In this document: piece by piece, positions 1 to 38,629 of the stretch
How positions within the stretch are numbered: position 1 is the first letter of the stretch
Layout of the letters: each line of letters starts with the position of its first letter
DNA from: a virus
Length of the DNA: 38,629 nucleotides
Strand: one strand, 5' to 3'
IMG/VR virus record: IMGVR_UViG_3300002138_000056
The notes under the pieces: generated by a model
Databases searched by the model: none
Told to the model about the DNA's origin: nothing
The model's input: the letters and a program-made list of their open reading frames with translations, nothing else
Translations under genes and position numbers: made by a program

Positions 1-103
1 AATCCTTTTCTTTTGCAAATGCGCTTGACGAATACGGGTTATCCCTGCCAGAATTTAACTTATGGATAAAAAACCTTTAGAACTGCACCTGATCGACGGA
101 ACC
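1..103. repeat. Left copy of a 103-bp exact terminal direct repeat (same as 38527..38629). The window is one closed genome unit of 38,526 bp plus an assembly overlap or terminal redundancy.
   Basis: Read directly: bases 1-103 (aatccttttcttttgcaaatgcgcttgacg...gacggaacca) recur base for base at 38527-38629, including the first 42 nt of the terS ORF. Confidence 0.95.
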
Positions 104-526
104 AAGCCGCGACATAATCCGGCACCGTTGCCCGTCGAACTGCGCAAGCGCGTTCCTGCTGCTGAATGGATGGATCATCCTGAACTGTGGGACAAATTAA
201 AGTTCGTGGAAGAAACCAGCGAGTATTTGTTTAAGGTTTACGGCATTGGCTCAGACCAAGACAAACACGCGCTCTCGATGCTGGCTGATTACATCGACAC
301 ATATGTTAAATGTAATCGCGGGATAGAAAAAAGCGGAATCATAACCACGTTTAACAATGGCGCGACTCCTGGCCCGAATCCGTATATCCCAGTTCGCAAT
401 AAAGCCATGGGTGTCATTTTGCAATTGATGGGTGAGCTTGGCTTAACGCCTCGAGCTAGGCTTTCTGCAAACAAGGTCGAAAACTCTAGCCCGATTGCGC
501 GAATGCTTAAAGGGCCGATGGGGTGA
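62..526 (+). CDS. terS: Terminase small subunit (P27-like family)
   Basis: A 154-aa ORF directly upstream of, and overlapping (GTGA), the large terminase. It sits directly downstream of an HNH endonuclease once the circle is closed. This HNH-TerS-TerL order is typical of HK97-like cos phages. Confidence 0.7.
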   Translation: MDKKPLELHLIDGTKPRHNPAPLPVELRKRVPAAEWMDHPELWDKLKFVEETSEYLFKVYGIGSDQDKHALSMLADYIDTYVKCNRGIEKSGIITTFNNGATPGPNPYIPVRNKAMGVILQLMGELGLTPRARLSANKVENSSPIARMLKGPMG

Positions 527-2190
527 TTTGGGAACAGGGCGTTAAATACGCTATTGATGTTAGTAAGGGTGAGATTGACGTTTGCCGCGATGTTCGCCTA
601 GCTTGCCAGCGGTTCATTAACCAATACGAAAACCAAGAATGGGCGTATGTCTTTGACGAACGATTCCCGCAGCACGTACTAGATTTCTGCGTCACGCTCC
701 GACATACCAAAGGCCCGCTGGCTGGAAAACTGATTGCGCTGGAACCGTTCCAGATTTTCTTAATCTGCGGCATATACGGCTTCCGCAACAAGATTGACCG
801 CACGAAGCGCATGGTGTCGGATGTAATCCTGTACATCCCGCGCAAGGCTGGCAAATCAACTCTGACTGCGGTTATCGGGCTTTATGAATTGCGCTTTGGC
901 GAGGCAGGTAGCGAAGTCTTTACCCTAGCCACGAACCGCGAACAGGCCACCATCGTATTCGACGCGGCTAAAGGACTGGTCGAAGGAATGTTGCCGGAGC
1001 TATCTGCCGAATTCCATTTATCTAAATTTGAGATAAAAAAACTAGGCGATTCGCAATCAATGTTTAAAGCATTGAGCCGCGACACTAAAAAGACTGGCGA
1101 CGGTAAAAATCCTAGCTGTGTAATCATTGACGAAGCCGCGCAGATCGTAGACCGCAACGCTATCGAGGTGCTGCACTCAGGCATGGTGGCAAGGCAGAAC
1201 CCGTTACGGATTTACATTACCACGGCTTCATTTACTAAAGAGACAAAGTTCTACGAGGATATGGCGATGTTCCAGGCCATTCTTCACGGCGAGGCAGCAG
1301 ACAATCCTAAATGGTTTGGTTTGCTTTACGGTCTCGACCAGCAAGACGATTGGCGAGATCCGGCCTCTTGGCTAAAGGCTAATCCGATGCATGGAATATC
1401 AGTATTTGATGACGCGATTAAACAACGCGCAGAAGAAGCCAAGCACAAGCCAGCAAGCCTTAATGAGTTCCTTTGCAAGACTCTTAATATATTCGTATCC
1501 GCAAATGCGGCGTGGATTGATCGGTCGTTGTGGGAGGATAAGGTTTGCTTAATTAAAGAAGTCAGAGAACCGGATGCAGTATTTATAGGTTTTGACTTAG
1601 CAGCTACCCGCGATTTGAATGCGGTATGCACTCTTAAGCGTTTTGCTGCTGACGATTACGAAGCGGAATTTAAATTCTTTCTTCCGGAAGAAGGCTTTAA
1701 TTTTGTCCCGAAACACTATCAGGATATATTCCGCGCCGCTATAAAATCCAATATATTAAAGTTAACTGAAGGCAATGTGATGGATGACCGCGAGGTCAGC
1801 GAATATATTAAGCAGCAGGTAAATAGATACCAGATGACCAAAGAAATCGGCTACGACGCTTACAACGCCGCCTCGCTGGTGGCTCGGTTGCACGATGAAG
1901 GTATGCCTATCAAAAAGGTTGGGCAGGGCATGGCGGTATTAAACAATCCTTCTAAGCAGGTTGAAAAGCTAATACTTAATAAAAGCATCAAGCACGATGG
2001 GAATCCATTTCTTGCATGGCAACTAGGCAATTGCGAAGTGTTCACTGATGTAAACGGTAATATTAAGGTTCGCAAGAACTCTGCGGATACCGCGGCAAAA
2101 GTTGATGGTATTATCGCCATGATTATCGCGTTCCATTGCGCTCTGGATAATCCTATGGTAAATAATAGCTTCGGTTTCAGAAGTTTTTAG
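523..2190 (+). CDS. terL: Terminase large subunit (ATPase plus nuclease)
   Basis: 555 aa. Walker A-like PRKAGKST, Walker B-like CVIIDEAAQ, and a C-terminal nuclease-like region. Its position between terS and the portal gene fits. It has a GTG start overlapping the terS stop. Confidence 0.9.
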   Translation: MIWEQGVKYAIDVSKGEIDVCRDVRLACQRFINQYENQEWAYVFDERFPQHVLDFCVTLRHTKGPLAGKLIALEPFQIFLICGIYGFRNKIDRTKRMVSDVILYIPRKAGKSTLTAVIGLYELRFGEAGSEVFTLATNREQATIVFDAAKGLVEGMLPELSAEFHLSKFEIKKLGDSQSMFKALSRDTKKTGDGKNPSCVIIDEAAQIVDRNAIEVLHSGMVARQNPLRIYITTASFTKETKFYEDMAMFQAILHGEAADNPKWFGLLYGLDQQDDWRDPASWLKANPMHGISVFDDAIKQRAEEAKHKPASLNEFLCKTLNIFVSANAAWIDRSLWEDKVCLIKEVREPDAVFIGFDLAATRDLNAVCTLKRFAADDYEAEFKFFLPEEGFNFVPKHYQDIFRAAIKSNILKLTEGNVMDDREVSEYIKQQVNRYQMTKEIGYDAYNAASLVARLHDEGMPIKKVGQGMAVLNNPSKQVEKLILNKSIKHDGNPFLAWQLGNCEVFTDVNGNIKVRKNSADTAAKVDGIIAMIIAFHCALDNPMVNNSFGFRSF

Positions 2191-2209
2191 TAGAAAAACG
2201 AGAGAAAAT

Positions 2210-3607
2210 ATGGCTATTCTGGACATATTCAAGCGAAAAACAACGGCTAGGAACGAAGCAAATACCGTTCTAGGCCAGATGCAATTGGGCAACCAAGTGC
2301 TGTTCGCTACGTCGCAGAAAGGTCCGGTATCCTCACAACTGCTGTATGTCACCACCGGCAGTTCTACCGTCGCAGGACGGACTGTAGATATATCACTTCT
2401 CACCCGCAATTCGACAATAATGGGTTGCGTTGGCGTTAAGGCTAGATCATTGGCGCAACTTTCTGTTAGCGTTATGTATAAAACAGATGACGGTACATTT
2501 GTCGATGCTCTCAAATCTCCAGACGTAAGCAACAGAGATAAATCCAAAGCAAAGCAGGTCACTAACTTACTGAGTGAACCTAACAATTTCCAGAGCATGT
2601 ACGAGTTCTGGTATCAATGGTGCATGTGGCAAGATATAGCGGGCGAGTCTTTTACGTTGTGGTGGAGGAAAGACCAAAAAGACGCTAGCACTACGCCGCT
2701 GGAAATGTATAACCTTGACTCGACTTTAATAACGGTTATTCTGACTCCGACGCGCTATCCTTCGTACCGACTCTCTACCCCAAGCTACGGGTTCTCGAAA
2801 GACCAGCCGTTAGCCTCGCACCAAGTGATGCACGTTAAAGAAGCCGCTTGGCAAGGTTCCAGCGGCTTTAACAAAGGCATTCTGGCTACGGAATTGGTTG
2901 CTCTTGACCAAGACATAGACCTGTACGCTAATTTTGTGATGCAAAATGGCGCTAAACCGTCGGGTATATTTACAACCGATATGGTTATTCCAGACGCGAA
3001 ATATAAAGAAGTCGCGGCGCGGTTGAAAGAGGCCTGGAATGCGATGACCGGCAGTCGTGACGTTGACCAAAGCAAAGCGGGCCAAGGCATGTTGCTCGAT
3101 CAAGGTATGAAATACATGCCGATCGACATGCTAACTTTGCAAGACGCTGATTGTGCCAAACTTAAAGACCAAACCATGAAGCGGATTTGTGGATTGTTTG
3201 GTGTGCCGCCGCAAATGCTTTCATTTGGCGAGGGAAAGTTTAACAATTCGCAAACCATGCTTGACGAGTTTTATAAAACCACGATGTATCCGATGGTAAT
3301 CAACATTGAGCAAAAGCTAAAACAGCATTTGTTAAAGGGTTACCCGAACCTGTGTATCAGGTTTGACACTAAAGATTTCTTAAAGGGCGCTGCGCTAGAC
3401 CAGATGAATTTTGTAGTCTCTGGCGTAAACGCGGGTATTATGTCTCCGAATGAGGCGCGAGAATACTTAAACATTGAAAAGAAAGATGGCGCGGACGATT
3501 TGAAACAAGATACTAAAGCAACTGATTTAATTTCCGGTACTTCGCCGCAAGACACAGGTGGTGGCGGCGGCAATCAAGTTAAGAAAATGAATATCGGAAC
3601 TACATGA
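2210..3607 (+). CDS. Portal protein (HK97-type)
   Basis: 465 aa, located immediately after terL and before the prohead protease. It has a Gly-rich acidic/basic C-terminal tail and an RBS-like gagaga upstream. Confidence 0.85.
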   Translation: MAILDIFKRKTTARNEANTVLGQMQLGNQVLFATSQKGPVSSQLLYVTTGSSTVAGRTVDISLLTRNSTIMGCVGVKARSLAQLSVSVMYKTDDGTFVDALKSPDVSNRDKSKAKQVTNLLSEPNNFQSMYEFWYQWCMWQDIAGESFTLWWRKDQKDASTTPLEMYNLDSTLITVILTPTRYPSYRLSTPSYGFSKDQPLASHQVMHVKEAAWQGSSGFNKGILATELVALDQDIDLYANFVMQNGAKPSGIFTTDMVIPDAKYKEVAARLKEAWNAMTGSRDVDQSKAGQGMLLDQGMKYMPIDMLTLQDADCAKLKDQTMKRICGLFGVPPQMLSFGEGKFNNSQTMLDEFYKTTMYPMVINIEQKLKQHLLKGYPNLCIRFDTKDFLKGAALDQMNFVVSGVNAGIMSPNEAREYLNIEKKDGADDLKQDTKATDLISGTSPQDTGGGGGNQVKKMNIGTT

Positions 3608-3786
3608 CAATACAAGACATGATGGAAACGCTTGCTTCCCAAATAAAGAAAACAAGTGTTAAACTGCCGAAGAAAGCTGGCAGACCCCATAAAATAAAAG
3701 ATAATAACCAATCTATTAAAAACGGGGTAGTTAATGAAGAATCTCATTTTGATTTGCGAAGCTCAACTAAAGCTGGCGGCAGATGA
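3604..3786 (+). CDS. Small Lys-rich hypothetical ORF (60 aa), uncertain
   Basis: Its ATG overlaps the portal stop (ATGA), but the 3' end overlaps the protease start by 53 nt. There is no recognisable motif. Confidence 0.25.
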   Translation: MTIQDMMETLASQIKKTSVKLPKKAGRPHKIKDNNQSIKNGVVNEESHFDLRSSTKAGGR

Positions 3787-4513
3787 GGCAGCAATCGGCG
3801 CTATAGAAGCCAGAGCTACCACGTGGGGCATTCGTGAAGGCGCAGACGGGCGTAGATTCAACTACAAGCCCGAAGGTTTCGCGCAATGGGCAGATGAATT
3901 CTCTAAATCTGATAAGCCTTTGCCGATGTTCCTCAATCACAACGACGAAGGAATGCCAGTAGGCCAATGGGACGAATTCAATTTCGACGAAGAAGGCATG
4001 ACCGCAAAAGGTCGTATTTTTATGAATACGATGAACGGTTCAGACCTGCATACGATTCTAAAAGAATCACCTAAGATGTTCGGTGGCGTTTCTGTTGGGG
4101 CTTATGCTGACGAAGCAATATATACCGACGAAGATGGCGTACCGCTAGATCAAAACGCAGATTATGAAAAAGGATACTTCCAAATCACAAAAGGTGGTTT
4201 GCGAGAAGTATCCGTGGTGATGTATCCCAACAATCTACAATCGGAAATTCAAAAGCTGGAATACTTTGATGACAAAGGCCAGCCGAATCCGCGAACAATT
4301 GAAAAATCTCTGCGTGATGCAGGGTGTTCAAAAAAAGATGCGGCCACCGCGTCTAGTCTGTTCAAAAAGTTGCTGCTTGAGCGTGATGCCCAACTAAAAC
4401 CGATTGAACAAGCCCCACTTCAGAGTGACTCTGACGCGGTGGTAACCGAAGCAGAGATTCTCGCGGCTCTTGAGCAACGCGAACTTCTGTCAATTCTTAA
4501 TAAACGCATTTAA
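3734..4513 (+). CDS. Prohead serine protease (HK97 / S78-like)
   Basis: 259 aa between the portal and capsid genes. The N-terminal half has the protease-family pattern (AIEARATTWG...PLPMFLNHNDEGMPVGQW), followed by an acidic C-terminal tail. Confidence 0.8.
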   Translation: MKNLILICEAQLKLAADEAAIGAIEARATTWGIREGADGRRFNYKPEGFAQWADEFSKSDKPLPMFLNHNDEGMPVGQWDEFNFDEEGMTAKGRIFMNTMNGSDLHTILKESPKMFGGVSVGAYADEAIYTDEDGVPLDQNADYEKGYFQITKGGLREVSVVMYPNNLQSEIQKLEYFDDKGQPNPRTIEKSLRDAGCSKKDAATASSLFKKLLLERDAQLKPIEQAPLQSDSDAVVTEAEILAALEQRELLSILNKRI

Positions 4514-4522
4514 GGAACAATA

Positions 4523-5848
4523 ATGGAAAAAATCCTCGAAAAGCTAGACGCAATTGAAGCGGGCAATACTGCCAAGATTACGGAATCGGTTGAAGCCATT
4601 AAAAATGAATTCACTGAAAAACTGAATGCTTTGGAAGCCAAAATTGCCGAAGTGCAAGCACCGGCTATTATCAAAGCACCGGCTAAGACTCTGAGCCAAG
4701 AAATTAACCGTTCGGTCAAAGAACAACTCCGCGATTTCTACAAATCCAATGCTCGTTCGGAAAAAGAAATCAAGATGTTTGAATCCACTGACCAGTACGA
4801 TGCATACCTTCAAGAAACAGGTTCGCAACTGGGTAATCCTGCCGGATACGGTTCGGGCTACAACGTTGGCGGACGCACTGGTTATGATCCGGTGTTTGTG
4901 GCTCTGCGTCAGACGAATCCGTTGCGTGGCGTTTCGCGCACCGTATCAACTGATGGCTCTGCTTACCAACTGCGTCAAAAGATTGGCAATGCTGGCGCAC
5001 AATGGGGCTATGCAATCCAGAACAACGGCAGCCCGACTACTCAGGACACGCTGATTTGGCAGATGATCCTGCGCGACCTGAACTGCCAATTCCCTGTCCG
5101 TACTGCAACACTGGACGACATTGATGGTCTTGAGTCCAACATTGTTTCGGACATGCTTGCTGAGTTTAGCCAGGTTGAAGCGCAATCAATGGTTCTTAAC
5201 GATGACCAAACCGATTCGCCAGATACGTATGGCGGAACAAATGGTCTGCGTGGATTGAACCAGTACGCTTACACCAGCACGTATGCGGGCGGAACTGTAC
5301 ATCCGGTTATTCTCGGCAGCAGCGGCGTTGCTACTACTAACGGTTTGTCGCAGATTGCTACTTACGATCAGGCTACGACAAACGGCACTTCCGCTACGAC
5401 TAATAATGTAACGTATGCCGACGTTATCAATCTGATCTACAGTCTGCCGAATCAATACTGGACTGAATCAGCCGCTTTCTTGATTAACCCGATCGAACTG
5501 CAAGCAATCCGCGGGTTGGTTGATGATAACGGGCGTCCGATCTATCTGGATGGTCTGGCGCGGACTGATGGCATTGTCGGTCAGTTGCTCGGCTTTGATG
5601 TGGTCGTTAATAAATACGTGGACACGCCGAATTACGCTGGTGTTGATAAACCTAACCTGTATCCGATTTTCTTTGGAGATTGGGCGCGTGGTCACGTTAT
5701 TATCGACCGTCTGAACATGGTTATGCGTAGGTACGACCAAACGGCCCCCGGTTATATAACTTTTTTTGGTGAGAAAAGAGTTGCATCGTCGATACACGAC
5801 GCACAGGCCCTTGTAGCATACCGTTCGACGACCACCGCAAACGACTAA
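4523..5848 (+). CDS. Major capsid protein, HK97 fold, with an N-terminal coiled-coil delta (scaffold) domain
   Basis: 441 aa with a strong RBS (aaggaacaataATG). The first ~105 aa are helical and coiled-coil-like. The gene follows the protease and is itself followed by an intrinsic terminator. Confidence 0.9.
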   Translation: MEKILEKLDAIEAGNTAKITESVEAIKNEFTEKLNALEAKIAEVQAPAIIKAPAKTLSQEINRSVKEQLRDFYKSNARSEKEIKMFESTDQYDAYLQETGSQLGNPAGYGSGYNVGGRTGYDPVFVALRQTNPLRGVSRTVSTDGSAYQLRQKIGNAGAQWGYAIQNNGSPTTQDTLIWQMILRDLNCQFPVRTATLDDIDGLESNIVSDMLAEFSQVEAQSMVLNDDQTDSPDTYGGTNGLRGLNQYAYTSTYAGGTVHPVILGSSGVATTNGLSQIATYDQATTNGTSATTNNVTYADVINLIYSLPNQYWTESAAFLINPIELQAIRGLVDDNGRPIYLDGLARTDGIVGQLLGFDVVVNKYVDTPNYAGVDKPNLYPIFFGDWARGHVIIDRLNMVMRRYDQTAPGYITFFGEKRVASSIHDAQALVAYRSTTTAND

Positions 5849-5853
5849 AGGAT

Positions 5854-5878
5854 GGGGGGAGAAATCCCCCCTCTTTTT
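5854..5878 (+). terminator. Rho-independent terminator immediately after the first capsid gene
   Basis: GGGGGGA (5854-5860), GAAA loop, TCCCCCC (5865-5871), then TCTTTTT (5872-5878). It starts 6 nt after the capsid stop codon. Confidence 0.8.
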
Positions 5879-5898
5879 AACATTTATTGGAATTTAAT

Positions 5899-7137
5899 AT
5901 GAGCCTGATTCTGGAATCCATTAAAGCCGCGCTTAAGAATGGAAAAGCATCTGTAAACTTGAAAGAAGCTGCTTTGCTGACCGGATCGGGTTCTGGCATA
6001 GGCGGCAGAAATATTTACGATGATGCTTTTGCATCATTGCGTATGTTTAATCCTATTCGCGGAGCAGGTGCGCGGGTAGTAGATACAATCGGTTCAGACC
6101 AAACCTTTGTAGTTAAAACTGGTAATGCAACCAATATCCAAAATGGGGCGGTTGTTACTGGTGCAATTGCTGCCTCGGTGTTGACGGTTTCGGCGGTGAC
6201 TAGCGGCACGTTGCGCGTTGGTCAAATCCTTTCCGGCACTGGTGTTGCTGCTGGCACTTATATTAGTTCGCTAGGCACCGGCACTGGCGGCACAGGCACT
6301 TACAACGTGCTTGGTGATACGACTGCCTCAGAAACCACGATTACCGCGGTAGGTAATCCGTGGGGCTATTACCCGATCAACAGCAATAATGCTGCCGCCG
6401 GATACTCGACTTCAATTTGGCAATTGCCGTTAAGAGCCATTCAAGCGTCTGTGCCAATTCGGACTGCAATGCTGTCGGACGTTAATAATCTTGAAGAATC
6501 TATTGTGCGAGACATTGCTTTGGAATTTGCTCAACAAGAAGCTCTGTCGATGATGTTTAATAATGACCAAGCAGCATCGACTACCGGCTATTACGGCGGG
6601 ACGTTGGGCTTGCGTGGGTTGAACAGCTATACCACTTCGGATTCTGCTGCTGCATTTGGTTCAAGCGGAATAGCAATGACGAACGGCATTCATACCGTTT
6701 TAACTTTTACTTTGGCAAGCGCAAGCGCAGTTGTTGTTAATGATCTGTCTGACATATACGCATCCCTGCCACCGCAGTATTTGCTTGATCCTACTTGTGC
6801 ATGGATGATGAGTCCCGCCACTCTTGCGGTGTTGCGTAAACTTGCATCAAATTCAGGTTTGTTTCTTAATCAAGCAGGTGAAGATGGGACAAGTTCTACC
6901 GTCTATCTGATGGGGAAACCAGTACGAATAAATCCCTACATGGACGACCTTGCTGCCGGTAAGTTCGCAATTTACTTTGCGGCGTGGGATCAGTTTGTAA
7001 CGATAGCTGACAATGAAACAATGGACATCCAGATGTTCGATCAAACACAACCGGGGTATGTAACCCTGTTTGCGGAGAAGCGCGTTTGTTCGACAATCCG
7101 CGATGTTTTTGCTGGTGTCCGTTGTTATCACTCATAA
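5899..7137 (+). CDS. Second HK97-fold capsid protein, a paralogue of 4523..5848. It lacks the delta domain and has an inserted Gly/Thr-rich domain.
   Basis: Alignable by eye with the first capsid protein. Examples: [51 protein letters not shown] vs WQMILRDLNCQFPVRTATLDDIDGLESNIVSDMLAEFSQVEAQSMVLNDDQ; [10 protein letters not shown] vs GGTNGLRGLN; [16 protein letters not shown] vs DQTAPGYITFFGEKRV. The start is either ATG 5899 or TTG 5887, with no obvious SD. Confidence 0.8.
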
Positions 7138-7143
7138 AAAATC

Positions 7144-7785
7144 ATGCCGGTCGAAAACCAAACGTATTCGTCCAATCGCAACCCGTTTAATTATGTAAAA
7201 ATTGAACAGGTGGCGAGAGACTATGTAACTCAATGGTTGACGCTAGATGAAATTACGCAGCAACTAAACTTGTTTGAAGATGAATCTCAGGATTCTTATT
7301 TGACTAGTTTAGAAGTTGCGACTCGGTTTGCCATTGAGGATTACTTGGGTATGGCTGTATTTCCTACCCAATATCGAATCTATTACGGCAACCCCGGCCT
7401 TACAAGCAGTGCGGTATATCTGGACCTTCCTGAAGTTTCGCAAGGCCGTAGCGGGGCTGCAATCAACTCTGTAAGTCTTTGGTCTGGACTGCCTCCGGTG
7501 TTAACCGCTTTAGCAACCAATACTTATTGGTATGACGCGACCGGCAATAGAGTAATCCTGCAAAGTTTGCCAAATACGGTAGATCAATACAATGCAAATC
7601 CGTTAGAAGTGCTGTACACAGTCCCGGCTAATTCGATCATGCAATATCCGGTTATTAAACAAGCTGGATTGTTGCTGCTTACCCATTTATATAATAACCG
7701 TTCTAATACAACCGAAGTGGCGCTGAAAAGTATTCCTTTTGGCGTTGATGCTTTGTTGAGGCCGTATAAACCGCTGATAATGTAA
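7144..7785 (+). CDS. Head-tail adaptor/connector (gp6-like domain with a C-terminal extension)
   Basis: 213 aa. The segment LTLDEITQQLNLFEDESQDSYLTSLEVATRFAIEDYLGMAV resembles the gp6-like connector family. It is the first gene after the capsid genes. Confidence 0.5.
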   Translation: MPVENQTYSSNRNPFNYVKIEQVARDYVTQWLTLDEITQQLNLFEDESQDSYLTSLEVATRFAIEDYLGMAVFPTQYRIYYGNPGLTSSAVYLDLPEVSQGRSGAAINSVSLWSGLPPVLTALATNTYWYDATGNRVILQSLPNTVDQYNANPLEVLYTVPANSIMQYPVIKQAGLLLLTHLYNNRSNTTEVALKSIPFGVDALLRPYKPLIM

Positions 7786-8129
7786 TGGCTATTACGCGAT
7801 ATGAAAATGTAGACATTAACAATGTAACCAACGGAGTAAATTCTGTTGGTGAGTACACTACGACTATTACGGAATGGTTTACCTCAAGAGCATTGGTAGC
7901 TGATGTATCAAATAGTTTAAGAATATCCGAGCGCTATCGTGTGTATCAGGATTTGGTAAATTTAACATTTAACTACACGCCTAACATTAAAAGCATTGTA
8001 GATAACCAGAATTTGTATAGCATTACGTGGCGCGGGTTTGATTGGCGTATAACGGATATAAGAGAGTCTAACGACAGGATGAAGGTTACATTGCTTTGTT
8101 ATCGCAATGATCCAACGACCCCAGTATGA
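7785..8129 (+). CDS. Head closure / head-tail joining protein
   Basis: 114 aa, TAATG-coupled to the adaptor gene. Size and position are typical, and the C-terminal pattern YSITWRGFDWRITDI resembles the head-tail joining family. Confidence 0.45.
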   Translation: MAITRYENVDINNVTNGVNSVGEYTTTITEWFTSRALVADVSNSLRISERYRVYQDLVNLTFNYTPNIKSIVDNQNLYSITWRGFDWRITDIRESNDRMKVTLLCYRNDPTTPV

Positions 8130-8533
8130 CTACGCAGCTTAACCCTTATGTTTACGCAGAAGCTATACAAGCACAATTAACCAGTATTGTTAACGTTCCT
8201 GTGTATGCAAACTTCAACCGGAATTATGCTACTGAAAGCCAGTTTTTAACTTGGCAATTAAGGAATGTTCATCAACCAGTCTATACGGGACAAACGCAAA
8301 ACAATAAAGGTATAGATACACCAACGTTCCAAATTAGTGTGTTTAGCCAGGCAATGAGTGATGCTTTCAATTTAAGTAATGACATACTACAATCTTTGCA
8401 TGGTTATTCTGGTGAATTTGGAGATCAGTTCTTCGTAGCGAAAGCAGATGTTTTTTGGCTTTACAATACTTACGACAACGAATTGGGATTAAACCAGATT
8501 ATTCTGGATTGCACTCTTTACGTTCCAGCATAA
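8126..8533 (+). CDS. Neck / tail completion protein (DUF3168-like)
   Basis: 135 aa, start-stop coupled, lying between the head closure gene and the major tail gene. The call is mainly positional. Confidence 0.4.
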   Translation: MTTQLNPYVYAEAIQAQLTSIVNVPVYANFNRNYATESQFLTWQLRNVHQPVYTGQTQNNKGIDTPTFQISVFSQAMSDAFNLSNDILQSLHGYSGEFGDQFFVAKADVFWLYNTYDNELGLNQIILDCTLYVPA

Positions 8534-8570
8534 GATAAAATTTTATTAACTTTTTTTTGAGGTAATTAAA

Positions 8571-9095
8571 ATGCCCCTAATTGATACAGTTTTGCCAGGT
8601 TATGTTGCTACGTTGTGGATGCAAGACGATGCAACGCCGACTCCATTAACCGACACGCAGCTTGGGACTTGGGCTGCTCAAGTAACCACGATTGTCGGCA
8701 CCACCGCTGGTGGCTCTGGCGAGTCAGGTATGCAGGTTCTTGTAGAAGCAATCCCGGCTTTTGGTAGTGATGATGCAGTGGCGGCATATGGCATTGCAGG
8801 TCAACGTACTGGGGCAAAAATAACTACGCAAAATCAGCCTACGTCTATGACTATAACTAGTGCGTGGAATTCTGCTGATGCCGCAATGCTTCAAATTCGA
8901 GCGGACGGTTATAGCGGTTTGGTTATTCGTACGTATGTTATTGCGGTTTACGATGGTACTGATACCGTTGCTTACGCATTTAACGCTCGTGTCGGTGGTT
9001 TGCAATGGGATATGTCACCGGCTGCTGAAGGGAAGTTTATGTTTACGTTGCATCCGGTTGGCGGCAGTTCTTATGGATGGACAACGAACGCTTAA
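8571..9095 (+). CDS. Major tail protein (non-contractile tail tube)
   Basis: 174 aa with a strong RBS (tgaggtaattaaaATG) after an AT-rich spacer. It lies directly upstream of the frameshifting chaperone pair and the tape measure gene. No sheath gene is present. Confidence 0.55.
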   Translation: MPLIDTVLPGYVATLWMQDDATPTPLTDTQLGTWAAQVTTIVGTTAGGSGESGMQVLVEAIPAFGSDDAVAAYGIAGQRTGAKITTQNQPTSMTITSAWNSADAAMLQIRADGYSGLVIRTYVIAVYDGTDTVAYAFNARVGGLQWDMSPAAEGKFMFTLHPVGGSSYGWTTNA

Positions 9096-9346
9096 AAAAA
9101 TACATGGACAATACAGGATCAAAAGATTTACTGGCTTATTTAATAACCCAATCCAGTTCCGGCGCTAAGAACTGGTTTGGGTTTCAACAACAAAAAATAA
9201 TAGGAATAAATCTTTGCTACGAAATAGCAAAGAATCACGCAGCAGATATGTCACCGGATGAAGTGACGGAATACGTGCTGCGATTAAATGATTCCATATA
9301 CAAAAAACTGATAAAAGGCGAATCTAATGAGCAAGTTAGCAAGTAA
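9077..9346 (+). CDS. Hypothetical protein (89 aa, or 80 aa from ATG 9104)
   Basis: An ORF between the major tail and chaperone genes that overlaps both. No motif was recognised. Confidence 0.4.
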   Translation: MDNERLKKYMDNTGSKDLLAYLITQSSSGAKNWFGFQQQKIIGINLCYEIAKNHAADMSPDEVTEYVLRLNDSIYKKLIKGESNEQVSK

Positions 9347-9848
9347 GCTAGGAAAACAATACGACAAAGTAAGAGACCAATCAAAAATACGGACGCTCAA
9401 TATTAAATTGGGCGATGCTGCGTTTGATCTTAAAGTGCGGATTCCTTTAAAAAAAGAAATGGAAGAAATTTCTTTAAGAATAACGAGTCCATCTGAAGAA
9501 AAAATTGAAGCTATTTACCAAACTTTGGTGACACCTATTTTAGCGGTTGTTAAAGATAGTGCGGAAGGTTTTTTAGAAGCATTGAATTCCGATAAAGAAA
9601 CCATTGTTATAAAAGACAAAGATATAGAAGTAAATGGAACATCGGTCAAACAGGTAGCAACATATACTGCAATATGGGAAAGCAGAGTAGAAGAATATTT
9701 CCATTTGTTGCAATCTGAAACTGGCGATTTAATAACAGAATCATTTGAAGAAATATCGGCAGAATTTCCAGACATTGCAATTAAGGAGATATTGGAAGCA
9801 ATTGAAAGCGCGATAAAGCCAGACTACAAAACCGCAAAAAAAAACTAA
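9327..9848 (+). CDS. Tail assembly chaperone (G-like, zero-frame product)
   Basis: An acidic 173-aa ORF just upstream of the tape measure gene. It ends 4 nt after an in-phase A AAA AAA slippery heptamer. Confidence 0.7.
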   Translation: MSKLASKLGKQYDKVRDQSKIRTLNIKLGDAAFDLKVRIPLKKEMEEISLRITSPSEEKIEAIYQTLVTPILAVVKDSAEGFLEALNSDKETIVIKDKDIEVNGTSVKQVATYTAIWESRVEEYFHLLQSETGDLITESFEEISAEFPDIAIKEILEAIESAIKPDYKTAKKN

Positions 9849-10204
9849 GACGTTCATTGCGGGCGCAGGTAGCAGCTGCGATGGTGTTTAACGGACATAC
9901 ACAAGAATATATAGATTCAATAGACGAAGAATTATTTGCGGAGATTCAAGTCATGTACGCTGACGGTATGCTCGGAAACAAAGGCATCTTCGATGCTTTA
10001 GTGCCAGTGACTACCGCAGTCTTTAACTATATGCGCCCACAAAATGCGGCTGCGTATCGTTCAGATCAAATCTTTCCGTGTATCAACGAATACGCAAACA
10101 ATCCCGACTACGAACCAACGCCAAGCGAAATAGCAAGCAGTAACTTGATGGCGTATGTTACGCAAGCTCCTGGATTTAAAGTGGGGCGGTTCAATCATGG
10201 CTGA
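9327..10204 (+). CDS. Tail assembly chaperone frameshift fusion (GT-like, about 292 aa, -1 shift at 9836-9842)
   Basis: ORF 9857..10204 lies exactly in the -1 frame relative to 9327..9848 and begins only with TTG. This is the G/GT arrangement conserved upstream of tape measure genes. Confidence 0.65.
9836..9842 (+). promoter_or_regulatory. Programmed -1 ribosomal frameshift site (slippery heptamer A AAA AAA inside a 9-A run)
   Basis: Zero-frame codons are gcA AAA AAA AAC TAA. The -1 frame is open from the A-run (AAA AAA AAA CTA AGA CGT TCA TTG...) through to 10204. The downstream ORF has no ATG or GTG start of its own. Confidence 0.75.
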
Positions 10205-10727
10205 GTTTTCGCCGCAAAACAAAGGCGCTACCGGGACAACAGGGTTCGATGATCTGTTTAAACGGATGGAGAAACTTGCCGAAGAAATAGGCAAAGGCAA
10301 AACCGAATCCATCTGGAAGAAAGCTATGGGTTTTGCTATAGCTCCTGTCTATGAACAAGCAAGATCAAATGCTTCCGCGCATGTAGACACAGGGCAAATG
10401 CTCGATCATATTTATATGAAAGTGCATAGACCGCAAGCCAGAGACAAATCAAGCCTTTCCTATCGAGGCGAATTGTTTCTTGCGCGAGTTACACTAAATC
10501 CAAAACGCGACGATAGCCAAGCCAAAACAACATTAAGCAAAAGTGGTCGTTTTAGAACTGCATGGAAACATGCGCCGGTTGGTTTGGCGGTAGAATTTGG
10601 GACAGCAAATGTAGCGGCGCGACCGTTTCTGCGTCCAGCATTGGATACAAATATTAAAAATGTGCAAGATAGATTAGGTGTTTCGGTTTGGGCGGCTATT
10701 TCGAAAATAGCTGAGAAAAAAGGTTAA
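10197..10727 (+). CDS. HK97 gp10-family virion protein, in an atypical position
   Basis: It carries the family signature GLAVEFGTANVAARPFLRPAL. The most likely start is ATG 10197 (ATGGCTGA overlap with the T-frame stop). The ORF track's 10155 start would overlap more deeply. Confidence 0.65.
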   Translation: MAEFSPQNKGATGTTGFDDLFKRMEKLAEEIGKGKTESIWKKAMGFAIAPVYEQARSNASAHVDTGQMLDHIYMKVHRPQARDKSSLSYRGELFLARVTLNPKRDDSQAKTTLSKSGRFRTAWKHAPVGLAVEFGTANVAARPFLRPALDTNIKNVQDRLGVSVWAAISKIAEKKG

Positions 10728-10729
10728 TC

Positions 10730-13405
10730 ATGGCAGTTATTGGTTCGCTATCCGTAAAACTCGGATTAGTCACAGTAGAGTGGGATCAGGCGACAGCGAA
10801 AGCTAAAGCGCAAGCCAAAGACTTGCAGGGCGCGTTTAAAAACTTAACGTCTGAACTTTCAGTTTTAAGCCAGCATTTTAAAACGCTTGGCGGGATTACC
10901 TCTGTTGGGGCAATAGGCTTTACTGCTTTATTTGCTAGTACAGCAGCTTACGCAAATGAAGTAAAAGACCTAGCCGAAGGCTTTGATATAACCATATCGA
11001 AAGTATTGCAATTCCGCGACGCGCTGCAAACATCCGGCGGCAAAGCAGAAAGCGCAGCAAAGATGCTTTCTACTTTGTTTACAAAAATAGAAGAAGGCAA
11101 AAAAGGTAGCGAGCCGGTCATTGAAACATTCCGCAAACTCGGAATTAGCTTTGCAGAATTGCAAACAACAAAACCTGAAGATGCTTTGAACAAAGTATTT
11201 ATTGGGCTTAAAAATATAGGGTCTACAACAGAAAGAATAAAGTTATTGCGCGAGGTGATGGGTAAGGGCGGCGTTGGTCTTGGTGTTGCAGAATTATCGG
11301 ACAAAATAAATCAATCAACCGCTGCTTTCAAGAAACATGAAGATGGTCTAAAAAGATTTGGCGAGTTATCCGACAATTTAAAATCGTCAATGGATAATCT
11401 CAAGATTGCTTTTTCTGATTTGGTTAGTCCGTTTATCGGTGAAGGCAAAAGATCGGTAGAGCAATTTAAGATAGCGTTGTTAGCTATTGCAAGTGTTGCG
11501 GTCGTTACTCAATTAACAAAAATAGTTGGTCTGTTTATTGCATTAAATAAAGCGATGGGAACAGGCGCAAAAATAGCCGGTACGATGGCTGCGCTAAGTG
11601 GAGCAAAAGGCATTGCATTAGTAGGCGGCGCTGTTGCGGCTTATGCAATCCTAAATAAAATTCTACAAGACCCTGAAGAACGGATAGCCGAATTAGAATT
11701 AGAAAAACAACAGTTCGAAGGAAGAAGTACAGCAATTAGTGAAATTAGTAAAAGACAAATAGCTAAGATTAACAAAGAAATAGAATTACTTAAGACAAAA
11801 ATTCCAGACAGAGGACTTAATTTAACTCCTCCTGATACAACAAAAGAAGATGAAGAAGAAAAAGATGCAGCTAAAGCATCAAGAGATTCTGACGCTGCAC
11901 GAGCAAAGAATGCCGCTGCCGCTGCATTATTAAAAATAATGGAGAGAGAGAATCAATTAAAAATTGAAGGTTTAACGACAGATAAATGGGCGCTGGAGAT
12001 TAAAAAAGCGGATATAGAATTTGAAAAAGGAAAAGCAAAAATTCTTGCTGAATATGCAGCAGATCGAGTGGCGGCTAAAGATTCGGTAGAACTAGAAGCT
12101 GTTGCCGGAGAAAAAGCAGCAATTGCGTTAAGTACCGCTTATAAAAAATCGGAAGGCGCGAAAAAATTTGCAGCAGCAAGTAGAGATAAGGAAATTGAGG
12201 ATTTAAAACGGCAAACAAAATTGCAGGAAGAATTATTTGAGTTTGAAAAGAAAGCATTTGATCTTAGATTGTTGGCGGTGAGTACTGGTCAATATGAGAT
12301 TCAAGCCAAAACAATTTTGCTAGAAAAAGAAAAAGCAATTGCACAAGTTATAGCAGATAAAAATGAAAAGTTACGTCCCACAGGTCAATCAGCAGCGGCG
12401 ATAGCAGCAATAGAAGTAGATGCGCGTTCAAAAATAGCTCGAATTGAAATCGATGCTGCTGCTCGTGATGTATTAAGAATTGCAAACAAAGAAAAAGAAT
12501 TCCGCATCCTTGACGCACAAAGCATCACGTCCGCACGACTACATGAATTTGATTTAGCAAAAATAGCGTTAGAAGATAAGCGTATATATTTGACTGATCT
12601 TGAATACAAAAAACAAAATGAATTGCTAGAATTAAATAGAAGATTGTTGGAATTGGAACAGGAACGGCTTGCAGTAACAGACAGATACGGCGTAGGCGAA
12701 CGAGCCGACAAGGAACGCACTCGCATAGATGAAGCAATAAAGCGCGAAAAAGAATTATCAGCAGAGCGTAATATTTCACTAGAAAACGAAGCTACAAGAC
12801 AACGCAGTTTTGTAGAAGGATGGGATTATGCTTTCAGGCAGTATTCCGCAAATGCGTCCAATGCTTTTAAAGCGGGCGAAGAAGCGTTTACGTCTTTTAC
12901 AACCAATATGGACCGCGCATTAGACCAGTTTGTTACTACCGGAAAATTGTCGTTTAAGGATTTAGCCTCTAGCATAATTAAAGACTTAATCAGAATACAA
13001 ATGCGGGCGCAAATAACTTCAATGTTTAGCGGTTTGGGATCATTATTTGGTGGCGGAAACTCATCCCTTGCCGCTGATATTGGTTCTGCTGGTGGTGGCG
13101 CAAATTTTGCAGCAGTCGCTGCTGGAGGTTACATGGCAGACGGGGGGCCTGTAGCTGCAAATACGCCTTACATGGTAGGCGAGCGTGGTCCTGAATTGAT
13201 TATTCCAAAAGGCGCAGGAACAGTTATCCCCAATAATCAGCTTGCAGGAGCCATGGGAGGGCCTCAGATCACTTACAACGGTCCATACATAGCGAACATG
13301 CAAGCCATTGATACGCAGTCGGCTACGCAGTTCCTAGCGCGAAATAAGCTATCTGTTTACGCCGCCAATCAATCCGCTGCGCGGTCTTTGCCCACGAGTA
13401 GATAA
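10730..13405 (+). CDS. Tape measure protein
   Basis: 891 aa with long Ala/Lys/Glu-rich coiled-coil segments, internal hydrophobic Gly/Ala stretches and a C-terminal GERGPELIIPKGAGTVIPN motif. Its position after the chaperones fits. Confidence 0.9.
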   Translation: MAVIGSLSVKLGLVTVEWDQATAKAKAQAKDLQGAFKNLTSELSVLSQHFKTLGGITSVGAIGFTALFASTAAYANEVKDLAEGFDITISKVLQFRDALQTSGGKAESAAKMLSTLFTKIEEGKKGSEPVIETFRKLGISFAELQTTKPEDALNKVFIGLKNIGSTTERIKLLREVMGKGGVGLGVAELSDKINQSTAAFKKHEDGLKRFGELSDNLKSSMDNLKIAFSDLVSPFIGEGKRSVEQFKIALLAIASVAVVTQLTKIVGLFIALNKAMGTGAKIAGTMAALSGAKGIALVGGAVAAYAILNKILQDPEERIAELELEKQQFEGRSTAISEISKRQIAKINKEIELLKTKIPDRGLNLTPPDTTKEDEEEKDAAKASRDSDAARAKNAAAAALLKIMERENQLKIEGLTTDKWALEIKKADIEFEKGKAKILAEYAADRVAAKDSVELEAVAGEKAAIALSTAYKKSEGAKKFAAASRDKEIEDLKRQTKLQEELFEFEKKAFDLRLLAVSTGQYEIQAKTILLEKEKAIAQVIADKNEKLRPTGQSAAAIAAIEVDARSKIARIEIDAAARDVLRIANKEKEFRILDAQSITSARLHEFDLAKIALEDKRIYLTDLEYKKQNELLELNRRLLELEQERLAVTDRYGVGERADKERTRIDEAIKREKELSAERNISLENEATRQRSFVEGWDYAFRQYSANASNAFKAGEEAFTSFTTNMDRALDQFVTTGKLSFKDLASSIIKDLIRIQMRAQITSMFSGLGSLFGGGNSSLAADIGSAGGGANFAAVAAGGYMADGGPVAANTPYMVGERGPELIIPKGAGTVIPNNQLAGAMGGPQITYNGPYIANMQAIDTQSATQFLARNKLSVYAANQSAARSLPTSR

Positions 13406-14085
13406 TGAGCCTTAATCAAATACTAGCTATAGCGGAATCCGTCGGGATAAACGATCAAAGATTTATCGGGCAGGTTCTTAGCCGGAATCAAAGGATCAAT
13501 ACTTCAGAACAACTGACGGTAGTTCCTTTTGCTTTCACCATGAAGCCGATGAACTACCTTCGGTATTCTGAAAGCCGGTCTTTACTTAGTAGCTTGCGAG
13601 TGCCGGATAAAGCCTTAGAGCAATATCTTAACTTTAGCACTACTGGCTGGAGTAACTATATCGAGTATCAAGGCGATATGACTTCCGGACAGATTAGCGC
13701 CTGTGCCTGGCAGACTTCCTCCGCAAATAACAATTTGGTGCTAGGTTCACTACCCTCGATTTCCAGTTCCGCGTATATCGTTAAGATAGGAGATTTTTGT
13801 CAGGTTGGGCGTTATGCTTATATAGCCACGGCGAACGTACAGAGAGGCGGCGGCTCAACGGTTAATATTCCGGTTCACCGCAGCTTGCTAACTCCACTGG
13901 TAAGCCCCGTCAGTGCTGTTATTGGCGAGTTTGGCACGACTGTTTCTTTGGGTGGGTCGTCTTATATCGGCACTACGTTTTGCGTTATTCTTCGGAGTTA
14001 TCCGACCTATACATTGATTCCAATACAGAATGATTCGTTTATTCAATGGAGCGGGGATTTCGTAGCATTTGAGGCGGTGTTATGA
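13405..14085 (+). CDS. Minor tail protein (possible distal tail protein)
   Basis: 226 aa, TAATG-coupled to the tape measure gene. The call is positional. Confidence 0.45.
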   Translation: MSLNQILAIAESVGINDQRFIGQVLSRNQRINTSEQLTVVPFAFTMKPMNYLRYSESRSLLSSLRVPDKALEQYLNFSTTGWSNYIEYQGDMTSGQISACAWQTSSANNNLVLGSLPSISSSAYIVKIGDFCQVGRYAYIATANVQRGGGSTVNIPVHRSLLTPLVSPVSAVIGEFGTTVSLGGSSYIGTTFCVILRSYPTYTLIPIQNDSFIQWSGDFVAFEAVL

Positions 14086-14675
14086 ATGTAATTGCTCCAG
14101 TCGATGGAACAAATAATATCCGATACGCGGATTTTGTTCGTGTGACTACTGGCGACGCGGTATATAGATTTGCAACAACACCTAAGGCTTTAACAATTCC
14201 TGCGGTTGATGCTTTGCCTTTTGACGCTGTTGGGCAGTTGATGAAAGTCGGAAGCGCTCAACGAGATATTAAAAGCACAGCAAACGAAACTACGTTCACT
14301 TTAGTGGGCATAGATACCGCAATGCTTGGTTGGGTTCTTGGGCAAAATGTTAAAGGCGCGAAAATCGAAGCGTGGCATGGTTTCTTTGATACAGATGAAG
14401 TTTTAATTACAGATGGAGGCACCGGCGGGCTTTACCAATTCTTCAATGGTTTTATAAATTCATTTTCCATCAACGAAGAATGGATGGAAGAACTCAGGAC
14501 ATACGTCGGCATCATTACTGTTAGTGCATCATCCATCCAGTTAATACTTCAGAACAGAACTGCCGGGCGTTATACAAATGATAATTCGTGGCAATTTTTT
14601 AATAACGGCGACACCAGCATGAACAGAGTTCCGTTTATTTCAACTATTAACTATTACTTTGGCAAGACGCAATGA
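14082..14675 (+). CDS. Minor tail / tail-tip protein
   Basis: 197 aa, ATGA-coupled, lying between the distal-tail candidate and the J-like protein. Confidence 0.4.
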   Translation: MNVIAPVDGTNNIRYADFVRVTTGDAVYRFATTPKALTIPAVDALPFDAVGQLMKVGSAQRDIKSTANETTFTLVGIDTAMLGWVLGQNVKGAKIEAWHGFFDTDEVLITDGGTGGLYQFFNGFINSFSINEEWMEELRTYVGIITVSASSIQLILQNRTAGRYTNDNSWQFFNNGDTSMNRVPFISTINYYFGKTQ

Positions 14676-15106
14676 TTTATCGGGCAACAAAATTTCACAA
14701 ACCAATAATTATTGATTTGATGAAACAGTTTGCCGATGAGAGTCCGGTAGATTATTGCCATTCATACTCGGATATGGAATATGGTAATAAATTGCTAGAC
14801 GAAATCTTTGCTGGCCGAGGCGCTATATTTATGGCGGATAATTACGGAATACTTATGTCCATTATTCTTCCGTGTATTTGGTCGGATAGAATATTTGGGT
14901 TACATGAATTAGCTTGGTATGTAAAACCCGAAAATCGTGGCTCAAGGGCAGGATATAAATTATTAAAAGAATATAACGAATATGGAGAACTATTAAAAAC
15001 AATAGGGCGGATTAAGTATTACACCATGAGCAAATTGGTAACTAGCCCAGATGTAGATTATTCCAAATTTGGTTATCGTAAACAAGACGAAATTTGGGTC
15101 AAATAA
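14672..15106 (+). CDS. GNAT-like acetyltransferase-fold protein embedded in the tail module
   Basis: 144 aa. ELAWYVKPENRGSRAGYKLLKEY resembles GNAT motif A (V-x-P-E-x-RG-x-x-x-G-x-x-LL), and the C-terminal SKFGYRK resembles the GNAT beta-strand. It is ATGA/TAATG-coupled on both sides to tail genes. Confidence 0.45.
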   Translation: MIYRATKFHKPIIIDLMKQFADESPVDYCHSYSDMEYGNKLLDEIFAGRGAIFMADNYGILMSIILPCIWSDRIFGLHELAWYVKPENRGSRAGYKLLKEYNEYGELLKTIGRIKYYTMSKLVTSPDVDYSKFGYRKQDEIWVK

Positions 15107-18100
15107 TGAAATATATTGTTTCGTTTTTATTATTGTTTAGTTTTGCTCCTCCAGCGTTTGCTGTTGGCATGATGATTGCCGTTGGAATTGGGTTGACTGG
15201 TCTAGCCGCTACAGCAGTAGCGTTTGCAATCAACATGGTTGTATCTGCAATCATATCAAAAGCATTTGCAAGCTCACAACAATCCGCAAATGAACTATCC
15301 GGAAGTTCACCTAACCCCGGTAACAGAACTCAAATAGCGCCAGCGACAGATAACAAACTTCCAGTTATCTATGGTTCAGCATGGGTTGGTGGAATAATTA
15401 CTGACTTGAGTATTACGGCAGACAATCAGACGTTGTACTACGTTATGTCGCTTTCTGAGGTAACTTCGTACGGCTCTGACACTATTACTTTTGGAGATAT
15501 TTATTACGGCGGCAAGAAAGTAGTTTTTAACGCTACCAACCAATACAGCGTTGATTCCTTGCTTGATGAGTCGACTGGAGAAAGCCAGATCATCAACGGA
15601 AACATAAAAATTTATAAATATAGTAACGGAAGCAACAGTCAGGTCAATTCAAGCAGTTCAGCAATTGCTGTAATGAATGGCGCTGGTCTCGTCTATACTT
15701 GGGATGGCAATAAATTAATGACGGACTGCGCTTTCGCCATTATTGTTTTAACTTACAATCAAGATCAAAACATTACTGGCCTTGAGCAAACTAGATTCCA
15801 GTTAACGAATAGCCGCCACAAGCCAGGAGAATGTTTTTACGACTATCTGACAAACACGGTATACGGTGGCGCCATTCCTGTGTTGCAGATTGATACAGCC
15901 AGTTTGGATGAGCTGGATGCTTATTGCAACGAGTCATTTACCTACATTACGTACGAAGGCTCGTCTGCTACACAAACACGGTTTCGTTTTGACGGGCTTT
16001 TAGACCCAACGCGCAGCATCATGGCGAACATGCAGGACATGGCTTCCTGCTGCGATTGCTTAATTAAATACAACGAAATTATGGGAACGTGGGGAGTCAT
16101 TACCCAAAAGCCTACCTACACGATTGCAATGGCGCTAGATGATAGCAACATGGTTTCTGCTATCAGCATTTCTCCCCTTGATATTGCATCAAGTTACAAC
16201 GTCATCGAGTGCAAGTTTCCAGATAATTCCAACCAAGACGCTTTCAATTCTTCTACTTTTGATCTTGCTCAAATTGATCCTGCTTTGCTCTTTGCTAATG
16301 AGCCGGTAAACAAACAGTCAGTTAGCCTTCCATTAGTTAATGATTCCGTCAGGGCGCAATATCTTGCTAACCGAATGTTGAAGTCCGGACGCGAGGATTT
16401 GCAGGTGCAAGTTAATACAAATTTTTCTGGTATTCAATTAGAAGCAGGCGATATTGTTACGATAACCAGCACAAATTACGGATGGGATGCTAAAGAATTC
16501 AGGATCAACAAAGTAATACAAGAATTTGCTGATGATGCTTCCGTCACAGTTAAATTAACCGTTTCAGAGTTCAATGCTGAAGTTTACGACGATGTAAGCG
16601 TTACGCAGTTTACGCCAGCACCAAACACCGGTATAGCTTCGCCGGTAGTGTTTGGATCGGTTCCTGCTCCGGTTGTAGCGGCTCAATATCCTACTGCTGA
16701 AATACCTAGTTTTGTGTTGGCATTGACTGCAAGTTATGTAGGAATTATTCAATACGCCGAAGTCTGGTATTCAGCATTTGCAAACCCTACTACTGAGCAA
16801 TTATTGTTTGCAGGTACTACGGCGATTCAATCAAACGGAAATCCGTACACACCAAATGCACCACTTCCATCTGTATTGTTGAGCGACATTCCTTCGGGAA
16901 ATTGGTATTTCTTTTCTCGCATGGTAAATAGTCTTGGTGCTTCTCATTATTCCCCTGCAAGCGCAGTATTTAATTGGCGACCACGGACATTTCAATACAC
17001 TGAACGGTATTTGTCAGTGGCTTACGCTGATAGTCTTACCGGAACAGGATTTGATCTAGACCCGCGAAACCACGACTACTACGGGCTATACAATCAAGCC
17101 AGCGAAACGCCTAGCCAGACCGCTTCTGACTATACGTGGTATCTTGCTGACCCAACTTTTGGGACTACCATCTATTTATGTTATGCAAACCGGACAACGC
17201 GCAGATTTAGTTTTGCTACTGGCTTTGCGGCTTACGCTGCTGGCACTGGTGCTTTCGTACCGACTCAAGCCACTATATTTGATCCAACGATTTTTGCTGC
17301 GTTACCCGATGGCACTAATTCTATCGACCTAGATTATGCAACAGGCCAGTTACTTTCTACCGGAACTACAACCGTAGGCACCGGAGAGATTTTGGTAACA
17401 AATAATTCTAGCGGTCAGATTATCGCGTCTCTTAAGCAATTCCTAGATTTTGGAAACGGCATTCCTACTAAAACATCAAGCGTGGCAACTCTTACAATTG
17501 ATATTTATGGCCGTGTAGTTGGGTTTGAAGCCCCTGATGATTTTTACATTACTATACAATCATTCACCGCGACTGCTAGTCAAACCGTGTTTAGTGTGAC
17601 ACGAGGAACTGGCTACATAACCGACCAATGCTTTGTATTTGAAAACGGTTGTCTGCTGGATGAATCCGAATATACAGACGCTTCCGCAACCGTAACCCTC
17701 GCCGTTGGCGCGACGGTTAATAATATAATTACCGTAGTTTCGTTCCGTAGCTACAACGGCACCAGCGGTTATTATGCTTCGTTTACGCGCACTACGGCAG
17801 CATTAACAAATAGCAGTTCTTACCTACCTTCACCCGTTATTCCTAGCGGATACGAATTGCTATTCATTAATGGAACGGCTTTAAATGAACAAGATTACGA
17901 TATTGTTAGCAATACAATTACTAATTTCCCGTCTATAGTGACAGGAACATTAACCATGATTAAATGGACTGCTAACAATCTTGGAGTTCCAAACGGAAGT
18001 CCGGTAAACATTGTAGCTAACACCGTTATTGGGCAAACTATTTATTCATTTAGTTATGAGGTTGATGCTTTTAACCTTTACCAAAACGGCGTATTGTTAA

Positions 18101-18213
18101 AGCAAGGAACAGATTACACTACAGCAACCGGGACGTATACTTTAAGTAATTCGCCAACAACAATTACTAATATTCTTCAACAGCAAACATTTGCTAGAAC
18201 AGGTGCCGCATGA
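15106..18213 (+). CDS. Central tail fibre / host-specificity protein (lambda J / GTA gp15-like) with a hydrophobic N-terminus
   Basis: About 1035 aa from ATG 15106 (the track's TTG 15094 is in the same frame). A hydrophobic Gly/Ala-rich N-terminus is followed by NKLPVIYGSAWVGGIITDL, which resembles the conserved start of J-like tip proteins. It is the largest protein after the tape measure. Confidence 0.65.
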   Translation: MKYIVSFLLLFSFAPPAFAVGMMIAVGIGLTGLAATAVAFAINMVVSAIISKAFASSQQSANELSGSSPNPGNRTQIAPATDNKLPVIYGSAWVGGIITDLSITADNQTLYYVMSLSEVTSYGSDTITFGDIYYGGKKVVFNATNQYSVDSLLDESTGESQIINGNIKIYKYSNGSNSQVNSSSSAIAVMNGAGLVYTWDGNKLMTDCAFAIIVLTYNQDQNITGLEQTRFQLTNSRHKPGECFYDYLTNTVYGGAIPVLQIDTASLDELDAYCNESFTYITYEGSSATQTRFRFDGLLDPTRSIMANMQDMASCCDCLIKYNEIMGTWGVITQKPTYTIAMALDDSNMVSAISISPLDIASSYNVIECKFPDNSNQDAFNSSTFDLAQIDPALLFANEPVNKQSVSLPLVNDSVRAQYLANRMLKSGREDLQVQVNTNFSGIQLEAGDIVTITSTNYGWDAKEFRINKVIQEFADDASVTVKLTVSEFNAEVYDDVSVTQFTPAPNTGIASPVVFGSVPAPVVAAQYPTAEIPSFVLALTASYVGIIQYAEVWYSAFANPTTEQLLFAGTTAIQSNGNPYTPNAPLPSVLLSDIPSGNWYFFSRMVNSLGASHYSPASAVFNWRPRTFQYTERYLSVAYADSLTGTGFDLDPRNHDYYGLYNQASETPSQTASDYTWYLADPTFGTTIYLCYANRTTRRFSFATGFAAYAAGTGAFVPTQATIFDPTIFAALPDGTNSIDLDYATGQLLSTGTTTVGTGEILVTNNSSGQIIASLKQFLDFGNGIPTKTSSVATLTIDIYGRVVGFEAPDDFYITIQSFTATASQTVFSVTRGTGYITDQCFVFENGCLLDESEYTDASATVTLAVGATVNNIITVVSFRSYNGTSGYYASFTRTTAALTNSSSYLPSPVIPSGYELLFINGTALNEQDYDIVSNTITNFPSIVTGTLTMIKWTANNLGVPNGSPVNIVANTVIGQTIYSFSYEVDAFNLYQNGVLLKQGTDYTTATGTYTLSNSPTTITNILQQQTFARTGAA

Positions 18214-18776
18214 CCGTTGCCTTTAATCTTTCACAACTTGCCAACAATGTAAATTCCTCTGGACAATTATCCCTCGACACTGGGATAACAAGTACATTGC
18301 CTATTGCTAATGGCGGTACGGCAAGCACCACCGACTCTGGAGCAAGAACTAATCTATCTGCTGCCGGTTCTGGTGCTGTTGGTTCGTCCTCTATTACGAT
18401 GACAAGCGCAAGAATTTTAGGAAGAACAACCGCATCTACTGGTGCGATAGAAGAAATTACTGTTGGCAGCGGTTTGTCATTATCTGGCGGTGCGTTGACT
18501 TCTACAACTACTGTAGATACATCTGCTGTCTTATCGGCTTTGACTGGATTGACTGCGGGCGCAGTTGGAACATTTGCTTTTTTGCAAAATAGAAATGACA
18601 ACACAAGTTATAATTTTGGTGAAGTAGCGAATGGTTCTGATTTGTATCCAGCAGGAACCCCAGAGTCTTACCAAGCCTCTGCTAGATCGGGTACCTGGAG
18701 ATGTTTAGGATATTGTCCTGCACCTGGATATGATCCGAATACATATTATGCTAGTTTATTTATTAGAATAACTTAA
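18210..18776 (+). CDS. Short tail fibre / receptor-binding protein
   Basis: 188 aa, ATGA-coupled. It has the N-terminal fibre anchor motif LPIANGGTASTTDSGARTNL, then ARILGRTTASTGAIEEITVG, and a C-terminal GTWRCLG...LFIRIT motif seen in small fibre tips. Confidence 0.55.
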   Translation: MTVAFNLSQLANNVNSSGQLSLDTGITSTLPIANGGTASTTDSGARTNLSAAGSGAVGSSSITMTSARILGRTTASTGAIEEITVGSGLSLSGGALTSTTTVDTSAVLSALTGLTAGAVGTFAFLQNRNDNTSYNFGEVANGSDLYPAGTPESYQASARSGTWRCLGYCPAPGYDPNTYYASLFIRIT

Positions 18777-18842
18777 TACAAAATAAAACATGATTCGTGG
18801 TGCTGTCTGTGGATAGCCCATTAACCGAGAAGCGGAGAAGTC

Positions 18843-19328
18843 ATGGCAATATTTTCAAAAAATACACTTACACAAATAAGCGGATTTGATAATCCAATTA
18901 TTGCTGGCGAATTAGTATGGGAACAACAAACGTATTGGAATTTGACTTTTAAAAATGCTTCGACTGGCGATGCTTATGATTTAACAGGAGCGACATTAGA
19001 CGCTCAAATTCTTCGCCGCAATTTAAGCAATATTCGAGACACCCGCTACGGGCTTACTTTTGATATTGCAGACTTTGATCCTGAACCCGATCCAGTAAAC
19101 CTTACAATAACAAATGTTGTTGAGGAAAATGGCGCGTTTACGCTTGTAATCAACGATGCAGATTGGGAAGTTCTTTCCAGTTCGGTGCAGCTTGATATTA
19201 ATGCAGAAAATTGTGTAGGTTTTAGCGGCAGAATAAAAATAAGTATGCCGGAACAAGGCACAACTCCAGCGCAAGACTTAATTATATTTTTGTTGTTTTT
19301 AATGCGTTCTGATGGAGTAACTAACTAA
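18843..19328 (+). CDS. Hypothetical virion-associated protein (161 aa)
   Basis: RBS ggagaag. It lies between the two fibre genes and is TAATG-coupled to the giant fibre gene. No motif was recognised. Confidence 0.5.
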
Positions 19329-22300
19329 TGGCTAATCTAACAATTGAAGTGGTGGACGGAAATAATATAGACGTCATTGTAGACTCTAGCGTTTCCGGTG
19401 TTGGAATAGAAAGTGTTGCTATTGTTTATGACGATCCTATTTATTATTTAGAATTTACATATACAAACGGCACTACCGAGTTGGTTGAACTACCTGCGGT
19501 GGCTACTGGCGTTCAATCATTTAACACTCGTATAGGCTTGGTAACGCTTGAATCGAGTGATGTAACTGATGCATTAGGTTATACGCCGCCAACTCCAAGC
19601 GGCACAGGGGCAACTGGAACGTGGTCTATATCTATTAACGGCAACGCGGCAACTGTAACAACCAATGCTAATTTAACAGGACCAATTACTTCCGTTGGAA
19701 ATGCAACTTCTGTTGCTGCACAAACAGGTACAGGTTCAACTTTTGTAATGCAAGCCTCGCCTTTGCTTACCACGCCAAACATAGGTACACCGTCGGCGGG
19801 AACATTAACAAATGCTACAGGACTACCTATTGCAACAGGCGTATCTGGTCTTGGCGCAAATGTAGCAACGTTTCTTGCAACGCCATCTAGTGCTAATCTT
19901 ATTTCAGCCGTTACAGATGAAACGGGCAGTGGATCGCTGGTATTTGCGACATCACCTACTCTTGTAACTCCAGCGCTGGGCACTCCGTCGGCATTGATTG
20001 GTACTAACATTTCTGGGACTGCTGCAAGTCTGACCGCAGGAAATGTAACTACAAACGCTAATCTTACCGGCGCTGTGACTTCGACAGGAAATGCTACTTT
20101 ACTTGGGTCGTTTTCTTCGGAGCAATTATCTGATGCTTTAACTAACGAAACAGGAACGGGCGTAGCTGTGTTTGCTACTTCGCCCACGTTAATTACTCCT
20201 GCTCTTGGCACTCCGTCCGCTATGGTTGGCACAAACATTACCGGAACGGCTACAGCTTTTACTGCTAGCAATGTTACAACAAACGCAAATCTGACAGGGC
20301 CGATAACCTCAGTAGGAAATGTAACTGCGATAACCGCTGGCGCAATTATTAACGCAGACATTAACGCTGCTGCTGGCATTGAAGATACCAAACTAGCCAC
20401 AATTGCGACAGCGTTAAAAGTTAGCAATTCAGCAACTACGGCAACATCATCAAACACCGTCAGTGCAATTGTTGCTAGGGATGCAAGTGGAAACTTTACC
20501 GCAGGAACTGTCACGGCAGCATTAACCGGCAATTCCAGCACCGCCACCGCATTGGCAACAGGCAGGACAATTGAAATTACAGGCGACCTAATCTACGCAT
20601 CGCCTAGTTTTGACGGGTCTGCAAACGTCACAGCAGCAGGCACGCTGGCAACCGTAGCAACGGCAGGGGCCACAGGAAGCAGCACCGCCATACCAGTAGT
20701 GACCATTAACTCCAAAGGCTTAACGACCAGCATCACTACGGCAGCAGTCATTGCACCGGCAAGCACCTTATCAGGCAACACGCTAGCGGCAGGCGTTACC
20801 GGCTCGTCGCTGACAGGTCTTGGCACAATTGCTAATTTGTCTGTCACAGCAGGAACAATTTCGACAACACCATCTTCCGCAACAGACATTGCAAACAAAG
20901 ATTATGTCGATACCGTAGCGCAAGGGCTAGACCCAAAAGCCTCATGCGTTGCTGCTACTACAGCTAACATCACTCTATCTGGCACGCAGTCCATTGATGG
21001 CGTTGCCTTGATTGCGACAGATAGATGCTTGGTCAAAAATCAAACAGCGCCAGCAGAAAATGGAATTTACGTTGTTGCTTCTGGAGTCTGGGCCAGAGCA
21101 GCCGACATGAATACATGGGAAGAAGTGCCAGGAGTATTTGCTTTTATTGAACAAGGCACCACGCAAGCAGACACTGGGTGGGTTTGCACAAGCAACGCTG
21201 GTGGCACGTTAGGCACCACTGCAATCACTTTTGTGCAATTTGCCGGAGTTGGCAGTTACACCGCCAGCACTGGTTTAACGTTAACTGGAACGGCGTTTAG
21301 CTTAACTGCGCCAGTCACAGTCGCGCTTGGCGGAACAAATGAAACGTCTGCCGGAATAGCATCATTTAACAACATCACTGGTTACACCGCTACGGGTGCT
21401 ACGGGAACAACAAGCACTGATTTAGTGTTTTCGACTTCCCCTACTCTTATAACTCCTGCACTTGGCACGCCATCTGCGTTGATCGGAACTAACATCACAG
21501 GAACTGCATCTGGATTTACTGCTGGCAACGTAATTACTAATGCAAATTTGACTGGAGACATTACGTCAGTTGGCAATGCTACTACGTTGACCAATGCTCC
21601 AGTTATTGCAAAAGTGTTGACGGGATATATTTCTGGCGCTGGCACAGTGACAGCCACAGACTCAATTCTCCAAGCAATTCAAAAACTTGATGGCAATAAT
21701 TCGACTAACGCTAACTTGACGGGGCCAATAACGTCAGTCGGCAATGTTACATCAATTGCAAGTCAAACAGGTACGGGAACTAAATTTGTTGTTGATACTT
21801 CGCCAACGTTAGTAACTCCTGATTTAGGCACGCCATCTGCGTTGATAGGCACAAATATCACCGGCACAGCAACGTCTTTTACTGCAAGCAACGTTACTAC
21901 AAACGCAAATCTAACAGGTGGTGTTACTTCAGTTGGAAATGCAGCAACTGTAATAACAAATGCCAATTTGACTGGTGGAGTAACGTCTGTCGGCAATGCA
22001 ACAACAGTAGTAACTAACGCTAATCTTACAGGGGCAGTTACTTCAATTGGTAATGCAACATTGCTAGGAAGTTTTTCTTCCGCACAACTAGCAACTGCTT
22101 TAACTGACGAAACCGGTTCTGGTGCAAACGTATTTGCTACAAGCCCTACGTTAGTAACACCTGAATTAGGCACACCGACTACTGTTGTTTTAACTAACGC
22201 AACAGGATTGCCTTTGACTACTGGTGTAACGGGTAATCTTCCTGTTACAAATTTAAATAGCGGCACCGCAGCTTCAGCATCCACATTCTGGCGTGGCGAC

Positions 22301-25141
22301 GCGACTTGGGCTACCCCACCTGACGTAGATACTGGTATTACTCAACTCACAGGTGGAGTGACTGCCGGGCCAGGGAATGGAAGCCAAGTTGCAACAGTAA
22401 TAACTAACGCTAACCTGACCGGAGATATTACTTCCGTCGGCAACGCAACATCATTAGGTAGCTTTTCTTCAGTTACTCTTGCTACCGCATTGACCGACGA
22501 AACAGGCACTGGTGTAGCCGTATTTGCTATTAACCCTTCACTTACAACGCCCGATATAACTGGATTAGCGACTGGCTCTGGTGTAGCTACTGCAAATACT
22601 GCTTCTACTCTTGTTGCGCGTGATGCAAGTGGAAACTTTGCGGCAGGAACAATTACAGCGGCACTTACTGGAACGGCAAGCGGGAATCTAGTCAGTGGTG
22701 GCGCTCTTGGAACACCATCTAGCGGTATTGCCACCAACCTCACGGGTTTACCACTTACTACGGGCGTCACGGGCACCTTGCCCGTAGCCAACGGCGGCAC
22801 AGGATTAACGGCGGGAACATCCGGTGGCGTCTTAGCTTATACCGCTACGGGCGTATTAGCATCATCCGCTGCATTAGCAGCCAGTGCGCTGGTGGTTGGC
22901 GGCGGTGCGGGGGCGGCACCAGCCACAACCACAACCGGCACCGGCGTGGTCACCGCGCTCGGCGTGAATACCGGCTCTGCGGGTGCGTTTGTGGTCAACG
23001 GCGGCGCTCTCGGCACCCCCGCCTCCGGCACAGTAACCAACCTGACCGGCACTGCCTCAATCAATATCAACGGCACCGTAGGCGCTACGACTCCTGCTGC
23101 TGGGGCGTTTACGACGCTGAGTGCGACCTTAGACGCAACCATATACGGCGTGACGGTAGGCCGTGGCGCGGGTGCTATATCGACGAATACGGCGGTAGGT
23201 GCTAGTGCGTTGGCGGCTAACACAAGTGGTTTTAATAATGTGGCTCTTGGTCAAGGTGCGCTTTTAACAAACACTGGTGGCGCATTTAATACGGCCATTG
23301 GGCGTATATCCTTAAATCTTTCAACAGGGGATTACAACACTGCTGTTGGCGGCAATTCTTTACCATCAAATACAACTGGCTCAAACAATACTGCGGTGGG
23401 TGCACAAGCTCTTAACTTCAACACCACCGCCTCTGACAACACTGCCGTGGGTTATCAGGCTGGGTATAGCAATACTACTGCTGATGAGAATGTGGCTATT
23501 GGCGCATTAGCCATGACTAGCACTACTACAGGAAACGCGCAAGTAGCAGTAGGTCGCAGTGCTTTAAGAGATAACACAACTGGTTCTGAAAATACTGCCG
23601 TTGGTAGAACTACGCTTGCTGGAAATACCACAGGAAGCCAAAATTCAGGCATGGGGCGTGGTGCATTACAAAATAATACAACTGGCTCTAGCAATACTGC
23701 TGACGGTGCGTTTGCATTATTCTCCAACACCACCGCCAGCAACAACACTGCTGTAGGTTATCAGGCGGGGTATACAGGTACTACCGCCACACAAGTAACA
23801 GTATTTGGTGTTCAAGCAGGATATACAAACAACGCAAACAACAACGCATTTTTTGGATACCAAGCAGGGTATTCAAATACTACAGGCACAAACAATGCGG
23901 CTTTTGGAGCATATCGCCCTTTGTACACAAATACAACTGGGGCGTTTAATACTGCAATTGGTGACCAAGCACTTCTCTCCAACACCACCGCCAGCAACAA
24001 CACCGCTGTGGGGTATCAGGCGGGGTATACAAATCAAACGGGAACAGGCTTTACTGCTTTAGGCTATCAAGCTGGATACACCGCCACAGGAAACTATAAT
24101 ACTGTAATTGGAAAAAGTGCAGGGGTTGGTTTAACAACAGGCACCAATAATACTTTTATTGGCGTAAACAACGCGGCAGAGGGTGCCGGTCATTATGTAA
24201 CAACTGGTTCATTAAACACTATTCTTGGTGGCTATAACGGCAACCAAGGTGGCCTCGACATTCGCACCGGAAGCAACAACATTGTGCTGTCGGATGGGGA
24301 TGGGACTCCTCAGTTTATCGTAAACGGCATTAACCAAGCGGGATTGTTTGGGCTTCCGTTATCTACTTGGGATTCGAATCGTTATCGTTCTTTGCAGTTT
24401 GGTAACGGTACAACTGCACGGTATTTTTCTATTGCCCAACAATTTACCGCCGCTTGCGCGGGTTCGCTGTTGTGGAACGCCTATGGTGATGGCGACAACA
24501 CGTTTAAGTATGTAGCCGGGGGCGACAAGGCGGCGATGATTCAAATTTCATCGGACGCAGTAAATATCTATGGAGCACCCACAGGCACAACGGGGGGCGC
24601 AATCTCTTGGTCAACCTTGTTAGGCATCCAAAAAGATTACTCCGTTGCACTTCAAGGTGCTTCAGGGCAATCCGGCACAGGCATCACCTTCCCCGCTACC
24701 CAAAACGCATCCTCCAACGCCAACACGCTGGATGACTATGAAGAAGGGACTTTTACACCTACGCTGTCAACATCTGGCACAGTTGGTACTCCTACTTATT
24801 TAGCGCAGGAGGGAGCCTATACAAAAATTGGTAGATTGGTTACCGTTCAAATTCGAGTGCAAATTAACGCTTGGTCTGGATCGCCGACAGGCAATTTGCG
24901 GATTGCTAGTTTGCCGTTTACGGCTGCAGCGACCGGTACTGGTCAAGCAGGTTCCGTAGGTTACATATCCGGGGCTACGTTTTTAGCTGGGTATACTGAT
25001 TTTGGTGTTTTGACGGGCAACGGCACCACATATTGCGAAATAGTCCAGTCAGGTAGCACTCTTGGTGCTACCGCAGTGGCAGCGTCAACCGTTGTGGCGG
25101 CGATTTTTGATGTAAATATCAGTATTTTGTATTTTGTCTAA
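19328..25141 (+). CDS. Giant repeat-rich tail fibre (1937 aa)
   Basis: At least 9 copies of TNANLTG-x-(V/I)TS(V/I)GNAT and about 6 copies of FATSPTL(V/I)TPALGTPSA-x-x-GTNI(T/S)GTA. There is an internal KDYVD...QSIDGV...DRCLVKNQ...NGIY...G-W-RA-D fibre domain, internal LPVANGGTG anchor motifs, an [10 protein letters not shown](S/T)NTT repeat array, and a C-terminal [13 protein letters not shown] domain. Confidence 0.9.
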
Positions 25142-25266
25142 TGTTGCCGCGCTATCAAGGCATCGACACCTCTTTCCTCGTTGCTACGCTGACCGCAGCC
25201 ATCCAAGAACAACAAGCCATCATCACCGCGCTGACAACCCGCATCACCGCACTGGAGGCCAAATGA
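25141..25266 (+). CDS. 41-aa ORF resembling the C-terminal helix of a tail-fibre intramolecular chaperone (S74-type) domain; possibly a remnant
   Basis: [41 protein letters not shown]. Its ATG overlaps the fibre stop (TAATG). It is not in the supplied ORF track because it is under 60 aa. Confidence 0.35.
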   Translation: MLPRYQGIDTSFLVATLTAAIQEQQAIITALTTRITALEAK

Positions 25267-25356
25267 TTAAAATTGATGGAAAAACAGTTGATTTCATCAA
25301 TGCCCTGCAACCAAATTTGTAATCAGGGTCGAACCTGTAACTGCGGAGTACTAACT

Positions 25357-25542
25357 ATGCCTTCAATTCTAAAGTCTAAGACAGTCTGGTATGCGATCAT
25401 CATCGCAGTCCTCAGTATCGTGCAAGGCTATATAGGTTTGCTGCCGATGACGCCGGTAGCACAGATGGTTGTCGGGATTGCAATCTCGGTGGGCATCGTT
25501 ATTTTGCGTCTACTCACAACTCAACCCATAGGGGAGAAATAA
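25357..25542 (+). CDS. Small two-TM membrane protein, holin-like
   Basis: 61 aa from ATG 25357, with GGAG 9 nt upstream. MPSILKSKTVWYAIIIAVLSIVQGYIGLL plus a second hydrophobic helix. It lies at the head of the lysis cluster. The 89-aa track version adds an implausible Cys-rich leader. Confidence 0.5.
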   Translation: MPSILKSKTVWYAIIIAVLSIVQGYIGLLPMTPVAQMVVGIAISVGIVILRLLTTQPIGEK

Positions 25543-25706
25543 TGATTAACTTAGAACTTGAAGTAGCTGAAGTGAACGGCATCCTGCAAGCACTGGGTAA
25601 TATGCCTTTTGCTCAAGTAGCACCGTTGATTCAGAAAATACAATTACAAGCGCAGCCGCAGGTGAAAACCAATGGCGCAGACGGTATCGAAGCACCGGTT
25701 CAATAA
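25542..25706 (+). CDS. Hypothetical small protein (54 aa)
   Basis: TAATG-coupled ORF MINLELEVAEVNGILQALGNMPFAQVAPLIQKIQ... This pattern is reminiscent of a small conserved phage protein. It falls below the ORF-track cutoff. Confidence 0.45.
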   Translation: MINLELEVAEVNGILQALGNMPFAQVAPLIQKIQLQAQPQVKTNGADGIEAPVQ

Positions 25707-25715
25707 GGATTTACT

Positions 25716-25949
25716 GTGGAAAACCAGCATCTGATAAACATGTTTCTTGGCATTGGCATGACGGTTGGCGGCTGGTTTGCAAGAGAGATGTGGGGCGCGG
25801 TCAAAGAACTACGAGCCGACCTTGTAAAACTACGCGAGGACTTGCCGAAAGAGTATGTTTCTAAAGACGATTACCGCGAGGACATTAAAGAAATCAAAGC
25901 CTTGTTAGAAAGGATATTTGAGAAACTAGACGCAAAGGTGGACAAATGA
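25716..25949 (+). CDS. Single-TM membrane protein with a coiled-coil tail (lysis-associated; holin/antiholin or spanin-like)
   Basis: 77 aa with a GTG start, an N-terminal TM (LINMFLGIGMTVGGWF) and then a charged helical segment. It sits inside the lysis cluster. Confidence 0.5.
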   Translation: MENQHLINMFLGIGMTVGGWFAREMWGAVKELRADLVKLREDLPKEYVSKDDYREDIKEIKALLERIFEKLDAKVDK

Positions 25950-26043
25950 GCGAAAGCCCTGCAACCAACGGACATATCAAGCCGGGTGCGAAAATTGTTA
26001 CTGACGCGCCGGTAGGTGTCTTAAATCCTGTAGGCGGTAACTT

Positions 26044-26478
26044 TTGAACCCGCTCTTTATCGGCCCTATCCTTGAGATTGGCAAGGGCATCATAAACAGG
26101 CTGTTTCCAGATCCAGCCGCCGCCGCTGCTGCCCAGCTTGAGCTGCTGAAAATGCAGCAGAATGGTGATCTTGCCCAACTTGCCGCCGAGACTGACCTGG
26201 CTAAACTCCAGATTCAAGTAAACGTCGAAGAAGCCAAAAGCACAAACTGGTTTGTTGCAGGGTGGAGGCCGGGTATTGGCTGGGTGTGTGGAGCAGGGTT
26301 GGCCTACGCCGCGCTGGTTGAACCGTTTGCAAGATTTATCGCAAAGGTTTGGTTTGGGTATACAGGTGAGTTTCCGGTCATCAGCACTGACTTAACTTTG
26401 CAGATTTTAATGGGCATGTTGGGGTTAACCGCCGCGAGGTCGATTGAAAAGATTAAAGGCGGCGAGGCAAACCGGTGA
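26044..26478 (+). CDS. Three-TM holin of the GTA-type family (DUF3154-like)
   Basis: 144 aa. FPDPAAAAAAQLELLKMQQNGDLAQ...QVNVEEAKSTNWFVAGWRPGIGWVC matches the pattern of the 3TM holins linked to gene transfer agent release. It has a TTG start and overlaps the endolysin start (GTGA). Confidence 0.65.
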   Translation: MNPLFIGPILEIGKGIINRLFPDPAAAAAAQLELLKMQQNGDLAQLAAETDLAKLQIQVNVEEAKSTNWFVAGWRPGIGWVCGAGLAYAALVEPFARFIAKVWFGYTGEFPVISTDLTLQILMGMLGLTAARSIEKIKGGEANR

Positions 26479-26987
26479 AAGAGAACTTTGAAAAATCGCT
26501 GGAGCTAGTCTTGCAGCACGAAATGGGCTACGTTCATCACCCGTTAGACCCCGGTGGCAGAACGAATCTCGGCGTTACACAAAGGGTGTGGGAGGATTAT
26601 GTCGGACACAAAGTCGATGAACAAACCATGCGTAACCTCACCAAAGAACTTGTGGCACCGCTCTACCGAAAAGAATATTGGGATGCTGTCCACGGCGATA
26701 AATTGCCTTGCGGTGCTGATTATCTTGCCTTTGATTTTGCTGTCAATGCTGGTGCTTTTCGTTGCATCAAAACTATTCAACGTGCGTTAAACATAACGGC
26801 TGATGGCATCATTGGCCCAGTAACCATAAAGGCTATTCAAGATACAAATGCAGAAGATTTTATTGAGAAGTTTTCCAATGCTAAAGAAAGTTTCTATCTT
26901 GGTCTTGCTAACTATCCTACATTTGGCAAGGGTTGGCTTAATCGCGTTGCAGAAAGCAAGAAAGCTGCCGAGGGAATGCTAGGGTAA
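26475..26987 (+). CDS. Endolysin: GH108 N-acetylmuramidase domain plus a PG_binding_3 domain
   Basis: 170 aa. LVLQHEMGYVHHPLDPGGRTNLGVTQ is the GH108 catalytic-region signature, and the C-terminal ALNITADGIIGPVTIKAI is a peptidoglycan-binding motif. Confidence 0.85.
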   Translation: MKENFEKSLELVLQHEMGYVHHPLDPGGRTNLGVTQRVWEDYVGHKVDEQTMRNLTKELVAPLYRKEYWDAVHGDKLPCGADYLAFDFAVNAGAFRCIKTIQRALNITADGIIGPVTIKAIQDTNAEDFIEKFSNAKESFYLGLANYPTFGKGWLNRVAESKKAAEGMLG

Positions 26988-27140
26988 CCTGCAAGCCTCG
27001 CATTTCCACCGCTTTTGTTTGCCTTTGTTTATCGGAATGTACGCGCCGCCTGCTGTATTTTTGTGCGCCTGGCAGTTGGAACACCACTTGCGTTGAGTTA
27101 GTTTCTCCGTAGCGTCTGCAACTTCTTTGGCTAACGTCAT
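26979..27140 (-). CDS. 53-aa zinc-ribbon protein (CxxC...CxxC), last gene of the leftward operon
   Basis: Hand-translated as MTLAKEVADATEKLTQRKWCSNCQAHKNTAGGAYIPINKGKQKRWKCEACRLP. It is ATGA-coupled to the upstream gene, and its 3' end overlaps the convergent endolysin gene by 9 nt. Confidence 0.45.
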   Translation of the reverse strand: MTLAKEVADATEKLTQRKWCSNCQAHKNTAGGAYIPINKGKQKRWKCEACRLP

Positions 27141-27331
27141 GCTAAACGCTCCTGTAGCGCGGCGGTCAAACGCTCAATTCGCTGGTTGTTGTAAAGCACC
27201 ATGCTTTCTGCGTAGTCCCGCGCAGTTTCTGCCAGCAGCAAGTCCCGCCTTGCCGTGTCTAACTCCTGCGCCATCAACTCCTCGCAAGTTGCGGGGATGT
27301 ATAGTTTTTTGAACCAGTTTAAGAATTTCAT
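27137..27331 (-). CDS. Hypothetical protein (64 aa, helical)
   Basis: An ORF in the coupled minus-strand operon. The ELDTARRDLLLAETARDYAESMVLYNNQRIERL pattern recurs in prophage hypothetical proteins. Confidence 0.6.
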   Translation of the reverse strand: MKFLNWFKKLYIPATCEELMAQELDTARRDLLLAETARDYAESMVLYNNQRIERLTAALQERLA

Positions 27332-27332
27332 A

Positions 27333-27428
27333 TCATTTCCTCAGGGTTGTAAATATTGCCAACACCATAATACCGCCGACAATCAGCAAGGCGATTGCTG
27401 GTGAAAACTCTACTAAAAGATCAATCAT
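27333..27428 (-). CDS. 31-aa single-TM micro-ORF
   Basis: Hand-translated as MIDLLVEFSPAIALLIVGGIMVLAIFTTLRK. It overlaps the stop of the upstream ORF (ATGATTGA) and ends 1 nt before the next ATG. Confidence 0.35.
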   Translation of the reverse strand: MIDLLVEFSPAIALLIVGGIMVLAIFTTLRK

Positions 27429-27591
27429 TTTTCTCTCCCCTACCTATTGGCCCTCTAAACATATAGCCGCTGAACGCCTCCAATACTTTCCCCGCTACCT
27501 CATCCCTTGTCTCAGGTGTGGAATGTGCATCAACGGCTTCCCAAAACATCCTGAGCATGTCTTTACACATTTCGTCGCGTGTCAGTATCAT
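27421..27591 (-). CDS. Hypothetical protein (56 aa)
   Basis: Hand-translated as MILTRDEMCKDMLRMFWEAVDAHSTPETRDEVAGKVLEAFSGYMFRGPIGRGEKND. It is ATGA-coupled to 27588..27875. Confidence 0.45.
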   Translation of the reverse strand: MILTRDEMCKDMLRMFWEAVDAHSTPETRDEVAGKVLEAFSGYMFRGPIGRGEKND

Positions 27592-27875
27592 TTCTCCTCT
27601 CCGATTCCAAAGTGCTTTTTCATCTCGTCCCCCACGCTATAGTGAACACCGAAACCTTCAGAGACATACTCATCCGCGAACCTCGCGCACTCCAGAACAA
27701 TTGCTACCTCCGAAGGCTTTAACACATCTTTACTAGGTTGCCGCCACGGGGTATTCCAACTGCCCTTAACTACAGCGCAACCGCAGAGTTGACAGTGCGC
27801 GTATTGATCTCCTGAGCCTCTATCCGTTTTAGTTACACGGATTAAATGCCCCGTCTTTTCGCATAGTGAAGTCAT
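27588..27875 (-). CDS. Hypothetical protein (95 aa)
   Basis: An ORF with RBS AAGGA. No motif was recognised apart from scattered Cys/His residues. Confidence 0.6.
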   Translation of the reverse strand: MTSLCEKTGHLIRVTKTDRGSGDQYAHCQLCGCAVVKGSWNTPWRQPSKDVLKPSEVAIVLECARFADEYVSEGFGVHYSVGDEMKKHFGIGEEK

Positions 27876-27905
27876 GTGTTTTTATCCTTGAGTCTTGCTT
27901 CTACA

Positions 27906-28265
27906 TCATCCATTAACTGATGTGATTCTGACCAACGACTGAGCAATTGCTTCACGCTCGGCTTGAACGGCCTTCTGAATTGCACGATGAATGTGCTGCT
28001 CCTCTGTAATACGCTGTCGTTCTTGGTAGCGGTCGTACGCCGTTAGTTCTTTCATGTCAGTCATGGGTTGCTCCTTTCGCGGATAGCCTCTGCGCAGTAA
28101 GCCTGAGTCATTACGCCCAACAATATCTTTGATCTCCTCATCCGTCAGACCAACCCACTCCTGCTTCACAACCAAGGGCCACAACTGCCCCAGTGGTGTA
28201 AACAAAGGGTCGTGCTTATCGGTACTAACGTGGTGGTTAGTGGGGTCATACCATGCGATTGTCAT
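27906..28265 (-). CDS. Hypothetical protein with a WVGLTDEE motif (119 aa)
   Basis: ATGA-coupled ORF. It shares the WVGLT(D/E)EE core with the neighbouring gene. Confidence 0.6.
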   Translation of the reverse strand: MTIAWYDPTNHHVSTDKHDPLFTPLGQLWPLVVKQEWVGLTDEEIKDIVGRNDSGLLRRGYPRKEQPMTDMKELTAYDRYQERQRITEEQHIHRAIQKAVQAEREAIAQSLVRITSVNG

Positions 28266-28579
28266 GTGTTCTTCTCCTTGAGTTTGGCTTCAACAGCTTC
28301 AACACATCTGCTCCATACATCTATTTTCAAATAACAGTCGTGTTTCTCCTCCTCCGTCAATCCTACCCACGGGCGCTGTTGTGCGGACGACTCTCTGAAG
28401 CACTTGTCAAAGTAGTCCTCGTACATCTTCTTTATTTCGGGATGCATTGGCGCCTGTTCCGGTTCCACAAGCGCAGCACGTAGGTTGTTTATTGCACCTA
28501 CGTCAATCTTATCCTTTCCAAAAACATCCTCCAGCGTTTCCAAAGCCGCTTGCGCGGCGGCTCTTAAATTGTCAGTCAT
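28262..28579 (-). CDS. Hypothetical protein with a WVGLTEEE motif (105 aa from ATG 28579)
   Basis: The start at 28579 gives the ATGACTGA overlap with the upstream stop. The track's start at 28594 would overlap by 23 nt. Confidence 0.6.
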   Translation of the reverse strand: MTDNLRAAAQAALETLEDVFGKDKIDVGAINNLRAALVEPEQAPMHPEIKKMYEDYFDKCFRESSAQQRPWVGLTEEEKHDCYLKIDVWSRCVEAVEAKLKEKNT

Positions 28580-28787
28580 CTTTCTTCTCCTCAATCTTTA
28601 CAGACTCAAGAAACTGCGTCAGCGTGTAAACGCAAGGCAATATCAGGTCTCGGCAAATATCGTCGTTTACTTGTCGCTCCGTCATGCCCTGCGCTAACAG
28701 TTTAAGCGCCCCGATGCGCTCGCTGACCACAGTATCCAGACGGTCAAAATCAAGCCTCTTTACGGTTTCGATGTTTTCGTACTTCAT
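28572..28787 (-). CDS. Hypothetical protein (71 aa)
   Basis: An ATGA-coupled ORF in the early leftward operon. Confidence 0.55.
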   Translation of the reverse strand: MKYENIETVKRLDFDRLDTVVSERIGALKLLAQGMTERQVNDDICRDLILPCVYTLTQFLESVKIEEKKDD

Positions 28788-29038
28788 ACATCCTCCGCTA
28801 TTCTTAGTTTAATTTCTTCCGCTTGCTTTAGTATTTCCTTGATCTCAATGCCTTCGGCATCGTTCTGTTTTGCCCAGCAGTTTAAGCCGCGCTTGAGACA
28901 AGCGATTACTGCTGGTGTAAGTTCAATTTTCATTCCTTTGTTTGGCGGCAACACATTAGCCCCCTGCGCGACCATGCGCTTGTATTCCGTTTTGCTGTGC
29001 GCTTGGATCGGCGCACTAATTGCGTCGTTGTTGTTCAT
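28784..29038 (-). CDS. Hypothetical protein (84 aa)
   Basis: An ORF in the early leftward operon with RBS-like GGAGCC upstream. Confidence 0.55.
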   Translation of the reverse strand: MNNNDAISAPIQAHSKTEYKRMVAQGANVLPPNKGMKIELTPAVIACLKRGLNCWAKQNDAEGIEIKEILKQAEEIKLRIAEDV

Positions 29039-29048
29039 TTTTTGGCTC

Positions 29049-29627
29049 CTAAAAAAACTCCCTCAAAATTGGCGCACGTTTCTTGTCTCTCAACTTTCGC
29101 AAAGCCTTACTCTCGATAGCCCGGATTCGTTCTTTTGACAATCCGTGATGATTCCCAACCTCCTGAAGCGTTAAATCTTTTTCAAATCGTTCTACTAAAA
29201 TATCTTTTTCTCGCGGTTTGAGCGTTCCCAAAACCTCATTCACGATTGCAGATGTTTCTGCCGCCAGCAGTGATTCCTCTGGAGACGGTAGGTAATCTGT
29301 TCGGCTCTTTTGTTCTAGCAAATGCTGCACGAGGTTTGCATCGATGGCCCGCTCACCGCTATTGGTTTTGAGCTTGATAGTAAGTTGTTGCTCCGTCCAA
29401 AGGTCGGTGGGTGCCGCGCCAAGCACCTCCATAATTAACTTTGCGTTCTGCGAAAACTCTCCGCTTTGCAAGATTGGCGCTTCTCGCATTGCGACGAGGT
29501 TGTTGATCCTGCCGATACCGATTTCGCAAGCCCGCTCGAATTCGGCAACCGAAACGTAACCTTGTGCTTCGATTGCCGACAACAACAAATTGTTGCGTAC
29601 GCTGACTTTGAGTCTAAATTCTTTCAT
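29049..29627 (-). CDS. Sigma-70 region 3/4-like DNA-binding protein lacking region 2, with an N-terminal HTH-like domain
   Basis: The C-terminus LKPREKDILVERFEKDLTLQEVGNHHGLSKERIRAIESKALRKLRDK closely parallels primary-sigma regions 4.1/4.2 (compare [30 protein letters not shown]). No region 2 (core-binding and -10 recognition) sequence is present in the 192 aa. Confidence 0.6.
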   Translation of the reverse strand: MKEFRLKVSVRNNLLLSAIEAQGYVSVAEFERACEIGIGRINNLVAMREAPILQSGEFSQNAKLIMEVLGAAPTDLWTEQQLTIKLKTNSGERAIDANLVQHLLEQKSRTDYLPSPEESLLAAETSAIVNEVLGTLKPREKDILVERFEKDLTLQEVGNHHGLSKERIRAIESKALRKLRDKKRAPILREFF

Positions 29628-29628
29628 T

Positions 29629-29934
29629 TTAGAACGCTATTTCGTCGTCAATATCAGCAAAAGTTTTAAGTTCTTTTTTTGGTTCTATTTTTTGCTCTAC
29701 AGGCTGCGATGCCTTTGCCAACTCTAAAACTTTCACTTGAAACGCCGCATTGATATAAGCGTGATTCCAGTATTTGCCAGTAGCTGCATTCTTTGTGCTC
29801 GGCATAGAAACAAACTCACCTTTTTGTGACTGCTGAATTCGACAGCCTTTCAACTCCAGGAACGCATCTTTGCCTTCCGACGAATGCAGGTTGATGTTGA
29901 AACTACGGTCGTGCCAAACGATTGAAATGTGCAT
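29629..29934 (-). CDS. Small SSB-like protein (101 aa) with an acidic-aromatic C-terminal tip
   Basis: It ends in ...FADIDDEIAF, like the E. coli SSB tip DFDDDIPF and the acidic Phe-terminal tail of T7 gp2.5. It lies directly downstream of the ERF and exonuclease genes. The core LELKGCRIQQSQKGEFVSMPSTK...GKYWNHAY resembles a SpoVG-like beta pattern. Confidence 0.45.
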   Translation of the reverse strand: MHISIVWHDRSFNINLHSSEGKDAFLELKGCRIQQSQKGEFVSMPSTKNAATGKYWNHAYINAAFQVKVLELAKASQPVEQKIEPKKELKTFADIDDEIAF

Positions 29935-30551
29935 TATTTAACCTTTTTGAGTTGAGATAACATTTTGTCCACGGTGTCCAAAAAGGCGACAACCGCAGTT
30001 TCCAGTTCAAGAATACGCGCTGGATCACGCTTAAAACGAACGATGAACAATTGTAAATGCTCCGGCAGGTCAGGACGGAAACTGACGAAATCGCACCAAT
30101 CCCTGCCGGTTACCGCCATCTGCCACATCATCTGGTTGCGATAGGCTGCCGGGACAACACCGGCCAGCAGGTAAGCCAAATGGGTGCTGACCTTTGGACA
30201 TTTGATCTCCACTTCTCCTGAATTGCCTACCAAGCCATCAGGAGAAGCACCAGCGCGTTCAATTGTCGGATGGATACATAACCCTACCTCATCCACCGAA
30301 AACCCTGTCTCGGCTTCGTAGGCGCTTCGGGCAAGCGGTTCCGTATCTGAGCCGAACTGCATGTGGACGTTGGTGTAATCTGACCCTTGAGGCTTGCCGG
30401 TCAGAATCTCCGCAACGAGCTGTGCCTGGTAATCCCTAAACCCCGCTGTTTCTGGCTTCATAAGCACATTTGAAATCATGCTGGCAGTAACCCGTCCGGC
30501 ACGAGCTGCGAGCCATTCTGGTGTGCCTTGCACTGCATCAATGACTTTCAT
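29934..30551 (-). CDS. YqaJ-type (lambda Exo-like) recombination exonuclease
   Basis: 205 aa. The N-terminal GTPEWLAARAGRVTASMISNVL is the YqaJ family signature. It is ATGA-coupled to the annealase gene. Confidence 0.8.
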   Translation of the reverse strand: MKVIDAVQGTPEWLAARAGRVTASMISNVLMKPETAGFRDYQAQLVAEILTGKPQGSDYTNVHMQFGSDTEPLARSAYEAETGFSVDEVGLCIHPTIERAGASPDGLVGNSGEVEIKCPKVSTHLAYLLAGVVPAAYRNQMMWQMAVTGRDWCDFVSFRPDLPEHLQLFIVRFKRDPARILELETAVVAFLDTVDKMLSQLKKVK

Positions 30552-31132
30552 GCCGCCTCCAGAGCAGTTTTGCGGTTGTTTTTTGCTCCGGTAAGGATGG
30601 CCATTGCAACTGTATCTTGAGCAACTTGTGCGGCTTTGTATGCGGATTTAAAGGCAGTTTGCAATGCGTCCATCGAGCCAGCATCTTGCAATGTTTTTAG
30701 GAAATAAGTGCAATCCATAGCAATTTTTGGCTTTGCAGCACTGGCCGCGTTCCCGTCGTCGTCTAGCTCGGTGGAAACACCTGCGGCGGCAGACAAACTA
30801 TAACGACGACAATAAGTCAATGCCGACCCGTATCCCTGAGCGTCAACTTTAGACACAGGCAAGGCCAACACTCCGCAGGAGATCCATTCACCAGAAGCGT
30901 GGAGAAGGGTTGTCTCTACCCGCACCTCGTCTTTTTCGCTTGGCTCGACGGTCTGGATGTAGCTCAAACCGTTAGCACTGAATGCTGCTCGAATGGCTTC
31001 AACTACGCTGGCAAGGTCAGCATAGCGACTTTTGAAAAACGGGTTTGCAGAGTCTTTGATAGCTCCCTTCATGGCTCCCTGCGCTTTTGCTAATGCTGCC
31101 GCCAATTCTTTGATGCTTTCTGATTTAGTCAT
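30548..31132 (-). CDS. ERF-family single-strand annealing protein
   Basis: 194 aa. IKELAAALAKAQGAMKGAIKDSANPFFKSRYADLASVVEAIR and CRRYSL are characteristic of the ERF superfamily. Confidence 0.8.
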   Translation of the reverse strand: MTKSESIKELAAALAKAQGAMKGAIKDSANPFFKSRYADLASVVEAIRAAFSANGLSYIQTVEPSEKDEVRVETTLLHASGEWISCGVLALPVSKVDAQGYGSALTYCRRYSLSAAAGVSTELDDDGNAASAAKPKIAMDCTYFLKTLQDAGSMDALQTAFKSAYKAAQVAQDTVAMAILTGAKNNRKTALEAA

Positions 31133-31141
31133 ATTATTCCT

Positions 31142-31234
31142 TTAATTATAAAATAATGCTGCAAGAATTAGCGCACCGCAAAGTACGCCCATGCCGACCC
31201 ACTCGATTGTTTCAATAAAGTTACTCAAAATCAT
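31142..31234 (-). CDS. 30-aa single-TM micro-ORF
   Basis: Hand-translated as MILSNFIETIEWVGMGVLCGALILAALFYN. Its start lies inside the last codons of the upstream gene, and it ends 9 nt before the ERF start. Confidence 0.3.
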   Translation of the reverse strand: MILSNFIETIEWVGMGVLCGALILAALFYN

Positions 31235-31598
31235 CCTCCGCGTATTCAGCGGCAATATCATTTACGATATCCGAATCCCTAAAATGATTTTCTAGCATTT
31301 CTTTTATTGTTTCCTGCTCGCGCCGAATGCGGTCTGATACATCTCTTCCAGTAACGCAGCCAATATACATTTCAAGGAAATAACTAGGGTCGCGCTCTTC
31401 CAGCAGGAAATCGTAAAGATCAAACTCTGATTTTTTGAATTTGCCTTTGACCGGTTGCGGCCACATTCCGCAGTCCATTACGGTTTCCACCACGCCTTCC
31501 AGCGCCAGCTCGTGATGCCTAGCCGTGGGCTTGGCAGGTTGGTTCGGATAGCAACGCGGGCAATCCGTGGCACCGCACATGCAACGCTCGGCGGTCAT
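31221..31598 (-). CDS. Hypothetical protein (125 aa) with an N-terminal Cys cluster and a strongly acidic C-terminal half
   Basis: CMCGATDCPRCYP at the N-terminus. By my count the last 70 aa hold about 21 Asp/Glu against about 8 Lys/Arg. Confidence 0.6.
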   Translation of the reverse strand: MTAERCMCGATDCPRCYPNQPAKPTARHHELALEGVVETVMDCGMWPQPVKGKFKKSEFDLYDFLLEERDPSYFLEMYIGCVTGRDVSDRIRREQETIKEMLENHFRDSDIVNDIAAEYAEDDFE

Positions 31599-31816
31599 GC
31601 TGCCACTTCTATTGCGTTGCGAATCACATCCAATGCGGGAGCATCTTGGGCAAATATCAAAGAACCAGCATGTAATGCCGCGCCGGTAGCTAAATGTTTT
31701 TCTATGTCAATCAGTATTGTCAACATAGTGTCTTTTTGCAAAGCAGCAGCAAGCGCGGTGCAAACCTGCATTCCTTTGGTAACGTATTGTGTGTTGTTGT
31801 GCATGTCGATCTCCAT
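31595..31816 (-). CDS. Hypothetical protein (73 aa)
   Basis: An ORF with GGAG upstream, second gene of the leftward operon. Confidence 0.55.
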   Translation of the reverse strand: MEIDMHNNTQYVTKGMQVCTALAAALQKDTMLTILIDIEKHLATGAALHAGSLIFAQDAPALDVIRNAIEVAA

Positions 31817-31879
31817 TTATTAGCCAGACGCGCTCTGGCGGCGTATTCCGAAGCCCCCGCGTTGGCAGGGGCAGAAGAA

Positions 31880-32041
31880 TCAGGCGTTAAGATTTTCCAA
31901 TGCTTCCTTTTTTGTATGCCCGAAGGCAACTTTTTCTCCGATCTGCGCTTGCCAGTCGCAAATCCCTAAAGCGATTTGTTTATCAAGAGAAAAGTCACGA
32001 GTGAAGGTATTAGGGATTTCAAAGCATTCGATTTGGTTCAT
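31880..32041 (-). CDS. 53-aa first gene of the leftward operon (HicB/UPF0150-like fold possible)
   Basis: Hand-translated as MNQIECFEIPNTFTRDFSLDKQIALGICDWQAQIGEKVAFGHTKKEALENLNA, with a strong SD (AGGAGAAACAAAATG). The W-x-A-x-I-x...G-x-T-x-x-EA-x-x-N pattern resembles HicB-like domains. Confidence 0.5.
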   Translation of the reverse strand: MNQIECFEIPNTFTRDFSLDKQIALGICDWQAQIGEKVAFGHTKKEALENLNA

Positions 32042-32067
32042 TTTGTTTCTCCTGGTTGGTAGTGCGT

Positions 32068-32096
32068 TTGCAAGCTGGTATGTAAAGGATTATAAT
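32068..32096 (+). promoter_or_regulatory. Rightward early promoter (sigma70-type)
   Basis: -35 TTGCAA (32068-32073), a 17-nt spacer, then a perfect -10 TATAAT (32091-32096). It lies upstream of the Cro-like gene. Confidence 0.7.
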
Positions 32097-32116
32097 GCGT
32101 TCACCAACATTTGCAA
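32089..32116 (-). promoter_or_regulatory. Leftward early promoter (sigma70-type) sharing its -10 region with the rightward promoter
   Basis: On the minus strand: -35 TTGCAA (32116-32111), a 16-nt spacer, then -10 TATAAT (complement of 32089-32094). Confidence 0.65.
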
Positions 32117-32175
32117 CATATATTTACAACTATTTAAAGATATATTTATATCTAAATGAAATCAAAGGGTTACAT

Positions 32176-32379
32176 ATGAAAACTAACGATGTTTTGACGC
32201 ATTTTGGTGGGAAACGAGCGACTGCGGAGGCTTTAGGGCTGTCAACTCAGGCGGTACAAGCGTGGAAAAGTATCATTCCGCAGAAACAGGCTTGGCGTAT
32301 TGACCGCCTCACAAACGGGGTGCTGAAAATCGACGAGTCTTTATATGCAACGGGTCGTGACAAATCAGTTGTCACGTGA
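32176..32379 (+). CDS. Cro / YdaS-like HTH DNA-binding protein (67 aa)
   Basis: MKTNDVLTHFGGKRATAEALGLSTQAVQAWKSIIPQKQAWRIDRLTNG matches the Cro/YdaS-type HTH pattern. RBS AAAGGG. It is the first gene downstream of the rightward promoter. Confidence 0.65.
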   Translation: MKTNDVLTHFGGKRATAEALGLSTQAVQAWKSIIPQKQAWRIDRLTNGVLKIDESLYATGRDKSVVT

Positions 32380-32385
32380 CAAGTC

Positions 32386-33573
32386 ATGCAAAACACAATT
32401 GAATTTGGTGATTGCCGCGAGACCATGCGGCGCTGGAAAGAGCAGGGCGTGAAGGCGCAAACCTGTGTAACCTCACCGCCTTATTACGGATTGCGTGATT
32501 ACGGCACTGCAAAATGGAATGGTGGTGATGTTAATTGTGACCATTCCATATCTATGCCAACGAAATGGAATGACCCTAAGCGCGGAACAAGCGTCCTGAG
32601 ACCTGAAACATCACACCGTGGTGGGTCTTCTGCCAATTGCCACAAATGCGGTGCTACAAGGATTGATTCACAAATAGGTTTAGAAGAGACCCCAGACGAA
32701 TACATCAAGGCGATGGTCGAGGTGTTCCGTTGCGTTTGGGATGTGCTGGATGATGATGGGACGCTGTGGATGAACATTGGGGATTCGTACTTTAGCGACA
32801 CAAAAGGAAGTGGCGGACCAAGCGCAAAGCAGGATAGAAATGGCGGTTCGCGTTATGAGTCGAAGAAGTTTCAGCGCACAAATGGAATCAAGCCCAAAGA
32901 CCTTATCGGCATACCGTGGATGCTTGCCTTTGCCCTACGCGCAGACGGCTGGTATCTACGTCAGGACATCATCTGGCACAAGCCAAACCCCATGCCTGAG
33001 AGCGTGCGCGACCGCTGCACCAAGGCACATGAATATATCTTTCTTTTGAGCAAGTCGCAGAAATACTATTTTGATAATGAGGCGATTGCCGAGCCATTGG
33101 CGGCGTCAAGTGTTGCGCGTCTGGCGCAACCGACATTGGCGCAACAAGCCGGAAGCGATAGGGTGCCGGGCAAGACGAACGGCAACATGAAGGCTGTGGG
33201 GCCACGCTTCGGGGGCAATAAATACGGCGATGATGATAGTGAGGAAAGTCGCACAAAAAGCGGCAACGAGTGGGTACAAAACGAGACAGGGCGGCGCAAC
33301 AAGCGCAGCGTTTGGACGGTCACCACCAAACCTTACAAGGGCGCACACTTTGCCACATTCCCACCCGACCTGATTACGCCTTGCATCCTAGCTGGTGCGC
33401 CTGCTGGCGGGATAGTCCTAGACCCGTTCATGGGTAGCGGCACAACGGCTGCTGTGGCAATAGCTAACGGTCGAAACTATTTGGGGTGCGAACTCAATTC
33501 GGCATACAAAGAGTTACAGGACATCCGTATACGAGATGCACATTTAGGAACCGCACAAATGGAGCTAATTTGA
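32386..33573 (+). CDS. DNA methyltransferase (N4/N6 family, beta-class order, SPPY motif IV)
   Basis: CVTSPPYYGLRDY (motif IV) comes before VLDPFMGSGTTAAVA (motif I, AdoMet binding). There is an inserted Cys-containing segment (CDH...CHKCG). Confidence 0.85.
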   Translation: MQNTIEFGDCRETMRRWKEQGVKAQTCVTSPPYYGLRDYGTAKWNGGDVNCDHSISMPTKWNDPKRGTSVLRPETSHRGGSSANCHKCGATRIDSQIGLEETPDEYIKAMVEVFRCVWDVLDDDGTLWMNIGDSYFSDTKGSGGPSAKQDRNGGSRYESKKFQRTNGIKPKDLIGIPWMLAFALRADGWYLRQDIIWHKPNPMPESVRDRCTKAHEYIFLLSKSQKYYFDNEAIAEPLAASSVARLAQPTLAQQAGSDRVPGKTNGNMKAVGPRFGGNKYGDDDSEESRTKSGNEWVQNETGRRNKRSVWTVTTKPYKGAHFATFPPDLITPCILAGAPAGGIVLDPFMGSGTTAAVAIANGRNYLGCELNSAYKELQDIRIRDAHLGTAQMELI

Positions 33574-33806
33574 TGGATTGTCTTGGCTGCAATTTTATAG
33601 AAACATCTTCAGTCACTCTGAGAGATGGCAGGATAGTATGCTCAAGTTGCGAGGCATGGAGACTGGAATGTGAAGCTCGGTTTGTGCTGACAAAGCCGGA
33701 TGCTGAAAAACGCGTTTACCTGGAAGCAATCGGCAAGAAGCGTGGCGAGGCGGCGCGGCAGGAGCTGCGGCAGGAAATGATTGCCCTACAACGCGCATCA
33801 AAATAA
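33573..33806 (+). CDS. Zinc-ribbon hypothetical protein (77 aa)
   Basis: MDCLGCNF...CSSCEAW, with the start overlapping the methyltransferase stop (TGATG). The track's longer version (33486) reads through the methyltransferase's 3' end. Confidence 0.55.
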   Translation: MDCLGCNFIETSSVTLRDGRIVCSSCEAWRLECEARFVLTKPDAEKRVYLEAIGKKRGEAARQELRQEMIALQRASK

Positions 33807-33826
33807 TTGTTGCGCGGTCTTGTGTT

Positions 33827-33863
33827 TGTGTATATGATTATTACCGTCACAATCACATACACA
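33827..33863. repeat. Imperfect 13-bp inverted repeat with an 11-bp spacer (putative operator or RNA hairpin)
   Basis: TGTGTATATGATT (33827-33839) and AATCACATACACA (33851-33863), with 12 of 13 positions complementary. It ends immediately before the RBS of 33872..34057. Confidence 0.6.
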
Positions 33864-33871
33864 GGAAAACA

Positions 33872-34057
33872 ATGAACAAATTTAGAATCAAAGCTGCTGC
33901 TAGTGGGTTGACCCATTACATAGGCAAGCAATGTAAAACTTGCGGAAACGCATCGAAATATACAAGCACCGGAAATTGTGTGGCTTGTACCAAGGCATCG
34001 GTTGTCCAGCACAGGCAAAAGATTAAACATTTACTTAATCTTTCAAAGGATGCCTAA
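33872..34057 (+). CDS. Zinc-ribbon hypothetical protein (61 aa)
   Basis: GKQCKTCGNASKYTSTGNCVAC (CxxC-N11-CxxC), with RBS AGGA. Confidence 0.55.
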   Translation: MNKFRIKAAASGLTHYIGKQCKTCGNASKYTSTGNCVACTKASVVQHRQKIKHLLNLSKDA

Positions 34058-34059
34058 CT

Positions 34060-34764
34060 ATGCTTTTCATCAAAGGCTGGCCTAAGTTTCAGCACTTCAA
34101 AGACCGCAATCCGATCTGGATTAAGCTCTACCGGAACCTGTTGGACGACATAAATTGGCACGAACTTGATGCCGAATCAGCAAAAACGTTAATTTCGCTG
34201 TGGTTGTTAGCCTCAGAGGACAAAAATAACAAGGGAGGTTTGCCATCAATCAAGGAAATAGCTTTTCGTTTGCGCGTAACAGAAAAGTCTTTAAAATCAA
34301 GTATCTCAAAGCTAGGTAATTGGTTGTTACAAGATGATATCAACACGATATCAGATATCAAGACGATATCACCGCGATATCAACATGATGCCCTAGAGAC
34401 AGAGACAGAGACAGAGACAGAGATAGAGAAAGAGAGAGAGACAGAGATAGAAGGCGCTCCGCGCTCAACAAGATTCAGCGACACCTTTTTACCGGAAACG
34501 TGGCAAACATTTTGTTTGCAGGAAAGGCCAGAACTTAGTCCACAAAAGACATTTGACCAATTTAGGGACTATTGGATTGGCGTTGCTGGTCAAAAGGGTA
34601 AAAAGCTGGATTGGGATGCGACTTGGCGAAATTGGGTACGAAATCAAAAAGGCGGCACACAAACAAAAGGCAACTCACTTGCTGAACGTAACCAAGCCGT
34701 AGCTGCTTTGTGGCTTGCCGAACAGGATGCCAAAGAAAAAGGGGTAGAACATGAAATCAACTGA
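34060..34764 (+). CDS. Replication initiator (lambda O-like organisation) with the origin embedded in the gene
   Basis: 234 aa. An N-terminal DNA-binding-like domain is joined to a C-terminal domain by an acidic ETETETETEIEKERETEIE linker. Iterons and a purine-rich tract lie inside the coding sequence, and the gene is followed by a coupled partner gene. Confidence 0.55.
   Translation: MLFIKGWPKFQHFKDRNPIWIKLYRNLLDDINWHELDAESAKTLISLWLLASEDKNNKGGLPSIKEIAFRLRVTEKSLKSSISKLGNWLLQDDINTISDIKTISPRYQHDALETETETETEIEKERETEIEGAPRSTRFSDTFLPETWQTFCLQERPELSPQKTFDQFRDYWIGVAGQKGKKLDWDATWRNWVRNQKGGTQTKGNSLAERNQAVAALWLAEQDAKEKGVEHEIN
34336..34382 (+). repeat. Five direct GATATCA iterons (putative origin of replication)
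   Basis: GATATCA starts at 34336, 34347, 34354, 34365 and 34376, giving spacings of 11, 7, 11 and 11 bp. The extended consensus is CGATATCA. Confidence 0.75.
34396..34449 (+). repeat. Degenerate hexanucleotide array (GAGANA)x9, including (GAGACA)x4; a near-homopurine tract
   Basis: gagaca gagaca gagaca gagaca gagata gagaaa gagaga gagaca gagata, read directly. It encodes the Glu/Thr linker. Confidence 0.9.
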
Positions 34765-35311
34765 TAAACAGCGGTTTTCTGAAATGCTTACCGGCTTGGG
34801 CGAATATTACGGCAAGCCGATATCTAAAATGATGATGGATATTTACGCTCAAGGGCTGGCGAATTACGACATTGACGACATATCCAAAGCATTCAGCACT
34901 CATGTGCGAAACCCTGACAACGGGCAATTCATGCCGAAGATTGCCGATGTTGAGCGGTCGTTAAACGGCAATTCAGCAACCAGAGCCATGCGAGCCTGGA
35001 ACAAAGTAACAAAGGCTGTGCAGGAAATCGGCACCTATTGCACCGTTAAATTTGACGATACTTTAATAAACTCTGTAATTCAGGATATGGGCGGCTGGCC
35101 TGCTATTGGGCAAATAACCGAAGATGAATTGCCTTTCCGAATAAAAGAGTTTGAAAAGCGTTACCAAGCGTATTTGCAGATATCGCCATCTTATCCGGTA
35201 ACCGCATTGATCGGCGTATTTGAAAAACAGAATCGCACTGATGGATATTACGAGGACGAAACGGTATTGATAGGAAATCACAACAAAACGTTATCTTTGG
35301 AGGCAAAATGA
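34751..35311 (+). CDS. Replication-associated protein (possible helicase-loader analogue, lambda P position)
   Basis: 186 aa, overlapping the initiator gene's 3' end. The call rests on synteny only. No Walker motif was seen. Confidence 0.35.
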   Translation: MKSTDKQRFSEMLTGLGEYYGKPISKMMMDIYAQGLANYDIDDISKAFSTHVRNPDNGQFMPKIADVERSLNGNSATRAMRAWNKVTKAVQEIGTYCTVKFDDTLINSVIQDMGGWPAIGQITEDELPFRIKEFEKRYQAYLQISPSYPVTALIGVFEKQNRTDGYYEDETVLIGNHNKTLSLEAK

Positions 35312-35505
35312 CCCAGTGCGAGCAGCTTTTAGAAGCGATGAAACGCGGCGAACAATTGACGGTTGCCGAGGCGCTGGATAGGTATGGTGTCTATGCTTTG
35401 AGTCAAAGATGTGGCGAGTTAATTCGGCAAGGCCATCCGATTAACGTGGAAACCATAAAAGTCCAATCTGGCAAGCGAGTAGCCCGATACTCGATGGCTT
35501 TATGA
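35308..35505 (+). CDS. Small winged-helix / HTH protein (65 aa)
   Basis: LLEAMKRGEQLTVAEALDRYGVYALSQRCGELIRQGHPI resembles the phage HTH_39-type domain. It is ATGA-coupled. Confidence 0.5.
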   Translation: MTQCEQLLEAMKRGEQLTVAEALDRYGVYALSQRCGELIRQGHPINVETIKVQSGKRVARYSMAL

Positions 35506-35837
35506 TTTGCCAAGTCTGCGAGGAACGCCGTAGCGCGTCTGCAAACGCTGCGATGTGGCCTATCCTCAACGCGTGGTCAGAACAGCGCAAGTGGCCCATC
35601 AATGGAATCCTCAGCGATATTTCAGCGGATGAGTGGAAGGACATTCTTACCGCGGCCTTTGAAAACGATGTAAATCCGAGAATTGCGCCCGGTTTGCATG
35701 GCGGCATGGTGATGCTTGGCCGACGAACCAGCCGGTACGGGAAAACACGGTTCGGAGAATGGCTGGACTGGCTAAATGCTGAAAGTCATCATGCGGGAAT
35801 TAAAGTACCGGCACCTGCAAGTATGGAGGAATTTTGA
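35502..35837 (+). CDS. ninB: NinB (lambda Orf)-like recombination mediator
   Basis: 111 aa. RSASANAAMWPIL...W...DEWKDILTAAF...MLGRRTSRYGKTRFGEWLDWL follows the NinB family pattern. Confidence 0.6.
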   Translation: MICQVCEERRSASANAAMWPILNAWSEQRKWPINGILSDISADEWKDILTAAFENDVNPRIAPGLHGGMVMLGRRTSRYGKTRFGEWLDWLNAESHHAGIKVPAPASMEEF

Positions 35838-36145
35838 CGAAAGAGGAAAAAAAGTGGATGGCTGCGGTCGCTGATTTGGGCTGCATCGTTTGCTTGGATG
35901 AGCATGGATTCGTGCCTTGCCACGTGCATCATATTTTGGTCGCTGGCAAAAGATCAGGGCATTTTCACACAATCGGTCTTTGCCCAACGCACCATGAATC
36001 CGGTATCCGAAATGCTATTGCGGTTTCTAGGCACCCGTTTCGACGGGAATTTGAAGCGAGATACGGAACGGAATGGGAATTATTGTTAAAAACCAAAAGG
36101 TTACTATGCCCAAAGGATTTACAGGAAATTACGCAGAGCACGTAG
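35834..36145 (+). CDS. ref: Ref-like (RecA-dependent, HNH-type) nuclease
   Basis: WMAAVADLGCIVC...CHVHHI...LCPTHH...FEARYGTEWELL matches the P1 Ref family pattern. The start is either TTG 35834 or the in-frame ATG 35858. Confidence 0.6.
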   Translation: MTKEEKKWMAAVADLGCIVCLDEHGFVPCHVHHILVAGKRSGHFHTIGLCPTHHESGIRNAIAVSRHPFRREFEARYGTEWELLLKTKRLLCPKDLQEITQST

Positions 36146-36229
36146 TTCGGCTTGGAATCAAACGAGCGTTGCAAAACAAAACGCAGAAAGCAAAGAAACT
36201 CGCAAGAAAAATAGAGAGGGAGTTTTCCA

Positions 36230-36538
36230 ATGACCCCAACGCAACGCAGTTTGAAATCTCTCAGGGAACTGGGCTACCTGGTCGAGGTCGTGGAAAAATG
36301 GAACTCGTTTACCCGAACGCGTAAGGATCTCTGGGGTTGGGCTGACTTGTTGGCCATCCGGCGCGGCGAGGTGCTGGCTGTCCAGGTCACCGCCCAGGCC
36401 GTTGCTAACCGGGTTCAAAAGGTTGCTGCATCTGAAACTATTGGGCGGGTGCGGGAAGCTGGCATTCGGATCGAAATTCACGGTTGGCGAAAAAATGCAA
36501 AAAACAGGTATGTGCAGCGGGTTGTTGATCTTTCATAA
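36230..36538 (+). CDS. Putative PD-(D/E)XK-fold nuclease (Holliday-junction-resolvase-like)
   Basis: 102 aa with RBS gagagggag. E...D(LL)...QVT spacing (VEVVEKW...WADLLAI...VLAVQVT) resembles small archaeal Hjc-like phage resolvases. Confidence 0.35.
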   Translation: MTPTQRSLKSLRELGYLVEVVEKWNSFTRTRKDLWGWADLLAIRRGEVLAVQVTAQAVANRVQKVAASETIGRVREAGIRIEIHGWRKNAKNRYVQRVVDLS

Positions 36539-36574
36539 AACAGGTAGTATTTAATAAATCACAAAGGACAATAT

Positions 36575-36802
36575 ATGATAACGAAACAGATTTTAGAACT
36601 AGTGGCTCAACAGCCGTTGAATGCAAAAGAAATTATTGAAAAACTGAACGGCAGCAAAACAGTTGTGTTTGCTACTTTAAGTTCGTTATCTCGGCGTGGT
36701 TTAATTAGTCGAGAAGCTGTTAAAAAGACCGAAGCTGGCAGGGGCCGCAAAACCATCTACATTTATCGAGCGAACAACACAGCGGCTGAAATCACATGCT
36801 AA
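36575..36802 (+). CDS. Winged-helix DNA-binding protein (75 aa)
   Basis: ILELVAQQPLNAKEIIEKLNGSKTVVFATLSSLSRRGLISRE is a MarR/ArsR-like wHTH pattern. Confidence 0.5.
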   Translation: MITKQILELVAQQPLNAKEIIEKLNGSKTVVFATLSSLSRRGLISREAVKKTEAGRGRKTIYIYRANNTAAEITC

Positions 36803-38037
36803 CAATACAATACAAAAAGATTGAACAATTGATTCCGTATGCCAGGAACAGTCGCACCCACAGCGATGCCCAAGTAGCGCAGATTGCCGCCAGCATTAAA
36901 GAATTCGGCTGGACAAATCCTGTCTTGATGGATGGCGATAACGGCATTATCGCGGGGCATGGTCGAGTGCTTGCTGCAAGGGTGTTAGGGCAGACTGACA
37001 TTCCGACGATTGAACTGTCTCACATGACAGATATTCAGAAACGCGCTTATATAATTTCAGACAATAAGTTAACAATGAATGCTGGTTGGGATGAAGAAGT
37101 GCTTGGCCTGGAACTGACAGAGTTAAAAGAATTCGGCTTCAACCTCGACCTGACCGGCTTTAGCACCGAGGAAATCGAGGCGCTGCTGGCTCCGACAGGA
37201 ACGGAGGGACTGACAGACGAGGATGCTGTGCCGGAGGTGCCTGAAGCCCCAGTGACCGTTCTGGGGGACGTTTGGCTGTTGGGCAAGCATCGGGTGATGT
37301 GTGGGGATTCGACCAGCATTGAGCAGGCCGAGCAGTTGATGGCGGGAACAAACGCAGACCTTGTCTTTACAGACCCTCCCTACAATGTCGCATATTCTGG
37401 CCGAGGCCAGAATAATCTTGGAACGATCAAGAACGACGATATGTCGGCGGCAGACTTTGAGCAGTTTTGCCGCGACTTGTTTGCCACTTATCACGCCGTG
37501 ATGAAACCGCTGGCGTGCATCTATGTGTGCCACCCCGACAGCCAATCGGGGCCGAAGTTGGCGTTTGAAAAGACGTTTGCCGAGCAATTTAAGAAATCCA
37601 GCACGATTATCTGGATGAAGCAGTCCGCAGGGATGGGGTGGCAAGACTACCGCGCCCAGCACGAACCGATTTTGTACGGCTGGAAAGATGGCGGGAAGGG
37701 AAAACACTTCTTCAGCGGCGACAGGACAAAAACAACCGTCTGGAAGATTGGCCGCGATGCACAAGCGACATACAAGCATCCAACTCAAAAGCCCGTCGCT
37801 TTGCCAGAAGAAGCGATAAACAACAGCAGCAAGGGCCAGGACATAGTCCTCGACCTATTCGGCGGCAGCGGTTCAACCCTGATCGCCTGCGAGAAAACAG
37901 GCCGCATCAATCGCAGTATGGAACTCGACCCCAAGTACTGCGATGTAATCGTCCAACGCTGGCAAGAATTCACAGGACAGACAGCAACGCTGGAATCAAC
38001 GGGAGAACCATTTGCCATCAGTTCCAAGCAACCCTAA
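36796..38037 (+). CDS. ParB-like nuclease domain fused to a DNA N6-adenine-type methyltransferase (DPPY)
   Basis: The N-terminus (IPYARNSRTHSDAQVAQIAASIKEFGWTNPVLMDGDNGIIAGHGRVLAA) is a ParB/Srx domain. It is followed by motif IV VFTDPPYNV and motif I VLDLFGGSGSTLIACE. Confidence 0.85.
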   Translation: MLTIQYKKIEQLIPYARNSRTHSDAQVAQIAASIKEFGWTNPVLMDGDNGIIAGHGRVLAARVLGQTDIPTIELSHMTDIQKRAYIISDNKLTMNAGWDEEVLGLELTELKEFGFNLDLTGFSTEEIEALLAPTGTEGLTDEDAVPEVPEAPVTVLGDVWLLGKHRVMCGDSTSIEQAEQLMAGTNADLVFTDPPYNVAYSGRGQNNLGTIKNDDMSAADFEQFCRDLFATYHAVMKPLACIYVCHPDSQSGPKLAFEKTFAEQFKKSSTIIWMKQSAGMGWQDYRAQHEPILYGWKDGGKGKHFFSGDRTKTTVWKIGRDAQATYKHPTQKPVALPEEAINNSSKGQDIVLDLFGGSGSTLIACEKTGRINRSMELDPKYCDVIVQRWQEFTGQTATLESTGEPFAISSKQP

Positions 38038-38494
38038 ATGCACAGAATTAGGGTGCAATAATCAACGCTCATTGTTTAATAGTTTCTGCTTGGAGCATGG
38101 CGGTCGTGATAAGCCTCGGTACTATTACAACGATAGCGACCAGAATAAATTAAAGAGAAAACAATATAACAATTCAAGGTGGGCGAGATTAAGGCAGCGT
38201 CAATTAAGCACACAGCCCCTTTGCCAAGCCTGTTTGCAAGACGGTCACCTAAAGACCGCCTCTGATGTAGACCATGTGTTCCCGTGGCATTCAATAGGCA
38301 AAGAAGCATTTATCCTTAACCTATTTCAATCGCTGTGCCACTCCTGTCACTCAATCAAGACACACCTAGAGAGGCAGGGCATCTATCGCCACTACGACCG
38401 TCCTAGCGCGTTTAAAGACTATGTTCACGCTGATTGGCAGATGGCTGTGCAGCGGCAATATGATGGGAAAACGACAGAAAATTTAGAAACTTAA
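38012..38494 (+). CDS. HNH endonuclease (packaging-associated)
   Basis: DVDHVFPW...LCHSCHSIKT is an HNH motif, and there is an N-terminal Cys cluster. On the closed circle it lies immediately upstream of terS. Confidence 0.8.
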   Translation: MPSVPSNPKCTELGCNNQRSLFNSFCLEHGGRDKPRYYYNDSDQNKLKRKQYNNSRWARLRQRQLSTQPLCQACLQDGHLKTASDVDHVFPWHSIGKEAFILNLFQSLCHSCHSIKTHLERQGIYRHYDRPSAFKDYVHADWQMAVQRQYDGKTTENLET

Positions 38495-38526
38495 AGTTTT
38501 TTTGATTAAGGAAAAGCAAGCGCGCA

Positions 38527-38629
38527 ATCCTTTTCTTTTGCAAATGCGCTTGACGAATACGGGTTATCCCTGCCAGAATTTAACTTATGGATAAAAAACC
38601 TTTAGAACTGCACCTGATCGACGGAACCA
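38527..38629. repeat. Right copy of the 103-bp terminal direct repeat
   Basis: Identical to 1-103 by direct comparison. It contains a truncated second copy of the terS start (ATG at 38588). Confidence 0.95.

Follow-up and report, generated by a model that had tools for sequence, protein, structure and literature searches.

The 38.6-kb window, by which we mean the whole 38,629-nt stretch of viral DNA that was analysed, contains two adjoining open reading frames (ORFs) of the HK97 capsid family, MCP1 (4523-5848) followed by MCP2 (5899-7137), embedded in the terminase-portal-protease ... adaptor-tail module of a complete phage genome. We propose, with slightly better than even confidence, that MCP2 is the vertex (penton) subunit of the capsid and co-assembles with MCP1 hexons. 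Three roles had been suggested for the second protein from the sequence: a dedicated penton, a variant displaying an extra domain and a capsid-derived decoration protein. The evidence favours a combination of the first two and argues against a conventional decoration role. The features concerned are as follows.

3734..4513, + strand: prohead maturation protease, S78 family (Pfam PF04586, E=4e-8; PHROG head maturation protease, E=1e-10)
4523..5848, + strand: MCP1, HK97-family major capsid protein with N-terminal delta domain (PF05065, phrog_10)
4523..4849, + strand: delta/scaffold-like N-terminal region of MCP1, aa 1-~109 (MCP1/MCP2 alignment)
5854..5879, + strand: terminator-like hairpin (terminator scan)
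5899..7137, + strand: MCP2, second HK97-fold capsid paralogue, delta domain absent (PF05065, AF2 model)
6130..6354, + strand: beta module in the MCP2 E-loop, aa ~78-152 (alignment, AF2 model, PHROG)
7144..7785, + strand: head-tail adaptor, gp6-like connector (PF05135, E=5e-6; phrog_40/442)

Two capsid genes in one head module

Both proteins exceeded the gathering cut-off of the Pfam family PF05065 (Phage_capsid; 24.2 bits), MCP1 with 105.2 bits (E=5e-30) and MCP2 with 73.7 bits (E=2e-20), and BLASTP aligned them with 37% identity over 282 aa (E=9e-47) and, in a separate N-arm segment, with 49% identity over 49 aa (E=4e-9). The original prediction of two tandem, diverged HK97 capsid paralogues is confirmed by these matches, and the four sequence blocks quoted in its support (WQxxLR, PxRTAxLxD, GGTxGLRGLN and DQTxPGYxTxFxEKRV) are all found in the BLASTP alignment. 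MCP1 (441 aa) matched the major head protein family phrog_10 (E=2e-31), and its nearest solved structure by sequence was the RcGTA capsid 6TB9 (E=1e-12); from this homology it is expected to have the HK97 fold. MCP2 is 412 aa long from the ATG at 5899. An in-frame TTG at 5887 is an alternative start, but the ATG was preferred because of the orthologues and the conserved spacer. The AlphaFold2 monomer of MCP2, computed from a 111-sequence alignment, reached a pLDDT of 75 and a pTM of 0.61 (pLDDT 31 from the single sequence). Foldseek matched the model to the RcGTA capsid 6TB9 (E=9e-17, TM by target 0.78) and to HK97 gp5 1OHG (E=4e-11), and the best PDB matches were all HK97-fold capsid proteins, as had been anticipated for the second copy.

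The S78 protease gene is located immediately 5' of MCP1, and the head-tail adaptor starts 7 nt 3' of the MCP2 stop codon; the same neighbours were found in relatives with enough upstream or downstream sequence, respectively. The ORF list showed no scaffold gene between the protease and MCP1, and no separate scaffold or decoration gene was found in the head module of the window with the ORF list, Pfam and PHROG. With ~110 aa preceding its core and the protease gene directly upstream, MCP1 is thus part of an HK97-type assembly module, in which an S78 protease gene is followed by a delta-domain capsid gene and a separate scaffold is missing.

The pair is a stable property of a lineage. The order portal-protease-MCP1-MCP2-adaptor was retained in every locus with enough sequence, and when loci were searched with MCP1 only, MCP2 was found next to it in 56 of the 56 that had room downstream. 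Intact ORFs were present in about 130 independent metagenomic loci and in one isolate. Identities are at least 55% within the MCP1 orthologues, at least 46% within those of MCP2 and at most 45% between the groups, a pattern that fits one old duplication. In comparisons with five close relatives, dN/dS was 0.04-0.07 for MCP1 and 0.04-0.10 for MCP2, indicating strong purifying selection on the two genes. Tandem duplicates are known to arise and to survive for a short time, and the MCP2 orthologue of the isolate, gp6 of P19250A, is annotated merely as a "hypothetical protein"; nevertheless, the possibility that MCP2 is a redundant or decaying copy without a specific role, or results from a gene-calling or assembly error, is negligible. 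It is effectively refuted by the intact, conserved pairs, the low dN/dS, the two clean orthologue groups with divergence down to 46% identity and the conserved spacer architecture.

The isolate, the Methylophilaceae LD28 phage P19250A (KX815270), is the sole cultured relative. Its genome of 38,749 bp resembles the window in size and gene order, and its gp5 and gp6 are 58% and 48% identical to MCP1 and MCP2, respectively. Among the GenBank phages matched by MCP1, P19250A alone had a second match, which agrees with the earlier expectation that a second capsid paralogue is rare in HK97-like phages of ~38 kb. In the titles and abstracts of the literature found to mention P19250A, gp6 does not appear, and the literature searched, to which the original P19250A paper did not belong, contained no proteomic or structural data on the phage. 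A search of the genome collection for prophage copies in isolates returned the pair on six MAG contigs only, with phage head genes alongside where the sequence allowed; the pair was present in P19250A and in four of the five analysable MAG contigs, the fifth beginning at MCP2. The host assignment is indirect and comes from Betaproteobacteria bins and the Methylophilaceae strain of P19250A. One MAG contig of 38.9 kb was binned as the archaeon Nitrosotalea and is almost certainly a mis-binned phage.

Domains lost, trimmed and retained in MCP2

The N-terminal asymmetry described originally holds across the clade. The GGR motif follows after ~115 residues in MCP1 and after ~34 in MCP2, and the length preceding it is 111-125 aa (median 116) in MCP1 orthologues vs. 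a median of 34 in those of MCP2. The delta domain (~110 aa), whose sequence in MCP1 we judged to be helical or coiled-coil, is missing from MCP2, where only ~28-34 aa precede the core. Residues 1-27 of MCP2 are a remnant corresponding, in the alignment, to the C-terminal portion of the delta domain in MCP1, while residues 1-~60 of MCP1 have no counterpart. As most of the delta domain has been lost, MCP2 is probably unable to nucleate shells alone.

The second difference concerns the axial domain. Measured as the sequence length between GLRGL and DQTxPG, and thus not as a structural quantity, the axial segment comprises 145 residues (140-146) in MCP2 and 168 (163-177) in MCP1; the ranges do not overlap across the clade and differ by ~23 aa. 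Identity between the two proteins is highest in the regions contacting neighbouring subunits (N-arm 52%, E-loop strand 47%, spine helix 51%, P-loop 59%, C-terminal P-domain sheets 44%); the axial domain and the N-terminal remnant share least, with 31% and 26%, respectively. The axial domain is also the least conserved region inside each orthologue group, and in the majority of HK97 capsid proteins it evolves more rapidly than the peripheral elements; the regional pattern is therefore suggestive only.

These properties are consistent with the following scheme. MCP2 would have originated by tandem duplication of an HK97-type major capsid gene. MCP1, with its fused delta domain, would assemble the procapsid together with the portal and the S78 protease and would form the hexons. 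MCP2, retaining the N-arm, the E-loop base, the spine helix and the P-domain contacts, would fit into the MCP1 lattice, and its shorter axial domain would suit the fivefold positions. A genome of 38.6 kb is expected to have a T=7 shell, in which 55 copies of MCP2 would make up the 11 pentons. On the other hand, such a phage has no a priori need for a penton protein of its own, as in most HK97-like T=7 phages the hexon protein also makes the pentons.

The HK97 fold and the conserved contact elements would also be expected if MCP2 were part of the lattice but not specific to pentons, being mixed with MCP1 at variable or defined non-vertex positions, such as hexons near the portal or the vertices, or tiled at random, and serving mainly for surface display of its E-loop module. 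The 37-39% identity of MCP1 and MCP2 is far above that of the T4 proteins gp23 and gp24 or of MCPh and MCPp of phage Jabs, making mixed capsomers sterically conceivable, and Family 2B encapsulins are known to co-assemble the products of two adjoining shell genes with irregular tiling (PMC12407261). The display module is, moreover, present in part of the clade only. Against this reading, which we consider possible but unlikely, all MCP2 orthologues share the delta loss and the ~23-aa axial trimming, pointing to a distinct geometric position, and about half of the clade lacks the module while the constraint on MCP2 is the same, so that display cannot be its core function. We know of no tailed phage that uses random tiling.

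That MCP2 acts outside the lattice, either as an external decoration or cement protein derived from the capsid or as a nucleator or chaperone of MCP1 involved in assembly only, appears improbable. The location between the major capsid and adaptor genes is a frequent site of decoration genes, the delta remnant (aa 1-27) could contact scaffold elements, and the inserted module is also carried by cement/minor head proteins (P0260, see below). Decoration and cement proteins are, however, small, have non-HK97 folds and bind outside the lattice at 2-fold or 3-fold sites, whereas MCP2 is a complete HK97 fold with a full-length N-arm, E-loop, P domain and A domain. This completeness and the high conservation of its contact regions would be unexpected in a surface decoration, and strong purifying selection extends along the whole protein. 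To our knowledge, a complete HK97 fold has not been described for any decoration protein.

The E-loop module and the spacer hairpin

A 74-aa insertion in MCP2 (aa ~78-152, nt 6130-6354), no more than hinted at in the original observation, is missing in the alignment both from MCP1 and from P19250A gp6, which is only 352 aa long. It was modelled as a six-stranded beta module between the two E-loop strands, with pLDDT 81-92 for the strands within residues 83-151. Among PHROGs, the module matched phrog_21413 (E=6e-17) and phrog_38233, a 'tail fiber' family (E=6e-9), and an exhaustive HMMER search with it found 2625 representative proteins (E<=1e-3), the highest number of tandem copies being 22. 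The carriers include tail fibres, RHS proteins, a tail sheath and a cement/minor head protein (P0260; PF23982/PF22758, phrog_2122). Searches with the insert alone gave no family in Pfam and only chance-level matches in the PDB. The distribution suggests a mobile virion-surface module. As tail fibres, sheaths and cement proteins of other phages carry it too, an accessory domain for adhesion or stabilisation would be presented at the capsid corners if MCP2 forms the pentons. Such corner display would be confined to the subclade of the window, as the module occurs in part of the clade and roughly half of the members lack it.

A tblastn comparison of the insert with the 1937-aa fibre protein encoded in this genome gave several matches of ~30% identity within 19505-22867, with E from 6e-4 to about 1 when the composition correction was off. 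We rejected a kinship of the two as compositional, both being rich in G, T, A, S and V; the fibre protein itself had no Pfam match. We also ruled out a double insert in a 513-aa MCP2 homologue (P0079), where the extra ~100 aa are N-terminal and probably reflect a mis-called start.

The 50-nt spacer between the two genes contains a hairpin, GGGGGGA-GAAA-TCCCCCC, followed by TCTTTTT (5854-5879). When both strands of the window were scanned, no other perfect stem (>=6 bp, >=5 G-C pairs) with a T-rich tail was found. In nearly all of the ~70 related loci, a hairpin rich in G and C (-15 to -24 kcal/mol) occupies the same position, and the gp5-gp6 spacer of P19250A also contains a hairpin; stem and loop sequences differ between subclades while the structure is kept. 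A covariation analysis of a MAFFT alignment of the spacers recovered 5 pairs, 2 of them with compensatory changes. As that alignment is not structure-aware, the conservation of the hairpin rests on the separate folding of the spacers and on its uniqueness within the window.

Positioned 3' of MCP1, the hairpin would reduce transcription of MCP2 and of the head-completion and tail genes relative to MCP1. MCP1 is preceded by the Shine-Dalgarno-like motif AAGGAA and MCP2 by TGGAAT, and judging from these sequences it is plausible that MCP2 is expressed below MCP1. The gene for the major tail protein, which is needed in hundreds of copies, is also downstream of the hairpin and read-through must be substantial; the idea that the terminator-like hairpin gauges the copy number of MCP2 is accordingly a weak one.

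Other capsids with one or two HK97-fold proteins

The closest relatives of MCP2 are MCP1 itself and RcGTA-type capsids, and the RcGTA capsid is the closest solved structure for both proteins. In the HK97 gp5 and RcGTA systems, a single protein forms pentons and hexons and there is no second paralogue. The same is thought to apply to almost all HK97-fold capsids with T>1, which would build both capsomers from one flexible protein, and T4 is treated as an exception explained by its large genome (PMC12407261). Hexon/penton pairs have been established so far only for T4 and for one mycobacteriophage, Jabs.

In Jabs, a siphophage of Mycobacterium abscessus with a T=9 capsid, MCPh (ORF72) forms the hexons and MCPp (ORF73) the pentons, a pair that the 2026 preprint terms unprecedented among icosahedral phages (bioRxiv 10.64898/2026.07.24.740622). 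The N-terminal maturation domain of MCPh is removed, residues 1-266 being absent from the map, and MCPp (257 aa), which is modelled from residue 3, has a 'markedly smaller' axial domain (bioRxiv 10.64898/2026.07.24.740622). The resemblance to the window is close: both phages have siphophage-type genomes with two adjoining HK97-fold capsid genes, the longer one first, and no cement or decoration protein, and MCP2 differs from MCP1 as MCPp does from MCPh in lacking the long N-terminal domain and in having a shorter axial segment. Unlike MCPp, MCP2 still has a short helix at its N-terminus and, in some members of the clade, the E-loop insertion. The Jabs capsid is T=9 and disulfide-stabilised whereas the genome size of the window suggests T=7, and MCPh and MCPp are only 18% identical, compared with 37-39% for our pair. 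The Jabs roles were proven by cryo-EM; those of MCP1 and MCP2 are inferred. As the Jabs capsid proteins, known to us by description, are Che8/T5-like and those of the window RcGTA-like, the two duplications look independent.

T4, in which gp23 forms the hexons and gp24 the pentons with a cited identity of 17%, is the dual-capsid-protein case both in a 2025 paper (PMC12407261) and in a 2026 review. As in the proposed scheme, paralogous HK97-fold proteins share out the labour, and the extra domain of the T4 capsid proteins is attached via E-loop-equivalent linkers (PMC9546572), a site topologically similar to that of the MCP2 module. Unlike in the phage of the window, the head of T4 is prolate (T=13), its scaffolding core is separate, and Soc and Hoc serve as decoration proteins. 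It is a ~170-kb myophage in which gene 24 adjoins gene 23 on its downstream side, and both of its paralogues contain the insertion domain; in our lineage, the module is found in MCP2 only, and there only in a subclade. Among the best 50 BFVD matches of the MCP2 model, a T4-type gp23 was at rank 45 and nothing was named gp24, and the best 50 PDB descriptions included neither a T4 capsid nor gp24. MCP2 resembles the known penton paralogues in its adjoining HK97-fold gene, its reduced axial segment and the absence of a long N-terminal region. Its likeness to gp24 is an analogy by independent duplication and not common descent, and the likeness to MCPp, as described, appears to be of the same kind.

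Two further systems resemble the pair in part. The Family 2B encapsulins Enc1 and Enc2 are encoded by adjoining HK97-fold shell genes with conserved differences in the axial domain (PMC12407261). They form cellular nanocompartments, T=1 shells tiled by random mixing with no specialisation for symmetry positions, and their genomic context lacks portal, protease and terminase, whereas MCP1 and MCP2 are inside a phage morphogenesis module. The pair does not belong to the encapsulin class, characterised by a cargo operon, a cellular genome and the absence of phage genes. In the phiCbK-like siphophage Colossus, the major capsid gene has been duplicated and the second copy has diverged (PMC3556154). 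This duplicate is translocated by ~21 kb and known from one member of the group only, a giant prolate phage, while the genes in the window are adjacent.

We see an even chance that the P19250A-like lineage represents an independent and comparatively young origin of hexon/penton labour division in a small, probably T=7, HK97-type capsid, one in which the hexon protein retains its fused scaffold domain while the penton protein has shed its own and become a platform that can gain or lose a mobile surface module in its E-loop. If true, this would contradict the view that only phages with large genomes, like T4, can 'afford' two capsid genes, and the lineage would represent an evolutionary intermediate toward a specialisation of the gp23/gp24 type. 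A conserved second paralogue in a 38-kb lineage would mean that vertex specialisation is commoner than assumed, has occurred repeatedly and needs no large genome. With MCP1 and MCP2 still 37-39% identical, the changes toward a vertex protein would be directly readable: the loss of the delta domain, shorter axial loops and a small number of type-specific residues. The E-loop module would mark a natural, tolerated insertion site for the display of domains on capsid corners. The cultured member P19250A makes the penton hypothesis directly testable for the lineage. In annotation pipelines, both genes are called 'major capsid protein' or the second stays 'hypothetical', which hides this class of genes, and the lineage itself is abundant in metagenomes, many of them from freshwater.

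Paralogy, fold and genomic setting of MCP1 and MCP2

The original prediction that two adjacent ORFs of the window, MCP1 (441 aa) and MCP2 (412 aa), are paralogues was borne out: BLASTP aligned them with 37% identity over 282 aa (E=9e-47) and the N-arm segment separately with 49% over 49 aa, and every shared motif quoted earlier was found. Both proteins score far over the curated threshold of Pfam PF05065 and match PHROG 10 'major head protein'. The asymmetry reported for the N-termini also holds, with ~110 residues ahead of the conserved core in MCP1 vs. ~28-34 in MCP2, the latter aligning to the final stretch of the longer MCP1 region. MCP2 contains an insertion of 74 aa (aa ~78-152) that MCP1 lacks. 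Its start is likely the ATG at 5899, as orthologues begin there and the upstream spacer is conserved.

MCP2 was also proposed to have the HK97 fold. AlphaFold modelled it with pLDDT 75 and pTM 0.61 using a 111-sequence alignment, vs. pLDDT 31 from the single sequence, and the model upholds the proposal, since its top Foldseek matches in the PDB are all HK97-fold shells: the best is the RcGTA capsid (6TB9; E=9e-17, TM 0.78 by target), the others including Mycofy1, the cf-PICI capsid, HK97 (1OHG; E=4e-11) and T5. Matches in BFVD are capsid proteins from uncultured aquatic phages, and RcGTA is the sole solved relative of both proteins by sequence.

At 38.6 kb, the window has the appearance of a whole siphovirus-type genome, and its annotated genes include neither a separate scaffold gene nor a recognisable decoration gene.

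Features of the window
62-526, +: TerS
523-2190, +: TerL
2210-3607, +: portal
3734-4513, +: S78 prohead protease
4523-5848 and 5899-7137, +: two capsid-like ORFs (MCP1 and MCP2)
5854-5879, +: terminator-like hairpin GGGGGGA-GAAA-TCCCCCC, then TCTTTTT, within the 50-nt spacer
7144-7785, +: head-tail adaptor, then more connector and tail genes
10730-13405, +: tape-measure protein
+ strand: tail and fibre genes, including a 1937-aa fibre protein (19328-25141)
+ strand: holin and endolysin
Minus strand: recombination and regulation block
Window end: methyltransferases and HNH endonuclease

An HNH endonuclease just before TerS and TerL is a layout typical of HK97-like cos packaging. As the HNH gene at the window end (38012-38494, +) would precede TerS (62-526, +) and TerL at its start, the arrangement suggests that the window is a whole genome cut open shortly before its terminase genes.

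The capsid pair among relatives

Only one GenBank phage has a relative of MCP2: P19250A (KX815270; 38,749 bp), a cultured Methylophilaceae phage in which the pair is likewise present, annotated 'gene transfer agent capsid protein' (gp5) and 'hypothetical protein' (gp6); the 24 other GenBank phages matched by MCP1 gave one match each. An IMG/VR scan with MCP2 found 80 loci, with the order portal-protease-MCP1-MCP2-adaptor in every one having enough upstream sequence. The converse scan with MCP1, which is unbiased towards MCP2, found 78 loci; 56 of these extend 1.1 kb or more beyond MCP1, and in every one MCP2 was next. MCP2 was also present on 6 MAG contigs (GTDB genomes), with the pair in 4 of the 5 analysable ones and the fifth starting at MCP2. 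Identity is 55% or more among MCP1 proteins and 46% or more among MCP2 proteins, and does not exceed 45% across the two sets; this separation into orthologue groups fits a single duplication predating the sampled clade. Against five close relatives, dN/dS of 0.04-0.07 for MCP1 and 0.04-0.10 for MCP2 indicates strong constraint on both genes. The same MCP2 values exclude a decaying duplicate, and a functionless one is barely credible.

One of the MAG contigs (JAHEYD010000010.1, 38.9 kb) is binned in an archaeal 'Nitrosotalea sp.' genome; it has the lineage's portal-protease-MCP1-MCP2-adaptor module, its length fits a complete phage genome, and it is almost certainly mis-binned. The remaining GTDB matches are in Betaproteobacteria, Rhodocyclaceae, Burkholderiaceae and Alphaproteobacteria bins. 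Across related loci L008, L012 and L015-L017, identities to the window rank differently for MCP1 and MCP2 (e.g., 85% and 65% in L012, 64% and 73% in L008), a disagreement suggesting that the genes have been separated by recombination, perhaps within the conserved spacer.

Both proteins are already present in public databases, metagenomic copies often auto-labelled 'HK97 family phage major capsid protein' and the isolate copy 'hypothetical'; none of the papers found mentioning P19250A does so in its title or abstract.

Paralogue differences and the proposed role of MCP2

The paralogues differ consistently across the clade, the axial-domain lengths showing no overlap.

Segment lengths of MCP1 and MCP2 across the clade
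N-terminus ahead of the GGR motif: MCP1 111-125 aa; MCP2 median 34 aa
N-arm, E-loop and spine: MCP1 125-132 aa; MCP2 129-133 aa, or ~202-204 aa with the insert
Axial domain (GLRGL to DQTxPG): MCP1 163-177 aa; MCP2 140-146 aa

Within a genome, the paralogues are most alike in the P-loop (59% identity), N-arm (52%), spine helix (51%), E-loop strand 1 (47%) and C-terminal P-domain sheets (44%), and least alike in the axial domain (31%) and N-terminal remnant (26%). The shared elements are thus those touching neighbouring capsomers in HK97-type lattices, as co-assembly into one lattice predicts, with the caveat that axial domains generally vary more.

The closest precedents are T4 gp23/gp24 and the pair of Jabs, a siphophage of Mycobacterium abscessus. 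According to cryo-EM, the 80 Jabs hexons consist of ORF72 (594 aa, of which residues 1-266 are removed), and the 11 pentons of the adjoining ORF73 (257 aa, modelled from residue 3), which has a smaller axial domain and bent spine helix (bioRxiv 10.64898/2026.07.24.740622). MCP1 and MCP2 match that architecture feature by feature, in gene order, loss of the maturation domain and trimming of the axial domain. We lean towards MCP2 being a shell subunit that has specialised for the fivefold vertices of the lattice, while the hexons would be built by MCP1, which retains a fused scaffold domain. Four steps, that MCP2 is in virions, pentameric and in 55 copies and that the terminator is active, are ones we infer. 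Co-assembly at non-vertex positions or in mixed tiling, as in two-component encapsulins, is unlikely, and it is more doubtful still that MCP2 is an accessory lying off the lattice or acts in assembly only.

Unlike the T4 and Jabs pairs (17-18% identity), MCP1 and MCP2 have diverged far less (37-39%) and fall in another capsid-protein subfamily, the RcGTA-like one; their duplication would for these reasons be independent and younger. [quoted passage not shown] Our literature search has so far found only Jabs besides T4 as a tailed phage with a proven hexon/penton pair. The dual-capsid-protein system conserved among these abundant ~38-kb phages merits experiment, especially since a cultured member exists.

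Spacer hairpin, inserted module and other genes

The hairpin directly follows the MCP1 stop codon, and is the only perfect GC-rich stem with a T-rich tail that scanning the two strands of the window turned up. When folded, nearly all of ~70 related MCP1-MCP2 spacers formed GC-rich hairpins of -15 to -24 kcal/mol, in most cases with a T-run after them. As stem and loop differ by subclade, e.g., GGGGGCATTTGCCCCC, GGGGCGGCTTCGGTCGCCCC and GTGGCGGGGAACAATCCTCGCCAC, the structure is conserved, not the sequence. The ~27 nt between hairpin and MCP2 ATG leave no room for a promoter, so that, on this reading of the sequence, MCP2 and all downstream genes must be expressed by read-through. The putative terminator would fit MCP1 being made in excess; it fixes no MCP1:MCP2 ratio, as the major tail protein is likewise downstream. 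A sigma factor-like protein (29049-29627, -; phrog_351, E=1e-16), encoded beside the Erf/exonuclease recombination pair (29934-31132, -), may direct late transcription of the structural operon holding this terminator.

The MCP2 insert is modelled as a six-stranded beta domain (residues 83-151, pLDDT 81-92) between both long E-loop strands; an extra capsid domain of T4 is likewise joined via E-loop-equivalent linkers (PMC9546572). MCP2 lengths are bimodal, ~340-352 aa without the insert (P19250A among these) and 412-416 aa with it, and, as half of the clade lacks it, the module is accessory and not the reason for MCP2's existence. An exhaustive HMMER search with the 81-aa segment (6124-6366, +) matched 2625 representative proteins (E<=1e-3), many with 2-22 tandem copies and lengths up to 3700 aa. 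The carriers sampled include RHS-repeat proteins, several tail-fibre and tail-collar proteins, a DUF3383/phrog_205 tail sheath and an XM1-gp53/Pam3-gp6-type cement ('minor head') protein, a range that points to a promiscuous module of exposed virion surfaces. The module corresponds to parts of phrog_21413 and phrog_38233 and no Pfam family was found for it; the ~70-aa beta modules of which it is one form a large family, so far uncatalogued, which may merit description as a domain family of its own.

The 1937-aa protein (19328-25141, +) has an extreme content of G, T, A, S and N and numerous short repeats; Pfam gave no match for it, and its PHROG matches are confined to 'virion structural protein' and 'tail spike' families. 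It is presumably a long fibre, and the weak resemblance between it and the MCP2 insert seems to reflect composition. A small ORF in the tail module (14672-15106, +) matches phrog_1249 'acetyltransferase' (E=5e-7), an unusual label for a gene flanked by tail genes. Two DNA methyltransferase genes are present (32386-33573, + and 36796-38037, +), the second with a ParB-like N-terminal domain fused to the methyltransferase (phrog_498, E=1e-157; phrog_620 ParB-like, E=7e-53).

What the first reader, a model, noticed from the sequence alone, without database searches (positions are those of the whole stretch)
29049..29627. Phage protein with sigma70 regions 3/4 but no region 2, fused to an N-terminal HTH-like domain
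The last ~70 aa track primary-sigma regions 4.1/4.2 closely (LTLQEVGNHHGLSKERIRAIESKALRKLR). The rest of the 192-aa protein has nothing resembling region 2, which in sigma factors binds core RNAP and recognises the -10 element. Instead the N-terminus looks like a separate Xre-like HTH (YVSVAEFERACEIGIGRINNL).

A stand-alone region 4 could do one of three things:
- bind -35-like hexamers as a repressor or activator
- compete with host sigma for the beta-flap, as a sigma-appropriation or decoy mechanism
- act as a split or partial sigma for late transcription

Both early promoters use the palindromic -35 TTGCAA. I found no sigma70-type promoter in front of the late genes.
Basis: partly seen in the sequence, partly recalled or inferred. 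Interest (0 to 1): 0.62.

Follow-up and report, generated by a model that had tools for sequence, protein, structure and literature searches.

The report
Phage regulator: Cro-like HTH plus sigma region 4
An early gene of an uncultured aquatic phage encodes a small protein that joins a repressor-type DNA-binding head to a near-perfect copy of the part of the bacterial housekeeping sigma factor that reads the -35 promoter element, so it is probably an undescribed way for phages to interfere with host RNA polymerase rather than a sigma factor.

Summary
The ORF (29049-29627, minus strand, 192 aa) is real, sits in the leftward early operon and is translationally coupled to its neighbours.

- **C-terminal domain:** residues 113-192 are a true RpoD-type region 4 (Pfam Sigma70_r4, E 1.4e-18).
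- **What is absent:** there is no region 2 or region 3, either in this protein or elsewhere in the phage.
- **N-terminal domain:** residues 1-95 form a confidently predicted domain (pLDDT 96) with no PDB fold match. It carries a Cro/C1-like helix-turn-helix that Pfam detects in 15-18 of 92 relatives.
- **Distribution:** the same architecture defines a large family (at least 150, probably about 1000, clusters at 50% identity; 136 IMG/VR contigs). It is absent from 50,697 cultured-phage records and always lies among early replication or recombination genes.
- **Conservation:** the -35-reading residues are the best conserved sigma-4 positions across the family.

My best reading is a two-headed transcription regulator that acts at -35-like hexamers of sigma-70 promoters. 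Docking on the beta-flap in place of host region 4 is a serious rival. A split sigma is disfavoured. No DNA target was found. The scan had not found this family on other DNA.

The parts
29049..29627 (-). Whole gene: 192-aa Cro/C1-like HTH + sigma region 4 protein (the stop codon is 29049-29051)
   Evidence: ORF list. There are 393 close homologues and at least 150 full-length clusters at 50% identity. The AF2 model has pLDDT 95.
29343..29627 (-). N-terminal domain, aa 1-95. A two-stranded sheet (strands 4-9 and 90-95) frames five short helices.
   Evidence: AF2 on the N-terminal 112 aa gives pLDDT 96 and pTM 0.82. No PDB fold match is better than E 2. In BFVD it matches only family members, plus weak XRE hits. 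In the close clade it is three times less variable than region 4.
29493..29549 (-). Helix-turn-helix motif of the N-domain, aa 27-45 (VAEFERACEIGIGRINNLV)
   Evidence: Helices 27-33 and 40-45 in the model. Pfam HTH_3 and HTH_26 hits cover this stretch in relatives. hhalign puts it in register with sigma 4.2 and two Cro-like profiles. The exposed positions 40, 42 and 43 are highly variable across the family.
29292..29342 (-). Acidic connecting helix, aa 96-112
   Evidence: Helix 97-110 in the model; pLDDT falls to 84 over aa 101-120. The sequence is variable and the mean net charge is -1.7.
29052..29291 (-). RpoD-type region 4, aa 113-192. It corresponds to E. coli sigma-70 residues 528-611, comprising the end of the 3.2 linker, regions 4.1 and 4.2, and the C-terminal tail.
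   Evidence: Pfam, NCBIfam, PDB sequence and profile searches and Foldseek.
29088..29138 (-). -35 recognition helix, aa 164-180 (SKERIRAIESKALRKLR)
   Evidence: Alignment to sigma-70 T583-R599. In the family, R586 is kept in 95%, R588 in 86% and Q589 in 91% of members. In the window's own clade, aa 170 (equivalent to Q589) is Q, G, A or S.
29629..29934 (-). Upstream, translationally coupled 101-aa ORF (operon context only)
   Evidence: It is a conserved neighbour in the Erf/exo-type relatives and has a weak SpoVG match at E 8.7e-4.
29934..31132 (-). Erf-like annealing protein and YqaJ/RecE-like exonuclease genes upstream in the same leftward early operon
   Evidence: PHROG matches at E 8e-48 and 1e-41.
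32068..32116 (.). Divergent early promoters (TTGCAA-N17-TATAAT rightward, TTGCAA-N16-TATAAT leftward). The leftward one drives the operon that holds the gene.
   Evidence: Promoter scan. The sequence is conserved in 7 related contigs.

Best explanation
The gene encodes an early-expressed phage transcription regulator, not a sigma factor.

**Domains**
- The C-terminal 80 residues are a copy of region 4 of a housekeeping (RpoD/SigA-type) sigma factor. They keep the residues that read the -35 hexamer.
- The N-terminal 95 residues are a decorated Cro/C1-type helix-turn-helix domain whose exposed recognition positions vary from phage to phage.
- An acidic helix joins the two domains.

**Proposed mechanism**
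I propose that the protein binds promoter DNA directly as a two-headed reader.
- The sigma-4 head occupies a -35-like hexamer (TTGACA type).
- The N-terminal head makes a second, phage-specific contact next to it.
- This places a competing region 4 where host sigma-70 normally binds. It would re-weight transcription by host sigma-70 RNA polymerase after infection: shutting down -35-dependent host or early promoters, or recruiting polymerase to particular phage promoters.

**Shown versus inferred**
- Shown: domain identities, absence of regions 2 and 3, conservation of the DNA-reading residues, early-operon position, and wide distribution.
- Inferred: DNA binding itself, the target sites and the direction of the effect.
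For: - **Region 4 identity.**
- **Conservation of the DNA-contacting residues.** Mapped onto E. coli sigma-70 numbering, the residues known to contact -35 DNA are among the most conserved region-4 columns in 92 relatives that share only 31-60% identity. The values are R554 75%, R562 84%, R584 54% (plus K 11%), E585 72%, R586 95%, R588 86%, Q589 91% and K593 66%. The outer face of the first 4.1 helix is free to vary.
- **Charge.** The region-4 module is basic, +6 in the window protein and +3.5 on average in the family.
- **N-domain HTH.** It is detected by Pfam Cro/C1 models in 15-18 of 92 relatives, at aa 15-80, and lies in register with other HTH profiles. Its exposed recognition-helix positions are hypervariable between relatives, as in phage repressors.
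- **No partner.** No region 2 partner is found anywhere in the window or in complete relatives, so the protein must work with host sigma-70 holoenzyme.
- **Timing.** The gene is always in early or delayed-early modules, in some relatives directly after the cro-like gene.
- **Established knowledge.** Isolated sigma-A region 4 binds -35 DNA on its own (the Taq sigma-4/-35 DNA crystal structure, recalled from memory).
Against: - **No DNA target was found.** There is no repeated bipartite motif in the genome and TTGCAA is not enriched.
- **No covariation.** The early-promoter hexamers do not co-vary with aa 170.
- **Clade-specific variation.** In the window's own clade the Q589-equivalent base-reading residue varies freely (38 Q, 37 G, 35 A, 9 S). 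Region 4 also evolves three times faster than the N-domain. This is odd if -35 reading is the selected function there.
- **Charge of the N-domain.** It is about neutral (0 in the window, +1.6 on average in the family). Its most conserved surface is not the recognition helix but helices 1, 4 and 5 (RNNLLL, PxDLWTxxQL). That pattern hints at a protein partner.
- **Weak intrinsic binding.** Free region 4 binds -35 DNA only weakly (recalled from memory).
Confidence: 0.38

Rival explanations
1. **Region-4 surrogate on the polymerase.** The sigma-4 module docks on the beta-flap tip exactly as host region 4 does, competing with or replacing it.
- This could happen at initiation. The result would be a three-part holoenzyme: core, host sigma-70 regions 2-3 for the -10 element, and the phage region 4 plus HTH for a new upstream element. 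That would be a one-protein version of T4 AsiA/MotA appropriation or of gp33.
- It could instead happen after promoter escape. The protein would then act as a flap-bound, DNA-loaded antiterminator comparable to lambda Q.
For: - The module is RpoD-like along its whole length, including the C-terminal tail. L607 is kept in 72% of relatives, and hydrophobic residues are kept at 598, 610 and 611. This is far closer to sigma than region-4-like DNA-binding regulators such as RinA are (PMC3152322).
- Position 581 is Gly in 54% of relatives and in the window protein. From memory, D581G strengthens the region 4/beta-flap interaction in E. coli two-hybrid work.
- In the close clade the N-domain is more constrained than region 4, and its conserved surface is not the recognition helix. 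This fits a conserved host partner.
- No N- or Q-type antiterminator was recognised among the ORFs I scanned, and the late genes lie downstream of the rightward early operon across cos.
- T4 gp33 is a precedent for a small phage protein that takes the flap from sigma-70 region 4.
Against: - No direct evidence of flap binding could be obtained.
- Host region 4 is tethered to the holoenzyme and would be hard to displace without an AsiA-like helper.
- The conserved SP(E/D) motif before region 4 looks like an ordinary helix N-cap.
- The closest cultured relative manages its late genes without this protein.
Confidence: 0.3
2. **Region-4 decoy.** The free sigma-4 module titrates a host or defence protein that normally binds region 4 of sigma-70. 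Candidates are an Rsd/AlgQ-type anti-sigma, a region-4-contacting activator, or a defence component. The N-domain would give localisation or a second contact.
For: - The gene behaves as a mosaic accessory early gene. It is absent from the nearest cultured relative.
- It is found behind two different recombination modules, and in some relatives next to a Lar-like restriction-alleviation gene.
- The activator-contact basic residues R596, K597 and R599 are conserved in 76-86% of relatives.
- The best NCBIfam and PADLOC hit is MzaA of the MZA anti-phage system, but only over region 4.
Against: - A decoy would not need conserved base-reading residues, nor a second, strongly conserved domain.
- The MzaA score exceeds the RpoD score by only 9 bits and covers region 4 alone.
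Confidence: 0.1
3. **Half of a split or minimal sigma factor.** The protein supplies region 4, while an unrecognised phage protein, or the N-domain itself, replaces region 2 to read and open late promoters.
For: - The size and layout (domain of about 95 aa, linker of about 30 aa, region 4) mirror ECF sigma factors. TIGR02937 matches its C-terminal half above the cut-off.
- The scan has found the mirror-image case in other phages: a sigma lacking region 4.2 plus a separate small HTH protein.
Against: - No Sigma70_r2 hit in five related records, four of them at least 90% complete, or in 20 window ORFs, including those between the connector and tail genes.
- The N-domain has short helices and a beta-sheet, and no Foldseek match to any sigma-2 or sigma-3 among hundreds of sigma chains in the PDB.
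- The gene is early and accessory.
Confidence: 0.07

Closest known systems
Region 4 (domain sigma-4) of housekeeping sigma factors RpoD/SigA
   Same: - 39-42% identity over about 80 residues, superposed at rmsd 1.6-2.1 A.
- The same HTH, the same -35-contact residues and the same C-terminal tail. The protein ends where sigma-70 ends.
   Different: - Regions 1.1 to 3 are absent, so there is no binding to the beta-prime clamp helices and no recognition or melting of the -10 element.
- The module is fused to an unrelated N-terminal HTH domain.
- The window clade has R584K and a variable Q589 position.
T4 gp33 (beta-flap-binding late co-activator) and the AsiA/MotA sigma-appropriation pair
   Same: These are small phage proteins that act at the region 4 / beta-flap / -35 node of host RNA polymerase. 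In appropriation, a phage DNA-binding head replaces -35 reading.
   Different: - There is no sequence or fold relationship.
- gp33 has no DNA-binding head and works with gp55 and the sliding clamp.
- AsiA binds host region 4 rather than imitating it.
- Flap binding by the present protein is untested.
RinA/ArpU/LtrC/DUF1492 late transcriptional regulators of Gram-positive phages
   Same: They are small phage activators whose C-terminal half has limited similarity to sigma region 4 and which are not thought to be sigma factors (PMC3152322; PMC3753634).
   Different: - Those genes sit immediately upstream of terS and bind the late promoter there. This gene sits deep in early operons.
- Their sigma similarity is marginal, whereas here it reaches Pfam E 1e-18.
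- Only 1 of 92 relatives touches DUF1492.
- They have no Cro/C1-type N-domain.
GafA, activator of the Rhodobacter capsulatus gene transfer agent
   Same: The architecture is analogous: an N-terminal HTH DNA-binding domain, a C-terminal sigma-factor-like DNA-binding region, and direct action on RNA polymerase (PMC9638019).
   Different: - GafA is 42 kDa with a central omega-binding region.
- Its N-domain is DnaA-like.
- Its sigma similarity is only tentative (HHpred E > 0.84, per the paper).
- No homology to the present family was shown or tested.
Lambda Q-type antiterminators
   Same: A phage protein that combines DNA binding near a promoter with a contact to the beta-flap and sigma region 4 node. 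This phage has no recognisable Q or N protein.
   Different: There is no sequence similarity, and an antitermination role is pure inference here.

Membership tests
Sigma-70 family sigma factor (functional sigma) | Region 2 (sigma-2): binding to the beta-prime clamp helices, recognition and melting of the -10 element | tested here: not met
   - No Sigma70_r2 hit at E up to 10.
- The N-terminal 129 aa have no Pfam or PDB sequence hit.
- The family profile aligns to sigma factors only from about position 105.
- The N-domain model has no PDB fold hit better than E 2.
Sigma-70 family sigma factor (functional sigma) | Region 4 (sigma-4) with the -35-reading HTH | tested here: met
   - Sigma70_r3 hits occur in 5 of 92 relatives. 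In the one I located (P0143, aa 139-172) the hit lies on the region-4 HTH.
- Foldseek on the N-domain finds no sigma chain.
Cro/C1 (Xre) helix-turn-helix domain | Five-helix bundle with a helix 2-turn-helix 3 motif, matched by Pfam HTH_3, HTH_26 or HTH_31 | tested here: inconclusive
   - The window protein itself gives no hit.
- 18, 15 and 7 of 92 relatives hit HTH_3, HTH_26 and HTH_31. The hits lie at aa 15-80, and two are at or above the Pfam cut-off.
- The helix order fits.
- Foldseek finds no PDB match and only weak XRE matches in BFVD (probability 0.3-0.7).
- hhalign aligns the 20-27-residue HTH motif at pairwise E of about 0.02.
Two-piece (split) sigma factors, e.g. B. subtilis SigO-RsoA or T4 gp55+gp33 | A partner protein that supplies region 2 function, encoded in the same genome | tested here: not met
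   - PF04542 six-frame search of five related viral records gave 0 hits at E up to 1; four of the records are at least 90% complete.
- Twenty unannotated window ORFs were scanned with Pfam without a sigma hit.
- A gp55-like protein too diverged for Pfam cannot be excluded.
RinA/ArpU/DUF1492 late transcriptional regulators | The gene lies immediately upstream of terS, at the head of the morphogenetic operon | tested here: not met
   In the window, HNH (38012-38494) precedes terS. This gene lies about 9.5 kb away on the other strand, in the early operon. The position is likewise early in 78 loci.
Beta-flap-binding phage factors (T4 gp33, P23-45 gp39, lambda Q) | Physical binding to the beta-flap tip of host RNA polymerase | not testable with these tools
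   This needs a complex prediction or an experiment.
MzaA (sigma-70-family protein of the MZA anti-phage system) | A protein of about 700 aa, matched over its full length at the NCBIfam cut-off of 800 bits | tested here: not met
   Only 66.8 bits, over profile positions 629-713 of 726, which is region 4 alone. PADLOC gives the same picture.

The most novel reading that the evidence does not exclude
A widespread, uncharacterised class of phage proteins works as a detachable region 4.
- The protein docks on the beta-flap of host RNA polymerase in place of the host sigma factor's own region 4.
- Through its attached Cro-like head it gives the resulting three-part holoenzyme (core, host sigma regions 2-3, phage region 4-HTH) a new upstream promoter specificity.
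- Alternatively it stays on the flap during elongation as a Q-like antiterminator.

This would be sigma appropriation achieved by molecular mimicry of the sigma domain itself, in a single polypeptide.
Probability: 0.25. Interest if true: 0.85.

Novelty: new variant of a known kind. Interest (0 to 1): 0.58.

Why it matters
Phages are known to redirect host RNA polymerase in three main ways:
- with complete sigma factors;
- with proteins that bind region 4 or the beta-flap (AsiA/MotA, gp33, gp39, Q);
- with ordinary activators.

A protein that carries an almost unaltered housekeeping region 4 without the rest of sigma, joined to a repressor-type HTH, is not among the described solutions. I found no description of it in four full-text literature searches.

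The family is large. At least 150 clusters at 50% identity match over the full length, and 1038 representatives score E <= 1e-10, a score that region 4 alone cannot reach. It is common in aquatic viromes. Yet it is missing from all 50,697 cultured-phage records searched. It is therefore a blind spot of model-phage biology.

Whichever reading proves right, the protein would be:
- a compact natural tool for probing the region 4 / -35 / beta-flap node;
- a possible part for synthetic promoter control.

The N-terminal domain is also a confidently predicted fold variant with no PDB counterpart.

Tried and rejected
**1. Region 2 elsewhere**
- A search of the window's own genome was impossible, because no genome is held for it.
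- PF04542 in five related viral records gave no hit.
- Pfam on 20 window ORFs gave no hit.

**2. DNA target**
- The genome-wide repeat search found only tail-fibre and iteron repeats.
- TTGCAA occurs 37 times against 28 +/- 5.7 expected, so it is not enriched.
- A covariation test between aa 170 and the early -35 hexamers in 8 genomes showed invariant hexamers.
- Footprinting of the region upstream of terS failed. Relatives with the same sigma-like gene carry different structural modules.
- Many contigs also end about 58 nt upstream of terS, which points to a cos end rather than a promoter.

**3. Cultured homologues**
- tblastn of the window protein and of an enterobacterial-MAG relative against cultured phages found only the region 4 of real rpoD genes.
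- E. coli genomes gave nothing.
- Two same-position proteins of Methylophilaceae phage P19250A are unrelated.

**4. Bacterial carriers**
- The diverse alignment was too variable for back-translated patterns.
- A narrower alignment found only two MAG contigs, both phage-like.

**5. C-terminal extensions**
- Extensions in longer relatives (up to 340 aa) share no common sequence by eye.

**6. Possible N-domain duplication**
- The idea that the N-domain is a duplicate of region 4 or a relative of the phage's own Cro was tested with hhalign. Only the generic 20-27-residue HTH motif aligns.

**7. The SP(E/D) motif**
- The conserved motif before region 4 was considered as evidence for exit-channel docking. 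I rejected this, because in the model it is the N-cap of the first region-4 helix.

**8. Expression data**
Full report
**The object**

The window is a complete, circularly assembled siphophage genome of 38,525 bp. It has a 104-bp terminal overlap and 45.8% G+C.
- The plus strand carries HNH, small and large terminase, portal, protease, capsid, tail, fibre and lysis genes. It then carries a rightward early operon with a Cro-like HTH, methyltransferases, an O-like initiator, NinB, a Ref-like nuclease and a ParB-methyltransferase.
- A leftward early operon runs from the divergent promoters at 32068-32116. It passes through an Erf-like annealing protein and a YqaJ/RecE-like exonuclease, then a 101-aa ORF, then the finding.
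- The finding is a 192-aa ORF at 29049-29627 on the minus strand. Its ATG follows the preceding stop after one base. The next ORF starts 10 nt after its stop, behind a GGAG.

**The C-terminal domain is a real housekeeping-type region 4**
- Pfam Sigma70_r4 matches aa 132-180 at E 1.4e-18.
- NCBIfam RpoD, SigA, RpoH, RpoS and FliA models all align only to aa 105-191 or less. PHROG sigma-factor families behave the same way.
- phmmer against PDB sequences aligns aa 113-191 to E. coli RpoD 528-610. The only gap is the four-residue loop at 568-571.
- A profile of 92 relatives hits SigA/RpoD at E 2e-29.
- Foldseek superposes 80-84 residues of the AF2 model (pLDDT 95) on sigma-70 region 4 at rmsd 1.6-2.1 A and 39-42% identity.
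- The protein ends at the position equivalent to L611 of sigma-70, two residues before sigma-70 itself ends.

**There is no region 2 and no region 3**
- The N-terminal 129 residues have no Pfam hit at E up to 10 and no meaningful PDB sequence hit.
- Five of 92 relatives hit Sigma70_r3. In the one I located (P0143, aa 139-172) the hit lies on the region-4 HTH.
- The full-length Foldseek alignments to sigma chains have TM-scores no higher than the region-4-only alignments.
- A separate model of aa 1-112 (pLDDT 96, pTM 0.82) has no PDB match better than E 2. The PDB holds hundreds of sigma-2 and sigma-3 domains.
- The title's 'regions 3/4' should therefore read 'region 4 plus the last residues of the 3.2 linker'.

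**The N-terminal domain**

The model shows a strand (aa 4-9), five short helices (13-21, 27-33, 40-45, 60-69, 73-83), a second strand (90-95) placed to pair with the first, and a helix (97-110) that leads into region 4. The helix order is that of a Cro/C1 (Xre) domain.
- The window sequence alone does not reach any Pfam HTH model.
- Among 92 relatives, 18 match HTH_3, 15 match HTH_26 and 7 match HTH_31. In the three relatives I checked, the matches lie at aa 15-80. Two of them are at or above Pfam's own cut-offs.
- BFVD returns family members (for example A0A0F7L6V6 from an uncultured marine virus, TM 0.77) and weak XRE or Cro hits.
- hhalign puts aa 21-47 in register with the HTH of region 4.2 and with two Cro-like families from the same phages. 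Only the generic motif aligns.

**A large uncultured family**
- A full HMMER scan of 1.84 billion representatives lists 150 proteins that match over essentially the whole length (E down to 4e-20).
- The same scan counts 1038 representatives at E <= 1e-10, a score that region 4 alone (about 43 bits) cannot give.
- There are 393 close homologues from marine and other metagenomes and 136 IMG/VR contigs.
- No full-length homologue exists in 50,697 cultured-phage records or in 5,426 E. coli genomes.
- The closest cultured phage is Methylophilaceae phage P19250A (TerL 68% identical). It has the same genome layout but lacks the gene.

**Genomic context**

In 78 loci the gene always lies among early or delayed-early genes.
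- In some it lies behind Erf and an exonuclease.
- In others it lies behind a Sak4-like ATPase, an SSB and a Cas4-type exonuclease.
- In others it lies directly after a family-A DNA polymerase, followed by an exonuclease and a helicase.
- In others it is the second gene after a cro-like gene, ahead of a primase.
- In one MAG it lies in the rightward operon of a CI/Cro-type element.

It is therefore a mobile early accessory gene, not part of the conserved late-gene machinery.

**Conservation pattern**

I mapped the family alignment onto sigma-70 numbering, using the alignment. The sigma-70 C-terminal sequence and the roles of its residues come from my own knowledge.
- The best conserved region-4 columns are the -35-contacting and recognition-helix residues: R554 75%, R562 84%, E585 72%, R586 95%, R588 86%, Q589 91%, K593 66% and R596/K597/R599 76-86%. 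Core hydrophobics, including L607, are also conserved.
- The exposed face of the first 4.1 helix is variable.
- In the N-domain the exposed positions of helix 3 are the most variable. Helix 1 (R-N-N-L-L-L, with N12 invariant), the G56 loop and P73-x-D-L-W-T-x-x-Q81 are the most conserved.
- Within the window's own clade (120 sequences at 81% identity or more) the N-domain is three times less variable than region 4: 0.18 against 0.56 bits per column.
- In that clade the Q589-equivalent residue is hypervariable (38 Q, 37 G, 35 A, 9 S), while E585, R586 and R588 are invariant.

**Search for a partner and a target**
- No Sigma70_r2 is detectable in five related records, four of them at least 90% complete.
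- None is detectable in 20 otherwise unannotated window ORFs. These include the ORFs between the connector and tail genes, where an earlier finding of this scan had located a half-sigma in another phage.
- No repeated regulatory motif was found, and TTGCAA is not enriched.
- The TTGCAA hexamers of the early promoters are invariant in eight genomes whose proteins carry A, S or Q at aa 170.
- The only promoter-like match upstream of terS is weak (9/12).
- Dozens of related contigs end about 58 nt upstream of terS. With the adjacent HNH gene, this indicates a cos end there.

**Reading**

The protein cannot be a sigma factor by itself, and nothing suggests a region-2 partner. Two readings remain, and they differ in what the region-4 module touches.
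- **Free two-headed DNA-binding regulator (0.38).** It would occupy -35-like hexamers. I rank it first because DNA reading is the only property the conservation pattern supports positively.
- **Docking on the beta-flap in place of host region 4 (0.30).** It would act as an initiation surrogate or as a Q-like elongation factor. Support comes from the full-length RpoD likeness, the strongly constrained non-recognition surface of the N-domain, and the relaxed Q589 position in the window's clade. I had no means to test binding.
- **Region-4 decoy (0.10) and split sigma (0.07).** These are less likely.

**Comparison with known systems**
- The RinA-type late regulators have only marginal region-4 similarity and sit immediately upstream of terS (PMC3152322).
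- GafA has an analogous two-DNA-binding-domain layout but only tentative sigma similarity (PMC9638019).
- T4 gp33, AsiA/MotA and lambda Q act at the same node of the polymerase but are unrelated in sequence.

I therefore class the finding as a new variant of a known kind: a phage transcription regulator aimed at the region 4 / -35 / flap node. It has an undescribed architecture and an untested mechanism.

Noticed in passing
window 38495-38629 and 1-61; loci L084-L163: In dozens of related IMG/VR contigs the record begins 24-100 nt (most often about 58 nt) upstream of terS. The window itself starts 61 nt upstream. With the HNH gene directly before it, this marks a cos-type physical genome end. 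The TTGACG-N18-CAGAAT match there may therefore not be a promoter.
   Followed up: partly
window 523-2190 and the whole genome: The closest cultured relative is Methylophilaceae phage P19250A, which infects a freshwater LD28-clade methylotroph. TerL is 68% identical and the genome layout is the same. The host of the window phage may be an OM43/LD28-type methylotroph. A 119-nt stretch of the fibre gene is 85% identical to Roseobacter phage CRP-831.
   Followed up: partly
window 29344-29559 (+): A 71-codon antisense ORF inside the N-domain coding region stays open in 57 of 78 related loci. It is probably a by-product of the strong constraint on the sense frame.
   Followed up: no
window 29118-29120 (codon of aa 170): Within the clade sharing 81% identity or more, the residue equivalent to sigma-70 Q589 is Q, G, A or S in roughly equal shares. 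The neighbouring E, R and R residues are invariant. In the wider family the position is 91% Q. This may reflect relaxed or diversifying selection on one base contact.
   Followed up: partly
window 29629-29934 (-): The translationally coupled upstream 101-aa ORF has a weak SpoVG match (E 8.7e-4, below the Pfam cut-off). It is a conserved neighbour only in relatives that carry the Erf/exo module.
   Followed up: no
loci L003-L028 versus window 29934-31598: Two different recombination modules alternate upstream of the same sigma-like gene in close relatives: Erf plus a YqaJ-type exonuclease, or a Sak4-like ATPase plus an SSB plus a Cas4-type exonuclease. Some relatives insert a Lar-like restriction-alleviation gene directly before it.
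   Followed up: partly
window 32117-32160: Downstream of the leftward -35 hexamer, two direct copies of ATATATTTA, with a similar third element, are conserved in 6 of 7 relatives just before the likely true start of the cro-like gene near 32176. They may be operators.
   Followed up: no
window 35308-35500 and 36575-36796 (+): Read by eye from the sequence printed, two small ORFs (about 64 and 73 aa) look like winged-helix DNA-binding proteins. One follows a TTAATA-N17-TATGAT promoter-like site. They are alternative candidates for late-gene regulators.
   Followed up: no
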